A DNA stretch of 37,691 nucleotides from Clostridia bacterium (GTDB taxonomy: Bacteria; Bacillota; Clostridia; Oscillospirales; Butyricicoccaceae): NCBI GenBank assembly GCA_017396925.1, contig JAFQKM010000036.1:1-37691 (forward strand), read 5' to 3'. The position numbers were made by a program, and so were the translations under genes. Below the pieces are notes generated by a model, which ran no database searches, was not told the origin of the DNA, and saw nothing but the letters and a program-made list of their open reading frames with translations. Each line of letters starts with the position of its first letter. Position 1 is the first letter of the stretch. Shown here in pieces: positions 1 to 37,691 of the stretch.

Positions 1-1005
1 CTGGGACAAAGCCATGAACTGCTCGTCGAGTGTTGCGCCGGACTCGTCGACCAGGTTCTCGAAGTAGCGTGTGCCGGTGCACATCTCTTCGCAGACAACA
101 GCGCCGCCGCTGGTCTCTACGATGTTATGCAGCTTCCAGTTGGGAACAGCCATGGGGGTACCTGTGATCAGGATACGCTTTGTGCCGGCAGGAACAACGG
201 ATACGCCGTCGGCAATGCGCTTCTCCAGCTCATCGGCCAGACGGTTGCACATCTGGGCACAGCGGACAGGATCATCAAAGAAGGAGATCTGTGTCATCAG
301 CAGGGCGTCGCGGCCGGAAATGGGCAGGCACTCCGACTTGCGGCAATCGTATACACGCTGCAGAGCCTTGCGCTTTTCGTTGTGGATCTTGATGGATTCT
401 GCCAGATTTTCGGGTGTGATCTGGTTGCCGGTAAACTCTTCGACGATCTTGGCAAACTCGGCAATTTCTTCCTTCCACTTGAGGATATCCTTTTCACGCT
501 TCATCTGGGGAACGTCCATGATGTGCATGGGAACGTCCTGACCCAGGATCTCATAGGCCTTCTTCTTGCCATCGCAGGTGGTCTCGCCGACATACATATC
601 GGCAATACGGAAGAAGGGGCATGTCTTGCCGAGACGTGCGCCGACCGATGCCTTAACCAGGGGGCACATGCTTCTGGGCAGAACGGCTTCGCCATCGGGA
701 ACCCAGAACTGGGAGCCGCCGCACAGGCCGGTAACGATACCCTTGGCAGCAACGATGACTTCGTCGGGGACATAAACGCAGAAGGTACCGAAGACCTTGC
801 GGCCTTCCTTCTGTGCTTCGATCAGCTCAGCGGGACGGATGCCGTGAACTTCCGAGATAACGAGATCCCAGAAATCCATGCCCTGAGGACGGTTTTCCTG
901 CGACAGGAAAACGTCGCCGACAGCGGTGGGGAGTACCTGGCAGAGCAGGTCGTGATTCTCCAGATCCATGCCGAGATCTTTCCACATTTCAACGTAGTTG
1001 GACAT
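1..1005 (-). CDS. 2-hydroxyacyl-CoA dehydratase-family / double-cubane-cluster (DCCP-type) anaerobic reductase. The N-terminal 335 codons are present and the C-terminus lies beyond the left edge.
   Basis: Not in the ORF track because it runs off the window edge. My own reverse-complement translation starts at ATG 1005-1003, with AGGAGG about 9 nt upstream on the minus strand. It gives MSNYVEMWKDLGMDLENHDLLCQVLPTAVGDVFLSQENRPQGMDFWDL...GTFCVYVPDEVIVAA...CPLVKASVGARLGKTCPFFRIADMYVGETTCDGKKKAYE...GTPMAVPNWKLHNIVETSGGAVVCEEMCTG, open to position 1. I recall the Cys pattern and N-terminus as the HgdB/BcrB-like DCCP family. The + ORFs 71-541 and 127-2229 are antisense shadows. Confidence 0.7.
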   Translation of the reverse strand, partial: MSNYVEMWKDLGMDLENHDLLCQVLPTAVGDVFLSQENRPQGMDFWDLVISEVHGIRPAELIEAQKEGRKVFGTFCVYVPDEVIVAAKGIVTGLCGGSQFWVPDGEAVLPRSMCPLVKASVGARLGKTCPFFRIADMYVGETTCDGKKKAYEILGQDVPMHIMDVPQMKREKDILKWKEEIAEFAKIVEEFTGNQITPENLAESIKIHNEKRKALQRVYDCRKSECLPISGRDALLMTQISFFDDPVRCAQMCNRLADELEKRIADGVSVVPAGTKRILITGTPMAVPNWKLHNIVETSGGAVVCEEMCTGTRYFENLVDESGATLDEQFMALSQ

Positions 1006-1071
1006 AAATGGTTTCCTCCTTCAAATAATCAGTTCTTTCTCTCTCTTGTATATCGGGGGAATTACAAGCCT

Positions 1072-2211
1072 TTATTCTTCAACGGCCAGTTCGGCAACGG
1101 CGCGGATGGCTTCGTCGATTTCTTCCTCGGTGTTGAACCAGGAGATGCTGAAGCGGATGGCGCCCTGGGCAGTAGTGCCGAGCGCCTGATGCAGGCGAGG
1201 AGCACAGTGGGCACCGGCGCGGGTGGCGATGCCGTAATCTTCCGAAAGGGCATCGGAGACCATCGACGAATCGTAATCACGGATGTTCAGTGTGACGATG
1301 GCGGTACGGGGCTGGGTAAAATCGCCATAGACGGTAACGCCTTCGATTTTGGAAACGCCTTCATAGAAGCGCATCATCAGGGCATGCTCTTTGGCCTCGA
1401 TGGCTTCGACGGTAACTTCTTCCAGATAATCCAGAGCAGCCGACAGGCCGGCAATGCCATGGCCGTTGAGTGTGCCGGCTTCCAGACAGGAGGGGAACTC
1501 GACAGGCTGGTGCTTGTTGTAGGACTGAATGCCCGAGCCGCCAACCTTGAAGGGGCGCAGGGTCAGACCGTCGCGGACACAGAGACCACCGGTGCCCTGA
1601 GGACCCATCAGACCCTTGTGACCTGTGAAGCAGAGGATATCGATATTCATAGCTTCTATATCGATATTTGCGGCGCCGGCAGTCTGAGAAGCGTCGACGA
1701 TGAGCAGCAGGTTGTGGGCCTTGGCGATCTGACCGATACGAACCAGATCCAGTTTGGTGCCCAGCAGGTTGGAAGCATGGGTGCAGACGATGGCACTGGT
1801 TTCGGGTGTGATCAGCTTTTCAAAATCAGCATAGTCAATATTGCCCTGCTTGTCGGCGGGAACGAAGGAGAGCTTGACACCCTGTTCTTCTTCCAGGCGA
1901 TAGAGGGGACGGAGGACCGAATTGTGCTCCAGATCGGTGGAGATAACATGGCTGCCGGCAGGAATGGCGCCGGTGATGGCGATGTTGAGGGACTCGGTGG
2001 AATTGCAGGTGAAGATTACATGGTCGGGAGACTTGCAGCCAAACAATTTGGCCAGTTTGCATCGGGCGTCGTAGACCGTACGGGAAGCCTGCAGCGCACT
2101 GCCGTGGGCGCCGCGGGAGGCATTGCCCATGGAAGTCATGGCAGCAACAACGGCATCGATGACCGGCTGGGGCTTGATCATGGTGGTGGCGGCATTATCG
2201 AGATAGATCAT
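1072..2211 (-). CDS. class-V aminotransferase-fold cysteine desulfurase / selenocysteine-lyase-type enzyme
   Basis: 379-aa ORF. It has the N-terminus MIYLDNAATT, the PLP-lysine context FTGHKGLMGP and the persulfide-Cys loop ATRAGAHCAP typical of NifS/SufS/CsdA-type enzymes. RBS AGAAAGGA lies upstream. It sits 66 nt upstream of the DCCP-like gene on the same strand. Confidence 0.9.
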   Translation of the reverse strand: MIYLDNAATTMIKPQPVIDAVVAAMTSMGNASRGAHGSALQASRTVYDARCKLAKLFGCKSPDHVIFTCNSTESLNIAITGAIPAGSHVISTDLEHNSVLRPLYRLEEEQGVKLSFVPADKQGNIDYADFEKLITPETSAIVCTHASNLLGTKLDLVRIGQIAKAHNLLLIVDASQTAGAANIDIEAMNIDILCFTGHKGLMGPQGTGGLCVRDGLTLRPFKVGGSGIQSYNKHQPVEFPSCLEAGTLNGHGIAGLSAALDYLEEVTVEAIEAKEHALMMRFYEGVSKIEGVTVYGDFTQPRTAIVTLNIRDYDSSMVSDALSEDYGIATRAGAHCAPRLHQALGTTAQGAIRFSISWFNTEEEIDEAIRAVAELAVEE

Positions 2212-2229
2212 GACGATGGTCCTTTCTGA

Positions 2230-2466
2230 TTACAGTTCGATAACCTGAATGGAGGCATATTTGGTGCCGGCAGCATTCATCTTTTCGGTGAACAGGGCTT
2301 CATGATCGGCAGGCGCCTTCCAGGCCAGACCGCAGCCGGCTTTAAGGGCGCCGGGAATGGGAATCAGACGGCCGGGCAGATCGTTCTGCTTGCAGAATGT
2401 TTCCATAGCAATGGCATCGGGTGTATTGGCAAAGGTAACAATCAGGGCGGGTTCTTTGGCTTTCAT
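2230..2466 (-). CDS. DUF3343 family protein (putative Se/S carrier-like)
   Basis: The track ORF is 2230-2544. I place the start at MKAKEPALIVTF (ATG 2466-2464), preceded by GAGAGGAAT. The small roughly 78-aa protein carries the characteristic KAGCGLAW Cys-Gly motif. An 18-nt gap separates it from the desulfurase gene. Confidence 0.7.
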   Translation of the reverse strand: MKAKEPALIVTFANTPDAIAMETFCKQNDLPGRLIPIPGALKAGCGLAWKAPADHEALFTEKMNAAGTKYASIQVIEL

Positions 2467-2673
2467 AATAGATTCCTCTCTGTTCTTTGGTTTTTTTATA
2501 TAAATATAGGTGTTGATACTACTTAAAGGATAGCATAGGGGCATTTTATTTTGAAATTGTTTTTTTAAATCTCTTTATGATATATTATTGGTTTTTTCGA
2601 TAAATATATCTATCCAGAAGAAAACATGCTATGATAAAATCTACAGAAATATGCATGAAAGGGTGATAGAATC

Positions 2674-3525
2674 GTGATACGAGATTTTCCCTGCACGCAT
2701 TTGCAGGATGGAGCAGAGGTTCTGTTGGAAGCTTCGTTATTGCCGGTGCCCGATATTCATCTGTATGCCGATGCTATGGGGGCATTTGCACTGGAAGTCA
2801 GGGAAAAGACGAATGCGCCCTGGTGTATGCTGCCCTTCTGCCATACCGTTGAAGCCGAGACCTTAGGCGCTAAGGTGCGCTATGGCGATCGGAAAAACGG
2901 CCCTCGTGTCGTGGATTATGCCTGCAGCACTCTGGATGATCTGCTGACCCTTCCGGACATGGATTTTACCCAAGGTCGTATCGCACAGGTGCTGGCCGCG
3001 TGCAGGGAACTGCATCGCAGGGGAGAGACCGTGATTTTGGAGATCACAGGCCCCTTTACTTTGCTGGGTGGTCTGATCGATCCGGCTTTGCTGTTCCGAT
3101 TCCTTCGAAAAGAACCCGAAAAGATGGAGCAGGTATTTGCCCATCTGCATCGTAATCTTCTGGCTTATATGCAGGCCGCCCAGGAAAGCGGCGTATCGAT
3201 CATCAGCTATGCCGATCCGACCGGCGGCGTCAACATCATCGGTCCCAAGCTGGCCGAACAGATGGTGCGCAGCTTTACCTTACCCCTTCTGCAAGGGATG
3301 GAGGACAGGCTTCATCCGGAAACTCTTGTTCATCTCTGTCCAAAGACAGCTTTTGCCCTGCTGGATACCGGCCTGGCGCAGAGCACTGCATTGCCTGTAT
3401 CAGCCCAAGCGGATTATGCCGCGGCTGTTCTGTCGGCACGGGGGAAATGCCGATTTGTCGGCCATGGCTGTATTAAAAATCACAAGTTCCGGTCGAATGG
3501 CCTCAATGGCCTGACCCTTTTATAG
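2674..3525 (+). CDS. URO-D/MtaA-family methyltransferase paralogue, shortened at both ends
   Basis: 283-aa ORF with a GTG start and AAGGGTG upstream. It aligns by eye with the next gene: CHTVEAETLGAKV vs CMTVEAEAMGAKV, ITGPFTLLGGL vs LTGPVSTASSL, ISYADPTGG vs AISDPSGTG, and HxC as VHLCPK vs VHICGQ. It lacks roughly 20 N-terminal and 35 C-terminal residues relative to that gene. Confidence 0.65.
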   Translation: MIRDFPCTHLQDGAEVLLEASLLPVPDIHLYADAMGAFALEVREKTNAPWCMLPFCHTVEAETLGAKVRYGDRKNGPRVVDYACSTLDDLLTLPDMDFTQGRIAQVLAACRELHRRGETVILEITGPFTLLGGLIDPALLFRFLRKEPEKMEQVFAHLHRNLLAYMQAAQESGVSIISYADPTGGVNIIGPKLAEQMVRSFTLPLLQGMEDRLHPETLVHLCPKTAFALLDTGLAQSTALPVSAQADYAAAVLSARGKCRFVGHGCIKNHKFRSNGLNGLTLL

Positions 3526-3536
3526 AGGAGACATTT

Positions 3537-4550
3537 ATGAATCCCAGAGAACGATTGCTCCATACCATTGAAAAAGCAGAAATCGACCGTCCGGCCTGCA
3601 TCTGCCCGGGCGGTATGATGAATATGATCACTGCCGAGCTGATGGAAAGCTGCGGCGTAAGCCTGCCTGCGGCCCATTCAGATGCACGCATGATGGCCGA
3701 TCTGGCAAAAGCCGCCTATACATCGGGCTGTTTTGAAAATGTCGGCGTGCCCTTCTGCATGACCGTCGAGGCCGAAGCCATGGGCGCCAAGGTGACCATG
3801 GGCTCCAATATTGTCGAGCCTCATGTTTCGGAATATGTCATCAATACGGTTTCCGACCATACCAAGCTGCCCTGTGTAGACCATACTGCCGGCAGAGCAG
3901 GCATTACTGTTGAAGCCATTCGCCTGCTGCGTGAAGAACTTCGTGAGGTTCCCATTGTTGGCAATCTGACCGGTCCGGTCAGCACAGCCAGCTCTTTGAT
4001 CGAGCCGACCGTCTTTTTCAAGGAACTTCGTAAGAAAAACGCCGATGCGCACGCCTTTATGGCCTTTGTGACCGATCAGCTGATCGCGTTCGGCCTGGCT
4101 CAGATCGAAGCCGGCGCCGATGTCATTGCCATTTCCGATCCCAGCGGCACGGGTGAGATCCTCGGCCCCAGATATTTTGAAGAGTTTACCGTACAGTATC
4201 TCAATCGTCTGATCGCGCCGCTCAAGGCAGCGGGTGCCAAAGTCATCGTTCATATCTGCGGACAGATGCGCCAGGTATATCCCCAGGCGAATAAAATTGA
4301 GAGCGATGTACTCAGCTTCGACTCTATTGTGCCCATTCGCGAGGCGCGGCCGGCGCTGCCCGATCGTGTGCTTATGGGCAATATAAGCACCTATACGCTG
4401 GAGTTCGGCGAGCCTGAAAAGATCGCTGTTATGACAAACTTTGCTGCCGATAACGGCTTCGATATTATCTCTCCGGCCTGCGGACTGGGTATGCGCTCGC
4501 CGCTTGGAAATATCCGCGCCATGCTGGAGACGCTGAAGGAGCGTGGATAA
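3537..4550 (+). CDS. MtaA/CmuA-type (URO-D fold) methylcobamide methyltransferase
   Basis: 337 aa with RBS GAGGAG. It has the URO-D-family core and a MtaA-type Zn site: H-x-C (VHICGQ) plus a distal Cys (ISPACGLG). Confidence 0.85.
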   Translation: MNPRERLLHTIEKAEIDRPACICPGGMMNMITAELMESCGVSLPAAHSDARMMADLAKAAYTSGCFENVGVPFCMTVEAEAMGAKVTMGSNIVEPHVSEYVINTVSDHTKLPCVDHTAGRAGITVEAIRLLREELREVPIVGNLTGPVSTASSLIEPTVFFKELRKKNADAHAFMAFVTDQLIAFGLAQIEAGADVIAISDPSGTGEILGPRYFEEFTVQYLNRLIAPLKAAGAKVIVHICGQMRQVYPQANKIESDVLSFDSIVPIREARPALPDRVLMGNISTYTLEFGEPEKIAVMTNFAADNGFDIISPACGLGMRSPLGNIRAMLETLKERG

Positions 4551-6137
4551 ATGCCGGTTCTGCACATTCTGGAAAACGGCCGACGAATCCATTGTGAAAC
4601 GGGGGAAAACCTGCTTCAGGTGCTCCATAAGGCCGAAGTCTTTATTGAAAATCCCTGTAATGGCACCGGTGTCTGCGGCAAATGCCGTGTACGCATTCTG
4701 AGTGGTGAAGCTTCCCCGATGGAAGCCACCGAACGCAGGCTGCTGAAAGAAGAGGAAATTGATAGGAGTATCCGTCTGGCCTGCCTTACCCGTGTTGTCG
4801 GCGATCTCGATCTCGAACTGCCCCGTCAGGAGCGCGGCAATCAGATGCTGACCAAGGGATATCTGCCCGACTTTACACGGGACTCGTTTGATGGCGGCTG
4901 TGGTGTTGCCATCGATATCGGCACAACAACGGTGGTTGTTTCGCTGATCGACCTGCAGACCGGGGAAGAGCTTGCTTCGGCTTCCCAGATCAATGCTCAG
5001 AAGCGATTTGGTCTGGACGTCCTTACCCGTATCACCTATGAATACGAGCATCCAGAGGCGGCTGCATCCGAACTGCAGAAGGCCATTGTCGAGCAGTTGG
5101 ATAACCTGATTCTGCAGGCTTGCCGGGATGCCGGACGTGCAGAACAGGAGATCCGTACAGTTACAGTAGCTGCCAATTGCACCATGACCCATATGCTGCT
5201 TGGTGTGGACGCCCGCCCGCTGGGACGCGCACCGTACACACCGGTTTTTAAGGCGGCACAGACCTTGAAATGTGAAGAAATCGGGCTGAAATCCTGTAAA
5301 GGTGCAAAGCTTTACTGCCTGCCGCAGGTCTCTGCTTATATCGGTTCGGATATCGTTGCAGGCGCACATGTCTGCAATATGCAGAAGGAAAAGGGGAATG
5401 TCCTCTTTATTGATATCGGCACCAACGGTGAGATCGTTCTGGCCAGTGGCGGCAGGCTGCTCTGCTGCTCCTGTGCAGCAGGCCCGGCCCTGGAGGGCAC
5501 CAATATCAGCTGCGGTATGCGTGCGGCCGAAGGCGCTGTCGAGGAGATTCGGATCCTGCCGGAACAGACCGAGCTGAAGGTGATCGGCGATACCCATGCC
5601 GTCGGCCTTTGCGGCAGCGGCATTCTGGCGGCTGTTCGCGAACTGCTGGATAAAGGCTTTGTCAAACCTTCGGGTGTATTTATTAAAAAGAGCGATTCCG
5701 GCCCGGGAGCCGACGCGCGGCTATTCCTGCGGGGAACCAAGCGCGCATTCCGGCTGGAGGGCGGTCTGATCATCACGCAGGATGATGTCCGGCAGGTTCA
5801 GCTGGCCAAAGGGGCCATTCTTTCCGGCTTTATGGCACTTCTGCGCAAGGCCGGAATCGGCATGGAGGATCTGGACAAGGTTCTGATCGCCGGTCAGTTC
5901 GGCGCACATCTGCCGGTCGATTCCCTTGTCGGCACCGGTATTCTGCCACCCGAAGTTGCAGATAAGCTGGTCTATGTGGGCAACTCGTCCAAAACCGGCG
6001 CCTATATGGCAATGATGTCGGATACCGAACGCAGATCCATGGAGCAGTTGGCCGAAAACATGGAATATATGGAGCTGGCCGAAACACAGGATTATGAAAG
6101 TCTGTTTGCGGGATGTATGATCTTCCCGAAAAAATAA
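4551..6137 (+). CDS. corrinoid reductive activase (RACE-type; 2Fe-2S ferredoxin + ASKHA ATPase)
   Basis: 528 aa. The N-terminus has plant-type ferredoxin cysteines (NPCNGTGVCGKCRV...RLACL). ASKHA phosphate motifs GVAIDIGTTTVV and LFIDIGTNGEIV are present. The ATG directly abuts the preceding TAA (4548-4553). Confidence 0.85.
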   Translation: MPVLHILENGRRIHCETGENLLQVLHKAEVFIENPCNGTGVCGKCRVRILSGEASPMEATERRLLKEEEIDRSIRLACLTRVVGDLDLELPRQERGNQMLTKGYLPDFTRDSFDGGCGVAIDIGTTTVVVSLIDLQTGEELASASQINAQKRFGLDVLTRITYEYEHPEAAASELQKAIVEQLDNLILQACRDAGRAEQEIRTVTVAANCTMTHMLLGVDARPLGRAPYTPVFKAAQTLKCEEIGLKSCKGAKLYCLPQVSAYIGSDIVAGAHVCNMQKEKGNVLFIDIGTNGEIVLASGGRLLCCSCAAGPALEGTNISCGMRAAEGAVEEIRILPEQTELKVIGDTHAVGLCGSGILAAVRELLDKGFVKPSGVFIKKSDSGPGADARLFLRGTKRAFRLEGGLIITQDDVRQVQLAKGAILSGFMALLRKAGIGMEDLDKVLIAGQFGAHLPVDSLVGTGILPPEVADKLVYVGNSSKTGAYMAMMSDTERRSMEQLAENMEYMELAETQDYESLFAGCMIFPKK

Positions 6138-6164
6138 AAATAGGAGCGCACGGAGGATATAGAG

Positions 6165-6812
6165 ATGGAAAAAGAAAAACTGTTTGCGGCCATTGCCGAA
6201 AACATTGTCGAAATGGAAGATGAAACCGTTGAGGAACTGTGCCAGCAGGCATTGGACGAAGGCATCGATGCTGCCGAGACCATCAACGAAGGTCTGATCC
6301 CCGGCATGGATAAGGTCGGCGATCTGTATGAGAGCGGAGAATACTTCCTTCCCGAAGTCCTGACCGCATCCTATGCCATGAATGTGGGCATCGATGTTCT
6401 CAAGCCTCATATCAAGCAGGAAGAGAACGGCGAAAAGATCGGCGTTGTCATTGGCGTTGTCGAAGGCGATACCCACGATATCGGCAAAAATCTGGTTCGC
6501 ATCATGAGCGAATCGGGTGGCTTTGAAGTCTGGGATCTGGGCCGCGATGTTCCGCTGGATGATTTTATTACCACAGCCGAAGAAAAGAATGCCGATTTTA
6601 TCTGCATGTCCACACTGATGACCACCACCATGGGCGGCATGAAAACCGTTATTGAAAAGCTTAAGGAAAAGGGCATTCGCGACAAGTACAAGGTCATGAT
6701 CGGCGGCGGCCCCATTTCGCAGAAGTTTGCCGATGAGATCGGTGCGGATGCCTACACAACCGATGCAGCTTCTGCCGTTAAGAAGATGAAGGAACTGAAG
6801 GGAGCAAAGTAA
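6165..6812 (+). CDS. B12-binding corrinoid protein (MtaC/MtbC/MttC-like)
   Basis: 215 aa with a helical cap plus Rossmann domain. The lower-ligand motif D-x-H-x-x-G appears as GDTHDIGKN (D102/H104/G107). RBS GGAGGA. Confidence 0.9.
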   Translation: MEKEKLFAAIAENIVEMEDETVEELCQQALDEGIDAAETINEGLIPGMDKVGDLYESGEYFLPEVLTASYAMNVGIDVLKPHIKQEENGEKIGVVIGVVEGDTHDIGKNLVRIMSESGGFEVWDLGRDVPLDDFITTAEEKNADFICMSTLMTTTMGGMKTVIEKLKEKGIRDKYKVMIGGGPISQKFADEIGADAYTTDAASAVKKMKELKGAK

Positions 6813-6815
6813 GCT

Positions 6816-7913
6816 ATGGATCTGATCGCAAGCTACCTCCACGGTCTGGAGGTCCCCAAGGATGAACTGACCAGCCTGGAACGTACCACACTGTACGGTC
6901 AGGGCAAGCCGGTCGACCGCATTCCCGCCAGCCTGGACGGCGGCGAAACCATGTCCTATCTGGTAGGCGCCGGCATGGACGAGTATTATTTCTCGTCGGA
7001 GATCATGGCACAGGTCGAAGAATATATTCATCGCAAGTTTGGCTCCGACGGTGCCGGTATTTCCACATCACTCCGCGGCATGGCCGAAGCCATGGGTTCG
7101 GAGATCAAATATTCCAAAAACAATGTTGCACAGCTGGCCAAGCCCGCACTCCATCTCAGCGAGGTTGACAATGCCAAGCTGGTCGATGTCGATAAGGACG
7201 GCCGTCTGCCCATCATTCTTGATGCTGTCAGAAAGGTCAAGGATCGTCTGGGCAAAGAAGTGTCGGTCAGCGCATCGGTCACCGGCCCTCTGTCGATCGC
7301 TGCCATGGTTCTGGGCACCGAACAGCTGCTGATCGGCATGATCAAGAAGCCCGAAAAGGTCCATCAGCTGATGGAGGTCATCGTCGAGAACAACAACCGT
7401 CTGATCAAGCGCCTGGTCGAAATGGGCGTCAGCATCGGTTTCCCCGATCCCGTCAGTTCGACTGCTCTGATCAGCGTCGAGCAATACCGCAAGTTCTCGC
7501 TGCCTTATTTCAAGAAGAATGTCGATTATGTCAAGAGTCTCGGCGGCGGCTGCGGCCTGCATATCTGCGGCACCAGCCGTAAGCTGTGGGAAGATCTGCG
7601 CGACACCGGCATCGGCGCTTTCAGCCTCGACAATGTCGAAAGCCTGGAAGAGGCCAAGATCGTTCTCGGCGGCACCATGGGTATCCAGGGTAATGTTCCG
7701 CCTGTTGATGTCATGAAGCTGGGCACATCGCACGATGTTCTGCGTGCAGCCCGTGAATGCATTCGCCAGGGCTGGGATTCGCCCAACGGCTTTACCCTGA
7801 CATCCGGCTGCCAGATGCCGGCTAATACACCCGAGGAAAATATGCAGGCCCTGATGGATGCCGCCCGTATCTTTGGCCGCTGGCCCATCGACCCCGAAAA
7901 GCTGATCGGTTAG
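6816..7913 (+). CDS. URO-D-family methyltransferase (third paralogue; candidate substrate:corrinoid MT)
   Basis: 365 aa starting 3 nt after the corrinoid protein stop. It has the URO-D-like core (VTGPLSIAAMVLG, GFPDPVSS) and Zn-site-like LHICGTS plus TSGCQMP. It has a longer, divergent N-terminus. Confidence 0.8.
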   Translation: MDLIASYLHGLEVPKDELTSLERTTLYGQGKPVDRIPASLDGGETMSYLVGAGMDEYYFSSEIMAQVEEYIHRKFGSDGAGISTSLRGMAEAMGSEIKYSKNNVAQLAKPALHLSEVDNAKLVDVDKDGRLPIILDAVRKVKDRLGKEVSVSASVTGPLSIAAMVLGTEQLLIGMIKKPEKVHQLMEVIVENNNRLIKRLVEMGVSIGFPDPVSSTALISVEQYRKFSLPYFKKNVDYVKSLGGGCGLHICGTSRKLWEDLRDTGIGAFSLDNVESLEEAKIVLGGTMGIQGNVPPVDVMKLGTSHDVLRAARECIRQGWDSPNGFTLTSGCQMPANTPEENMQALMDAARIFGRWPIDPEKLIG

Positions 7914-7945
7914 CCCATTTTGCACAGAAAAAAGTATAGACAAAA

Positions 7946-7978
7946 TAAAAAACGGACCGACAAACGGTCCGTTTTTTA
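7946..7978. terminator. bidirectional intrinsic terminator between convergent genes
   Basis: The stem AACGGACCG (7951-7959) pairs with CGGTCCGTT (7965-7973) around the loop ACAAA. An A-run lies 5' and a T-run 3'. Confidence 0.85.
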
Positions 7979-7994
7979 TATATTACCGGTTCTG

Positions 7995-8717
7995 TCAGGA
8001 TTTTGTCCATTCGCCTTTCCAGTTGTTGGTATCAAAGTAATAAACTTCGGCAACACCCTTGCTGTCGAGGATGGCGGCAGCGGCATCTACGGCTTTGATA
8101 TCGTCGGCAATCAGCACAACAGGCATTGCTGCTTCAAAAGAAGCTTCGCCAAGGGCAGACAGGGGAAGGCTGACGGTGCCTTCGATATGGCCGTCGGCAT
8201 AGGCTTCGGCCGAGCGGATATCGATGCGCAGGCAGCTTCCGGCAAGCGCCTGCTGGAACTGCAGCGGACGCAGCTTGCGGGGAAGAGCACGGGGGATATC
8301 CAGCTCCATATCTTTGACTTCGTCGAGGATCTCGGCGATCAGCGTAATGGTGGGCATGCAGCTTTCCTTTTCGGTCAGATACTTGGGCATGAGATGGGCA
8401 CAGGCTGTACTGCCCATGCGTTCGGCAACGCGCTCCTGAAAGATCTTGGCCTTTGCCATGAGCAGGGGACTCTGATGGCCGGTGATATGCACATAATAGT
8501 GGCTGAGGGCAGCTACACCGCCACTGACGGCGCCGCATACTCCCTGCACACCCATGCCGCCGCCAAAGCCGCCCATCAGGCGGAAAGCTTCCTCGGGAAG
8601 ATGCAGCTCCCAGGCTTCATCGGCCGCACGCAGGGTGGTCTCTGCGCAGTTGTAGCCGAGGCCGTGAAAATAATGATGCAGACATTCGGTAACTTTCTTT
8701 GCCATTGGAAAAACCAT
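7995..8717 (-). CDS. C_GCAxxG_C_C family redox-type protein fused to a rhodanese-homology domain lacking the catalytic Cys
   Basis: 240 aa; the start may be the second Met, at 8705. The N-half has YNCAETT, GVCGAVSGG and a distal ...STACAHL...ESCMP. The C-half is rhodanese-like (IDIRSAEAYADGHIEGTVSLPL...PVVLIADDIKAVDAAAAIL...NNWKGEW). The usual CxxGxR loop position reads IADDIKA. Confidence 0.75.
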   Translation of the reverse strand: MVFPMAKKVTECLHHYFHGLGYNCAETTLRAADEAWELHLPEEAFRLMGGFGGGMGVQGVCGAVSGGVAALSHYYVHITGHQSPLLMAKAKIFQERVAERMGSTACAHLMPKYLTEKESCMPTITLIAEILDEVKDMELDIPRALPRKLRPLQFQQALAGSCLRIDIRSAEAYADGHIEGTVSLPLSALGEASFEAAMPVVLIADDIKAVDAAAAILDSKGVAEVYYFDTNNWKGEWTKS

Positions 8718-8909
8718 CCTTTATTATTGGTTGAGTTGATTGTATCATAGATTTCGGTTGCTGTATCCTGCAAATCAAGTATGTTTGGAACTTTCAATAA
8801 AGAAGCAGGCATCCATTTGTATTTCGAATAAACCTGTGCTTTCCTTGACTTTTACATGGAATACAGCTACGTTAAATACATATAGTGCCTGAAGAAAGGA
8901 CAGAGATCC

Positions 8910-11051
8910 ATGGAAAAGTATACAACAGAAGAATTGCTGCAGGCCAGAATCCCCGGTGAGGAGACCGGAATCACGGTCAAACGCACCATCTGCGGTTTCT
9001 GCGGCGAAAACTGCCTTGTGGATGCCTATATGAAAGACGGCAAAATCATCAAGGTTGAAGGCTGCGACAGCCTGCCTGTGGCCAACAGCGGCAAGCTGTG
9101 CGTCAAGGGTGCTGCACTGAAGCAGACCATTTACCATCCCGAGCGCCTGCTCTATCCCATGAAGCGCGTGGGTGCGCGCGGCGAAGGAAGATTCGAACGC
9201 ATCACATGGGAAGAAGCCATGTCGACCATTGCGCAGAAAATGCAGGAGACCAAGGAATCGCACGGCGCCAAGGCGACGCTGGTCTATGCCGGTCATCCCA
9301 AGTGGTTCCGCCATCAGCTGACCGAGCTGTGCAATGCCTACGGTACCCCCAATTTCGGCACCGAGTCGAGTTCCTGTGCCTATGCACGCATGCTGGCCAA
9401 TGAAACGGTATTCGGCACAACCGGCCGCGGCGCCATGCCCGATATGGCCAACACCAACACATTGCTGATCTGGGGCGTCAATCAGATGTATTCCCGCTCG
9501 GTTACCGGCTCCAAGAGCCATCTGAAGCTGGAAGAGAAGGGGGTCAATATCATTGTTGTCGACTCCCGCCATACACCGACCACCGATCATGCCACCCTCC
9601 ATCTGCAGCCCATTCCCGGCACCGACGGTGCCTTGGCTCTGGGCATGGCACAGGTCATCATTTCCGAAAATCGCCATGATATGGCCTATATCGAAAAGAA
9701 CTGCACCGGCTTTGAAGCCTATAAAGACTATGTCTCGGGCTTCACTCCCGAAAAGGTCGAAGCTATTACCGGTGTTCCGGCAGACCTTGTGATTCGGGCG
9801 GCTCGTCTGCTGACCGAGAACGGTCCCTTCGGCCTGCAGATGTCGGCATCGCCGATGGTGCATCACATCAACGGCGTACAGAATGTCCGCGCCATCAATG
9901 CGTTGGTATTGCTCACCGGCAGCTTTGGCGTCAAGGGCGGTACGGCCGGTCCCGGTCCCGGCCGCGGCGGCTTTAAAAACGGATTCCTGATGAATCCGCT
10001 CCACCGCGTCGATGCCGACCAGGATCTGAGCCATGCCGAGTTCCCGGCATGGGCACAGCTCAATTTCTATGAAACCCAGGTCACCCGCATTGCCGATTAT
10101 ATGGAGGGCAAGGGCGATTATCCGATCCATACCCTCATCGCCTTCGGTATGAACCACCACATGTGGGCTCAGCCTGAACACGTGGAAGAAGCCTTCAAGG
10201 GCCTGGATTTCTTCGTTAATATCGATATGTACAAGACCGACACCTGTGATTATGCCGATATCATCCTGCCTGCCGCCACGGCCTTAGAGCGTGAACAGCT
10301 GCTGATGATGGGCAAAGGCCAGATCCTCGACCTGCAGCCCATCATTGAACCAATGGGCGAGGTTCGCAATGATATGGAAATCATTCTTGAGCTGGCACAG
10401 CGCCTTGACCTTGAGATCGGCGATCCCGTGCTGAAAAATTACGACGATTATCTGCGTATGTCGCTGATGGGTACCGGCCTGACTCTTGAGGAGCTGCGTG
10501 CCGCACCCGACGGCCTGCCCAAGCCCGGTAAGCTGGCGATGCGGACAACCGAGCAGATTCTGTCGAATGTCCGTACACCCAGCGGCAAACTGGAGTTTGT
10601 TTCGTCGGTACTGGAAGGCTGTGATATGCCCCATCACGACAGCCTGCCCGTCTACCGTGATTTCCGCGAAACATTGCCGATGGATGAATATCCCCTGATC
10701 CTCTGTACAGGCTGCCGCAAGCCGCAGCTTTTCCATAAACGTACCTATCGAATGCCCTGGCTCAATAATCTGGAAGAATCGCCGGTCATCGAGCTGCATC
10801 CCGAAACGGCAAAAAAGCTGGGTATTGCAGATGGTGAGATGGTTCGCGTGGTTACCCCGATCGGCGCACTGGAGATGCGTCTGCTCCACGATACTTCCGG
10901 TCTTCCCGGTGTTGTCCATGTCTATCATGGCGCCAGGGACAAAGATATCAATTCTCTGCTGGATGAGAAATACTACGATCCCATTTCCGGCTTCCCCGGC
11001 TACAAATCCTATTGCTGCCGTCTGGAAAAGCTGGAACAGAAGGAGGCATAA
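8910..11051 (+). CDS. molybdopterin (Mo/W-bis-PGD) oxidoreductase catalytic subunit, DMSO-reductase superfamily, cytoplasmic
   Basis: 713 aa. The N-terminal FS0 motif is CGFCGENC...GKLCVKG. The candidate metal-ligand region is NFGTESSSCAYARM. The C-terminal PGD-binding barrel reads YPLILCTGCRKPQLFH...ELHPETAKKLGIADGEMVRVVTPIGALEM. There is no twin-arginine leader (MEKYTTEELLQARIPGEETG...). Confidence 0.9.
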   Translation: MEKYTTEELLQARIPGEETGITVKRTICGFCGENCLVDAYMKDGKIIKVEGCDSLPVANSGKLCVKGAALKQTIYHPERLLYPMKRVGARGEGRFERITWEEAMSTIAQKMQETKESHGAKATLVYAGHPKWFRHQLTELCNAYGTPNFGTESSSCAYARMLANETVFGTTGRGAMPDMANTNTLLIWGVNQMYSRSVTGSKSHLKLEEKGVNIIVVDSRHTPTTDHATLHLQPIPGTDGALALGMAQVIISENRHDMAYIEKNCTGFEAYKDYVSGFTPEKVEAITGVPADLVIRAARLLTENGPFGLQMSASPMVHHINGVQNVRAINALVLLTGSFGVKGGTAGPGPGRGGFKNGFLMNPLHRVDADQDLSHAEFPAWAQLNFYETQVTRIADYMEGKGDYPIHTLIAFGMNHHMWAQPEHVEEAFKGLDFFVNIDMYKTDTCDYADIILPAATALEREQLLMMGKGQILDLQPIIEPMGEVRNDMEIILELAQRLDLEIGDPVLKNYDDYLRMSLMGTGLTLEELRAAPDGLPKPGKLAMRTTEQILSNVRTPSGKLEFVSSVLEGCDMPHHDSLPVYRDFRETLPMDEYPLILCTGCRKPQLFHKRTYRMPWLNNLEESPVIELHPETAKKLGIADGEMVRVVTPIGALEMRLLHDTSGLPGVVHVYHGARDKDINSLLDEKYYDPISGFPGYKSYCCRLEKLEQKEA

Positions 11052-11054
11052 GCC

Positions 11055-11483
11055 ATGGCAAAGATCATTTGTGAAGAAAAGAACTGTTCGGGCTGCCTGG
11101 CCTGTGTCGTGGCCTGCATCGATCAGCATTATGACGAAACAGCAGGGGAGGCGCTTTCCTGCCGCATCCACGAGAAGATCACAACAGAAACCGGCCTTGT
11201 GCGTTACACGACTCGTACCTGCCATCACTGCGCCGATGCTCCCTGTGTCAAGGTTTATCCCACAGAAGCCCTCTATATCAACGAGATGGGGCTGGTCATC
11301 CCTGTGCGCGACAAGTGCATCGGATGCCGTGCCTGCGAAGCGGCCTGTCCCTTCGACATTCCCCGTTTCGACGGCGAGGGCAAGCTGGTCAAATGTGACG
11401 GCTGTGCTGCCCGTCAGGCGCATGGCCTGCTTCCGGCCTGTGTCCGCACCTGCAATACAGGCGCACTGAAGCTGGGAGAATAA
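11055..11483 (+). CDS. 4Fe-4S poly-ferredoxin electron-transfer subunit (DmsB/PsrB-like, compact)
   Basis: 142 aa with four Cys groups: CSGCLACVVAC, CHHCADAPC, CIGCRACEAACP and CDGC...CVRTC. A 3-nt gap follows the catalytic subunit. Confidence 0.9.
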   Translation: MAKIICEEKNCSGCLACVVACIDQHYDETAGEALSCRIHEKITTETGLVRYTTRTCHHCADAPCVKVYPTEALYINEMGLVIPVRDKCIGCRACEAACPFDIPRFDGEGKLVKCDGCAARQAHGLLPACVRTCNTGALKLGE

Positions 11484-11508
11484 CAGCTTTCGATATTTTG
11501 TCTGCATC

Positions 11509-11542
11509 AGATCCTCCGGCGCCTGTCGGAGGATCTTTTTTT
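11509..11542 (+). terminator. intrinsic terminator after the Mo-enzyme operon
   Basis: The stem AGATCCTCCG (11509-11518) pairs with CGGAGGATCT (11527-11536) around the loop GCGCCTGT. A T7 run follows. Confidence 0.88.
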
Positions 11543-11567
11543 ACGGAAACGAGACAGGGGAGATGGC

Positions 11568-11596
11568 TTGCTTTCAACTATGGAAAGCGGTATAGT
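11568..11596 (+). promoter_or_regulatory. sigma-70-type promoter for the vWA-MoxR-LRR operon
   Basis: TTGCTT (11568-11573), a 17-nt spacer, then TATAGT (11591-11596). It lies 35 nt upstream of the ATG at 11632. RBS AAAGGAGGG. Confidence 0.5.
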
Positions 11597-11631
11597 TATC
11601 ATAGAGGAGAATCGGGAAAGGAGGGCAGAGA

Positions 11632-13050
11632 ATGACAAGGAAACAACAGGATCCTGCCATGCTGGAAGAGCTGGCAAATAAGATTCTGCAGTTGGATATT
11701 CATACTTTGATGGTCGATCTGCGGTATCTGCGTGTGGCGCTGCAGCAGCTGAAACCGGCATCTGATCCCGAGGGCAGCCTGGCCACCGATGGCGCATATC
11801 TTTATTATGCACCCCAGCATATTTTGCGCCGCTATAAAAAAGATCCTGCGGCGTCTGCGCGGGACTATCTCCATGTTGTGCTGCACTGCATCTTCCGGCA
11901 TATGTACCTTTCCGAAAAAGTCCGACCTCAGTACTGGGACCTGGCCTGTGATATTGCCGTTGAACATATAATCAGTGGGCTGGATCTGCGTTCTCTGGCA
12001 GCAGAGCGGCACAAAGACCAGCGCAGTGTTCTTGAAGAACTGAAGCAGCAGATCGGAGCGCTGACTGCGGAAAAGATTTATCGGTGGATGCTGGAACAGA
12101 AATTGCCGCAGGAAGAGCTTGAGAAGATGCGCAGGCTCTTTTATGCCGATGACCATGCACTCTGGCATCTCAATGCCGAGGAAGACGATGCGGACGATGG
12201 CGATCGGGAAGAAAAAGAGCCCGGGGATCGGCAGGAGTCCGGTGCGGAAGGTGCCCCCAAAACCGAAGCCGAACCGCAGATCGATGCACTTGATGCCGAG
12301 CGCCGTGAAGCCCGTGCCATGATGGAAACCATCTGGGCAGACATGGCACGGCAGGTGGAAATGGAACTTGCATCCTTCAATAAAGCAAGCGATGGCCGTG
12401 CCGATGCCCTGACGCAGAATCTGCTGGCCGTCAACCGTGAGAAATATGATTATACGGCTTTTCTGCGCAAGTTTGCGGTGCGCAGTGAAGTCATGCAGAT
12501 CGATCCGGATACCTTTGATACTGTTTTTTACACCTACGGCCTGCAGCTGTTTGGCAATATTCCGCTGATCGAACCGCTGGAATACAAGGAGATTCGTCGC
12601 ATCCGTACATTTGTCATCGCTATCGATACTTCAGGCTCAACGACAGGTGCGCTGGTGCAGCGGTTTATACAGAAGACCTATAATATTCTGCAATCGACCG
12701 AAAGCTTTTTCTCGCAGATCGAGCTTTATATCCTGCAATGCGATGATGAGGTGCGGGAGGCTGTACGCATCACTTCTCTGGAGGAGTTTGATGCATACAT
12801 GAAAACCATGCAGATCCGCGGCCATGGCGGCACAGATTTTCGCCCGGTCTTTTCCTATGTTGACGATCTGCGCCGCAGAGGAGAACTGCGCGATCTTCGC
12901 GGCCTGATCTATTTTACCGATGGCTACGGCACCTTTCCACAGGCAAAGCCGGATTATGATACAGCCTTTGTTTTTGTCGACGATACCTATCAGCGGCCCG
13001 AAGTGCCGCCCTGGGCCATGCGTCTGATACTGCGTCCGGAAGAGATCTGA
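11632..13050 (+). CDS. DUF2201-type protein: metallopeptidase-like N-domain + acidic linker + vWA domain
   Basis: 472 aa. The N-domain has HVVLHCIFRH...WDLACDIAVE, where this family normally has an HExxH-type motif. An acidic linker NAEEDDADDGDREEKEPGDRQESGAEG follows. The C-terminal vWA has MIDAS FVIAIDTSGST (D332/S334/S336) and ...IYFTDGYG. Confidence 0.8.
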   Translation: MTRKQQDPAMLEELANKILQLDIHTLMVDLRYLRVALQQLKPASDPEGSLATDGAYLYYAPQHILRRYKKDPAASARDYLHVVLHCIFRHMYLSEKVRPQYWDLACDIAVEHIISGLDLRSLAAERHKDQRSVLEELKQQIGALTAEKIYRWMLEQKLPQEELEKMRRLFYADDHALWHLNAEEDDADDGDREEKEPGDRQESGAEGAPKTEAEPQIDALDAERREARAMMETIWADMARQVEMELASFNKASDGRADALTQNLLAVNREKYDYTAFLRKFAVRSEVMQIDPDTFDTVFYTYGLQLFGNIPLIEPLEYKEIRRIRTFVIAIDTSGSTTGALVQRFIQKTYNILQSTESFFSQIELYILQCDDEVREAVRITSLEEFDAYMKTMQIRGHGGTDFRPVFSYVDDLRRRGELRDLRGLIYFTDGYGTFPQAKPDYDTAFVFVDDTYQRPEVPPWAMRLILRPEEI

Positions 13051-13081
13051 TATATACCTACGCGGATAAAGGGGATCCATT

Positions 13082-14614
13082 ATGAATATCAAAGAAGCAA
13101 AAGAACAGATCAAATATGCCATGACGGCCTATTTTACCAAGGATGATTTTGGAAAGTATGTCATTCCGCCCGAAACCCAGCGACCGGTTTTCCTGATGGG
13201 CCCTCCGGGCATTGGCAAAACCGCCATTATGGAGCAGATCGCTTCCGAACTGGGGGTCGGACTGGTTTCCTACTCGATGACCCATCATACCCGACAGAGT
13301 GCTTTGGGTCTGCCTTATATTGAAAAGAAGAATTACGGCGGCAGGGAATATACCGTTTCGGAATATACTATGAGTGAGATCATCGCGTCGGTCTATGATC
13401 TGATGGAAGAGAGCGGCCTGCAGGAGGGCATTCTTTTCCTCGACGAGATCAATTGTGTATCCGAAACACTGGCGCCTGCTATGCTGCAGTTTCTGCAGTA
13501 CAAGACCTTTGGCCGTCATCGCGTGCCTGCGGGATGGATCGTTGTTACGGCAGGCAATCCGCCCGAATACAATAGTTCGGTTCGCAATTTTGATATTGTC
13601 ACCTGGGATCGACTCAAGCGCATCGATGTCGAGCCCGACTATGGCGTATGGAAGGAATATGCGCATATCCGCGGGGTGCATCCGGCGGTAACTACCTATC
13701 TGGATATTCGCAGAGATGATTTTTATCATGTGGAAACAACGGTCGACGGCCGCAGCTTTGTTACGGCCCGTGGATGGACCGATCTCTCCGACATGATCAA
13801 GCTTTACGAGCGCCATGGCATGCCTGTGGATGAAAAACTGATCGGCCAGTATCTGCAGGATCCCCGTGTTGCCGGCGAGTTTGGCGTCTATTACAGTCTC
13901 TTCAGCAAGTATAAATCCGACTATCAGATCGACCAGATCCTGGCCGGTAAAGCATCGGCCGAGGTCAGAGAACGCGCTAAGGCAGCTCGCTTCGATGAGC
14001 GCCTGGCGCTGCTTGGCCTTCTGCTCGACGGTGTGACCGACCGTCTGCGGGGTATCTGCCGCATGGAACAGAGTCTCAACAAGCTGATGGGTGTGGTTAA
14101 GAATATCCGTATCGATCTGGCCCGTCCCGGTGCGCAGGCTGCACAGGCCATTCAGAAACAGATCGACGGTATTGAGAAACGAATTGAAGCCGGTCAGTTG
14201 GCTTCCTCTCTGTCGGCCGATAGTGTTTATGCCTGCCGTATGGCCATCGATCTTCTCGAGCGGCAGCGAGCACAGCTGGCTGTCGAGGGCGGCGGAGCTG
14301 CCGAAGCCATCAAGCTGCTCAAATCGGCATTTGATGCCCAGGTTGCGGCCCTCAAAGCCGATGCGATATTGGCCGGAGACCAGCTGAGCCATCTGTTTGC
14401 CTATTGCGCCGATGTCTTTGGCGACGGCCAGGAGATGGTTGTATTGGTCAACGAGCTGACCATCAGCTACTATGGGATGCACTTCATCAGCCGATATGGC
14501 TGTGCACCTTATTTTGAATACAGCAAAAAGCTGCTCTTCCGCGAACAGCAGCGTGAGATCCTGGGTGCTCTGGACCGCCTGGAGATCGATTGGGATCAGG
14601 ATCCCGGGATTTAG
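13082..14614 (+). CDS. MoxR-like AAA+ ATPase (AAA_5 type) with a long helical C-terminal extension
   Basis: 510 aa with RBS AAAGGGGA. Walker A is GPPGIGKT (aa 40-47), Walker B is ILFLDE (aa 117-122), and VVTAGNPPEY is sensor-1-like. Residues from about 290 to 510 are Ala/Leu/Gln/Arg-rich and look helical. Confidence 0.85.
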   Translation: MNIKEAKEQIKYAMTAYFTKDDFGKYVIPPETQRPVFLMGPPGIGKTAIMEQIASELGVGLVSYSMTHHTRQSALGLPYIEKKNYGGREYTVSEYTMSEIIASVYDLMEESGLQEGILFLDEINCVSETLAPAMLQFLQYKTFGRHRVPAGWIVVTAGNPPEYNSSVRNFDIVTWDRLKRIDVEPDYGVWKEYAHIRGVHPAVTTYLDIRRDDFYHVETTVDGRSFVTARGWTDLSDMIKLYERHGMPVDEKLIGQYLQDPRVAGEFGVYYSLFSKYKSDYQIDQILAGKASAEVRERAKAARFDERLALLGLLLDGVTDRLRGICRMEQSLNKLMGVVKNIRIDLARPGAQAAQAIQKQIDGIEKRIEAGQLASSLSADSVYACRMAIDLLERQRAQLAVEGGGAAEAIKLLKSAFDAQVAALKADAILAGDQLSHLFAYCADVFGDGQEMVVLVNELTISYYGMHFISRYGCAPYFEYSKKLLFREQQREILGALDRLEIDWDQDPGI

Positions 14615-14638
14615 CCCCAACAGGAGGGATAAAACGGC

Positions 14639-17446
14639 ATGTACGGTGAACATATATTTACCATTCAGGATGGTGTTCTGAAAAAATACAGTGGACCGGG
14701 CGGCGATCTGACTCTGCCCGGGCATATCCATACGATTGCCGATTCGGCCTTTGAGGGCTGCCGTACGCTGAAGGTTTTACACCTGCCGACAGGACTGCTT
14801 TCTATTGGGCGAGGAGCTTTTCGCAACTGCGCCGCTTTGCATACGGTAACCTTTGCAGACGGCCTGATATCGATCGGAGATAGTGCTTTTCAGGGCTGCG
14901 CCGGTCTGAAAGCGGTCGAGCTTCCCGACAGTGTATGCAATTTAGGCATAGAAGTCTTTCGTTACTGCCGTAATCTCAGCTGGATCATTCTGTCGGAAAG
15001 CCTCCGCGAGCTGCCGGCCGGCCTTTTCAGCAACTGTATGGCACTGGAAGAGACCACTCTTCCTGCCGGTATCCGAAAAATAGGACCACGTGTATTTGAA
15101 GAATGCCGAAAGCTTCACCGGTTGAATCTGTCCGAGCAGCTTCGTGAAATTGGCAGAAGTGCCTTTTCCGGCTGTATAGCCCTTACATCTGTATTATTGC
15201 CGGCCTGTATGCAGAAAATCGGCGTAAATGCATTTCAAAGCTGTGCCGGCTTGGCTGAAATCGGCATTCCGGGTCGCGTTCGGCGGATCAGCGAAGGGGC
15301 TTTTATGGGATGCGTACAGCTTTCGGCACTGTGTTTTAATGAAGGAACGATATCGATTGGCAGAAATGCCTTTGCCGGCTGCGGTAAACTGCGGAAGCTG
15401 GAACTGCCTGCGACCCTTGAAAAGGTATCGGCTGGGGCCTTTGCCGGCTGTTCCGATCTGGAACAGGTGATGATCCGGGGGGCTGCCGCTGCCATCAGTC
15501 CTTCGGCATTTGACCATAGTGAATCTCTTTGTCTGACTGCGCCCAATATTTCCTTTGCAAATCTTCGTGGTACCTGCCGAAAGGCGGCGCTGCGCGGCTT
15601 TGCGGCAGATTATGACAAAAAAGCAGCCGGATATACTGCAGAAGTTGCAGAAAGCTATCTGACATATATCAGACGATCGCGCAAAAGATTGTGGAAGGAT
15701 CGTGATATGCTTCGAATTCTGCTCGATCAGAAAATGATCGGCAGACAGGAGATCTTTGATTATACCGAAGAGGCATCCATGCTGGGAGATGCCGAGATCA
15801 GCGTTCAGCTGCTGGAATACCAGCACGCGCATTTTTCCATGGAGGACATTCTGGCCGAGACACAGCGTCGCCAGGAACAGGCATTCGACCGGATGCTTTT
15901 CGGCATGCCTTTGTCGGCAACCGAGATGAAAAAGATCTGGGATACCGAAAAGGCGGCCGATGGCAGCCTGATTCTCACCGGATACAGGGGAGAGGAAGAA
16001 GCTCTGTTTCTGCCCGAGAAAATCGGAAAGAAATCGGTTTCCGCTGTAAGGATGGGTGCGGGCTTTCAGGGTGCGGGCATTCAGACGATCGTGATTCCGG
16101 CCTGCATCACACAGGTGGCCTGCAATCCTTTTTTGGATGGAAGCACCCTTCAGGAGATTCTGACTGCCGAAGATCATCCGGTTTATCGATCTGCAGACGG
16201 AATGCTTTTCTCACAGGACGGAAAAATGCTGCTGCGATGTCCCAGAGGAATAGGCGGTGAAATCGTTCTGCCGTCTGAAACCGAGGAAATCGGCCCGGAA
16301 GCATTCAAGGATTGTGCCAACATCCAAAGCATCCGGCTTCCCGAGGGTATGCGCCGCATTGGTGCGGGTGCTTTTCGGGGATGTGCAGGCCTGAAAGAAA
16401 TGAACTTACCTGCGCAGCTCACAGAGATTCCGGCCGGACTGTTTCAGGGCTGCTCGGGCTTAGAGAAGGTTACATTGCCCGAAGGCTTGACCTCCATTGG
16501 GGTCGGTGCCTTTGGCCGATGCAGTGCTTTGCGGCAGATTGTTCTGCCGGAAGGCCTTACAGAACTGCAGCATGGTGCTTTTCTTGGCTGTGCGATGCTG
16601 GAAGAAATCACGGTGCCGAAAGGGGTAAAAACGCTGAGCGGTACCTTCGAAGGATGCAGTGCTCTTCGGCGCATTGTTCTGCCGGAGAAATTGGAAGATC
16701 TGGGAAGTTATACCTTTCAGAATTGCCGCACGCTGGAAAATGTAGCTGTTCCGGCGGATGTACAGCAGATCGGTATGATGACCTTTGCAGGCTGCCATAT
16801 GCTGCAGACGGTCGAGCTTGGAGAAGGTTTACGGGAGATTGGCCGTTCGGCCTTTGAGGACTGCCGCAATCTGCAGACGGTTCATTTACCCAAGCGTCTG
16901 ACCACCATTGGAGATGCGGCCTTTAAAGGCTGCGTGCGTCTGACCGATATGCAGGCTTCCGAACGATTAACCAGTATCGGCAGTTCGGTCTTTGAAGGGT
17001 GTGCATCTTTGCGCGATCTGCTGCTGTATGCAGGTATGCGTGAAATCGGTAATGCGGCCTTTAAAGGCTGTACCGGCCTGCAGAAATCGATCATACCAAA
17101 AGAAATGCGCATGATTGGTGAAAGTGCCTTTGAAGGCTGTACCGGTCTGGGTGAACTGACCATTCCCCGAAACATCGCCGTAGTTGGCCGCGCAGCCTTC
17201 CGCGGCTGCACGAGCCTGGAATCGGTCATCATCGAGTATGGTGTGAAAAAGCTCGATTGGAGCACCTTTGAAAATTGTGTGCGCCTGCGTTATATCGAAG
17301 TGCCGAGAACGGTCTGGTTTATCGGCGCCAGTGCATTTCGCGGCTGCCCGGAGATCGTTCTGCATGGCATTGCCGGCAGCTTTGCCGAAACCTTTGCCGG
17401 AATCCAGCAGGTGGCTTTTGTGCCTGATCTGCAGCAGAAAACATAA
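14639..17446 (+). CDS. BspA-type leucine-rich-repeat (LRR_5) protein, two repeat modules, no signal peptide
   Basis: 935 aa with RBS AGGAGGG. Dozens of 23-aa units of the form LxxIxLPxxLxxIGxxAFxxCxx are present. The N-terminus MYGEHIFTIQDGVLKKYSG is not hydrophobic. I saw no LPXTG or other anchor. Confidence 0.9.
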   Translation: MYGEHIFTIQDGVLKKYSGPGGDLTLPGHIHTIADSAFEGCRTLKVLHLPTGLLSIGRGAFRNCAALHTVTFADGLISIGDSAFQGCAGLKAVELPDSVCNLGIEVFRYCRNLSWIILSESLRELPAGLFSNCMALEETTLPAGIRKIGPRVFEECRKLHRLNLSEQLREIGRSAFSGCIALTSVLLPACMQKIGVNAFQSCAGLAEIGIPGRVRRISEGAFMGCVQLSALCFNEGTISIGRNAFAGCGKLRKLELPATLEKVSAGAFAGCSDLEQVMIRGAAAAISPSAFDHSESLCLTAPNISFANLRGTCRKAALRGFAADYDKKAAGYTAEVAESYLTYIRRSRKRLWKDRDMLRILLDQKMIGRQEIFDYTEEASMLGDAEISVQLLEYQHAHFSMEDILAETQRRQEQAFDRMLFGMPLSATEMKKIWDTEKAADGSLILTGYRGEEEALFLPEKIGKKSVSAVRMGAGFQGAGIQTIVIPACITQVACNPFLDGSTLQEILTAEDHPVYRSADGMLFSQDGKMLLRCPRGIGGEIVLPSETEEIGPEAFKDCANIQSIRLPEGMRRIGAGAFRGCAGLKEMNLPAQLTEIPAGLFQGCSGLEKVTLPEGLTSIGVGAFGRCSALRQIVLPEGLTELQHGAFLGCAMLEEITVPKGVKTLSGTFEGCSALRRIVLPEKLEDLGSYTFQNCRTLENVAVPADVQQIGMMTFAGCHMLQTVELGEGLREIGRSAFEDCRNLQTVHLPKRLTTIGDAAFKGCVRLTDMQASERLTSIGSSVFEGCASLRDLLLYAGMREIGNAAFKGCTGLQKSIIPKEMRMIGESAFEGCTGLGELTIPRNIAVVGRAAFRGCTSLESVIIEYGVKKLDWSTFENCVRLRYIEVPRTVWFIGASAFRGCPEIVLHGIAGSFAETFAGIQQVAFVPDLQQKT
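14711..15523 (+). repeat. N-terminal block of roughly 11-12 coding LRR_5 repeats (69-nt period)
   Basis: Consecutive units such as LKVLHLPTGLLSIGRGAFRNCAA / LHTVTFADGLISIGDSAFQGCAG / LKAVELPDSVCNLGIEVFRYCRN ... Confidence 0.8.
16001..17353 (+). repeat. C-terminal block of roughly 17-19 coding LRR_5 repeats (69-nt period)
   Basis: Units such as IQSIRLPEGMRRIGAGAFRGCAG / LKEMNLPAQLTEIPAGLFQGCSG ... At the DNA level the near-identical 24-mers GCCTTT(A/G)AAGGCTGTACCGG(C/T)CTG at 17057-17080 and 17126-17149 lie exactly 69 nt apart. Confidence 0.85.
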
Positions 17447-17483
17447 AAAAAGGCCCTGTTCCGGTTGGAGCAGGGCTGTTTGT
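17445..17483. terminator. bidirectional intrinsic terminator (LRR gene / deacetylase gene converge)
   Basis: A6 precedes the stem GCCCTGTTCC (17453-17462), the loop GGTT and the stem GGAGCAGGGC (17467-17476), which includes one G-U pair. TGTTTGTT follows. Confidence 0.7.
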
Positions 17484-18260
17484 TCAGGATGCATCCGAGG
17501 GGGCGCAGGGGATCTGCCGGCCGGTATGATCCAGTTCATAGTTTTCCCGATAGATCAGTTCTGAGATCGGTACGAAAGAATAGCCTTCCCGGATCAATCC
17601 CTCAATCACAGAAGGCAGTGCCTGCGGTGTATATTTAGCAGCGTTGTGAAACAGGACGATCGAGCCGGGCTGTACCTTTCCCAGTACGCGATCGATGATG
17701 TCCTGTGTACCGCTTTCTTTCCAGTCCAGACTGTCGACATCCCATTGGATGGGGTAATGGCCCATCGAGCGCAGCGTATTGATGACCTGATCGTTATAAT
17801 CGCCATAGGGCGGACGGAACAGGAAAGGACGCACACCGGTCACGGCTTCGATCTTATCGTCGCAGGCCGATACATTTTCGATGATCTGCTGTTCGGTCAG
17901 TTCGGTCATATGAGGATGGTTATCGGAATGATTATGTACTTCATGGCCGGCATCATGCAGGGCTTTGACCGACTCGGGGTATTTATCGACCCATTCGCCC
18001 ACAACGAAGAAGGTGGCACGGATACTATATTTGCCCAGAATGTCGATGAGCTGCTGGGTGTCTTCATTGCCCCAGGCGGCATCAAAGGAGAGGGAACAGA
18101 CCTTGCTGTCTTTTTCCACGCAGTAAATAGGCAGCTGACGTGTGGCGCTGGCCGTCAGAACAGCCTGGCCGCTTTGGGTAGTATAAAAAATGGCGACGGT
18201 CAGAATGAAGAGGACCGCCGACAGCAGCCATCGCCTGTGCTTGCTCCAGAAATCAATCAT
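17484..18260 (-). CDS. polysaccharide deacetylase (NodB homology domain; PdaB-like), N-terminal membrane anchor
   Basis: 258 aa. It has a TM helix WLLSAVLFILTVAIFY and the NodB motifs SFDAAWG, HEVHNHSDNHPH and RPPYG. Confidence 0.85.
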   Translation of the reverse strand: MIDFWSKHRRWLLSAVLFILTVAIFYTTQSGQAVLTASATRQLPIYCVEKDSKVCSLSFDAAWGNEDTQQLIDILGKYSIRATFFVVGEWVDKYPESVKALHDAGHEVHNHSDNHPHMTELTEQQIIENVSACDDKIEAVTGVRPFLFRPPYGDYNDQVINTLRSMGHYPIQWDVDSLDWKESGTQDIIDRVLGKVQPGSIVLFHNAAKYTPQALPSVIEGLIREGYSFVPISELIYRENYELDHTGRQIPCAPSDAS

Positions 18261-18442
18261 AAGAATACCTCCAAATAGCTTTGCTTTATAGATATGTTTC
18301 GAGCAAACAGAAAAGACTTATAGAAAAAGTTTTGGAAGAAAAGGGAAATACACAAAACTGTTTTGAGCAATCTGTACAGAAAACAGAAAAGTTTTCATCT
18401 AAAATACTAAAGTCCTACAGAGGTGTCTTTACACATTTTTGG

Positions 18443-18471
18443 TTGAGTATTGAAAAAAGTTGTGATAAAAT
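18443..18471 (+). promoter_or_regulatory. candidate guaB promoter with extended -10
   Basis: TTGAGT (18443-18448), a 17-nt spacer, then TGaTAAAAT with the -10 at 18466-18471. It lies about 90 nt upstream of the guaB ATG. Confidence 0.5.
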
Positions 18472-18562
18472 ATTATAAATATAAGTGCCGGCATATTTCG
18501 TATATGCTGCAGATCCCATATCAGACAATCAATTATTAATAAAAACAGGAGGACGAACTGTC

Positions 18563-20062
18563 ATGGCCATTTTTATCAATGAACCTTCGCATACCTTTAA
18601 CGAGTATCTGCTGATCCCCGGTTATTCTTCCAGCGAACATATTCCTGCCAACGTCAAGCTCAACACCCCCCTTGTCAAGTACAAGAAGGGCGAGAAGCCT
18701 GCCATCGAGATGAAGATCCCCATGGTTTCGGCCATCATGCAGTCGGTCTCCGGCGATCGTCTGGCTGTAGCTCTGGCTCGCAGCGGCGGCGTTTCCTTCA
18801 TCTATGGCTCTCAGTCCATCGAAGATGAAGCTGCCATGGTCGCAAAGGTTAAGGCCTACAAGGCTGGTTTCGTCCCCAGCGATACAAATGTCTGCCCCGA
18901 GGCTACTCTGGCTGACGTTCTCAAGATCAAGAGAGAGACCGGCCATTCCACCATTGCTGTCACACATGACGGCTCGGCCAACGGCAAGCTGCTGGGTATG
19001 ATCACAAGCCGTGACTACCGTGTCAGCCGTATGGAGATGGACACAAAGGTCACCGAGTTTATGACTCCTCTGGACAAGCTGGTCGTCGCCAAGGAAGGCG
19101 TTACTCTGAGCGAAGCCAACAACATCATCTGGGATAACAAGCTGAATGCATTGCCCGTCATTTCCAACGAAGGCAATATGCTTTATTTCGTTTTCCGCAA
19201 GGACTATGAAGAGCACAAGGAAAACCCCAATGAACTGCTCGACGAGCACAAGCGTTATATCGTTGGTGCCGGCGTTAATACAAGAGACTACGAGAAGAGA
19301 ATCCCCGCTCTGCTGGAAGCCGGCGCCGATGTTCTGTGCATCGACTCCTCCGAAGGCTTCTCCGAGTGGCAGCAGAGAACCATCGCCTGGGTTCGTGAGA
19401 ACTACGGCGACACCGTAAAGATCGGTGCCGGTAATGTTGTTGACAAGGAAGGCTTCCTGTTCTTGGCCGAGTGCGGCGCTGACTTTATCAAGGTCGGTAT
19501 CGGCGGCGGTTCGATCTGTATCACACGCGAGACCAAGGGCATCGGCCGTGGTCAGGCTACTGCTCTGATCGAGGTCTGCCAGGCCAGAGACGAGTTTTTT
19601 GAAAAGACCGGTGTTTATATTCCTGTCTGTTCTGACGGCGGTATCGTTTTCGACCACCACATCACACTGGCTATGGCTATGGGCGCCGACTTTGTCATGC
19701 TGGGCAGATACTTTGCCCGTTTCGACGAGTCTCCCACAGAAAAGCTGATGATCAACGGCTCCTATGTCAAGGAGTACTGGGGCGAAGGTTCCAACAGAGC
19801 CCGCAACTGGATGCGTTACGACCTGGGCGGCGACAAGAAGCTCTCCTTCGAGGAAGGTGTCGACTCCTACGTTCCTTACGCAGGTCCTCTGAAGGACAAT
19901 GTCGAAAAGACACTGAGCAAGGTCAGATCGACCATGTGCAACTGCGGCGCACTGACTCTGCCCGAGCTGCGTGAGAAGGCCAAGCTGACTCTGGTCTCCT
20001 CCACATCGATCGTCGAGGGCGGCGCACACGACGTTGTTGTCAAGGCTTCCCGCGAGGTCTAA
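18563..20062 (+). CDS. guaB: IMP dehydrogenase
   Basis: The track ORF starts at 18485. I prefer the ATG at 18563 ([20 protein letters not shown]), preceded by ACAGGAGGA. It has a CBS pair insert and the catalytic loop [12 protein letters not shown]. Confidence 0.93.
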
Positions 20063-20094
20063 TTCGGATTTTAAACCAGGCATTGCCTGAAACC

Positions 20095-20125
20095 AAAGCC
20101 GCAGGGTTTTTCCTGCGGCTTTTTA
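20095..20125 (+). terminator. intrinsic terminator after guaB
   Basis: AAAGCCGCAGG (20095-20105), the loop GTTTTT, then CCTGCGGCTTT (20112-20122) followed by a T-run. Confidence 0.85.
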
Positions 20126-20126
20126 T

Positions 20127-20714
20127 ATGCGATACAGAAAGCTGGAATATTCCATGAAAGAGAAAACATTTGTCCGCGAGATGGATGGGTATACCGTATA
20201 TCGAATGGATGAGATCGTCTGTTTGGATGACTATTTGAAGGATTGTGTCGACGTGCCGAAGTTCGAGGCGCTTTGCCGCAGCTGCCCAAACTACGGTCAG
20301 CGATGGTCCTGCCCGCCTTTTGCTTTTGATCCGATGGAGATCTGGCAGAAATACAGCCGCCTTCATCTGGTAACACATATCTTTGAACCCGGGATAGGGC
20401 AGACGGTGCAGGGGATGCTGGAGGCCCATAGAATCGAAAAAGAAAAGATGCTCGAGCTGCTGATGGAGATGGAAGCAGAACAGGCAGGCAGTATGGCCCT
20501 GTGGGCCGGCACTTGTGATCTGTGCCCGGCCTGTGCCAAAGCAGAGGGAAAGCCATGCCGTATGCCGGATAAAATGCGGCATTCCATTGAAGCTCTTGGC
20601 GGCGACGTGGGAAAAACGGCCGAACTGTATTTTGGTTATCCGATCCTCTGGATCGAAGGGGATAAGGTCCCGGCCTATATGACGCTGATGGGCGGTATAC
20701 TTTACAATGAATGA
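20127..20714 (+). CDS. DUF2284 family predicted metal-binding protein
   Basis: 195 aa, with an alternative start MKEKTF at 20154. Cys-rich signatures are CRSCPNYGQRWSCPP and CDLCPACAKAEGKPC. The RBS is weak for either start. Confidence 0.65.
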   Translation: MRYRKLEYSMKEKTFVREMDGYTVYRMDEIVCLDDYLKDCVDVPKFEALCRSCPNYGQRWSCPPFAFDPMEIWQKYSRLHLVTHIFEPGIGQTVQGMLEAHRIEKEKMLELLMEMEAEQAGSMALWAGTCDLCPACAKAEGKPCRMPDKMRHSIEALGGDVGKTAELYFGYPILWIEGDKVPAYMTLMGGILYNE

Positions 20715-20718
20715 TCAG

Positions 20719-20749
20719 AAAAGCGATGCTGAAGAAAGCATCGCTTTTT
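20719..20749 (+). terminator. intrinsic terminator after the DUF2284 gene
   Basis: AAAAGCGATGC (20719-20729), the loop TGAAGAAA, then GCATCGCTTTT (20738-20748). Confidence 0.8.
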
Positions 20750-20752
20750 CTA

Positions 20753-20781
20753 TTGACAATTATATCGGGAGCCGATATAAT
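20753..20781 (+). promoter_or_regulatory. consensus sigma-70 promoter of the padR-DUF2812 operon
   Basis: Perfect TTGACA (20753-20758), a 17-nt spacer, then perfect TATAAT (20776-20781). Confidence 0.8.
20761..20779. promoter_or_regulatory. operator O1: perfect palindrome TATATCGG-N3-CCGATATA overlapping the spacer and -10
   Basis: TATATCGG (20761-20768), GAG, then CCGATATA (20772-20779). The two arms are exact reverse complements. Confidence 0.7.
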
Positions 20782-20791
20782 GAAAGTACGA

Positions 20792-20810
20792 TATATCGGG
20801 TTCCGATATA
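20792..20810. promoter_or_regulatory. operator O2: second copy of the same palindrome between the TSS and the RBS
   Basis: TATATCGG (20792-20799), GTT, then CCGATATA (20803-20810). Its centre is 31 bp from the O1 centre. The RBS AAGGAGG follows immediately. Confidence 0.7.
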
Positions 20811-20824
20811 AAGGAGGTCTATAT

Positions 20825-21142
20825 ATGAATGAGAATATTGTCCTGACCGAATCGACTTATTATATATTGCTTTCGCTTTATAGACCGCAGCATGGATATG
20901 GCATCATGCAGCAGGCCGATCAGCTGTCGGACGGACGTGTTCGGTTGGCGGCAGGCACGCTTTATGGCGCCTTGAATGCACTTTGCGAGAAGGGCTGGAT
21001 CGTACCGCTGCCCGTAGATAAAGAAAGTCGGAAAAAGGAATATAAGCTGACCGAGAAGGGACTGCAGGTTCTGAAAAATGAACTGGAACGTCTGCGTCAG
21101 CTGGTTAAGAATGGGGAAGAGATCCTGAAGGAGGAAAGGTAA
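20825..21142 (+). CDS. PadR-family transcriptional regulator
   Basis: The track ORF starts at 20711, but that extension spans the terminator and promoter. The ATG at 20825 follows AAAGGAGG. The winged-helix signature is YYILLSLYRPQHGYGIMQQ...GTLYGALNALCEKGWI with a C-terminal coiled-coil helix. Confidence 0.87.
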   Translation: MNENIVLTESTYYILLSLYRPQHGYGIMQQADQLSDGRVRLAAGTLYGALNALCEKGWIVPLPVDKESRKKEYKLTEKGLQVLKNELERLRQLVKNGEEILKEER

Positions 21143-21652
21143 ATGGAAGAACGCAAAGTTATTCGCAAATGGATCTGGGTCTGGGATTTTGAAAAGGAAG
21201 AGCGTTGGCTCAATGAAATGGCGCAGTCGGGTTGGGTATTGGATAAGATCGGTTATTGCCGCTTTGAGTTCAAGCGCTGTGAACCCGGTGAATATGTTGT
21301 TCGTTTGGAGCTGCATCCCGAAAACGACGGATATGTCGAGTTTATGCAGGAGACAGGCGCCGAGTATATCGGCAATATGCTGCAATGGAAGTATTTCCGC
21401 AAAAAAGCCGAGGAAGGCAGCTTTGATATTTTCTCCGATATCGATTCCCGCATCGGCCATCTGAACAAGATCGGCAAGATGCTTTCGGGTATTGGCACAG
21501 CCAATCTGGTCATTGGTCTGGCCAATTCCATCAATCCTGAAGTTCATATGGGATGGATCAATCTGCTGTGTGCCACCTTGCTGATGTATGGCCTTGGCCG
21601 TATTCATGGTAAAAAAGAAGCACTGGAAAAAGAGCGGCTTCTGCATGAATAA
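21143..21652 (+). CDS. DUF2812 family membrane protein (usual PadR partner)
   Basis: 169 aa. The ATG abuts the padR stop. It has FEKEERWLNEMAQSGWVLDKIGYCRFEF plus two C-terminal hydrophobic helices. Confidence 0.7.
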   Translation: MEERKVIRKWIWVWDFEKEERWLNEMAQSGWVLDKIGYCRFEFKRCEPGEYVVRLELHPENDGYVEFMQETGAEYIGNMLQWKYFRKKAEEGSFDIFSDIDSRIGHLNKIGKMLSGIGTANLVIGLANSINPEVHMGWINLLCATLLMYGLGRIHGKKEALEKERLLHE

Positions 21653-21655
21653 AAG

Positions 21656-21682
21656 AAAGCCCTCCCGCTCGGGAGGGCTTTT
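21656..21682. terminator. bidirectional intrinsic terminator
   Basis: AAAGCCCTCCC (21656-21666), the loop GCTC, then GGGAGGGCTTT (21671-21681). Confidence 0.88.
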
Positions 21683-21690
21683 AACTTGGA

Positions 21691-22380
21691 TTATGTATTC
21701 TTCAGCTTCTTGAGAAGCACTTGGGTTTGATCTGCATCCATACCCATGGCCTGCAGATAGTCAGCCGGATCGGAATAGATGCGGGAAAATGAATCATAAA
21801 ACTCTTCGATATAGGAGATGTCTGCCTTGGTCAGGAAGTAGGGGAAGTCGGGATTGGATTTCAGCATCTTTCTGTAGGGCTCCAACACATAAGCCTGTGT
21901 GGCAATGTAGTCGGCAAGAATATCGGCTTTTTCCACACCGGCCATCCAGAGCAGCAGGGAGGCAACGACGGCCGTGCGGTCCTTGCCGGCTGTGCAGTGA
22001 AAAAGCACACCGCCCGGGGCAGCGGCAATGGTTTCCCATACAGGAGCAATGATCTCGGGTGTAGTTGCCAATCGGAGATAGGCAGGGGCCATTTCTTCCG
22101 AAGACATGGGAAGCACACCGTCGGCAAACATGGGACAGTTGTGGTAATCAAAGGCGGGCAGCAGGGAAAAGGGATCTTCGTGATGGGCGCATTCAAAAAT
22201 GTTGCGCAGATCGATAACCGTTGTGATTCTGTTGCTCAGCAGAAAATCGATGTCCTTTTCGGTCAGTTCTCTGGGCATACCGGAACGAAGGAATGTAAGA
22301 TGCTTTGTAAAACCTCCGGGGCAGGGATAACCGCCAAGATCACGGACGTTATTCGTATTGCCGAGGGGGATACGCTTCAT
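21691..22380 (-). CDS. protein-tyrosine phosphatase (Y_phosphatase3-like)
   Basis: 229 aa. The CX5R P-loop is HCTAGKDRT, and NVRDLGG lies near the N-terminus. Confidence 0.8.
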   Translation of the reverse strand: MKRIPLGNTNNVRDLGGYPCPGGFTKHLTFLRSGMPRELTEKDIDFLLSNRITTVIDLRNIFECAHHEDPFSLLPAFDYHNCPMFADGVLPMSSEEMAPAYLRLATTPEIIAPVWETIAAAPGGVLFHCTAGKDRTAVVASLLLWMAGVEKADILADYIATQAYVLEPYRKMLKSNPDFPYFLTKADISYIEEFYDSFSRIYSDPADYLQAMGMDADQTQVLLKKLKNT

Positions 22381-22383
22381 GAT

Positions 22384-23181
22384 TTACTCCTTCAGATCGA
22401 CATTTTTGACATCGGTGATCAGCATATGACCGGGGGCATGGGTGATAACGAAGGGCGGCTTGACATTCATGACAACCGACTGCGGTGTGACGCCGCAGGG
22501 CCAGAAGACGGGAACTTCGCCCTCTTTGATCTCAACAGGGTCGCCGAACTCGGGATGATTGATGTCTTTGATGCCGATGACCGAAGGATCACCGATATGG
22601 ATGGGCGAGCCGTGGACTTTGGGCAGTGCAGCGGTAACGGTGACAGCCTTAACCACCTGATCGTGGGGGATCGGGCGCATGCTGACGACCATCTTGCCGC
22701 TGAACTTGCCGGCAGGAACGGTGTCGATATTGGTGATGTACATGGGAACATTGCAGTTCTGGGTAATGTGGCGGATCTCGATACCGGCATTGATCATCTC
22801 CGATTCAAAGGAGAAGCTGCAGCCAATGAGAAAACAGACCAGATCATCGCGCCAGAACTGGGAAACGTCGGTATATTCGCCGGTCAGTACACCATGTTCA
22901 TATACGCGGTATTTGGGCAGATCGGTGGCGATATCACATCCGGGGGCGATGAAGGGCAGATCGCGGCTGCCGACGTCCGAAACTTCGAGAATGGGACACG
23001 ACTTGGGATTGCGCTGGGTAAACAGCAGAAAATCATAGGCATCTTCCTTGGGCAGAATAACCAGGTTGGCCTGGGCGTAGCCGGCACACATGCCCGATGT
23101 GGGAGAAGTGATTTCGCCTTTGCGGATCAGTTCACGAACGTCACGGGGCGACATTTCTGCATATTTTTCATAATTGTTCAT
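22384..23181 (-). CDS. UPF0317/DUF1445 putative hydro-lyase (D-glutamate-cyclase-like fold)
   Basis: 265 aa with RBS GGAGG. Family-typical stretches are TSGMCAGYAQANLVILP, NPKSCPILE, VSMRPIP and VFWPCGVTPQ. The stop lies 3 nt before the phosphatase start. Confidence 0.8.
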   Translation of the reverse strand: MNNYEKYAEMSPRDVRELIRKGEITSPTSGMCAGYAQANLVILPKEDAYDFLLFTQRNPKSCPILEVSDVGSRDLPFIAPGCDIATDLPKYRVYEHGVLTGEYTDVSQFWRDDLVCFLIGCSFSFESEMINAGIEIRHITQNCNVPMYITNIDTVPAGKFSGKMVVSMRPIPHDQVVKAVTVTAALPKVHGSPIHIGDPSVIGIKDINHPEFGDPVEIKEGEVPVFWPCGVTPQSVVMNVKPPFVITHAPGHMLITDVKNVDLKE

Positions 23182-23220
23182 GATAAAACCTCCGGAAAAT
23201 GATAAAAGAGATTCGAGTTA

Positions 23221-23249
23221 TTGCACTTTCAGTTGGGATAATTTATAAT
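23221..23249 (+). promoter_or_regulatory. candidate pdxK-radC promoter
   Basis: TTGCAC (23221-23226), a 17-nt spacer, then TATAAT (23244-23249). Confidence 0.6.
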
Positions 23250-23332
23250 AGAACTGCGTTTGGTTTATCCAACGAAGCGCTTTATCCTGTTATTATATAA
23301 AATAACACAAAAAGATGAGGTTTACAATCACT

Positions 23333-24169
23333 ATGCAAAAGAAAGTTGCTGCTGTACATGATATATCGGGTTTTGGCCGCTGTGCGCTGACCACAGCCCT
23401 GCCCATCCTTTCGGCCTGCGGTATCCACTGCTGTTCGGTTCCGTCGGCTGTTCTTTCGGCTCATACCGCTTTTAAGGGCGTTACCTTCCGTGATCTGACC
23501 GAAGACCTTGATGCCTTTATCCGCAACTGGGCCTCCATTGGCGTCCGTTTGGATGGCATCTATTCGGGCTATCTTGGATCGGAAAAGCAGATCGAGCAGG
23601 TCCTGCTGTTAAAGGAGCTCTGCGGCAAGGAGGGCTGCCGCCTGATCGTCGACCCAGTCATGGGCGATAACGGCAAGGCCTATGCCATTGTCGGCCACGA
23701 AGGCTTTATTACTGCTATCCGCGAGCTTTGTGCCAAGGCAGATGTTGTCACCCCGAATCTTACCGAATGTGCCCTGCTGCTCGGTATGGAGCCCAATGCT
23801 TATACCGATTCTGTGGAGGCTGCGGAAGATTATATGCGCAGGCTGGCTGCCCGCGGTCCCAGCCAGATCGTTGTTACCGGTCTGACCAAGGATGGTCAGG
23901 TCGGCGCCGGTTATTATGACAAGAACACCGATGAAGTCGGATTTATCTTCCACGAGCACATTCCTGTCTATTATCCCGGCACGGGCGATCTTTTTACTTC
24001 GGTTCTGACTGCACGTCTGTTTGCCGATCAGCCTTATTCACTGCATGATGCTGTCGAGAGCGCAGCTCTCTTTGTTATGGAATGTGCCAAGTATACCAAC
24101 GCCCAGGGAAGCCCCACCATTGAAGGCGTGCAGTTTGAAAAGCAGCTGTATCGTCTGATTCAGGAGTAA
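23333..24169 (+). CDS. pdxK: pyridoxal/pyridoxamine kinase
   Basis: The track ORF starts at 23315. MQKKVAAVHDISGFGRC at 23333 is the family-typical N-terminus. It has the ribokinase-fold motifs VDPVMGDNG and PGTGDLFTS. Confidence 0.82.
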   Translation: MQKKVAAVHDISGFGRCALTTALPILSACGIHCCSVPSAVLSAHTAFKGVTFRDLTEDLDAFIRNWASIGVRLDGIYSGYLGSEKQIEQVLLLKELCGKEGCRLIVDPVMGDNGKAYAIVGHEGFITAIRELCAKADVVTPNLTECALLLGMEPNAYTDSVEAAEDYMRRLAARGPSQIVVTGLTKDGQVGAGYYDKNTDEVGFIFHEHIPVYYPGTGDLFTSVLTARLFADQPYSLHDAVESAALFVMECAKYTNAQGSPTIEGVQFEKQLYRLIQE

Positions 24170-24173
24170 TCAT

Positions 24174-24851
24174 ATGGCAGTACATGATGGACATCGCAAA
24201 CGGATGCTGTCGAAGTTTCTGGAGCACGGAATCGATACTCTGCATTCCCATGAGATGCTTGAGATACTGCTCTATTATGCTATTCCGCGGCGTGATACCA
24301 ATCCGATCGGGCATGCGCTGATCGAGAACTTCGGATCGCTGCGTGCTGTTTTTGATGCGCCTTATGAGGAATTGCTCAAGGTCGATGGCGTCGGTCCCAG
24401 CGCAGCTACACTGATCAAAATGATCCCGCAGATGGCGCGCGCCTATTACAGCGATGTGGGAGAGAATTATATCATTGATTCCAGCCAAGCGGCCGGTAAA
24501 TATCTGATGCCCAAGTATGTCGGCCACACCAACGAAATGGTCATGGTGGTCTGCCTGGACAATAAAAACAAAGTTATCGCCTGTGTGAAAGCGGCGGAAG
24601 GCGTCGTCAATTCCACCGATTTCAGCAAGCGCCGTATTGCCGAGATCGCTATGAAATACAATGCGGCCTCTATTATCATTTCTCACAATCATCCCGGCGG
24701 CGTCGCTCTGCCGTCCCGTGACGATATTGAAAGTACGCGCCGTATTCTTCATTTTCTGAGAGAGATGAACATACCGCTGCTCGATCATATCGTGGTTGCA
24801 GATAAAGATTATGTCTCGATGGCCGAGAGCCATTTGCTGACCGATTATTGA
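24174..24851 (+). CDS. radC: RadC-family JAB-domain protein
   Basis: 225 aa. It has an HhH region LLKVDGVGPSAA and the JAMM-like motif ISHNHPGGVALPSRDD. Confidence 0.87.
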   Translation: MAVHDGHRKRMLSKFLEHGIDTLHSHEMLEILLYYAIPRRDTNPIGHALIENFGSLRAVFDAPYEELLKVDGVGPSAATLIKMIPQMARAYYSDVGENYIIDSSQAAGKYLMPKYVGHTNEMVMVVCLDNKNKVIACVKAAEGVVNSTDFSKRRIAEIAMKYNAASIIISHNHPGGVALPSRDDIESTRRILHFLREMNIPLLDHIVVADKDYVSMAESHLLTDY

Positions 24852-24867
24852 CATTTAAAAGAGAATT

Positions 24868-24908
24868 GCCCCACGGAAGTTTGTATTTCCGTGGGGCTTT
24901 CTTTTTTT
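24868..24908 (+). terminator. intrinsic terminator after radC
   Basis: GCCCCACGGAA (24868-24878), the loop GTTTGTAT, TTCCGTGGGGC (24887-24897), then TTTCTTTTTTT. Confidence 0.88.
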
Positions 24909-24949
24909 AAAGTACATGAAGAAAAACGAACATACATTTGGAAATTGGC

Positions 24950-24978
24950 TGTACATTTAAAAAGTTGGGTGGTATAAT
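24950..24978 (+). promoter_or_regulatory. candidate uvrBA promoter (extended -10)
   Basis: TGTACA (24950-24955), a 17-nt spacer, then TGgTATAAT with the -10 at 24973-24978. Confidence 0.45.
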
Positions 24979-25016
24979 AAGCATCAGAAGAAACCTGTAT
25001 CGAAAGGAGAGATCCG

Positions 25017-27011
25017 ATGGGAGAGTTCAAGCTTTATGCCCCCTATAAGCCGGCCGGCGGTCAGCCGGAAGCCATCGAGGCTCTGGTTAAGGGCGTGGAA
25101 GTCGGCCTGCAGGAACAGACCCTGCTGGGCGTTACCGGTTCGGGCAAAACCTTCGTCATGGCCAATATCATTGCCCAGGCCAAACGGCCCACATTGGTCC
25201 TGACCCACAACAAGACACTGGCGGCGCAGCTCTGTTCCGAGTTCCGTGAGTTTTTCCCCGAGAACGCCGTCGAGTTTTTTGTTTCCTACTACGATTACTA
25301 TCAGCCTGAAGCCTATATCGCTTCAACCGATACCTTCATTGAAAAGGATTCCGATGTCAATGCCGAGCTGGAGCGTCTGCGTCATTCGGCCACATCGGCG
25401 CTTTTTGAGCGCCGCGATGTCATCATTGTTGCATCGGTATCCAGCATTTATTCGCTGGGCGACCCCATCGACTATGCCAGCATGGTCATTTCGCTGCGTG
25501 TCGGTCAGCAGAGAGAGCGTGATGACGTTTGCCGTAAGCTGGTCGAGATCCAGTACGAGCGCAATGACATCAATTTTGAGCGCAACCGTTTCCGCGTCCG
25601 CGGTGACACCATCGAAGTTCGCCCGGTCTATACCGATGATTATGCCATCCGCATCGAGTTTTTCGGCGATGAGATCGACCGTATTTCCGAGATCAATCCC
25701 TTAACGGGCACTGTTAACCGTTATGTCAATCATGTGGCTATCTATCCGGCCTCCCATTATGTCACACCCAAGGACAAGATGGAAGAAGCCCTCAACGAGA
25801 TCGATCGTGAGATGGAAGAGCGTGTCAAATGGTTTGAAGACAACAATAAACTGATCGAGGCGCAGCGTATCCGCCAGCGCACGACCTATGATATGGAAAT
25901 GATGCGCGAGATCGGATTCTGCAGCGGTATTGAAAACTATTCCCGCGTGCTGTCAGGCCGTGCACCGGGCAGTGCGCCGTATACGCTGATGGATTATTTC
26001 CCCAAGGACTATCTGCTTTTTGTCGATGAGTCTCATGTTATGCTGCCACAGGTGCGCGCCATGTTCCATGGCGACCGCGCCCGTAAGGAGCAGCTGATCG
26101 AATACGGCTTCCGCCTGCCTTCGGCATTGGATAACCGACCGCTCAGTTTCGACGAGTTTGAAAAGCGTATCAATCAGGTCATTTATGTCAGTGCCACACC
26201 GGCCGAATACGAGACCACCCGTTCGGGTCAGATCGTCGAGCAGATCATTCGTCCCACCGGTTTGCTGGATCCCGAGATCGAGGTTCGCCCGGTTGAAGGA
26301 CAGATCGATGATCTGATTGCCGAGATCAAGGCCAGGGAAGAGAAGAACCAGCGCGTTCTGGTCACGACCATGACCAAGCGTATGGCCGAGGAACTGACCG
26401 ACTATCTGGCTGAAAGCGACATTAAGGTCCGTTATATGCACCACGATATCGACACCATCGAGCGTATGCAGCTGATCCGGGATCTCCGTCTGGGCGAGTT
26501 TCAGGTGCTGGTCGGCATCAATCTGCTGCGAGAAGGTCTTGACCTGCCCGAAGTTTCGCTGGTTGCCATTCTGGATGCCGACAAGGAAGGCTTCCTGCGC
26601 AGCAAAACCTCGCTGATCCAGACCATCGGTCGTGCCGCCCGAAATGCCGACGGTAAGGTTATTATGTATGGTGACATCATCACACCTTCGATGGAGTATG
26701 CCATCGAAGAAACCAAACGCAGACGCAAGATCCAGGATGACTTCAATAAAGCCAACGGCATTGTACCCAAGACGGTCTTTAAGAGTGTCCGCGATATCAT
26801 CGAGATTTCGCAGGACGGTTCCAAGGTGCCGGAAGCCAGTGCCCGCAAGCTGACCCGTGCCGCCAAGGAGGCCGAGATCCAGAAGCTGGAAAAGACCATG
26901 AAGGAAGCGGCCAAGATGCTGGAGTTCGAATATGCCGCCGTTCTGCGTGACCAGATAAAGGCCATGCGCCAGGAACTGGCCAAAGAAGACCAGAAAAAGA
27001 GGAAAAAATAA
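25017..27011 (+). CDS. uvrB: excinuclease ABC subunit B
   Basis: 664 aa. It has [13 protein letters not shown], a helicase C-domain and the C-terminal UVR motif [19 protein letters not shown]. Confidence 0.97.
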
Positions 27012-27014
27012 ACT

Positions 27015-29846
27015 ATGCGTGACAGTATTTTGATCAAAGGTGCCCGCGTCCATAACCTGAAAAATATCGATGTCGAGATCAAGCGTGACACGCTGACCGT
27101 TGTCACCGGTATTTCGGGTTCCGGTAAAAGCTCGCTGGCGTTTGATACCATTTATGCCGAAGGTCAGCGCCGCTATGTCGAGTCGCTGTCTTCCTATGCC
27201 CGTCAGTTTCTGGGGCAGATGGAAAAGCCCGATGTCGATTCGATCGACGGCCTGTCGCCGGCCATTGCCATTGACCAGAAGACGACTTCCAAAAACCCCC
27301 GCTCAACGGTCGGTACCGTAACCGAGATCTATGACTATCTTCGTCTGTTGTGGGCCCGCATCGGCATCCCGCATTGCCCCAAATGCGGAAAAGAGATCCG
27401 TCAGCAGAGCATCGACCAGATCATCGATCAGCTGATGAGCTATCCCGAAGGCACCCGTATGCAGATCCTGGCGCCGGTCATTCGTGCCCGTAAGGGTGAA
27501 TATCAGAAGATTTTCGAAGATGCCCGTAAGAGCGGCTATGTTCGTGCTCGCGTCGACGGCAGCCTGTATGATCTCAGCGAGACCATCAAGCTGGAAAAGA
27601 ACAAAAAGCACAACATCGAGATCGTTGTCGACCGTATCGTCATCAAGCCGGAGATCCGCAGCCGCCTGACCGGCTCGGTCGAGACGGCTGCCAATCTGGC
27701 AGGCGGCCTTGTCATTGCCGATATGATGGACAAGGGCGAGGTGCTTTTCTCGCAGAATTATGCCTGTGACGATTGCGGCATCTCTATTGAAGAACTGACC
27801 CCCCGTGCCTTTTCGTTTAATAATCCCTATGGCGCCTGCCCGACCTGTTCGGGTCTTGGCATGCGTCTGGAGATCGATCCCGATCTCATTTTCCCCAATA
27901 AGAACCTGTCCATCAATCAGGGCGGTATCAAGGCTGCCGGTTATCAGACCATGGATGAAAACAGCATCGCCCGTATGTATTTCGATGCCCTGAGCAAGAA
28001 ATACGAGCTGGATCTCGATAAGCCCATCAAGGATCTGCCCAAAGAAACCATTGATATGCTGCTTTACGGCAACGGCGGCGAGAAACTGGAGCTTTACTGG
28101 AAGCGTCCCGGCGGAGGCGGCGGTACCTATTATCATGCCTACGAAGGCGTTGTCAACAACATGAAGCGCCGTTACGCCGAGACCAACAGCGAATCGGTCA
28201 AGGAAGAAATCGAAGAATGCATGAGCCAGATCCCCTGCAAAGACTGTAAGGGCCGCCGACTCAATCCTGCCGCACTGGCCGTTACGGTCGGTGGGATCGA
28301 TATCATCAAGTTTACCGAGAAGTCGGTTACAGAGGCGCTGGCCTTTATCGATCTGCTGGAACTCAACGAGAAAGAGCATATGATCGCCGATCGTATCCTC
28401 AAGGAGATCCGCGAGCGTCTGGGCTTCCTGAACAGCGTTGGCCTGGAATATCTGACATTGGCCCGCAGCTCGGGCACTCTTTCGGGCGGCGAGAGCCAGC
28501 GTATCCGTCTGGCCACACAGATTGGCTCCTATCTGATGGGCGTTCTGTATATCCTCGACGAGCCTTCCATCGGCCTGCATCAGCGCGACAATGAAAAACT
28601 GCTGGCCTCCCTTAAGCGCCTGCGCGACCTGGGCAATACGCTGATCGTTGTTGAGCACGATGAAGATACCATGCTGGCCGCCGATCATATTATCGATATC
28701 GGTCCCGGCGCCGGTATTCACGGCGGCAAGGTCATTGCCACCGGTACGGCACAGGAGATCATGAAGAATCCCAATTCGCTCACCGGTCAGTATCTGAGCG
28801 GCGCCAAGCGCATTCCGGTACCTTCGGAGCGACGTCCGGGCAATGGCAATTATCTGGTTGTTAAGGGCGCCAAAGAAAATAACCTTAAAAACATCGATGT
28901 CAAGATCCCGCTTGGCAAGCTGACCTGTGTTACCGGCGTTTCGGGCTCGGGTAAGAGCTCGCTGGTCAACGAGATCATCTATAAACGGTTGGCCGCCGAT
29001 CTCAACGGCGCCCGTATCCGATCGGGTAAGCATAAGGATATGCTGGGCCTTGAGCACCTCGACAAGGTCATCAATATCGATCAGTCGCCCATCGGCCGTA
29101 CGCCGCGTTCCAATCCGGCTACCTATACCGGTGTCTTTGGTGATATACGTGATCTGTTTGCCAAGACTCAGGATGCAAAGGCGAGGGGATACAGCCCCGG
29201 CCGATTCTCCTTTAATGTTCGCGGCGGCCGCTGTGAGGCCTGTGCCGGCGACGGCCTGCTGAAGATCGAAATGCACTTCCTGCCCGATATTTATGTGCCC
29301 TGTGATGTCTGTAAAGGCAAGAAATACAACCGTGAGACGCTGGAAGTCAAATATAAGGGCAAGAGCATCAGCGACGTATTGGAAATGACCGTAGAAGAAG
29401 CGCTGACATTCTTTGAAAATGTCCCCAAGATCCGTCGAAAGCTGCAGACCCTTTATGATGTTGGCCTGTCCTATGTCAAGCTTGGTCAGTCATCGACCAC
29501 ATTGTCGGGCGGCGAAGCCCAGCGCGTTAAGCTGGCAACCGAACTTTCAAGAAGAGCTACCGGCCGTACGGTCTATATCCTCGATGAACCGACCACCGGT
29601 CTCCACGCTGCCGATGTACACAAGCTGATCGAGGTTCTGGATACACTGGCCGATGAAGGCAATACCGTTATTGTTATCGAGCACAATCTGGATGTCATCA
29701 AGGTTGCCGACCATATCATCGACCTTGGTCCCGAGGGCGGCAATCGCGGCGGCACCATTCTGGCGCAGGGAACACCCGAGCAGGTGGCACAGGATCCCAA
29801 CTCCTATACCGGTATGTATCTGAAGAAGCTGCTGGACAGAAAATAA
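27015..29846 (+). CDS. uvrA: excinuclease ABC subunit A
   Basis: 943 aa. It has two ABC modules ([14 protein letters not shown] and [13 protein letters not shown]; LSGGESQR and LSGGEAQR) plus zinc-finger Cys pairs. Confidence 0.97.
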
Positions 29847-29857
29847 GCAAACCTATC

Positions 29858-29888
29858 AAAAGGCTGCCTCCTGTGGGGCAGCCTTTTT
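29858..29888 (+). terminator. intrinsic terminator after uvrA
   Basis: AAAGGCTGCC (29858-29867), a loop, GGCAGCCTTT (29877-29886), then a T-run. Confidence 0.85.
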
Positions 29889-29957
29889 CATTTGAAAGCA
29901 GGGGAGAACCAAGGCCGGTCATTTATGTAAAACTTCCATGAAAGACAGAGATATACC

Positions 29958-29986
29958 TTGCAAAATCGACTGTAATAGTTTAAAAT
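29958..29986 (+). promoter_or_regulatory. candidate promoter of the pyrH...polC block
   Basis: TTGCAA (29958-29963), a 17-nt spacer, then TAAAAT (29981-29986). Confidence 0.55.
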
Positions 29987-30031
29987 AGTACCAATGAATG
30001 CATAAATAATATACGTTGGGAGATAGAGATT

Positions 30032-30748
30032 ATGAACAGTCCTAAGTATAAGCGTGTTCTGCTTAAGGTCAGCGGCGAAGCTTTGGCCGGTGAACAGAAG
30101 AGAGGCCTGAACTTTGATATTCTCGATGCCGTTGCAAAGGGCGTCAAGGAATGCGTCGACATGGGTGTCGAGATCGGCATCGTCGTTGGCGGCGGCAATT
30201 TCTGGAGAGGTCAGAAGGATGGCGCCGAGCATATGGAACGTACCCGTGCCGACCATATGGGCATGCTGGCCACCACCATCAACGCTCTGGCTCTGGCCGA
30301 TGTTATGGAAAAGAACGGCCTTGATGTTCGTGTACAGACCGGTATTGATATGGCCAAGATTGCCGAGCCTTATATCCGTCTGAAGGCTATCCGCCATCTG
30401 GAAAAGGGCCGTGTTGTCATCTTCGGCTGCGGCACAGGCAACCCCTTCTTCTCGACCGATACTGCTGCTGCACTGCGTGCAGCCGAGATTTCGGCAGACG
30501 CTATTCTGCTGGCGAAGAATATCGACGGTGTCTATGATTCCGATCCCCGCACCAACCCCGAGGCCAAGAAGTTCGATCATATCAGCTACAAGGAAGTTCT
30601 GTCCCGCGGTCTGGCCGTTATGGACACAACTGCCACAGCTCTGGCTATGGACAATAACAAGCCTGTTCTGGTCTTTGCCATTTCCGATCCCAAGAACATC
30701 AAGCGCGTTCTGATGGGTGAGAATATCGGCACAGTCGTCGAGGCTTAA
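30032..30748 (+). CDS. pyrH: UMP kinase
   Basis: 238 aa with [13 protein letters not shown] and GGGNFWRG. Confidence 0.96.
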
Positions 30749-30783
30749 AATAATATTACATAAAATTGGGAGGATTATCCATT

Positions 30784-31338
30784 ATGCATAAGGAATGTGA
30801 AGTTTATACAAGTAAGATGGGCAAGACCATCGATGTTCTGAAGAGCGATTTCGCTACAGTTCGCGCCGGCCGCGCCAACCCCGGTGTTCTCGATAAGCTG
30901 ACTGTCGAGCACTACGGTTCCGCCATGCCCATCAACCAGCTGGCATCCATCAGTGTTCCTGAACCCAGAATGCTGGCTATCCAGCCCTGGGACAAGAGCG
31001 CACTGAAGGCCATCGAGAAGGCAATCATGGCTTCCGATCTGGGCATCAACCCCCAGAACGACGGCAGCGTTATCCGCCTGATCTTCCCCCAGCTGACGGA
31101 GGAACGCAGAAAGGACCTGACAAAGCAGGTTAAGAAGATGGGTGAGGACGCCAAGGTTGCTATCCGTAATATCCGCCGTGATGCTGTTGATACTTTCAAG
31201 AAGCAGCAGAAGAAGAGCGAGATCACAGAGGACGATCTGAAGGTCCTCGAGAAGGAAATCCAGGACGCTACCGATAAGTACTGCAAGGAGATCGACACCG
31301 AAACCTCCAAGAAGGAAAAGGAGCTCATGGAGCTTTAA
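30784..31338 (+). CDS. frr: ribosome recycling factor
   Basis: The track ORF starts at 30766. The ATG at 30784 follows GGGAGGA. It has TVRAGRANPGVLD...V..YG and IRNIRRDA. Confidence 0.95.
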   Translation: MHKECEVYTSKMGKTIDVLKSDFATVRAGRANPGVLDKLTVEHYGSAMPINQLASISVPEPRMLAIQPWDKSALKAIEKAIMASDLGINPQNDGSVIRLIFPQLTEERRKDLTKQVKKMGEDAKVAIRNIRRDAVDTFKKQQKKSEITEDDLKVLEKEIQDATDKYCKEIDTETSKKEKELMEL

Positions 31339-31413
31339 TCCAAAAGAGCAAATGTTTAGATATGAGGCGGTGCCGTTCTGTGCGCCGCCTCATATGCAGT
31401 CATAGGAGAAATA

Positions 31414-32148
31414 ATGACAGAGAATACATATTTTACCCCCGAAGAACTGCAGCATATGCCCAGGCATATCGCCTGCATTATGGATGGGAACGGCCGTTGG
31501 GCCAAAAAGCGCGGTCTGCCCCGTACCGCTGGTCATAAAGAGGGAAGCGAGACCTTCCGCCGTGCCGCCGAGTTTATGTCGGATATCGGTGTAGAGTATT
31601 TTACCGTCTATGCATTCTCGACCGAAAACTGGAAACGTCCTGCCGAAGAGGTTTCGGTTATTATGGGTCTGTTGGAAAAGTATCTGCGCGAAGCCATTTC
31701 CAGCATGGTCGAGAAGAATATTCGCCTTAACTTTTTTGGCGATGTTTCCGTTCTGCCTAAAAAAATGCAGAAGCTGATTGCCGAAACCACCGAGCTTTCC
31801 CGCAAATGCAGCGGACTGACCGTCAATGTCTGCCTCAATTACGGCGGACGTCAGGAAATCGCACGGGCGGCACGCATGGCTGCCGAGCGTGTGCAGGCAG
31901 GGGAGATCAAAGCCGAAGAGATCACCCATGAATATCTCTGCGGTCTGATGTATTCGGCCGATATGCCCGATCCCGATCTGATCATCCGTCCGGGTGGGGA
32001 ACTGCGTGTTTCTAACTTCCTGCTGTGGCAGAGCGCCTACAGCGAATATTACTTTACAGATAAGCTGTGGCCCGATATGGATGCCCCGGCTTTTGCCGAA
32101 GCCATCCGTGCTTTCTGGCATAGAAACAGACGTTTTGGAGGACTTTAA
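31414..32148 (+). CDS. uppS: isoprenyl transferase (undecaprenyl-diphosphate synthase)
   Basis: 244 aa with HIACIMDGNGRWA, and RPGGELRVSNFLLWQSAYSE. Confidence 0.95.
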   Translation: MTENTYFTPEELQHMPRHIACIMDGNGRWAKKRGLPRTAGHKEGSETFRRAAEFMSDIGVEYFTVYAFSTENWKRPAEEVSVIMGLLEKYLREAISSMVEKNIRLNFFGDVSVLPKKMQKLIAETTELSRKCSGLTVNVCLNYGGRQEIARAARMAAERVQAGEIKAEEITHEYLCGLMYSADMPDPDLIIRPGGELRVSNFLLWQSAYSEYYFTDKLWPDMDAPAFAEAIRAFWHRNRRFGGL

Positions 32149-32151
32149 TCT

Positions 32152-32970
32152 ATGGGTATCCGTCTTGTAACCAGCATTGTCGGCGTAGCGCTGCTGGTCG
32201 CCATTCTGTATTTCCTGCCCACCTGGGTGCTGGGCATCACATTCTGCGCCCTGTCGGCCATTTCGGCCTACGAACTGCTGGGCAACACCGGCAAGCTTAA
32301 GGGACATCCGCTGCTGTGGGTCTGTGTAATTGCCGCCGGCCTGGTTCCTTACTGCACAGCCTATCATCCTTTCAAAGGCGCCGAGCTTCTGGTGCTCTTC
32401 GGCTTTGGCTTTGTTGCTTTTGTCATGGGTATTTTCGATTATCAGCGTGTTACATTTGAAAAGCTGGCCATGGCTTTCATGGGCGCCTTTGTTCTGCCTT
32501 ACTTCATGGCAAGCCTGATGCGCATTTATATGAGTGCAGGTGAGCTGGGCAAGTATTATGTCCTGATGCCCTGCATCGCGGCCTGGGGCAGCGACATTAT
32601 GGCGTATGTTACTGGCCGTCTGTGCGGCAAGCACAAGCTGGCACCTCATGTCAGCCCCAAGAAGACCATTGAAGGTGCAATCGGCGGTCTGCTGGGCGCT
32701 GCTGTCGGTCTGTGCATTTTCGGCACAGTGATGAACAATAATTATGGCGTCGGTCTGTCGATGGTTACCCTGTTTATCAGCGGTATTCTCGGCGGTGCAG
32801 CCGGTCAGCTTGGCGACCTGTCCATGTCTTTGATCAAGCGTAATGTCGGCATCAAGGACTATGGCAAGCTGTTTCCCGGTCACGGCGGCGTGCTCGACCG
32901 TTTCGACAGCATTCTGTTTACCGCACCTATCTTTGAATTGTATCTGATCGCCACACAGATCATCAAATAA
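32152..32970 (+). CDS. cdsA: phosphatidate cytidylyltransferase
   Basis: 272 aa and polytopic. The signature is SLIKRNVGIKDYGKLFPGHGGVLDRFDS. Confidence 0.92.
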   Translation: MGIRLVTSIVGVALLVAILYFLPTWVLGITFCALSAISAYELLGNTGKLKGHPLLWVCVIAAGLVPYCTAYHPFKGAELLVLFGFGFVAFVMGIFDYQRVTFEKLAMAFMGAFVLPYFMASLMRIYMSAGELGKYYVLMPCIAAWGSDIMAYVTGRLCGKHKLAPHVSPKKTIEGAIGGLLGAAVGLCIFGTVMNNNYGVGLSMVTLFISGILGGAAGQLGDLSMSLIKRNVGIKDYGKLFPGHGGVLDRFDSILFTAPIFELYLIATQIIK

Positions 32971-33011
32971 TATCCGCAACCATCCACGCACCGAAAGGAG
33001 CGAGCATAAAC

Positions 33012-34160
33012 ATGAAAAATCTTGCTATAATTGGTAGTACCGGCTCGATCGGCACACAGTCGATCGATCTGGCCATGGCGGGCTATCGCATTTCGGCGTT
33101 GGCCTGCGGCAGCAACATCGATTTGGCCGAGCAGCAGGTCCGACAGGTTAAGCCTGCATATGCGGCGGTCTTTGATCCTGAAGCTGCCAAGATTCTCAAA
33201 GCCCGTGTTGCCGATACCGAAACTATTGTTGAAGGCGGCGAAGAAGCCGTTCTGAAGGCGGCATCCTTCGAGGAAGCCAATATGGTCATCAACGCGGCCA
33301 CCGGTATCGCCGGACTTAAGCCTTCGCTGGCTGCAATCAATAGCTGTAAAGCTCTGGCACTTGCCAATAAGGAATCGTTGGTCTGCGCCGGTTCCATTGT
33401 TATGAATGCGGCAAAAGAGAAGAATGTACCCATTCTGCCGGTCGACTCGGAACACAGCGCCATCTTTCAGTGCCTGCAGGCCGGCCGCAAGGAGGAGGTC
33501 GACCGTCTGATTCTGACGGCTTCGGGCGGCCCCTTCTTTGGTTGGGATAAAAAGATGCTCGGCGGCGTTCGCGCCAAAGATGCGCTCAAACATCCCACAT
33601 GGAGCATGGGCAGCAAGATCACCATCGATTCCTCCACCATGATGAACAAAGGCTTTGAGGTCATCGAGGCTGCCTGGCTTTTTGATATCCCTGCCACACG
33701 CATCGATGTAGTCGTTCACCGCGAGAGCATCATTCACTCGGCCGTCAAGTTTATCGACGGTTCGGTAATCGCGCAGATGGGCAATACCGATATGCGACTG
33801 CCTATTCAGTATGCCGTCAATTACCCCGAGCGTGTCCGCAATCCCTTCGATACCCTGGATATCTTCAAGCTTTCCAATCTGAGCTTCTACACACCCGACC
33901 GTGAAAACTTCCCCTGTCTGGCCCTTTGCGAATGGGCGTCGGAAAAGGGCGGAAATACCGGTGCGGTGATCAATGGCGCCAACGAGATCGCCGTTGCGGC
34001 TTTCCTTCGTGATGAGATCGGATTCCTTGATATCCACGCCATTGTGTCGGGGGCGCTGGAACAGGTTGAGTTTATCGAGACTCCCTGCTTTGAGGATATT
34101 CTTGAAAGCGACCGTCTGGCGCGTGCCGCAGCCCGCAAAGCAATTCAGCAGAAAGGCTAA
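33012..34160 (+). CDS. dxr: 1-deoxy-D-xylulose-5-phosphate reductoisomerase
   Basis: 382 aa with IIGSTGSIGTQS, LANKESLV, PVDSEHSAIFQC and HPTWSMG. Confidence 0.96.
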   Translation: MKNLAIIGSTGSIGTQSIDLAMAGYRISALACGSNIDLAEQQVRQVKPAYAAVFDPEAAKILKARVADTETIVEGGEEAVLKAASFEEANMVINAATGIAGLKPSLAAINSCKALALANKESLVCAGSIVMNAAKEKNVPILPVDSEHSAIFQCLQAGRKEEVDRLILTASGGPFFGWDKKMLGGVRAKDALKHPTWSMGSKITIDSSTMMNKGFEVIEAAWLFDIPATRIDVVVHRESIIHSAVKFIDGSVIAQMGNTDMRLPIQYAVNYPERVRNPFDTLDIFKLSNLSFYTPDRENFPCLALCEWASEKGGNTGAVINGANEIAVAAFLRDEIGFLDIHAIVSGALEQVEFIETPCFEDILESDRLARAAARKAIQQKG

Positions 34161-34163
34161 TTC

Positions 34164-35210
34164 ATGACCCTGATTTATGCAATTCTCGTTTTTGGTCTGA
34201 TCATTTTTGTGCATGAACTCGGACATTTTATTGCCGCCAAATCGGCCGGCATCACGGTCTATGAGTTTACCATCGGTTTTGGTCCGGCCATTGTTAAAAA
34301 AAAGATCGGCGAGACCCTTTATGCCATTCGTTTGCTGCCTGTAGGCGGTGCGGTCGTCATGAAGGATGAAAATGAAGAACCGCCCGAAAGCATCGATCCG
34401 CAGGAAGTGCTTTCGGATGAAGGCAGTTTTCAGAAAGCCAGCTGGCTGCGCCGTTTTACGGTCGTTGTAGCCGGTTCCTTTATGAACTTTGTCACCGGTG
34501 TGTTGCTGGTCCTCTTTGTCATGCTTCCGGCAACCCATGTGGCACAGCCGGTGATTTCCGAGTTTGCCGAGGGGTTCCCGCTGGAAGACACACTGCACGT
34601 AGGAGACCGTCTGGTCAAGGTCAACGGCTTCCGCATCTTTACCTATAACGATGTTTCCATGGCGCTGCAGCTGGCAGGGGATGAGCCCTTTGACCTGGTC
34701 ATCGAGCGTGATGGCGAGAAGATCCGGCTGGAAGATGTTCCTCTGGAGCGCCGCGACTATGACGGCAATGGCCAGCTTCGCTATGGCCTCAGCTTTGGCT
34801 ATGAAGAGCTGAAGGGCTTTGACAAGGTTAAATATGCCTTTAATAATGCCATTAGCTTTTTCCAGTCGGCCTACAAGAGCATTGGTATGCTGATCGGCGG
34901 TCAGGCCAAGGGCAGCGATCTGATGGGTACGGTCGGTATTGCCACCGAGATCTCCAATCGCGCCGAGGAGTCGATGCGGGAAATGTGGTATTTTGTTGCC
35001 TACATTTCGGTCAATCTCTCCTTTGTCAATATGCTGCCCATTCCGGGGCTGGACGGCGGCAAGCTGTTTTTCATGCTGATCGAACTGGTGATGCGCCGCA
35101 AGCTGGACCCCAAGTGGGAGACCTATTGCAGCTATATCGGCCTTTTCCTGGTGCTGCTGCTCTTTGTTTTTGTCACTTATAACGATATTATGCGCCTGAT
35201 TCGCGCTTAA
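34164..35210 (+). CDS. rseP: RIP (site-2) zinc metalloprotease
   Basis: 348 aa with HELGH near the N-terminus, a central PDZ-like region and NMLPIPGLDGG. Confidence 0.92.
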   Translation: MTLIYAILVFGLIIFVHELGHFIAAKSAGITVYEFTIGFGPAIVKKKIGETLYAIRLLPVGGAVVMKDENEEPPESIDPQEVLSDEGSFQKASWLRRFTVVVAGSFMNFVTGVLLVLFVMLPATHVAQPVISEFAEGFPLEDTLHVGDRLVKVNGFRIFTYNDVSMALQLAGDEPFDLVIERDGEKIRLEDVPLERRDYDGNGQLRYGLSFGYEELKGFDKVKYAFNNAISFFQSAYKSIGMLIGGQAKGSDLMGTVGIATEISNRAEESMREMWYFVAYISVNLSFVNMLPIPGLDGGKLFFMLIELVMRRKLDPKWETYCSYIGLFLVLLLFVFVTYNDIMRLIRA

Positions 35211-35287
35211 ACCTGTATTCTTCAGGGCCGCAGATTTCTGCGGCCCATTGCCCTATACAAACCCTATGCGTAGAGGAGAATAAAGAT

Positions 35288-36346
35288 ATGAAAAGAACAT
35301 CCAAGAAAATACAGATCGGCTCGGTCACCATCGGCGGCGGCAGCCCCATTGCCATCCAGTCGATGCTCAATACCGATACACGTGACGTTCAGGCATCCCT
35401 GCGTCAGCTGGCCGCGCTGGAAGAGGCCGGCTGCGAGATCGCACGTCTGGCCGTACCGGATATGGCTGCTGCACAGGCACTGGCCGAGATCAAGAAGGGC
35501 ACCAGGCTGCCGCTGGTCGCCGATATTCATTTTGACTACAAGCTGGCACTGGCTGCTGCCGAAAGCGGCGTCGATAAGATCCGCATCAATCCCGGCAACA
35601 TCGGCGAAAAGTGGAAGATCCGCGAGGTTGCCAATGCCTGCATGGACAAGAATATTCCTATTCGCATCGGCGTTAATGGCGGCTCGGTCGATAAGGATCT
35701 TCGCGAGGAGTACGGCGTCACGCCTTACACCCTTTACAGAAGTGCCGTCCGCAACATCGAAGCGCTGCAGGAATGCAATTTTGAAAACATCTGTGTGTCG
35801 CTGAAGGCCTCCAATGTTTTCTCCACCATCGAAGCTTATCGTATGCTGGCCAAGGAATGCGATTATCCGCTCCACCTCGGCGTTACCGAGGCAGGCAGCC
35901 AGTATATGGGCACCATTAAGTCGGCAGCTGCCTTTGGCGCACTGCTCTGCGATGGTATTGGCGATACCATTCGCGTCTCGCTGACCGATGATCCTGTTAA
36001 GGAAATCTATGCGGCAAAGGATATTCTCAAGGCGCTGGGGATGCATGCCGATGGCGTTACCATTGTTTCCTGTCCCACCTGCGGCCGTACCTGCGTTGAT
36101 CTGATTCCCATTGCCAAGGCTGTTGAAGAGAAGCTCCAGAAGGTCAAATCCCGCATCACAGTCGCTGTTATGGGCTGTGTTGTCAATGGCCCCGGTGAGG
36201 CTCGTGAGGCCGATCTGGGCATCTGCGGCGGCAGAGGGGAAGGTCTGATCATCCGCAAGGGTGAGATCCTGCGCAAGGTTCCCGAGGCTCAGCTGGTCGA
36301 CGAACTGATCCGCGAAGTTGAACTGCTGACCGGTGAGACCGTATGA
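35288..36346 (+). CDS. ispG: 4-hydroxy-3-methylbut-2-enyl-diphosphate synthase
   Basis: 352 aa with VQSMLNTDT, RINPGNIG, SCPTCGRT and MGCVVNGPGEA. Confidence 0.96.
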   Translation: MKRTSKKIQIGSVTIGGGSPIAIQSMLNTDTRDVQASLRQLAALEEAGCEIARLAVPDMAAAQALAEIKKGTRLPLVADIHFDYKLALAAAESGVDKIRINPGNIGEKWKIREVANACMDKNIPIRIGVNGGSVDKDLREEYGVTPYTLYRSAVRNIEALQECNFENICVSLKASNVFSTIEAYRMLAKECDYPLHLGVTEAGSQYMGTIKSAAAFGALLCDGIGDTIRVSLTDDPVKEIYAAKDILKALGMHADGVTIVSCPTCGRTCVDLIPIAKAVEEKLQKVKSRITVAVMGCVVNGPGEAREADLGICGGRGEGLIIRKGEILRKVPEAQLVDELIREVELLTGETV

Positions 36347-37691
36347 AAACCGCTCTTTTAAAAGAAATCTTCCGGGAGGTCACCCCACAGACCAACGTCT
36401 TTGATCTCCCGGTAGATGAAATCAACATTCTGTCTTCCGACGGCACGGTCGAGATCCTGCTGCAGGAGGGCGTTGAAGTGTTGCCCGAAGCCCTGGATCA
36501 GGCAGCGGCGCTGATCCGCAAGACCTATTATATCCGCAGTGTACAGCTGCGTGTGGCCGAAGGCAGCAATAAGAATGCCGAGGAGCTGATCCTTGATAAG
36601 CTGAACGAGACCAACAAGTCGTTGGCCATCGCCATCGATAAGCAGAGCTTCAGTCTGGAAGGCGGCGAGCTGTTTGTCCGCATTTCGGAAGACTGGTCCT
36701 GTCGTGCCGATGACCTGACCAATGCACTGCAGAACATCGTGCATGAGCTTAATCTTGGCCCGGTAAGGGTTCAGCTGAGCATCTTCAAAGAAGCCGTTTC
36801 TTTCGATGCACGCCGCGAGCAGGATATCGAACGCCTGATGCAGGATGCACCGCCGCCCACTGCCCATATCAGTGCACCGGCACCCAAGGCCCAGAGCAGC
36901 GGCGGCAATGGGGGCGGCGGATACAATAAGTTCCGCCCCCAAAAGCCTGAGGGAACGCCCTATGTGCCGCCGGTGGATGAAGACAAAATCATTTACGGCA
37001 AGCCGGTCAAACGCGATCTGCTCAAGATTGGTGATCTGTCCCTTGACAGTGGTAAGGTTGCTGTCAAGGGTGAGATTTTCTCTACCGAGCTTAAAAAGCT
37101 GAACGGTAAGGGCAAGACGGTCATCAGCTTTGAAATGACCGACGGCAGCGGCTCGATCAAATGTGTTAAAGTTGTTGCCGATGAAGAAGTTCCTCCCTTT
37201 AAAGATAATATCAAGGAAGGCAAGGTGGTTGTTGTTCAGGGAACCATCAGCTATTCCAAGTTTGATAACGACAATATCATCACCCCTTACGCCATCATCA
37301 AGGACAAAAAGAAAGACCGCACCGATACAGCCGATGAGAAGCGTGTCGAGCTGCATCTGCATACCGTTATGTCGTCGATGGACGGCATCTGCGATACCCA
37401 GAAGGTCATCAAACTGGCGGCTTCCATGGGCCATCGTGCCGTTGCGGTTACCGACCACGGCGTTGTACAGTCTTTCCCCGATGCCCTGAAGGCGGCTTCT
37501 GCCATCAAAAAAGACAATAAGGATTTCAAGGTCCTCTATGGTGTTGAGGCTTATGTTGTTAACGATCTTGATGGCGGCATTGTCAAGGGCATGACCAATG
37601 CCACCCTGGACGACGAGATCATCGTTTTTGACCTTGAGACCACCGGTCTAAGCCCTGTTCGCTGCGAGATCATTGAAATTGCTGCGTTTAA
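36343..37691 (+). CDS. polC: DNA polymerase III PolC-type, N-terminal roughly 449 codons (continues past the right edge)
   Basis: Not in the track because it is edge-truncated. The ATG at 36343 overlaps the ispG stop (ATGA). My translation is MKTALLKEIFREV... with an OB-fold region, the PHP motif RVELHLHTVMSSMDGI...HRAVAVTDHGVVQSFP and the exonuclease ExoI motif IVFDLETTGLS. Confidence 0.9.
   Translation, partial: MKTALLKEIFREVTPQTNVFDLPVDEINILSSDGTVEILLQEGVEVLPEALDQAAALIRKTYYIRSVQLRVAEGSNKNAEELILDKLNETNKSLAIAIDKQSFSLEGGELFVRISEDWSCRADDLTNALQNIVHELNLGPVRVQLSIFKEAVSFDARREQDIERLMQDAPPPTAHISAPAPKAQSSGGNGGGGYNKFRPQKPEGTPYVPPVDEDKIIYGKPVKRDLLKIGDLSLDSGKVAVKGEIFSTELKKLNGKGKTVISFEMTDGSGSIKCVKVVADEEVPPFKDNIKEGKVVVVQGTISYSKFDNDNIITPYAIIKDKKKDRTDTADEKRVELHLHTVMSSMDGICDTQKVIKLAASMGHRAVAVTDHGVVQSFPDALKAASAIKKDNKDFKVLYGVEAYVVNDLDGGIVKGMTNATLDDEIIVFDLETTGLSPVRCEIIEIAAF

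Follow-up and report, generated by a model that had tools for sequence, protein, structure and literature searches.

Whether a corrinoid methyltransferase operon, a rhodanese-fusion gene and a molybdenum enzyme lying side by side serve one pathway, and on which class of substrate, is the question raised by this locus. The window (the whole stretch of DNA that was analysed, 37,691 nucleotides) was studied by protein family searches, phylogeny and comparison of gene neighbourhoods. The first-pass annotation had described three neighbouring units, and the open reading frames, families and spacers were all found as described. Three transcription units were resolved, namely an mlp-type operon (2674-7913, plus strand), a C_GCAxxG-rhodanese gene (7995-8717, minus strand) and a two-gene unit termed MoAB (8910-11483, plus strand).

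Gene content and transcription units

The left end of the window had been annotated earlier as sulfur/selenium-trafficking genes (1-2466), and three minus-strand genes were identified there. The HGD-D family, double-cubane-cluster-type reductase gene (1..1005, minus strand; Pfam HGD-D, E 1e-80) extends past the left window edge, and its product scored 351 bits with NCBIfam NF040772 double_cubane (cut-off 350) despite the truncation. The class-V PLP cysteine desulfurase, which is selenocysteine-lyase-like (1072..2211, minus strand; Pfam Aminotran_5, E 1e-90), scored 431 bits with TIGR01977, above the cut-off, and 340 bits with the SclA model, below the cut-off. The Se/S-carrier-like small protein (DUF3343; 2230..2544, minus strand) matched Pfam Se_S_carrier over residues 34-99 (E 5e-17); its true start is probably near 2466, because the homologues are of 78 amino acids. 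The fusion of a C_GCAxxG_C_C domain with a rhodanese-like domain (7995..8717, minus strand; Pfam, TIGR01909) belongs with this minus-strand cluster and with neither the mlp operon nor MoAB, since in the genus-mate G008 it adjoins Se_S_carrier and the desulfurase although the mlp cluster and MoAB are both missing. On the same arrangement, a partnership of the fusion dedicated to either MoAB or the mlp operon was rejected.

The mlp-type operon begins with a short URO-D paralogue of the Mlp1-like clade (2674..3525, plus strand; 283 aa, GTG start; Pfam URO-D), followed by a 337-aa paralogue of the Mlp3-like clade (3537..4550, plus strand), nearest to methanogen MtaA/MtbA (PRK06252, 394 bits, above cut-off). 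Pfam and NCBIfam matches placed in the same operon a bacterial-type RACo/RACE ATP-dependent corrinoid reductive activase that has a 2Fe-2S domain at its N-terminus (4551..6137, plus strand; Pfam Fer2, Raco_middle and RACo_C_ter) and a corrinoid (B12-binding) methyl-carrier protein (6165..6812, plus strand; B12-binding_2 and B12-binding; TIGR02370, 230 bits, above cut-off). The last gene encodes a 365-aa URO-D paralogue of the Mlp2-like clade (6816..7913, plus strand; Pfam URO-D). The 81-bp gap between this gene and the convergent C_GCAxxG gene holds a bidirectional intrinsic terminator (7945..7979; a 15-pair hairpin between an A-run and a T-run). A divergent control region of 192 bp (8718..8909) separates the rhodanese-fusion gene from MoA, and the single sigma-70-like match (8699-8727, plus strand) is a consensus match only. 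MoA is a Mo/W-bis-pyranopterin catalytic subunit of 713 aa with an N-terminal 4Fe-4S domain (8910..11051, plus strand; Pfam Molybdop_Fe4S4, Molybdopterin and Molydop_binding), and MoB is a ferredoxin-type electron-transfer subunit of 142 aa (11055..11483, plus strand; Pfam Fer4_11). The unit ends at an intrinsic terminator (11509..11536, plus strand; a 12-pair hairpin, then a T-run).

The corrinoid operon and the MoAB enzyme

The operon 2674-7913 agrees with the type 1 mlp gene cluster described by Kountz & Balskus in a 2023 bioRxiv paper, which contains at least Mlp2 and Mlp3 (distinct URO-D clades), often Mlp1 too, and has been implicated in methyl-selenide/methyl-sulfur metabolism (PMC10418091). 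When 54 URO-D proteins, drawn from 13 clusters sampled at random and from the linked loci, were arranged in a tree, the three paralogues of the window occupied three separate clades (SH-aLRT 99, 92 and 98), the labels Mlp1, Mlp2 and Mlp3 being inferred from relative closeness to MtaA. In these clades each cluster had one long member, the short clade often being unrepresented. The short URO-D belongs to a clade (SH-aLRT 99) whose 14 members of 219-301 aa are joined by one RACo fusion of 870 aa; it carries HLC at 220-222 (H220/C222) and C266, and shows only 55-57% identity between genus-mates. Its membership in a conserved clade of short proteins (260-300 aa) led to rejection of a pseudogene or broken gene. 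The 337-aa paralogue had MtaA (PDB 4ay7; E 7e-43) as best solved match and PRK06252 as best NCBIfam match, and the zinc ligands of MtaA correspond in the alignment to its His239-x-Cys241 and Cys315. For the 365-aa paralogue, the best-conserved gene of the operon (85-90% identity in G439, G007 and L093), the E value to MtaA was 7.5e-30 and the aligned ligands are His249-x-Cys251 and Cys332. This His-Cys-Cys pattern is retained across both long clades.

The genomic setting was also in agreement with the published cluster. The majority class of type 1 mlp clusters occurs with a selenium-trait genome and Se-linked neighbours (PMC10418091). In the present genome two SelD matches were found, each with an in-frame TGA, and SelD was present in all nine genomes of the genus; the neighbours of the operon (Sec-lyase-like and dicubane proteins) match Fig. 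5 of PMC10418091. A search for an H4folate methyltransferase, an enzyme that type 1 mlp clusters lack, gave no Pterin_bind match in the genome (88% complete), which counts against Wood-Ljungdahl/folate as methyl acceptor.

MoA is predicted to be cytoplasmic and soluble; its N-terminus has no twin-arginine motif and no membrane-anchor gene lies alongside MoAB. The predicted metal ligand Cys156 was shared by 28 of 28 homologues, and its position corresponds to that of the ligand cysteine in both acetylene hydratase and PsrA. The best solved relative was acetylene hydratase (2e7z, E 4e-62), with PsrA (2vpw) scoring nearly equal. An acetylene hydratase identity was rejected because the catalytic Asp13, adjacent to the second cluster cysteine, is replaced by Gly (CGFCGENC in MoA, CQSCDINC in acetylene hydratase), though the Cys ligand (Cys141 position) is present. 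Formate dehydrogenase was likewise rejected, since the residue after the ligand Cys is Ala in place of His, with a score of 320 bits against a cut-off of 666. Psr/Phs enzymes, which combine a Cys ligand with a PsrB-type four-cluster subunit, are set apart by TAT export and a PsrC membrane anchor, and the PhsA score was 270 bits against 694. Classical sulfoxide reductases DmsA, DorA and BisC have a Ser metal ligand; the Cys ligand of MoA and its scores with DmsA, DorA/TorA and BisC (160-250 bits against cut-offs of 778-1600) do not agree with these families. MoB contains 17 Cys in four CxxCxxCxxxC-like groups, and a ferredoxin subunit gene lies 3' of MoA in nearly all relatives. About 1,800 representatives of 50%-identity clusters matched MoA at E<=1e-30, and the 20 nearest that were looked up were all annotated generically as "molybdopterin-dependent oxidoreductase". 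Judged from sequence, MoAB appears to form an uncharacterised clade of soluble Mo/W-bisPGD enzymes near acetylene hydratase and Psr/Phs. MoaA, MoaC and MoeA, which would bear on cofactor supply, were not found in the genus, a point against the explanation favoured below.

The neighbourhoods of MoAB in other genomes were examined for indications of function. In the two closest outgroups (64-67% identical) MoAB stands last in operons that also encode an Opp-type importer and a PatB C-S lyase scoring 409-411 bits (cut-off 340), and at one locus (L186) it is followed by two double-cubane reductases. Many relatives of 35-42% identity have a Pyr_redox_2 flavoprotein 5' of MoA, which fits a soluble reductase. 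Other contexts (sigF/spoVA; octopine-DH/PrpD) were uninformative, and no aromatic-specific gene was seen in any MoAB neighbourhood examined.

Linkage of the modules and alternative explanations

To assess the linkage between MoAB and mlp clusters, lineages were counted across genomes, metagenomes and assemblies together. In three independent Clostridia lineages at most 3.5 kb separates MoAB from an mlp cluster, and in two of the three both form one co-directional array. The Dorea-like contigs carry a 13-kb co-directional array with gaps of at most about 90 bp, in the order CoP, Mlp1, Mlp3, RACE, Mlp2-like, GNAT, GH123, MoA, FeS and two NifDK-like genes, this last pair being weakly nitrogenase-like (47 bits). 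In the complete genome G358 (4.1 Mb, single Mlp3-type match) one 11-kb array runs from MoA and FeS through an ABC transporter with an SsuA-like binding protein to the mlp cluster. Among 399 sampled Clostridia species the Mlp3 type was present in 13 and MoAB in 2, which is too few for statistics alone, and in the sole genome with both they are adjacent. The mlp-linked MoAs are scattered on the MoA tree, where at least six state changes are needed. Four or five lineages with both are known and three have them adjacent, while chance would give adjacency in about 0.5-1% per genome (20-kb span; one mlp cluster per 1.7-4.1 Mb). Because it recurs in independent lineages, the adjacency appears to be more than chance gives, at small lineage counts. 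Chance adjacency is itself raised by the tendency of accessory genes to gather in islands.

The numbers given above, together with the URO-D, corrinoid or RACo genes that adjoin more distant MoAs at L149, L032, L161 and in Parasporobacterium, weigh against a chance juxtaposition in a flexible island, in which the units share insertion hot spots only and MoAB acts on a substrate unrelated to methyl-S/Se. This explanation is considered rather unlikely, although several results favour it. Each unit occurs alone: the Mlp3-type methyltransferase was not found in 13 MoAB-bearing genomes, and 12 of 13 sampled mlp clusters had no MoA within 10 kb. In G439 the mlp cluster sits among unrelated genes, with MoAB on another contig, and their divergence is discordant (Mlp2-like 85% identical, MoA 59%). 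Identity between genus-mates is 91-97% for the flanking desulfurase and HGD-D genes as against 55-90% for the island genes, the MoAB neighbourhoods are heterogeneous, and in the window the mlp and MoAB units are transcribed separately, split by an opposite-strand gene and a terminator. MoAB thus seems to be a separately mobile module whose tie to mlp clusters is facultative. The three units do not form an obligate association.

Two more specific explanations were weighed. Parasporobacterium paucivorans demethylates methoxy-aromatics, and a MoA homologue of 42% identity lies there near corrinoid methyltransferase genes. This agrees with the first-pass proposal of aryl methyl ether O-demethylation by the operon, with MoAB acting on the resulting catechol as a two-subunit catechol dehydroxylase of Gordonibacter type. 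The closest characterised relative of catechol dehydroxylases is acetylene hydratase, the best solved relative of MoA, and the Gordonibacter enzymes (Cldh, Dodh) also consist of a catalytic subunit and a small ferredoxin (PMC7028382). The match of the operon to a type 1 mlp cluster argues against this route. The His-Cys-Cys zinc site belongs to S/Se-methyltransferases, whereas O-demethylases of the OdmB/VdmB type have one or both cysteines changed to a carboxylate or non-ligand residue, and ClMlp3, the sole Mlp compared, is 17% identical to OdmB and VdmB (PMC10418091). Both full-length paralogues of the window retain both cysteines and group with MtaA-type S-methyltransferases. In addition, PsrA scores nearly as well as acetylene hydratase, no Eggerthellaceae protein was among the 20 nearest MoA cluster representatives looked up, and aromatic-pathway genes are missing from the neighbourhoods, which hold genes of C-S lyase, double-cubane, NifDK-like and S/Se-carrier type, so that this proposal was considered very improbable. 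A maturation link, in which the desulfurase, the Se/S carrier and the C_GCAxxG-rhodanese protein would supply S/Se for a sulfido/selenido ligand of MoA or for cluster assembly, with the mlp operon incidental, was rated only marginally higher and is also very improbable. It is modelled on IscS and FdhD serving formate dehydrogenases. Cys-ligand type I enzymes, the kind to which MoA belongs, can carry a sulfido ligand; the C_GCAxxG-rhodanese gene divergently adjoins MoA in four of four genus-level loci, and in one lineage of Lachnospiraceae a C_GCAxxG_C_C gene without fusion partner is found at a distance of 2-4 kb from MoAB. Against it, the trafficking set is complete in G008, where MoAB is absent and a search at E<=1e-50 gave no other MoA-like gene, most MoAB loci are without any of these trafficking genes, and the active-site loop of the rhodanese domain, which has Cys in G008 and L093, lacks it in the window and in G007.

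The explanation that is slightly favoured is that the region is an accessory island for selenium and sulfur compounds, built of separable modules. The analysis establishes the gene identities, the transcription units, the separability of the modules and their recurring co-localisation; the substrate class and the flow of metabolites between modules we infer as follows. The zinc-dependent URO-D methyltransferases would move methyl groups from methyl-selenides or methyl-thiols onto the corrinoid protein and then onward, with the RACE activase holding the corrinoid in its reduced state. The C_GCAxxG-rhodanese protein would work with the set of double-cubane reductase, selenocysteine-lyase-like desulfurase and Se/S carrier. 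MoAB would be a ferredoxin-coupled reductase, mobile on its own, that has repeatedly settled beside mlp clusters and C-S lyase/importer operons. Its most likely role would be reduction, in the cytoplasm, of an oxidised or chalcogen-chalcogen-bonded organosulfur/selenium compound, the leading candidate being a methyl sulfoxide or selenoxide of S-methylcysteine/methionine type, and C-S cleavage or corrinoid demethylation of the product would follow as a possible next step. The Cys ligand of MoA, as in the Psr/Phs/acetylene hydratase group, counts against a sulfoxide role. The chalcogen route put forward in the first-pass annotation is thereby supported in part: the type 1 mlp match and the recurrence of MoAB beside such clusters, and also beside PatB C-S lyases, double-cubane reductases and the NifDK-like pair, agree with it, and the link is facultative because MoAB is separately mobile yet recurrent.

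As a tentative extension, which at present is rather unlikely, MoAB may found an uncharacterised class of soluble ferredoxin-/NAD(P)H-linked Mo/W reductases for oxidised organo-chalcogens and, with partner genes, a modular anaerobic route recovering sulfide/selenide from dietary methylated S/Se in gut Clostridia. Candidate substrates are S-methylcysteine/methionine sulfoxides, methyl selenoxides or seleninates, and diselenides; the partners would be type 1 mlp clusters, double-cubane reductases, PatB C-S lyases or nitrogenase-like proteins. The type 1 mlp clusters have a wide distribution among anaerobes, with gut and toxigenic clostridia among their hosts. If the MoAB link is true, oxidised methyl-S/Se compounds would be indicated as their feedstock, a concrete entry step would be given for anaerobic selenium/sulfur salvage in the gut, and a populous soluble Mo/W clade between acetylene hydratase, Psr/Phs and catechol dehydroxylases would obtain its first function. 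If the link is merely positional, the result would be a correctly annotated published cluster adjoining an orphan molybdoenzyme.

Comparison with known systems

The operon resembles the published type 1 mlp clusters in its three URO-D clades, monomeric corrinoid protein, bacterial-type RACE and zinc site, and differs from the Clostridium ljungdahlii example in gene order. The Mo/W-bisPGD pair at the cluster edge is unmentioned in PMC10418091, whose text and supplements contain no mention of molybdenum. The cluster type is already published, and MoAB would be a new accessory module of such clusters. The Methanococcus voltae Sdm dimethylselenide system is cited among related systems (PMC10418091). 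The fold and zinc ligands are the same as in the Methanosarcina MtsA/MtsB and MtaA/MtbA methylcobamide:CoM methyltransferases, but the host is a bacterium in which a coenzyme M pathway is not expected and the scores fall below equivalog cut-offs.

With acetylene hydratase, MoA shares the N-terminal 4Fe-4S domain, the Cys ligand, a similar size and the predicted cytoplasmic location, and with Psr/Phs MoAB shares the Cys ligand, the N-terminal 4Fe-4S domain, a similar size and a four-cluster-like subunit. The proposed logic is the same as for DmsABC, DorA or BisC feeding MarBHDK, where a methyl sulfoxide is reduced and sulfur is then released anaerobically, and in the Dorea-like array MoAB stands between the mlp cluster and the NifDK-like pair; MoA is, however, remote from those families, with Cys and not Ser as ligand. 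The Mar system was shown to be functional for group IV-C only (PMC13753814), and no MoAB or corrinoid link was found in papers on methylthio-alkane reductases. Membership of the catechol dehydroxylase clade requires similarity to Dadh or Cldh at >30% identity with E<1e-34, and a position nearer to Dadh/Cldh and acetylene hydratase than to other characterised bis-MGD enzymes; the Eggerthella type has a TAT signal, FeS subunit and membrane anchor (PMC7028382). The two-gene form of MoAB matches that of Gordonibacter Cldh and Dodh but is not specific to that clade, whereas the host here is of the Clostridium class and the neighbourhoods are S/Se-related and not aromatic.

Organisation and conservation of the locus

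The arrangement of three units with only terminator or promoter spacers between them, claimed in the first-pass annotation, was found to be accurate because the units, both terminators and the divergent region were located in that layout. The minus-strand sulfur/selenium trafficking cluster comprises a double-cubane-type HGD-D reductase gene (1-1005, cut by the window edge; domain/family match), a SclA-like class-V cysteine desulfurase gene (1072-2211; family match) and a Se_S_carrier/DUF3343 gene (2230-2544; domain match). The plus-strand operon at 2674-7913 holds five genes, for a 283-aa URO-D protein, a 337-aa URO-D protein, a RACo-type activase, a corrinoid protein and a 365-aa URO-D protein. 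A bidirectional terminator of 15 pairs (7945-7979) closes both this operon and the convergent minus-strand gene at 7995-8717, which encodes a C_GCAxxG_C_C domain fused to a rhodanese-like domain. A divergent region of 192 bp lies 5' of the plus-strand genes at 8910-11483 for a 713-aa Mo/W-bisPGD catalytic subunit (MoA) and a 142-aa poly-ferredoxin partner (FeS; together MoAB), closed by a terminator at 11509-11536. Further 3' lie a three-gene cassette (11632-17446; DUF2201/vWA-like, MoxR-type AAA and BspA-LRR) and core housekeeping genes (IMPDH, uvrBA, pyrH-frr-uppS-cdsA-dxr-rseP-ispG and polC). The metagenome lineage of contig L093 is without the cassette at the same place and carries lplA-like and ypeB-like genes there.

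Synteny of the units was partly borne out, as the block is shared by close relatives but the units separate beyond the genus. The whole block, in the order trafficking cluster, methyltransferase (mlp) cluster, C_GCAxxG-rhodanese gene and MoAB, is kept in the genus-mate G007, in G003 (split over two short contigs) and in two metagenome lineages having MoA 78-79% identical to that of the window. Among the nine genus genomes, the mlp cluster and MoAB occur together in three (the window's genome G000, G003 and G007), and orthologues of neither were found in the other six, of which G005 has only a MoAB paralogue (41% identical). In the genome G439 an orthologous mlp cluster (Mlp2-like protein 85%, corrinoid protein 82% identical) is flanked by genes for DNA polymerase IV and an M18 aminopeptidase; its MoAB (59%) is on a different contig, so that ~8 kb or more would separate the two even with these contigs placed end to end. 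The genome G011 has the Mlp3 type and lacks MoAB, no Mlp3-type gene was found in thirteen MoAB genomes, and MoA lies within 10 kb of one of the 13 sampled mlp clusters.

By gene order, the rhodanese-fusion gene belongs with the trafficking cluster. In the genus-mate G008 its 63%-identical counterpart is located ~650 bp from the Se_S_carrier and desulfurase genes on the same strand, with no mlp cluster in between and no MoAB beyond. Comparison of the loci at window 7995-8717, L180:8287-9000 and L093:6194-6901 revealed that the rhodanese active-site loop has no Cys in the window and G007 (VLIADDIK / VLIASDIK), whereas the Cys is present in G008 (ILCGDDIR) and in the L093 lineage (IICSGDIN). A gain or loss of the catalytic residue has therefore taken place within one genus.

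The methyltransferase operon

The operon at 2674-7913 had been proposed as an aryl-methyl-ether O-demethylase, the first half of a route in which the Mo enzyme would then dehydroxylate the catechol. Its features place it, as a sequence-based assignment, in a cluster type already published. [quoted passage not shown] Their common neighbours are selenocysteine lyase, dicubane protein and MarHDK-like genes, and they are strongly tied to genomes using selenium; the same paper cites Methanococcus voltae genetics, reports methylcobalamin:selenide activity for one Mlp2 and notes that Mlp1 is missing from some clusters.

The 337-aa and 365-aa URO-D proteins matched MtaA (4ay7) with E-values of 7e-43 and 7.5e-30, and the MtaA ligands, His-x-Cys and a distal Cys, were aligned in both. 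A tree was built of 54 URO-D proteins from the 13 clusters of an even Clostridia sample and the linked loci; in it each of the three window paralogues has a supported clade of its own, and for these paralogues we infer the names Mlp1, Mlp2 and Mlp3. The short clade is absent from several sampled clusters, like the published Mlp1. Two SelD matches were obtained in G000 (G000:C64:2002-2922 and G000:C41:4-906), each of selenocysteine-type SelD with one in-frame TGA, and SelD was present in all nine genus genomes with an in-frame TGA in each match. No Pterin_bind domain was found in the G000 genome. These mlp-type features therefore count against O-demethylation, and that proposal for the operon is not upheld.

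The short URO-D protein (2674-3525) is only 55-57% identical among genus-mates, its operon partner (6816-7913) being ~90% identical, and the His-x-Cys motif is missing from some members of the short clade; low identity and motif loss thus point to a relaxed or shifting constraint.

Recurrence of MoAB beside mlp clusters

Adjacency of MoAB and mlp genes was also observed in distant genomes. In Dorea-like contigs (MoA 62%) the genes form a co-directional array of 13 kb (L094:2020-14956) in the order corrinoid protein, Mlp1, Mlp3, RACE activase, divergent Mlp2-like, GNAT-like, GH123, MoA, FeS and two NifDK-like genes. A complete 4.1-Mb Clostridia genome (G358), with a single Mlp3-type match, has an 11-kb co-directional array (L189:1-11152, G358:C1) of MoA (36%), FeS, ABC ATPase, permease, SsuA-like binding protein and mlp cluster. 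Of 399 evenly sampled Clostridia species, 13 carried the Mlp3 type and 2 carried MoAB, and under independence ~0.07 genomes are expected to have both; one was observed, with the two adjacent. A tree of 179 MoA homologues requires a minimum of six state changes to account for its nine linked leaves. Looser cases of MoA near URO-D, corrinoid or RACo genes at 29-42% identity (L149, L032, L161 and a Parasporobacterium locus) weigh less because some of these organisms may hold many corrinoid systems. All these counts are small and come from relatives that are not independent of one another; the association is read as real but facultative.

Some further details of these loci were recorded. The Dorea-like contigs are from gut, and their NifDK-like pair is nitrogenase-component-1-like. 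The mlp cluster of the genome G381 (L196) is also flanked by a related SsuA-like gene. In Parasporobacterium paucivorans (L205:8727-21835) a PadH-like flavoprotein gene, MoA (42%), FeS and a DASS symporter gene lie 2-9 kb from a group made up of URO-D and corrinoid protein genes, a RACo-URO-D fusion gene and a reading frame for MtmB that is split.

The Mo/W enzyme and its possible role

MoA showed no twin-arginine motif, and its N-terminal cluster motif is CxxCxxxC...C. Cys156 is present in every one of 28 homologues, and in the alignment it falls on the metal-ligand Cys of acetylene hydratase and PsrA. The enzyme is neither acetylene hydratase nor formate dehydrogenase, because the Asp13 position of the former is Gly in MoA and the residue after the ligand Cys is Ala, not the His of the latter. 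All NCBIfam matches were far under their cut-offs; the family is large and without a name. A Pyr_redox_2 flavoprotein gene precedes MoA in many relatives of 35-42% identity, including the G005 paralogue and P. paucivorans, an arrangement that fits a soluble NAD(P)H-linked reductase.

As a whole, the neighbourhoods of MoAB point to organosulfur or organoselenium compounds rather than aromatics. In the two lineages nearest to the window (64-67%), MoA or MoA with FeS ends an operon that also encodes a PatB-family C-S lyase (409-411 bits against a cut-off of 340) and an Opp-type ABC importer (L190:3173-12563, with FeS; L191:1069-10042). An Opp-type importer is directly upstream at L013 too, two double-cubane reductases follow MoAB at L186, and a double-cubane-type gene directly follows a 30%-identical MoA paralogue in G007 (L012:1692-4105, G007:C296). 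Elsewhere MoAB is accompanied by a YeiH-family transporter or a DASS anion symporter, and several contexts are uninformative. The double-cubane gene in G007 is 79% identical to the one after MoAB at L186, and L190 has MobB/MoaC and MoaB/MoaE genes at a distance of 9 kb on the upstream side.

Regarding cofactor supply, MoaC (PF01967) and the MoaA C-terminal domain (PF06463) gave zero matches in the nine genus genomes and MoeA_N gave none in G000. Mo enzymes are encoded by four of the nine (G000, G003, G005 and G007); G000, G003 and G007 have, besides MoAB, a ~950-1045-aa frame matching MoA at ~32% identity, and G005, whose genome is 98% complete, has the MoAB paralogue. Scavenging of the cofactor, inactivity of the genes or a Moco island missing from the bins could explain this.

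Overall, O-demethylation followed by catechol dehydroxylation is not supported. The other proposal, a chalcogen route in which the Mo enzyme feeds methyl-sulfur or methyl-selenium demethylation, is partly supported: the mlp cluster type, the recurring adjacency and the S/Se neighbours favour it, but the association is facultative. On this chalcogen route MoAB would reduce a methyl sulfoxide, selenoxide or dichalcogenide, and this step may precede corrinoid demethylation or cleavage of the C-S bond. The mlp cluster has already been described; the recurrent attachment to it of a soluble Mo/W reductase was not described in the literature text searched. Classical sulfoxide reductases have a Ser ligand, whereas MoA has a Cys ligand.

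Follow-up and report, generated by a model that had tools for sequence, protein, structure and literature searches.

The locus described here raises the question of whether a vWA protein, an AAA+ ATPase and a BspA-type LRR protein that are encoded side by side form one system and, if they do, what that system acts on. It lies in a Clostridia bacterium contig (GCA_017396925.1 JAFQKM010000036.1:1-37691), and the whole stretch of 37,691 nucleotides that was analysed is referred to as the window. Gene 1 (11632-13050, 472 aa), gene 2 (13082-14614, 510 aa) and gene 3 (14639-17446, 935 aa) follow one another on the + strand with spacers of 31 and 24 nt, and their ATGs are preceded by the RBS-like sequences AAAGGAGGG, AAAGGGGA and ACAGGAGGG, respectively. 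An intrinsic terminator on the same strand (11509-11546; a 12-bp stem at 11509-11536 with 7 GC pairs, then T7) ends the Mo-oxidoreductase/ferredoxin operon immediately upstream and isolates the cassette from it. Between this terminator and gene 1, a + strand promoter-like TTGCTT (11568-11573)-17 nt-TATAGT (11591-11596) was read in the sequence and is conserved in the sister lineage L101; it is not among the matches of a promoter consensus scan. Downstream, a bidirectional terminator hairpin (17452-17477; 11-bp stem, 7 GC pairs) is common to the cassette and a convergent polysaccharide deacetylase gene, and an Rfam search found no RNA elements in the window. When the sequence was re-read, the three open reading frames, spacers, RBSs, promoter and both terminators lay where the initial annotation had placed them, and the bracketing terminators and separate promoter bear out its description of an autonomous transcription unit. 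The cassette is a real, self-contained three-gene unit, and we found no account of such a vWA-AAA+-LRR cassette in the literature.

The product of gene 1 comprises an N-terminal domain (aa 1-180), an acidic linker and a vWA/MIDAS domain (aa ~325-472), and it matches both DUF2201_N (PF13203; E 1.5e-10, 41.5 bits, gathering score 23.2) and DUF2201 (PF09967; E 1.3e-13, 51.5 bits, gathering score 26.4), with at least ~8,000 homologues scored. The DUF2201_N match upholds the 'metallopeptidase-like' domain originally ascribed to this gene, but the zincin-type motif reads HVVLH, not HExxH. The degenerate motif DYLHVVLHCIFRHMY (11863-11907, + strand) retains His81, His85, His90 and Cys86, with Val in place of the catalytic Glu, and the same position is I, V, L, M, S or T in 78 of the 80 family members taken from the best 80 of at least 591 loci; phage and plasmid homologues retain HExxH. 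With the catalytic glutamate gone and its metal-ligand histidines still present, the domain is predicted to be without catalytic activity and would act as a binding pseudo-enzyme, not as a protease. Its AF2 model reached a pLDDT of 88.9; with the domain alone, Foldseek returned no significant PDB fold match, the best being ArdC (E 0.57), and its BFVD matches are phage proteins without exception. The linker (12175-12306, + strand) is predicted to be disordered (42% D/E over a 40-aa window; pLDDT <50 at residues 182-215). The MIDAS residues D332-x-S334-x-S336, T401 and D430 (12619-12927, + strand), which include the motif DTSGS, are invariant in alignment A1, DxSxS being found in 81/81 proteins. 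The full gene 1 model retrieved generic vWA folds only, the MDN1 MIDAS domain and the MDN1 MIDAS/UBL complex among them.

Gene 2 encodes an AAA_5 ATPase of the MoxR/midasin clade with a variable helical tail of ~220 aa. It matches AAA_5 (PF07728) and AAA in Pfam at E ~2.5e-8 (34.5 bits for PF07728, cut-off 22); bpMoxR (PF20030) stayed under its 27-bit cut-off at 23.2 bits, and midasin is the top PDB sequence match (E 4e-8). Walker A (MGPPGIGKT) and Walker B (GILFLDEI), at 13196-13450 on the + strand, are invariant across 59 homologues, as is TAGNP, and in the alignment of these 59 sequences mean column identity is 89% in the core (aa 31-170) versus 48% in the tail (aa 291-400). The distance matrix of the AAA+ proteins is correlated with that of the vWA proteins (r = 0.77).

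Gene 3 encodes two LRR_5 domains (aa 1-290 and 476-935), with seven stretches matching LRR_5 in Pfam (E 3e-193), and its orthologue in L001 has the same length, 935 aa. The Pfam families expected of the trio (PF13203 with PF09967, PF07728 and LRR_5) were all recovered, together with the acidic linker and the intact MIDAS (DTSGS), Walker A (GPPGIGKT) and Walker B (ILFLDE) motifs of the first description. That description had also held the LRR protein to be without a signal peptide, and we found no signal-peptide-like or TM-like segment in gene 3; in a crude hydrophobicity test, a signal-peptide-like N-terminus occurred in 0/127 cassette LRR partners and a TM-like segment in 3/127. Of the features of a BspA-type adhesin, gene 3 has the LRR_5 repeats, a signal peptide or surface anchoring being absent, and its similarity to HupY/LrrG is sub-threshold (175 bits against the NCBIfam adhesin HupY, cut-off 1250). 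Judged from these sequence features, the gene 3 product is cytoplasmic.

The association of the three genes extends well beyond the window. In the best 80 of at least 591 genome loci, surveyed with crude gene calling, the only conserved families are vWA (80 loci), AAA+ (62 loci) and LRR (63 loci, 151 genes); clustering of 1,122 ORFs gave no conserved fourth gene or effector, the next commonest family occurring in 9 loci, and no enzyme domain was found in the large LRR proteins or in genes wedged between vWA and AAA+. Within the same 80 loci the AAA+ gene is co-directional with vWA in 62, contig ends cutting most of the others, and a co-directional LRR gene adjoins 43 of the 57 related pairs, the LRR background of flanking coding sequence being 4.8%. 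As had been supposed, the LRR gene is a genuine, conserved partner, and its linkage to the pair is not accidental. It lies between vWA and AAA+ in 30 loci versus after AAA+ in 8, so that the window order, with the LRR gene 3' of AAA+, is the minority arrangement. LRR copy number per cassette runs from 0 to at least 6, the genes standing in arrays that are usually between vWA and AAA+, and in orthologous cassettes divergence increases from AAA+ to vWA to LRR. This fast LRR evolution could stem from relaxed constraint and not from an arms race.

Common to the LRR partners is a previously undescribed non-LRR module of ~110 aa (aa ~340-470 of gene 3; 15656-16048, + strand), made up of ANK-like helices, a charged helix and an LRR N-cap. 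Its core is LLEYQHAHF, Glu386, Leu391 and Trp434 are near-invariant in alignment A4, and no Pfam match was found for it. We found the module in 44 of 57 cassettes versus 9 of 430 flanking genes (within the best 80 of at least 591 loci); it was counted in 135 proteins from 66 loci, and 112 of 123 cassette LRR proteins carry it. It also occurs on non-LRR (ankyrin) partners in seemingly 'LRR-less' cassettes, and several of the ~20% of pairs that lack a module-bearing neighbour lie on truncated contigs or have that gene in the opposite orientation. Array paralogues are 38-49% identical overall, and the module is their best-conserved block. A Pfam census of 85 module proteins returned LRR_5, Ank, DUF4132, BRCT, FNIP and Sel1 only, with no enzyme domain or enzymatic effector. 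DUF4132 is fused to cassette LRR proteins in three loci (L005, L020, L051); that the module itself is a divergent DUF4132 was ruled out (hhalign probability 0.1%). A global search with the A4 module profile gave 27 short fragments only and no new architectures. For defining the third component, this new docking-type module serves better than the LRR.

The surroundings of the cassette are variable, with no consistent enzyme partner. In the window the flanks are core genes without integrase or att-like features, and the L001 trio, 66% identical to that of the window, sits in another genomic context after rplL. The flanks of the related loci are mostly housekeeping and weakly defence-like: among 109 flanking proteins there is one match each to Cas1, an MTase, a GajB-like helicase and an RT, with a few to mad3/mad8, and the flank IetA matches are probably FtsH-type AAA proteins. 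PADLOC 2.0 gave no match for genes 1 and 3 and weak P-loop-level IetA matches only for gene 2. A defence-island setting, which the initial annotation had raised, was seen as a defence-like context in L003, and no clear defence-island context emerged across the flanks. In L005-7 the cassette adjoins a RecD2-like helicase, a primase and YqaJ.

Loci of the sister lineage, reached through a homologue search with the convergent deacetylase, show that the cassette can be dispensed with. By blastn, L101 is homologous to the window at 10900-11753 and 17508-18347 only, and the gene maps of L101-L103 agree; the interval 11754-17507 is absent from this otherwise syntenic lineage as a deletion polymorphism. 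Of the cassette, L101 retains only the promoter, the RBS, the ATG and ~40 codons of gene 1, and it keeps the Mo-enzyme/corrinoid block entire. The cassette, which a close relative has thus lost as a unit, is accessory and dispensable. It is nevertheless widespread in gut Clostridia: relatives occur in at least 591 species-representative genomes, and 931 clusters at 50% identity match with E <= 1e-30.

We favour, tentatively and at a little under an even chance, a dedicated three-part system for ATP-driven remodelling whose likeliest role is to recognise variable (phage or mobile-element) proteins, as a conflict system with a repertoire of binders and no toxin. This role is the likeliest because the LRR component is the fastest-evolving, varies in copy number and carries binding domains only, and because the cassette is accessory and lost as a unit. 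Gene 1 would be the adaptor of gene 2, which presumably assembles as a hexamer, and its MIDAS vWA domain is tethered through the acidic flexible linker to the binding pseudo-zincin. Gene 3, like up to six paralogues in relatives, encodes a cytoplasmic LRR_5/ankyrin protein bearing the module, and the module may be the handle where the MIDAS/pseudo-zincin adaptor docks, Glu386 being a candidate MIDAS ligand by analogy with the Glu of UBL held by the midasin MIDAS. ATP hydrolysis would pull or reshape the LRR protein together with whatever its variable repeat surface holds, most plausibly a phage or mobile-element protein, leading to ATP-driven remodelling or removal of that target. We infer the physical docking, the direction of action (LRR protein as client or as adaptor) and the conflict role alike. 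The last of these is plausible from sequence, and we put it forward conditionally because the cassette is not a ternary-system member (see below), its peptidase-like domain is predicted to be dead, its context is not clearly that of a defence island and PADLOC gave no match. Since an effector domain is missing, the output, if the system serves immunity, would be unconventional; an immunity without toxin, in which arrays of fast-evolving cytoplasmic LRR/ankyrin receptors, each specific for a different phage or mobile-element protein and all sharing a common module, hand an invader protein to a split midasin-like motor that strips, unfolds or disassembles it, strikes us as rather unlikely.

Several known systems resemble the cassette in part. 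Midasin/Rea1 is a eukaryotic ribosome-assembly AAA+ protein whose MIDAS grips a conserved acidic residue (the Glu of UBL substrates) and which removes adaptors mechanically. Like the cassette, it has AAA_5-type modules and a MIDAS domain along with a flexible linker rich in D/E, but in the cassette the machine is divided between two small proteins, each chain has a single AAA module and a UBL-domain substrate is lacking. The resemblance goes no further than clade and fold. The E. coli yehF-yehQ cluster (WGR, DUF4132, AAA_5 YehL, DUF5682, VWA_CoxE YehP, SWIM) shares a MoxR-vWA pair and a link to DUF4132; unlike the cassette, it has a CoxE-type pair and DUF5682 and SWIM partners, and no LRR_5. 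No homology of the cassette pair to YehP/YehL was detectable beyond the P-loop. In the vWA-MoxR ternary conflict systems, whose components vary and diversify, a MoxR-vWA pair is likewise joined by a conserved third component with recognition-type repeats, which may be VMAP, iSTAND/iSTAND2, TERNS3, FtsH or a beta-propeller (Kaur et al. 2020/2021, PMC7159879, PMC8195603). The initial annotation had proposed membership of this group, a proposal that did not hold. The third component here is a module-tagged LRR_5 protein, neither the vWA protein (gene 1) nor the 85 partners carry an effector/EAD domain, the vWA is of PF09967 rather than the CoxE-derived PF05762, the match of gene 2 to bpMoxR, a MoxR clade specific to such systems, stays below its cut-off, and the cassette is found in unicellular gut Clostridia, whereas the ternary systems belong to multicellular actinobacteria or cyanobacteria. 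The cassette is not among the published ternary systems.

A rival explanation, somewhat less probable, is that the pair folds, assembles or recycles LRR/ANK clients that have an ordinary scaffolding or regulatory role in gut Clostridia. CbbQ/O has Rubisco as its client, and NorQ/D has NorB. As in these and other MoxR-vWA chaperone pairs (RavA-ViaA, CbbQ-CbbO, NorQ-NorD, CoxD-CoxE), an AAA_5/MoxR ATPase and a MIDAS-bearing vWA protein are co-encoded here, they adjoin the protein or proteins presumably acted on, and the partners co-evolve. The cassette differs from them in a vWA of the DUF2201 lineage with a degenerate zincin N-domain and a long acidic linker, in a vWA gene placed 5' of the ATPase gene, and in partners that are variable LRR/ANK repeat arrays and not a metalloenzyme. 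That characterised pairs typically have their client encoded alongside (PMC7159879) speaks for this explanation, as do the mostly housekeeping flanks and the absence of an effector from the cassette, and the conserved module could serve as a client handle. Loss of the whole cassette from a close relative, the copy-variable and fastest-evolving LRR component and the mobile-element-like contexts of some copies argue against it.

Less probable still is a cargo of mobile elements (e.g., anti-defence, replication-associated or host-takeover), of which the chromosomal copies would be domesticated or decaying remnants. Both pair genes have full-length PHROG matches, and the phage and plasmid DUF2201_N-DUF2201 proteins (phrog_1314/phrog_1297) belong to the same vWA family (20-23% identity, MIDAS conserved) and are paired with MoxR-type ATPases near replication genes, for example in Synechococcus phage MinM2 and Moorella phage MTATph1; the exclusively phage BFVD matches of the gene 1 N-domain and the helicase-primase-YqaJ neighbourhood of L005-7 point the same way. 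Those versions, however, are ~390 aa long, keep the canonical HExxH, are without the long acidic or helical insert and have no LRR partners in their replication-module neighbourhoods. Relatives were found in 6 of 2.9 million IMG/VR contigs, 15 weak phage records and 1 plasmid, as against the cellular species genomes counted above, and these searches, together with the core-gene flanks of the window, speak against a cassette carried mainly by mobile elements.

A maturation or metal-insertion factor, CoxD/CoxE-like, for the neighbouring molybdopterin oxidoreductase or corrinoid enzymes is very improbable. The Mo-oxidoreductase and ferredoxin genes directly upstream in the window would suit it, as would the MoCoBD-family enzymes upstream of the cassette in L075 and L077, but the strong terminator and separate promoter set the cassette apart from the enzyme genes, MoCoBD occurs in only 2 of the 109 flanking proteins, which carry 119 Pfam families, the enzyme block survives in the sister lineage that deleted the cassette, and the orthologous trio of L001 follows ribosomal protein genes. 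A tie of the pair to one metalloenzyme, weighed when the locus was first annotated, did not appear, and this explanation is largely refuted. Finally, LRR_5 is common in these genomes and gene 3 has its sub-threshold HupY/LrrG similarity, but accidental adjacency to an unrelated vWA-AAA+ pair is refuted by the neighbourhood statistics (LRR linked in 63 of the best 80 loci and often interleaved between vWA and AAA+) and agrees poorly with the cassette-specific module, and the partners' lack of signal-peptide-like N-termini makes a secreted BspA-type adhesin just as improbable.

In summary, gut and rumen Clostridia abound in cytoplasmic BspA-type LRR proteins, and a large subset of these is now linked to a specific ATP-driven machine. 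The shared module, the candidate MIDAS ligand Glu386, the pseudo-zincin domain and the Walker and MIDAS sites offer experimental handles on this machine. If it serves conflict, it would represent a new design of bacterial immunity, in which a binder repertoire is coupled to a motor without a toxin, and if its LRR proteins act as receptors in a toxin-less immunity, it would be a prokaryotic counterpart of LRR innate receptors with a segregase replacing the cell-death effector. If the pair is instead a chaperone, the LRR proteins would define a class of clients new to MoxR-vWA systems. On either reading, the MoxR-vWA 'ternary' idea now takes in Firmicutes and another vWA lineage.

The three co-directional genes of the cassette lie exactly where the initial annotation had placed them: gene 1 (11632-13050, + strand, 472 aa) is followed after a 31-nt spacer by gene 2 (13082-14614, +, 510 aa) and after a further 24 nt by gene 3 (14639-17446, +, 935 aa), each preceded, as proposed, by its own purine-rich ribosome-binding site. 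The upstream operon ends at a strong terminator (12-bp stem at 11509-11536 followed by T7), a promoter-like TTGCTT-17-TATAGT sequence occupies 11568-11596, and a hairpin at 17452-17477 is common to the cassette and the convergent deacetylase gene. The domains expected were recovered with Pfam, namely DUF2201_N and DUF2201 (vWA) in gene 1, AAA_5/AAA in gene 2 and LRR_5 (E 3e-193) in gene 3. No PADLOC model matches genes 1 and 3, the cassette proteins have no NCBIfam match above threshold, and no prior description of the cassette was found in literature searches. Upstream lie a corrinoid-dependent methyltransferase cluster (2674-8750) with three URO-D/MtaA-like genes, a B12-binding corrinoid protein and a RACo reductive activator (2Fe-2S and ASKHA), and a molybdopterin oxidoreductase (713 aa) with a Fer4_11 ferredoxin (142 aa) at 8910-11483; ORFs at 127-2229 (700 aa) and 7920-8750 (276 aa) have no Pfam match. 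On the 3' side are the deacetylase, IMPDH, UvrB, UvrA, UppS, Dxr and RseP, and with such genes on both flanks the cassette is therefore embedded in the core chromosome. No Rfam family reached its gathering score in the whole window (1-37691), and at that score no cobalamin riboswitch was found ahead of the corrinoid gene cluster.

Relatives of gene 1 number in the thousands in Clostridia assemblies (approximately 50-56% identity) and occur in at least 591 species-representative genomes; when 1.84 billion cluster representatives were searched exhaustively, 931 matched at E <= 1e-30 and 6,139 at E <= 1e-3. Neighbourhoods with 10-kb flanks were surveyed at the best-scoring 80 of the at least 591 genome loci by tblastn, ORF calling with phmmer and all-against-all clustering of 1,122 ORFs, with crude gene calls. 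Only three families were conserved, vWA (80 loci), LRR (63 loci, 151 genes) and AAA+ (62 loci), the fourth-commonest reaching 9 of 80. Of the 57 loci where both the vWA and AAA+ genes were called, 43 have one or more LRR genes next to the pair and in the same direction, which disfavours accidental adjacency; the LRR share of coding sequence outside the cassette was 4.8%. The LRR gene lies between vWA and AAA+ at 30 loci, upstream at 12 and after AAA+, the order of the window, at 8, and tandem arrays hold up to six paralogues, with a six-LRR array at L053. Among cultured carriers of the cassette is Pseudoflavonifractor capillosus An827 (L013). The closest relative (L001/L002, 66% identity) also carries a vWA-AAA-LRR trio with a third protein of 935 aa, situated after the rplJ-rplL genes in a context other than that of the window; intact yet differently placed, the three genes therefore move together. 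At one further locus (L081), two copies of the vWA-AAA+ pair lie within 12 kb on opposite strands of a single MAG contig (2479-4852, -; 10001-16307, +).

The window LRR protein comprises two LRR_5 blocks around a non-LRR region of approximately 180 aa without a Pfam match. Iterative searches recovered relatives of this region in 135 proteins at 66 loci, and their common module occurs in 112 of the 123 cassette LRR proteins with a length of 350 aa or more. It is also found in non-LRR neighbours of seemingly LRR-less cassettes (an ankyrin protein at L063; proteins of 548 and 570 aa at L026 and L069), and LRR-DUF4132 fusions carry a 40-aa piece of it at their extreme C-terminus. A module-bearing gene was present in 44 of 57 cassettes, compared with 9 of 430 genes outside. 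Array paralogues are 38-49% identical, with the module as the best-conserved block (column conservation 0.8-0.9; consensus GWLk-PKkRDEmIeYA-enGkTEc-AWLLDFKNRTADlAAE-KAEKK-RELNA-P-SV-ELKK-W); in the window protein it spans approximately aa 340-470, and Glu386, Leu391 and Trp434 are nearly invariant. The shared module defines the third component of the cassette. Among 85 module proteins searched with Pfam, LRR_5 occurred in 77, ankyrin in 8, DUF4132, BRCT and FNIP in 3 each, DUF6273 in 2 and Sel1 in 1, and none had an enzymatic domain. All 127 cassette LRR partners start directly with the LRR cap, and a crude hydrophobicity test found a signal-peptide-like N-terminus in none of them, extending to the family what had been noted for gene 3. 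The central proposal of the initial annotation, that the three proteins form a functional triad, gains support and is made more precise. Fusions of DUF4132 to cassette LRR_5 proteins recur (L005:14519-16966, L020:14827-17574, L051:4514-9952), and in E. coli (L094:4280-7912) the DUF4132 proteins YehH/YehI accompany the unrelated CoxE-type MoxR-vWA pair YehL/YehP; this domain may be associated with MoxR-vWA systems in general.

Within the pair, the MIDAS described as intact in gene 1 has residues that are invariant across the family, and it follows an acidic linker predicted to be disordered. The N-domain, modelled at a pLDDT of 88.9, had no significant neighbour among PDB structures (best weak matches, the ArdC antirestriction protein at E 0.57 and AM0627). 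The model does match N-domains of phage proteins annotated 'VWA-like/metallopeptidase domain' (TM 0.5-0.65). In the alignment, the homologues from phages (MinM2, MTATph1) and from a Simplicispira plasmid have the canonical HExxH, whereas 78 of 80 Clostridia members have H-[IVLMST]-x-x-H, the family retaining His81, His85, His90, Cys86 and Asp107. We read the domain as a conserved pseudo-peptidase, that is, a predicted binding domain. In gene 2 the ATPase core is nearly invariant and the helical tail variable. Distances between vWA proteins correlate with those between AAA+ proteins (r = 0.77), and orthologous cassettes diverge in the order AAA+ < vWA < LRR, with respective identities of 80/65/57% between the window and L001 and 88/82/44-64% between L064 and L070. 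PHROG contains full-length counterparts of both genes. In Synechococcus phage MinM2 (L095:1-4390), a MoxR ATPase, DUF3150, small ORFs and a DUF2201 vWA with intact HExxH follow one another near primase genes and make up an uncharacterised phage version of the pair.

The flanks of the surveyed cassettes are heterogeneous: 109 flanking proteins contain 119 Pfam families, none in more than five proteins (FtsH, UvrC, QueH and ABC transporters among them), and PADLOC matches among them are sporadic. A MAG contig (JAFXHZ010000158.1) has the same arrangement as the window. In a sister lineage (L101-L103), whose deacetylase is 88% identical, both sides are syntenic and the cassette is absent; by blastn, the promoter, ribosome-binding site, ATG and approximately 40 codons of gene 1 run directly into the terminator, and the stretch L101:10778-11086 corresponds to window 11484-11753 joined to ~17440-17507. 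This is a deletion of approximately 5.7 kb (window ~11754-17507) that left a short relic ORF, and it shows the cassette to be accessory. In a more distant relative (L104/L105:6333-9170), with a deacetylase of 76% identity, an MmeI-family restriction-modification gene adjoins the deacetylase orthologue, and accessory genes may preferentially settle in this neighbourhood.

We tentatively favour, at slightly under even confidence, a dedicated AAA+/MIDAS machine that works on, or by way of, module-tagged LRR/ANK binders, accessory and probably with a conflict-related role. A client-chaperone system with a non-conflict role is possible, with a lesser share of our confidence. That the cassette serves as mobile-element cargo appears improbable; phage, plasmid and IMG/VR collections contain few relatives, and mobile-element-like or defence-like settings occur at some cassettes (L005-L007 and L003). 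At L005/L006/L007:1-8000 the cassette has DUF7768, a RecD2-like helicase, a DnaG/DUF3854 primase and YqaJ as neighbours, and this variant (P0045) is identical on 19 contigs from different samples, which points to a mobile element in recent spread as its carrier. The L003 setting (1-17401) is defence-island-like, with a UvrD-PDDEXK helicase-nuclease, an RNase_T-family protein, a WYL regulator, a 1,203-aa BRCT-containing protein and HEPN_Swt1, and its LRR partner carries a BRCT domain. A maturation role of the pair for the molybdenum and corrinoid enzymes is effectively refuted and very improbable, because the sister lineage without the cassette retains that block, including the oxidoreductase-ferredoxin pair; nor, given this and the 119 flanking families, was there the consistent link to one metalloenzyme that the initial annotation had associated with a maturation chaperone. 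An LRR gene adjacent by accident, or one that encodes an adhesin, is likewise very improbable.

The cassette had also been compared with the vWA-MoxR ternary systems, in which the third component is VMAP, iSTAND, iSTAND2, TERNS3, FtsH or a beta-propeller, and which show effector fusions, CoxE-type ancestry and enrichment in multicellular bacteria (Kaur/Aravind; PMC7159879, PMC8195603). It has none of their defining features, and membership fails on third component, effector fusions and ancestry alike. The yeh cluster of E. coli (WGR, DUF4132, AAA_5, DUF5682, VWA_CoxE, SWIM) is a thematic analogue only, with the DUF4132 partner in common. In Rea1/MDN1 (midasin), an AAA_5 motor is joined through an acidic linker to a MIDAS domain, which takes hold of an adaptor domain by a conserved acidic residue. 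Midasin is the best PDB sequence match of gene 2, and the MDN1 MIDAS-UBL complex is among the fold matches of gene 1. For the AAA+/MIDAS machine favoured here, a split midasin would be the nearest functional model.
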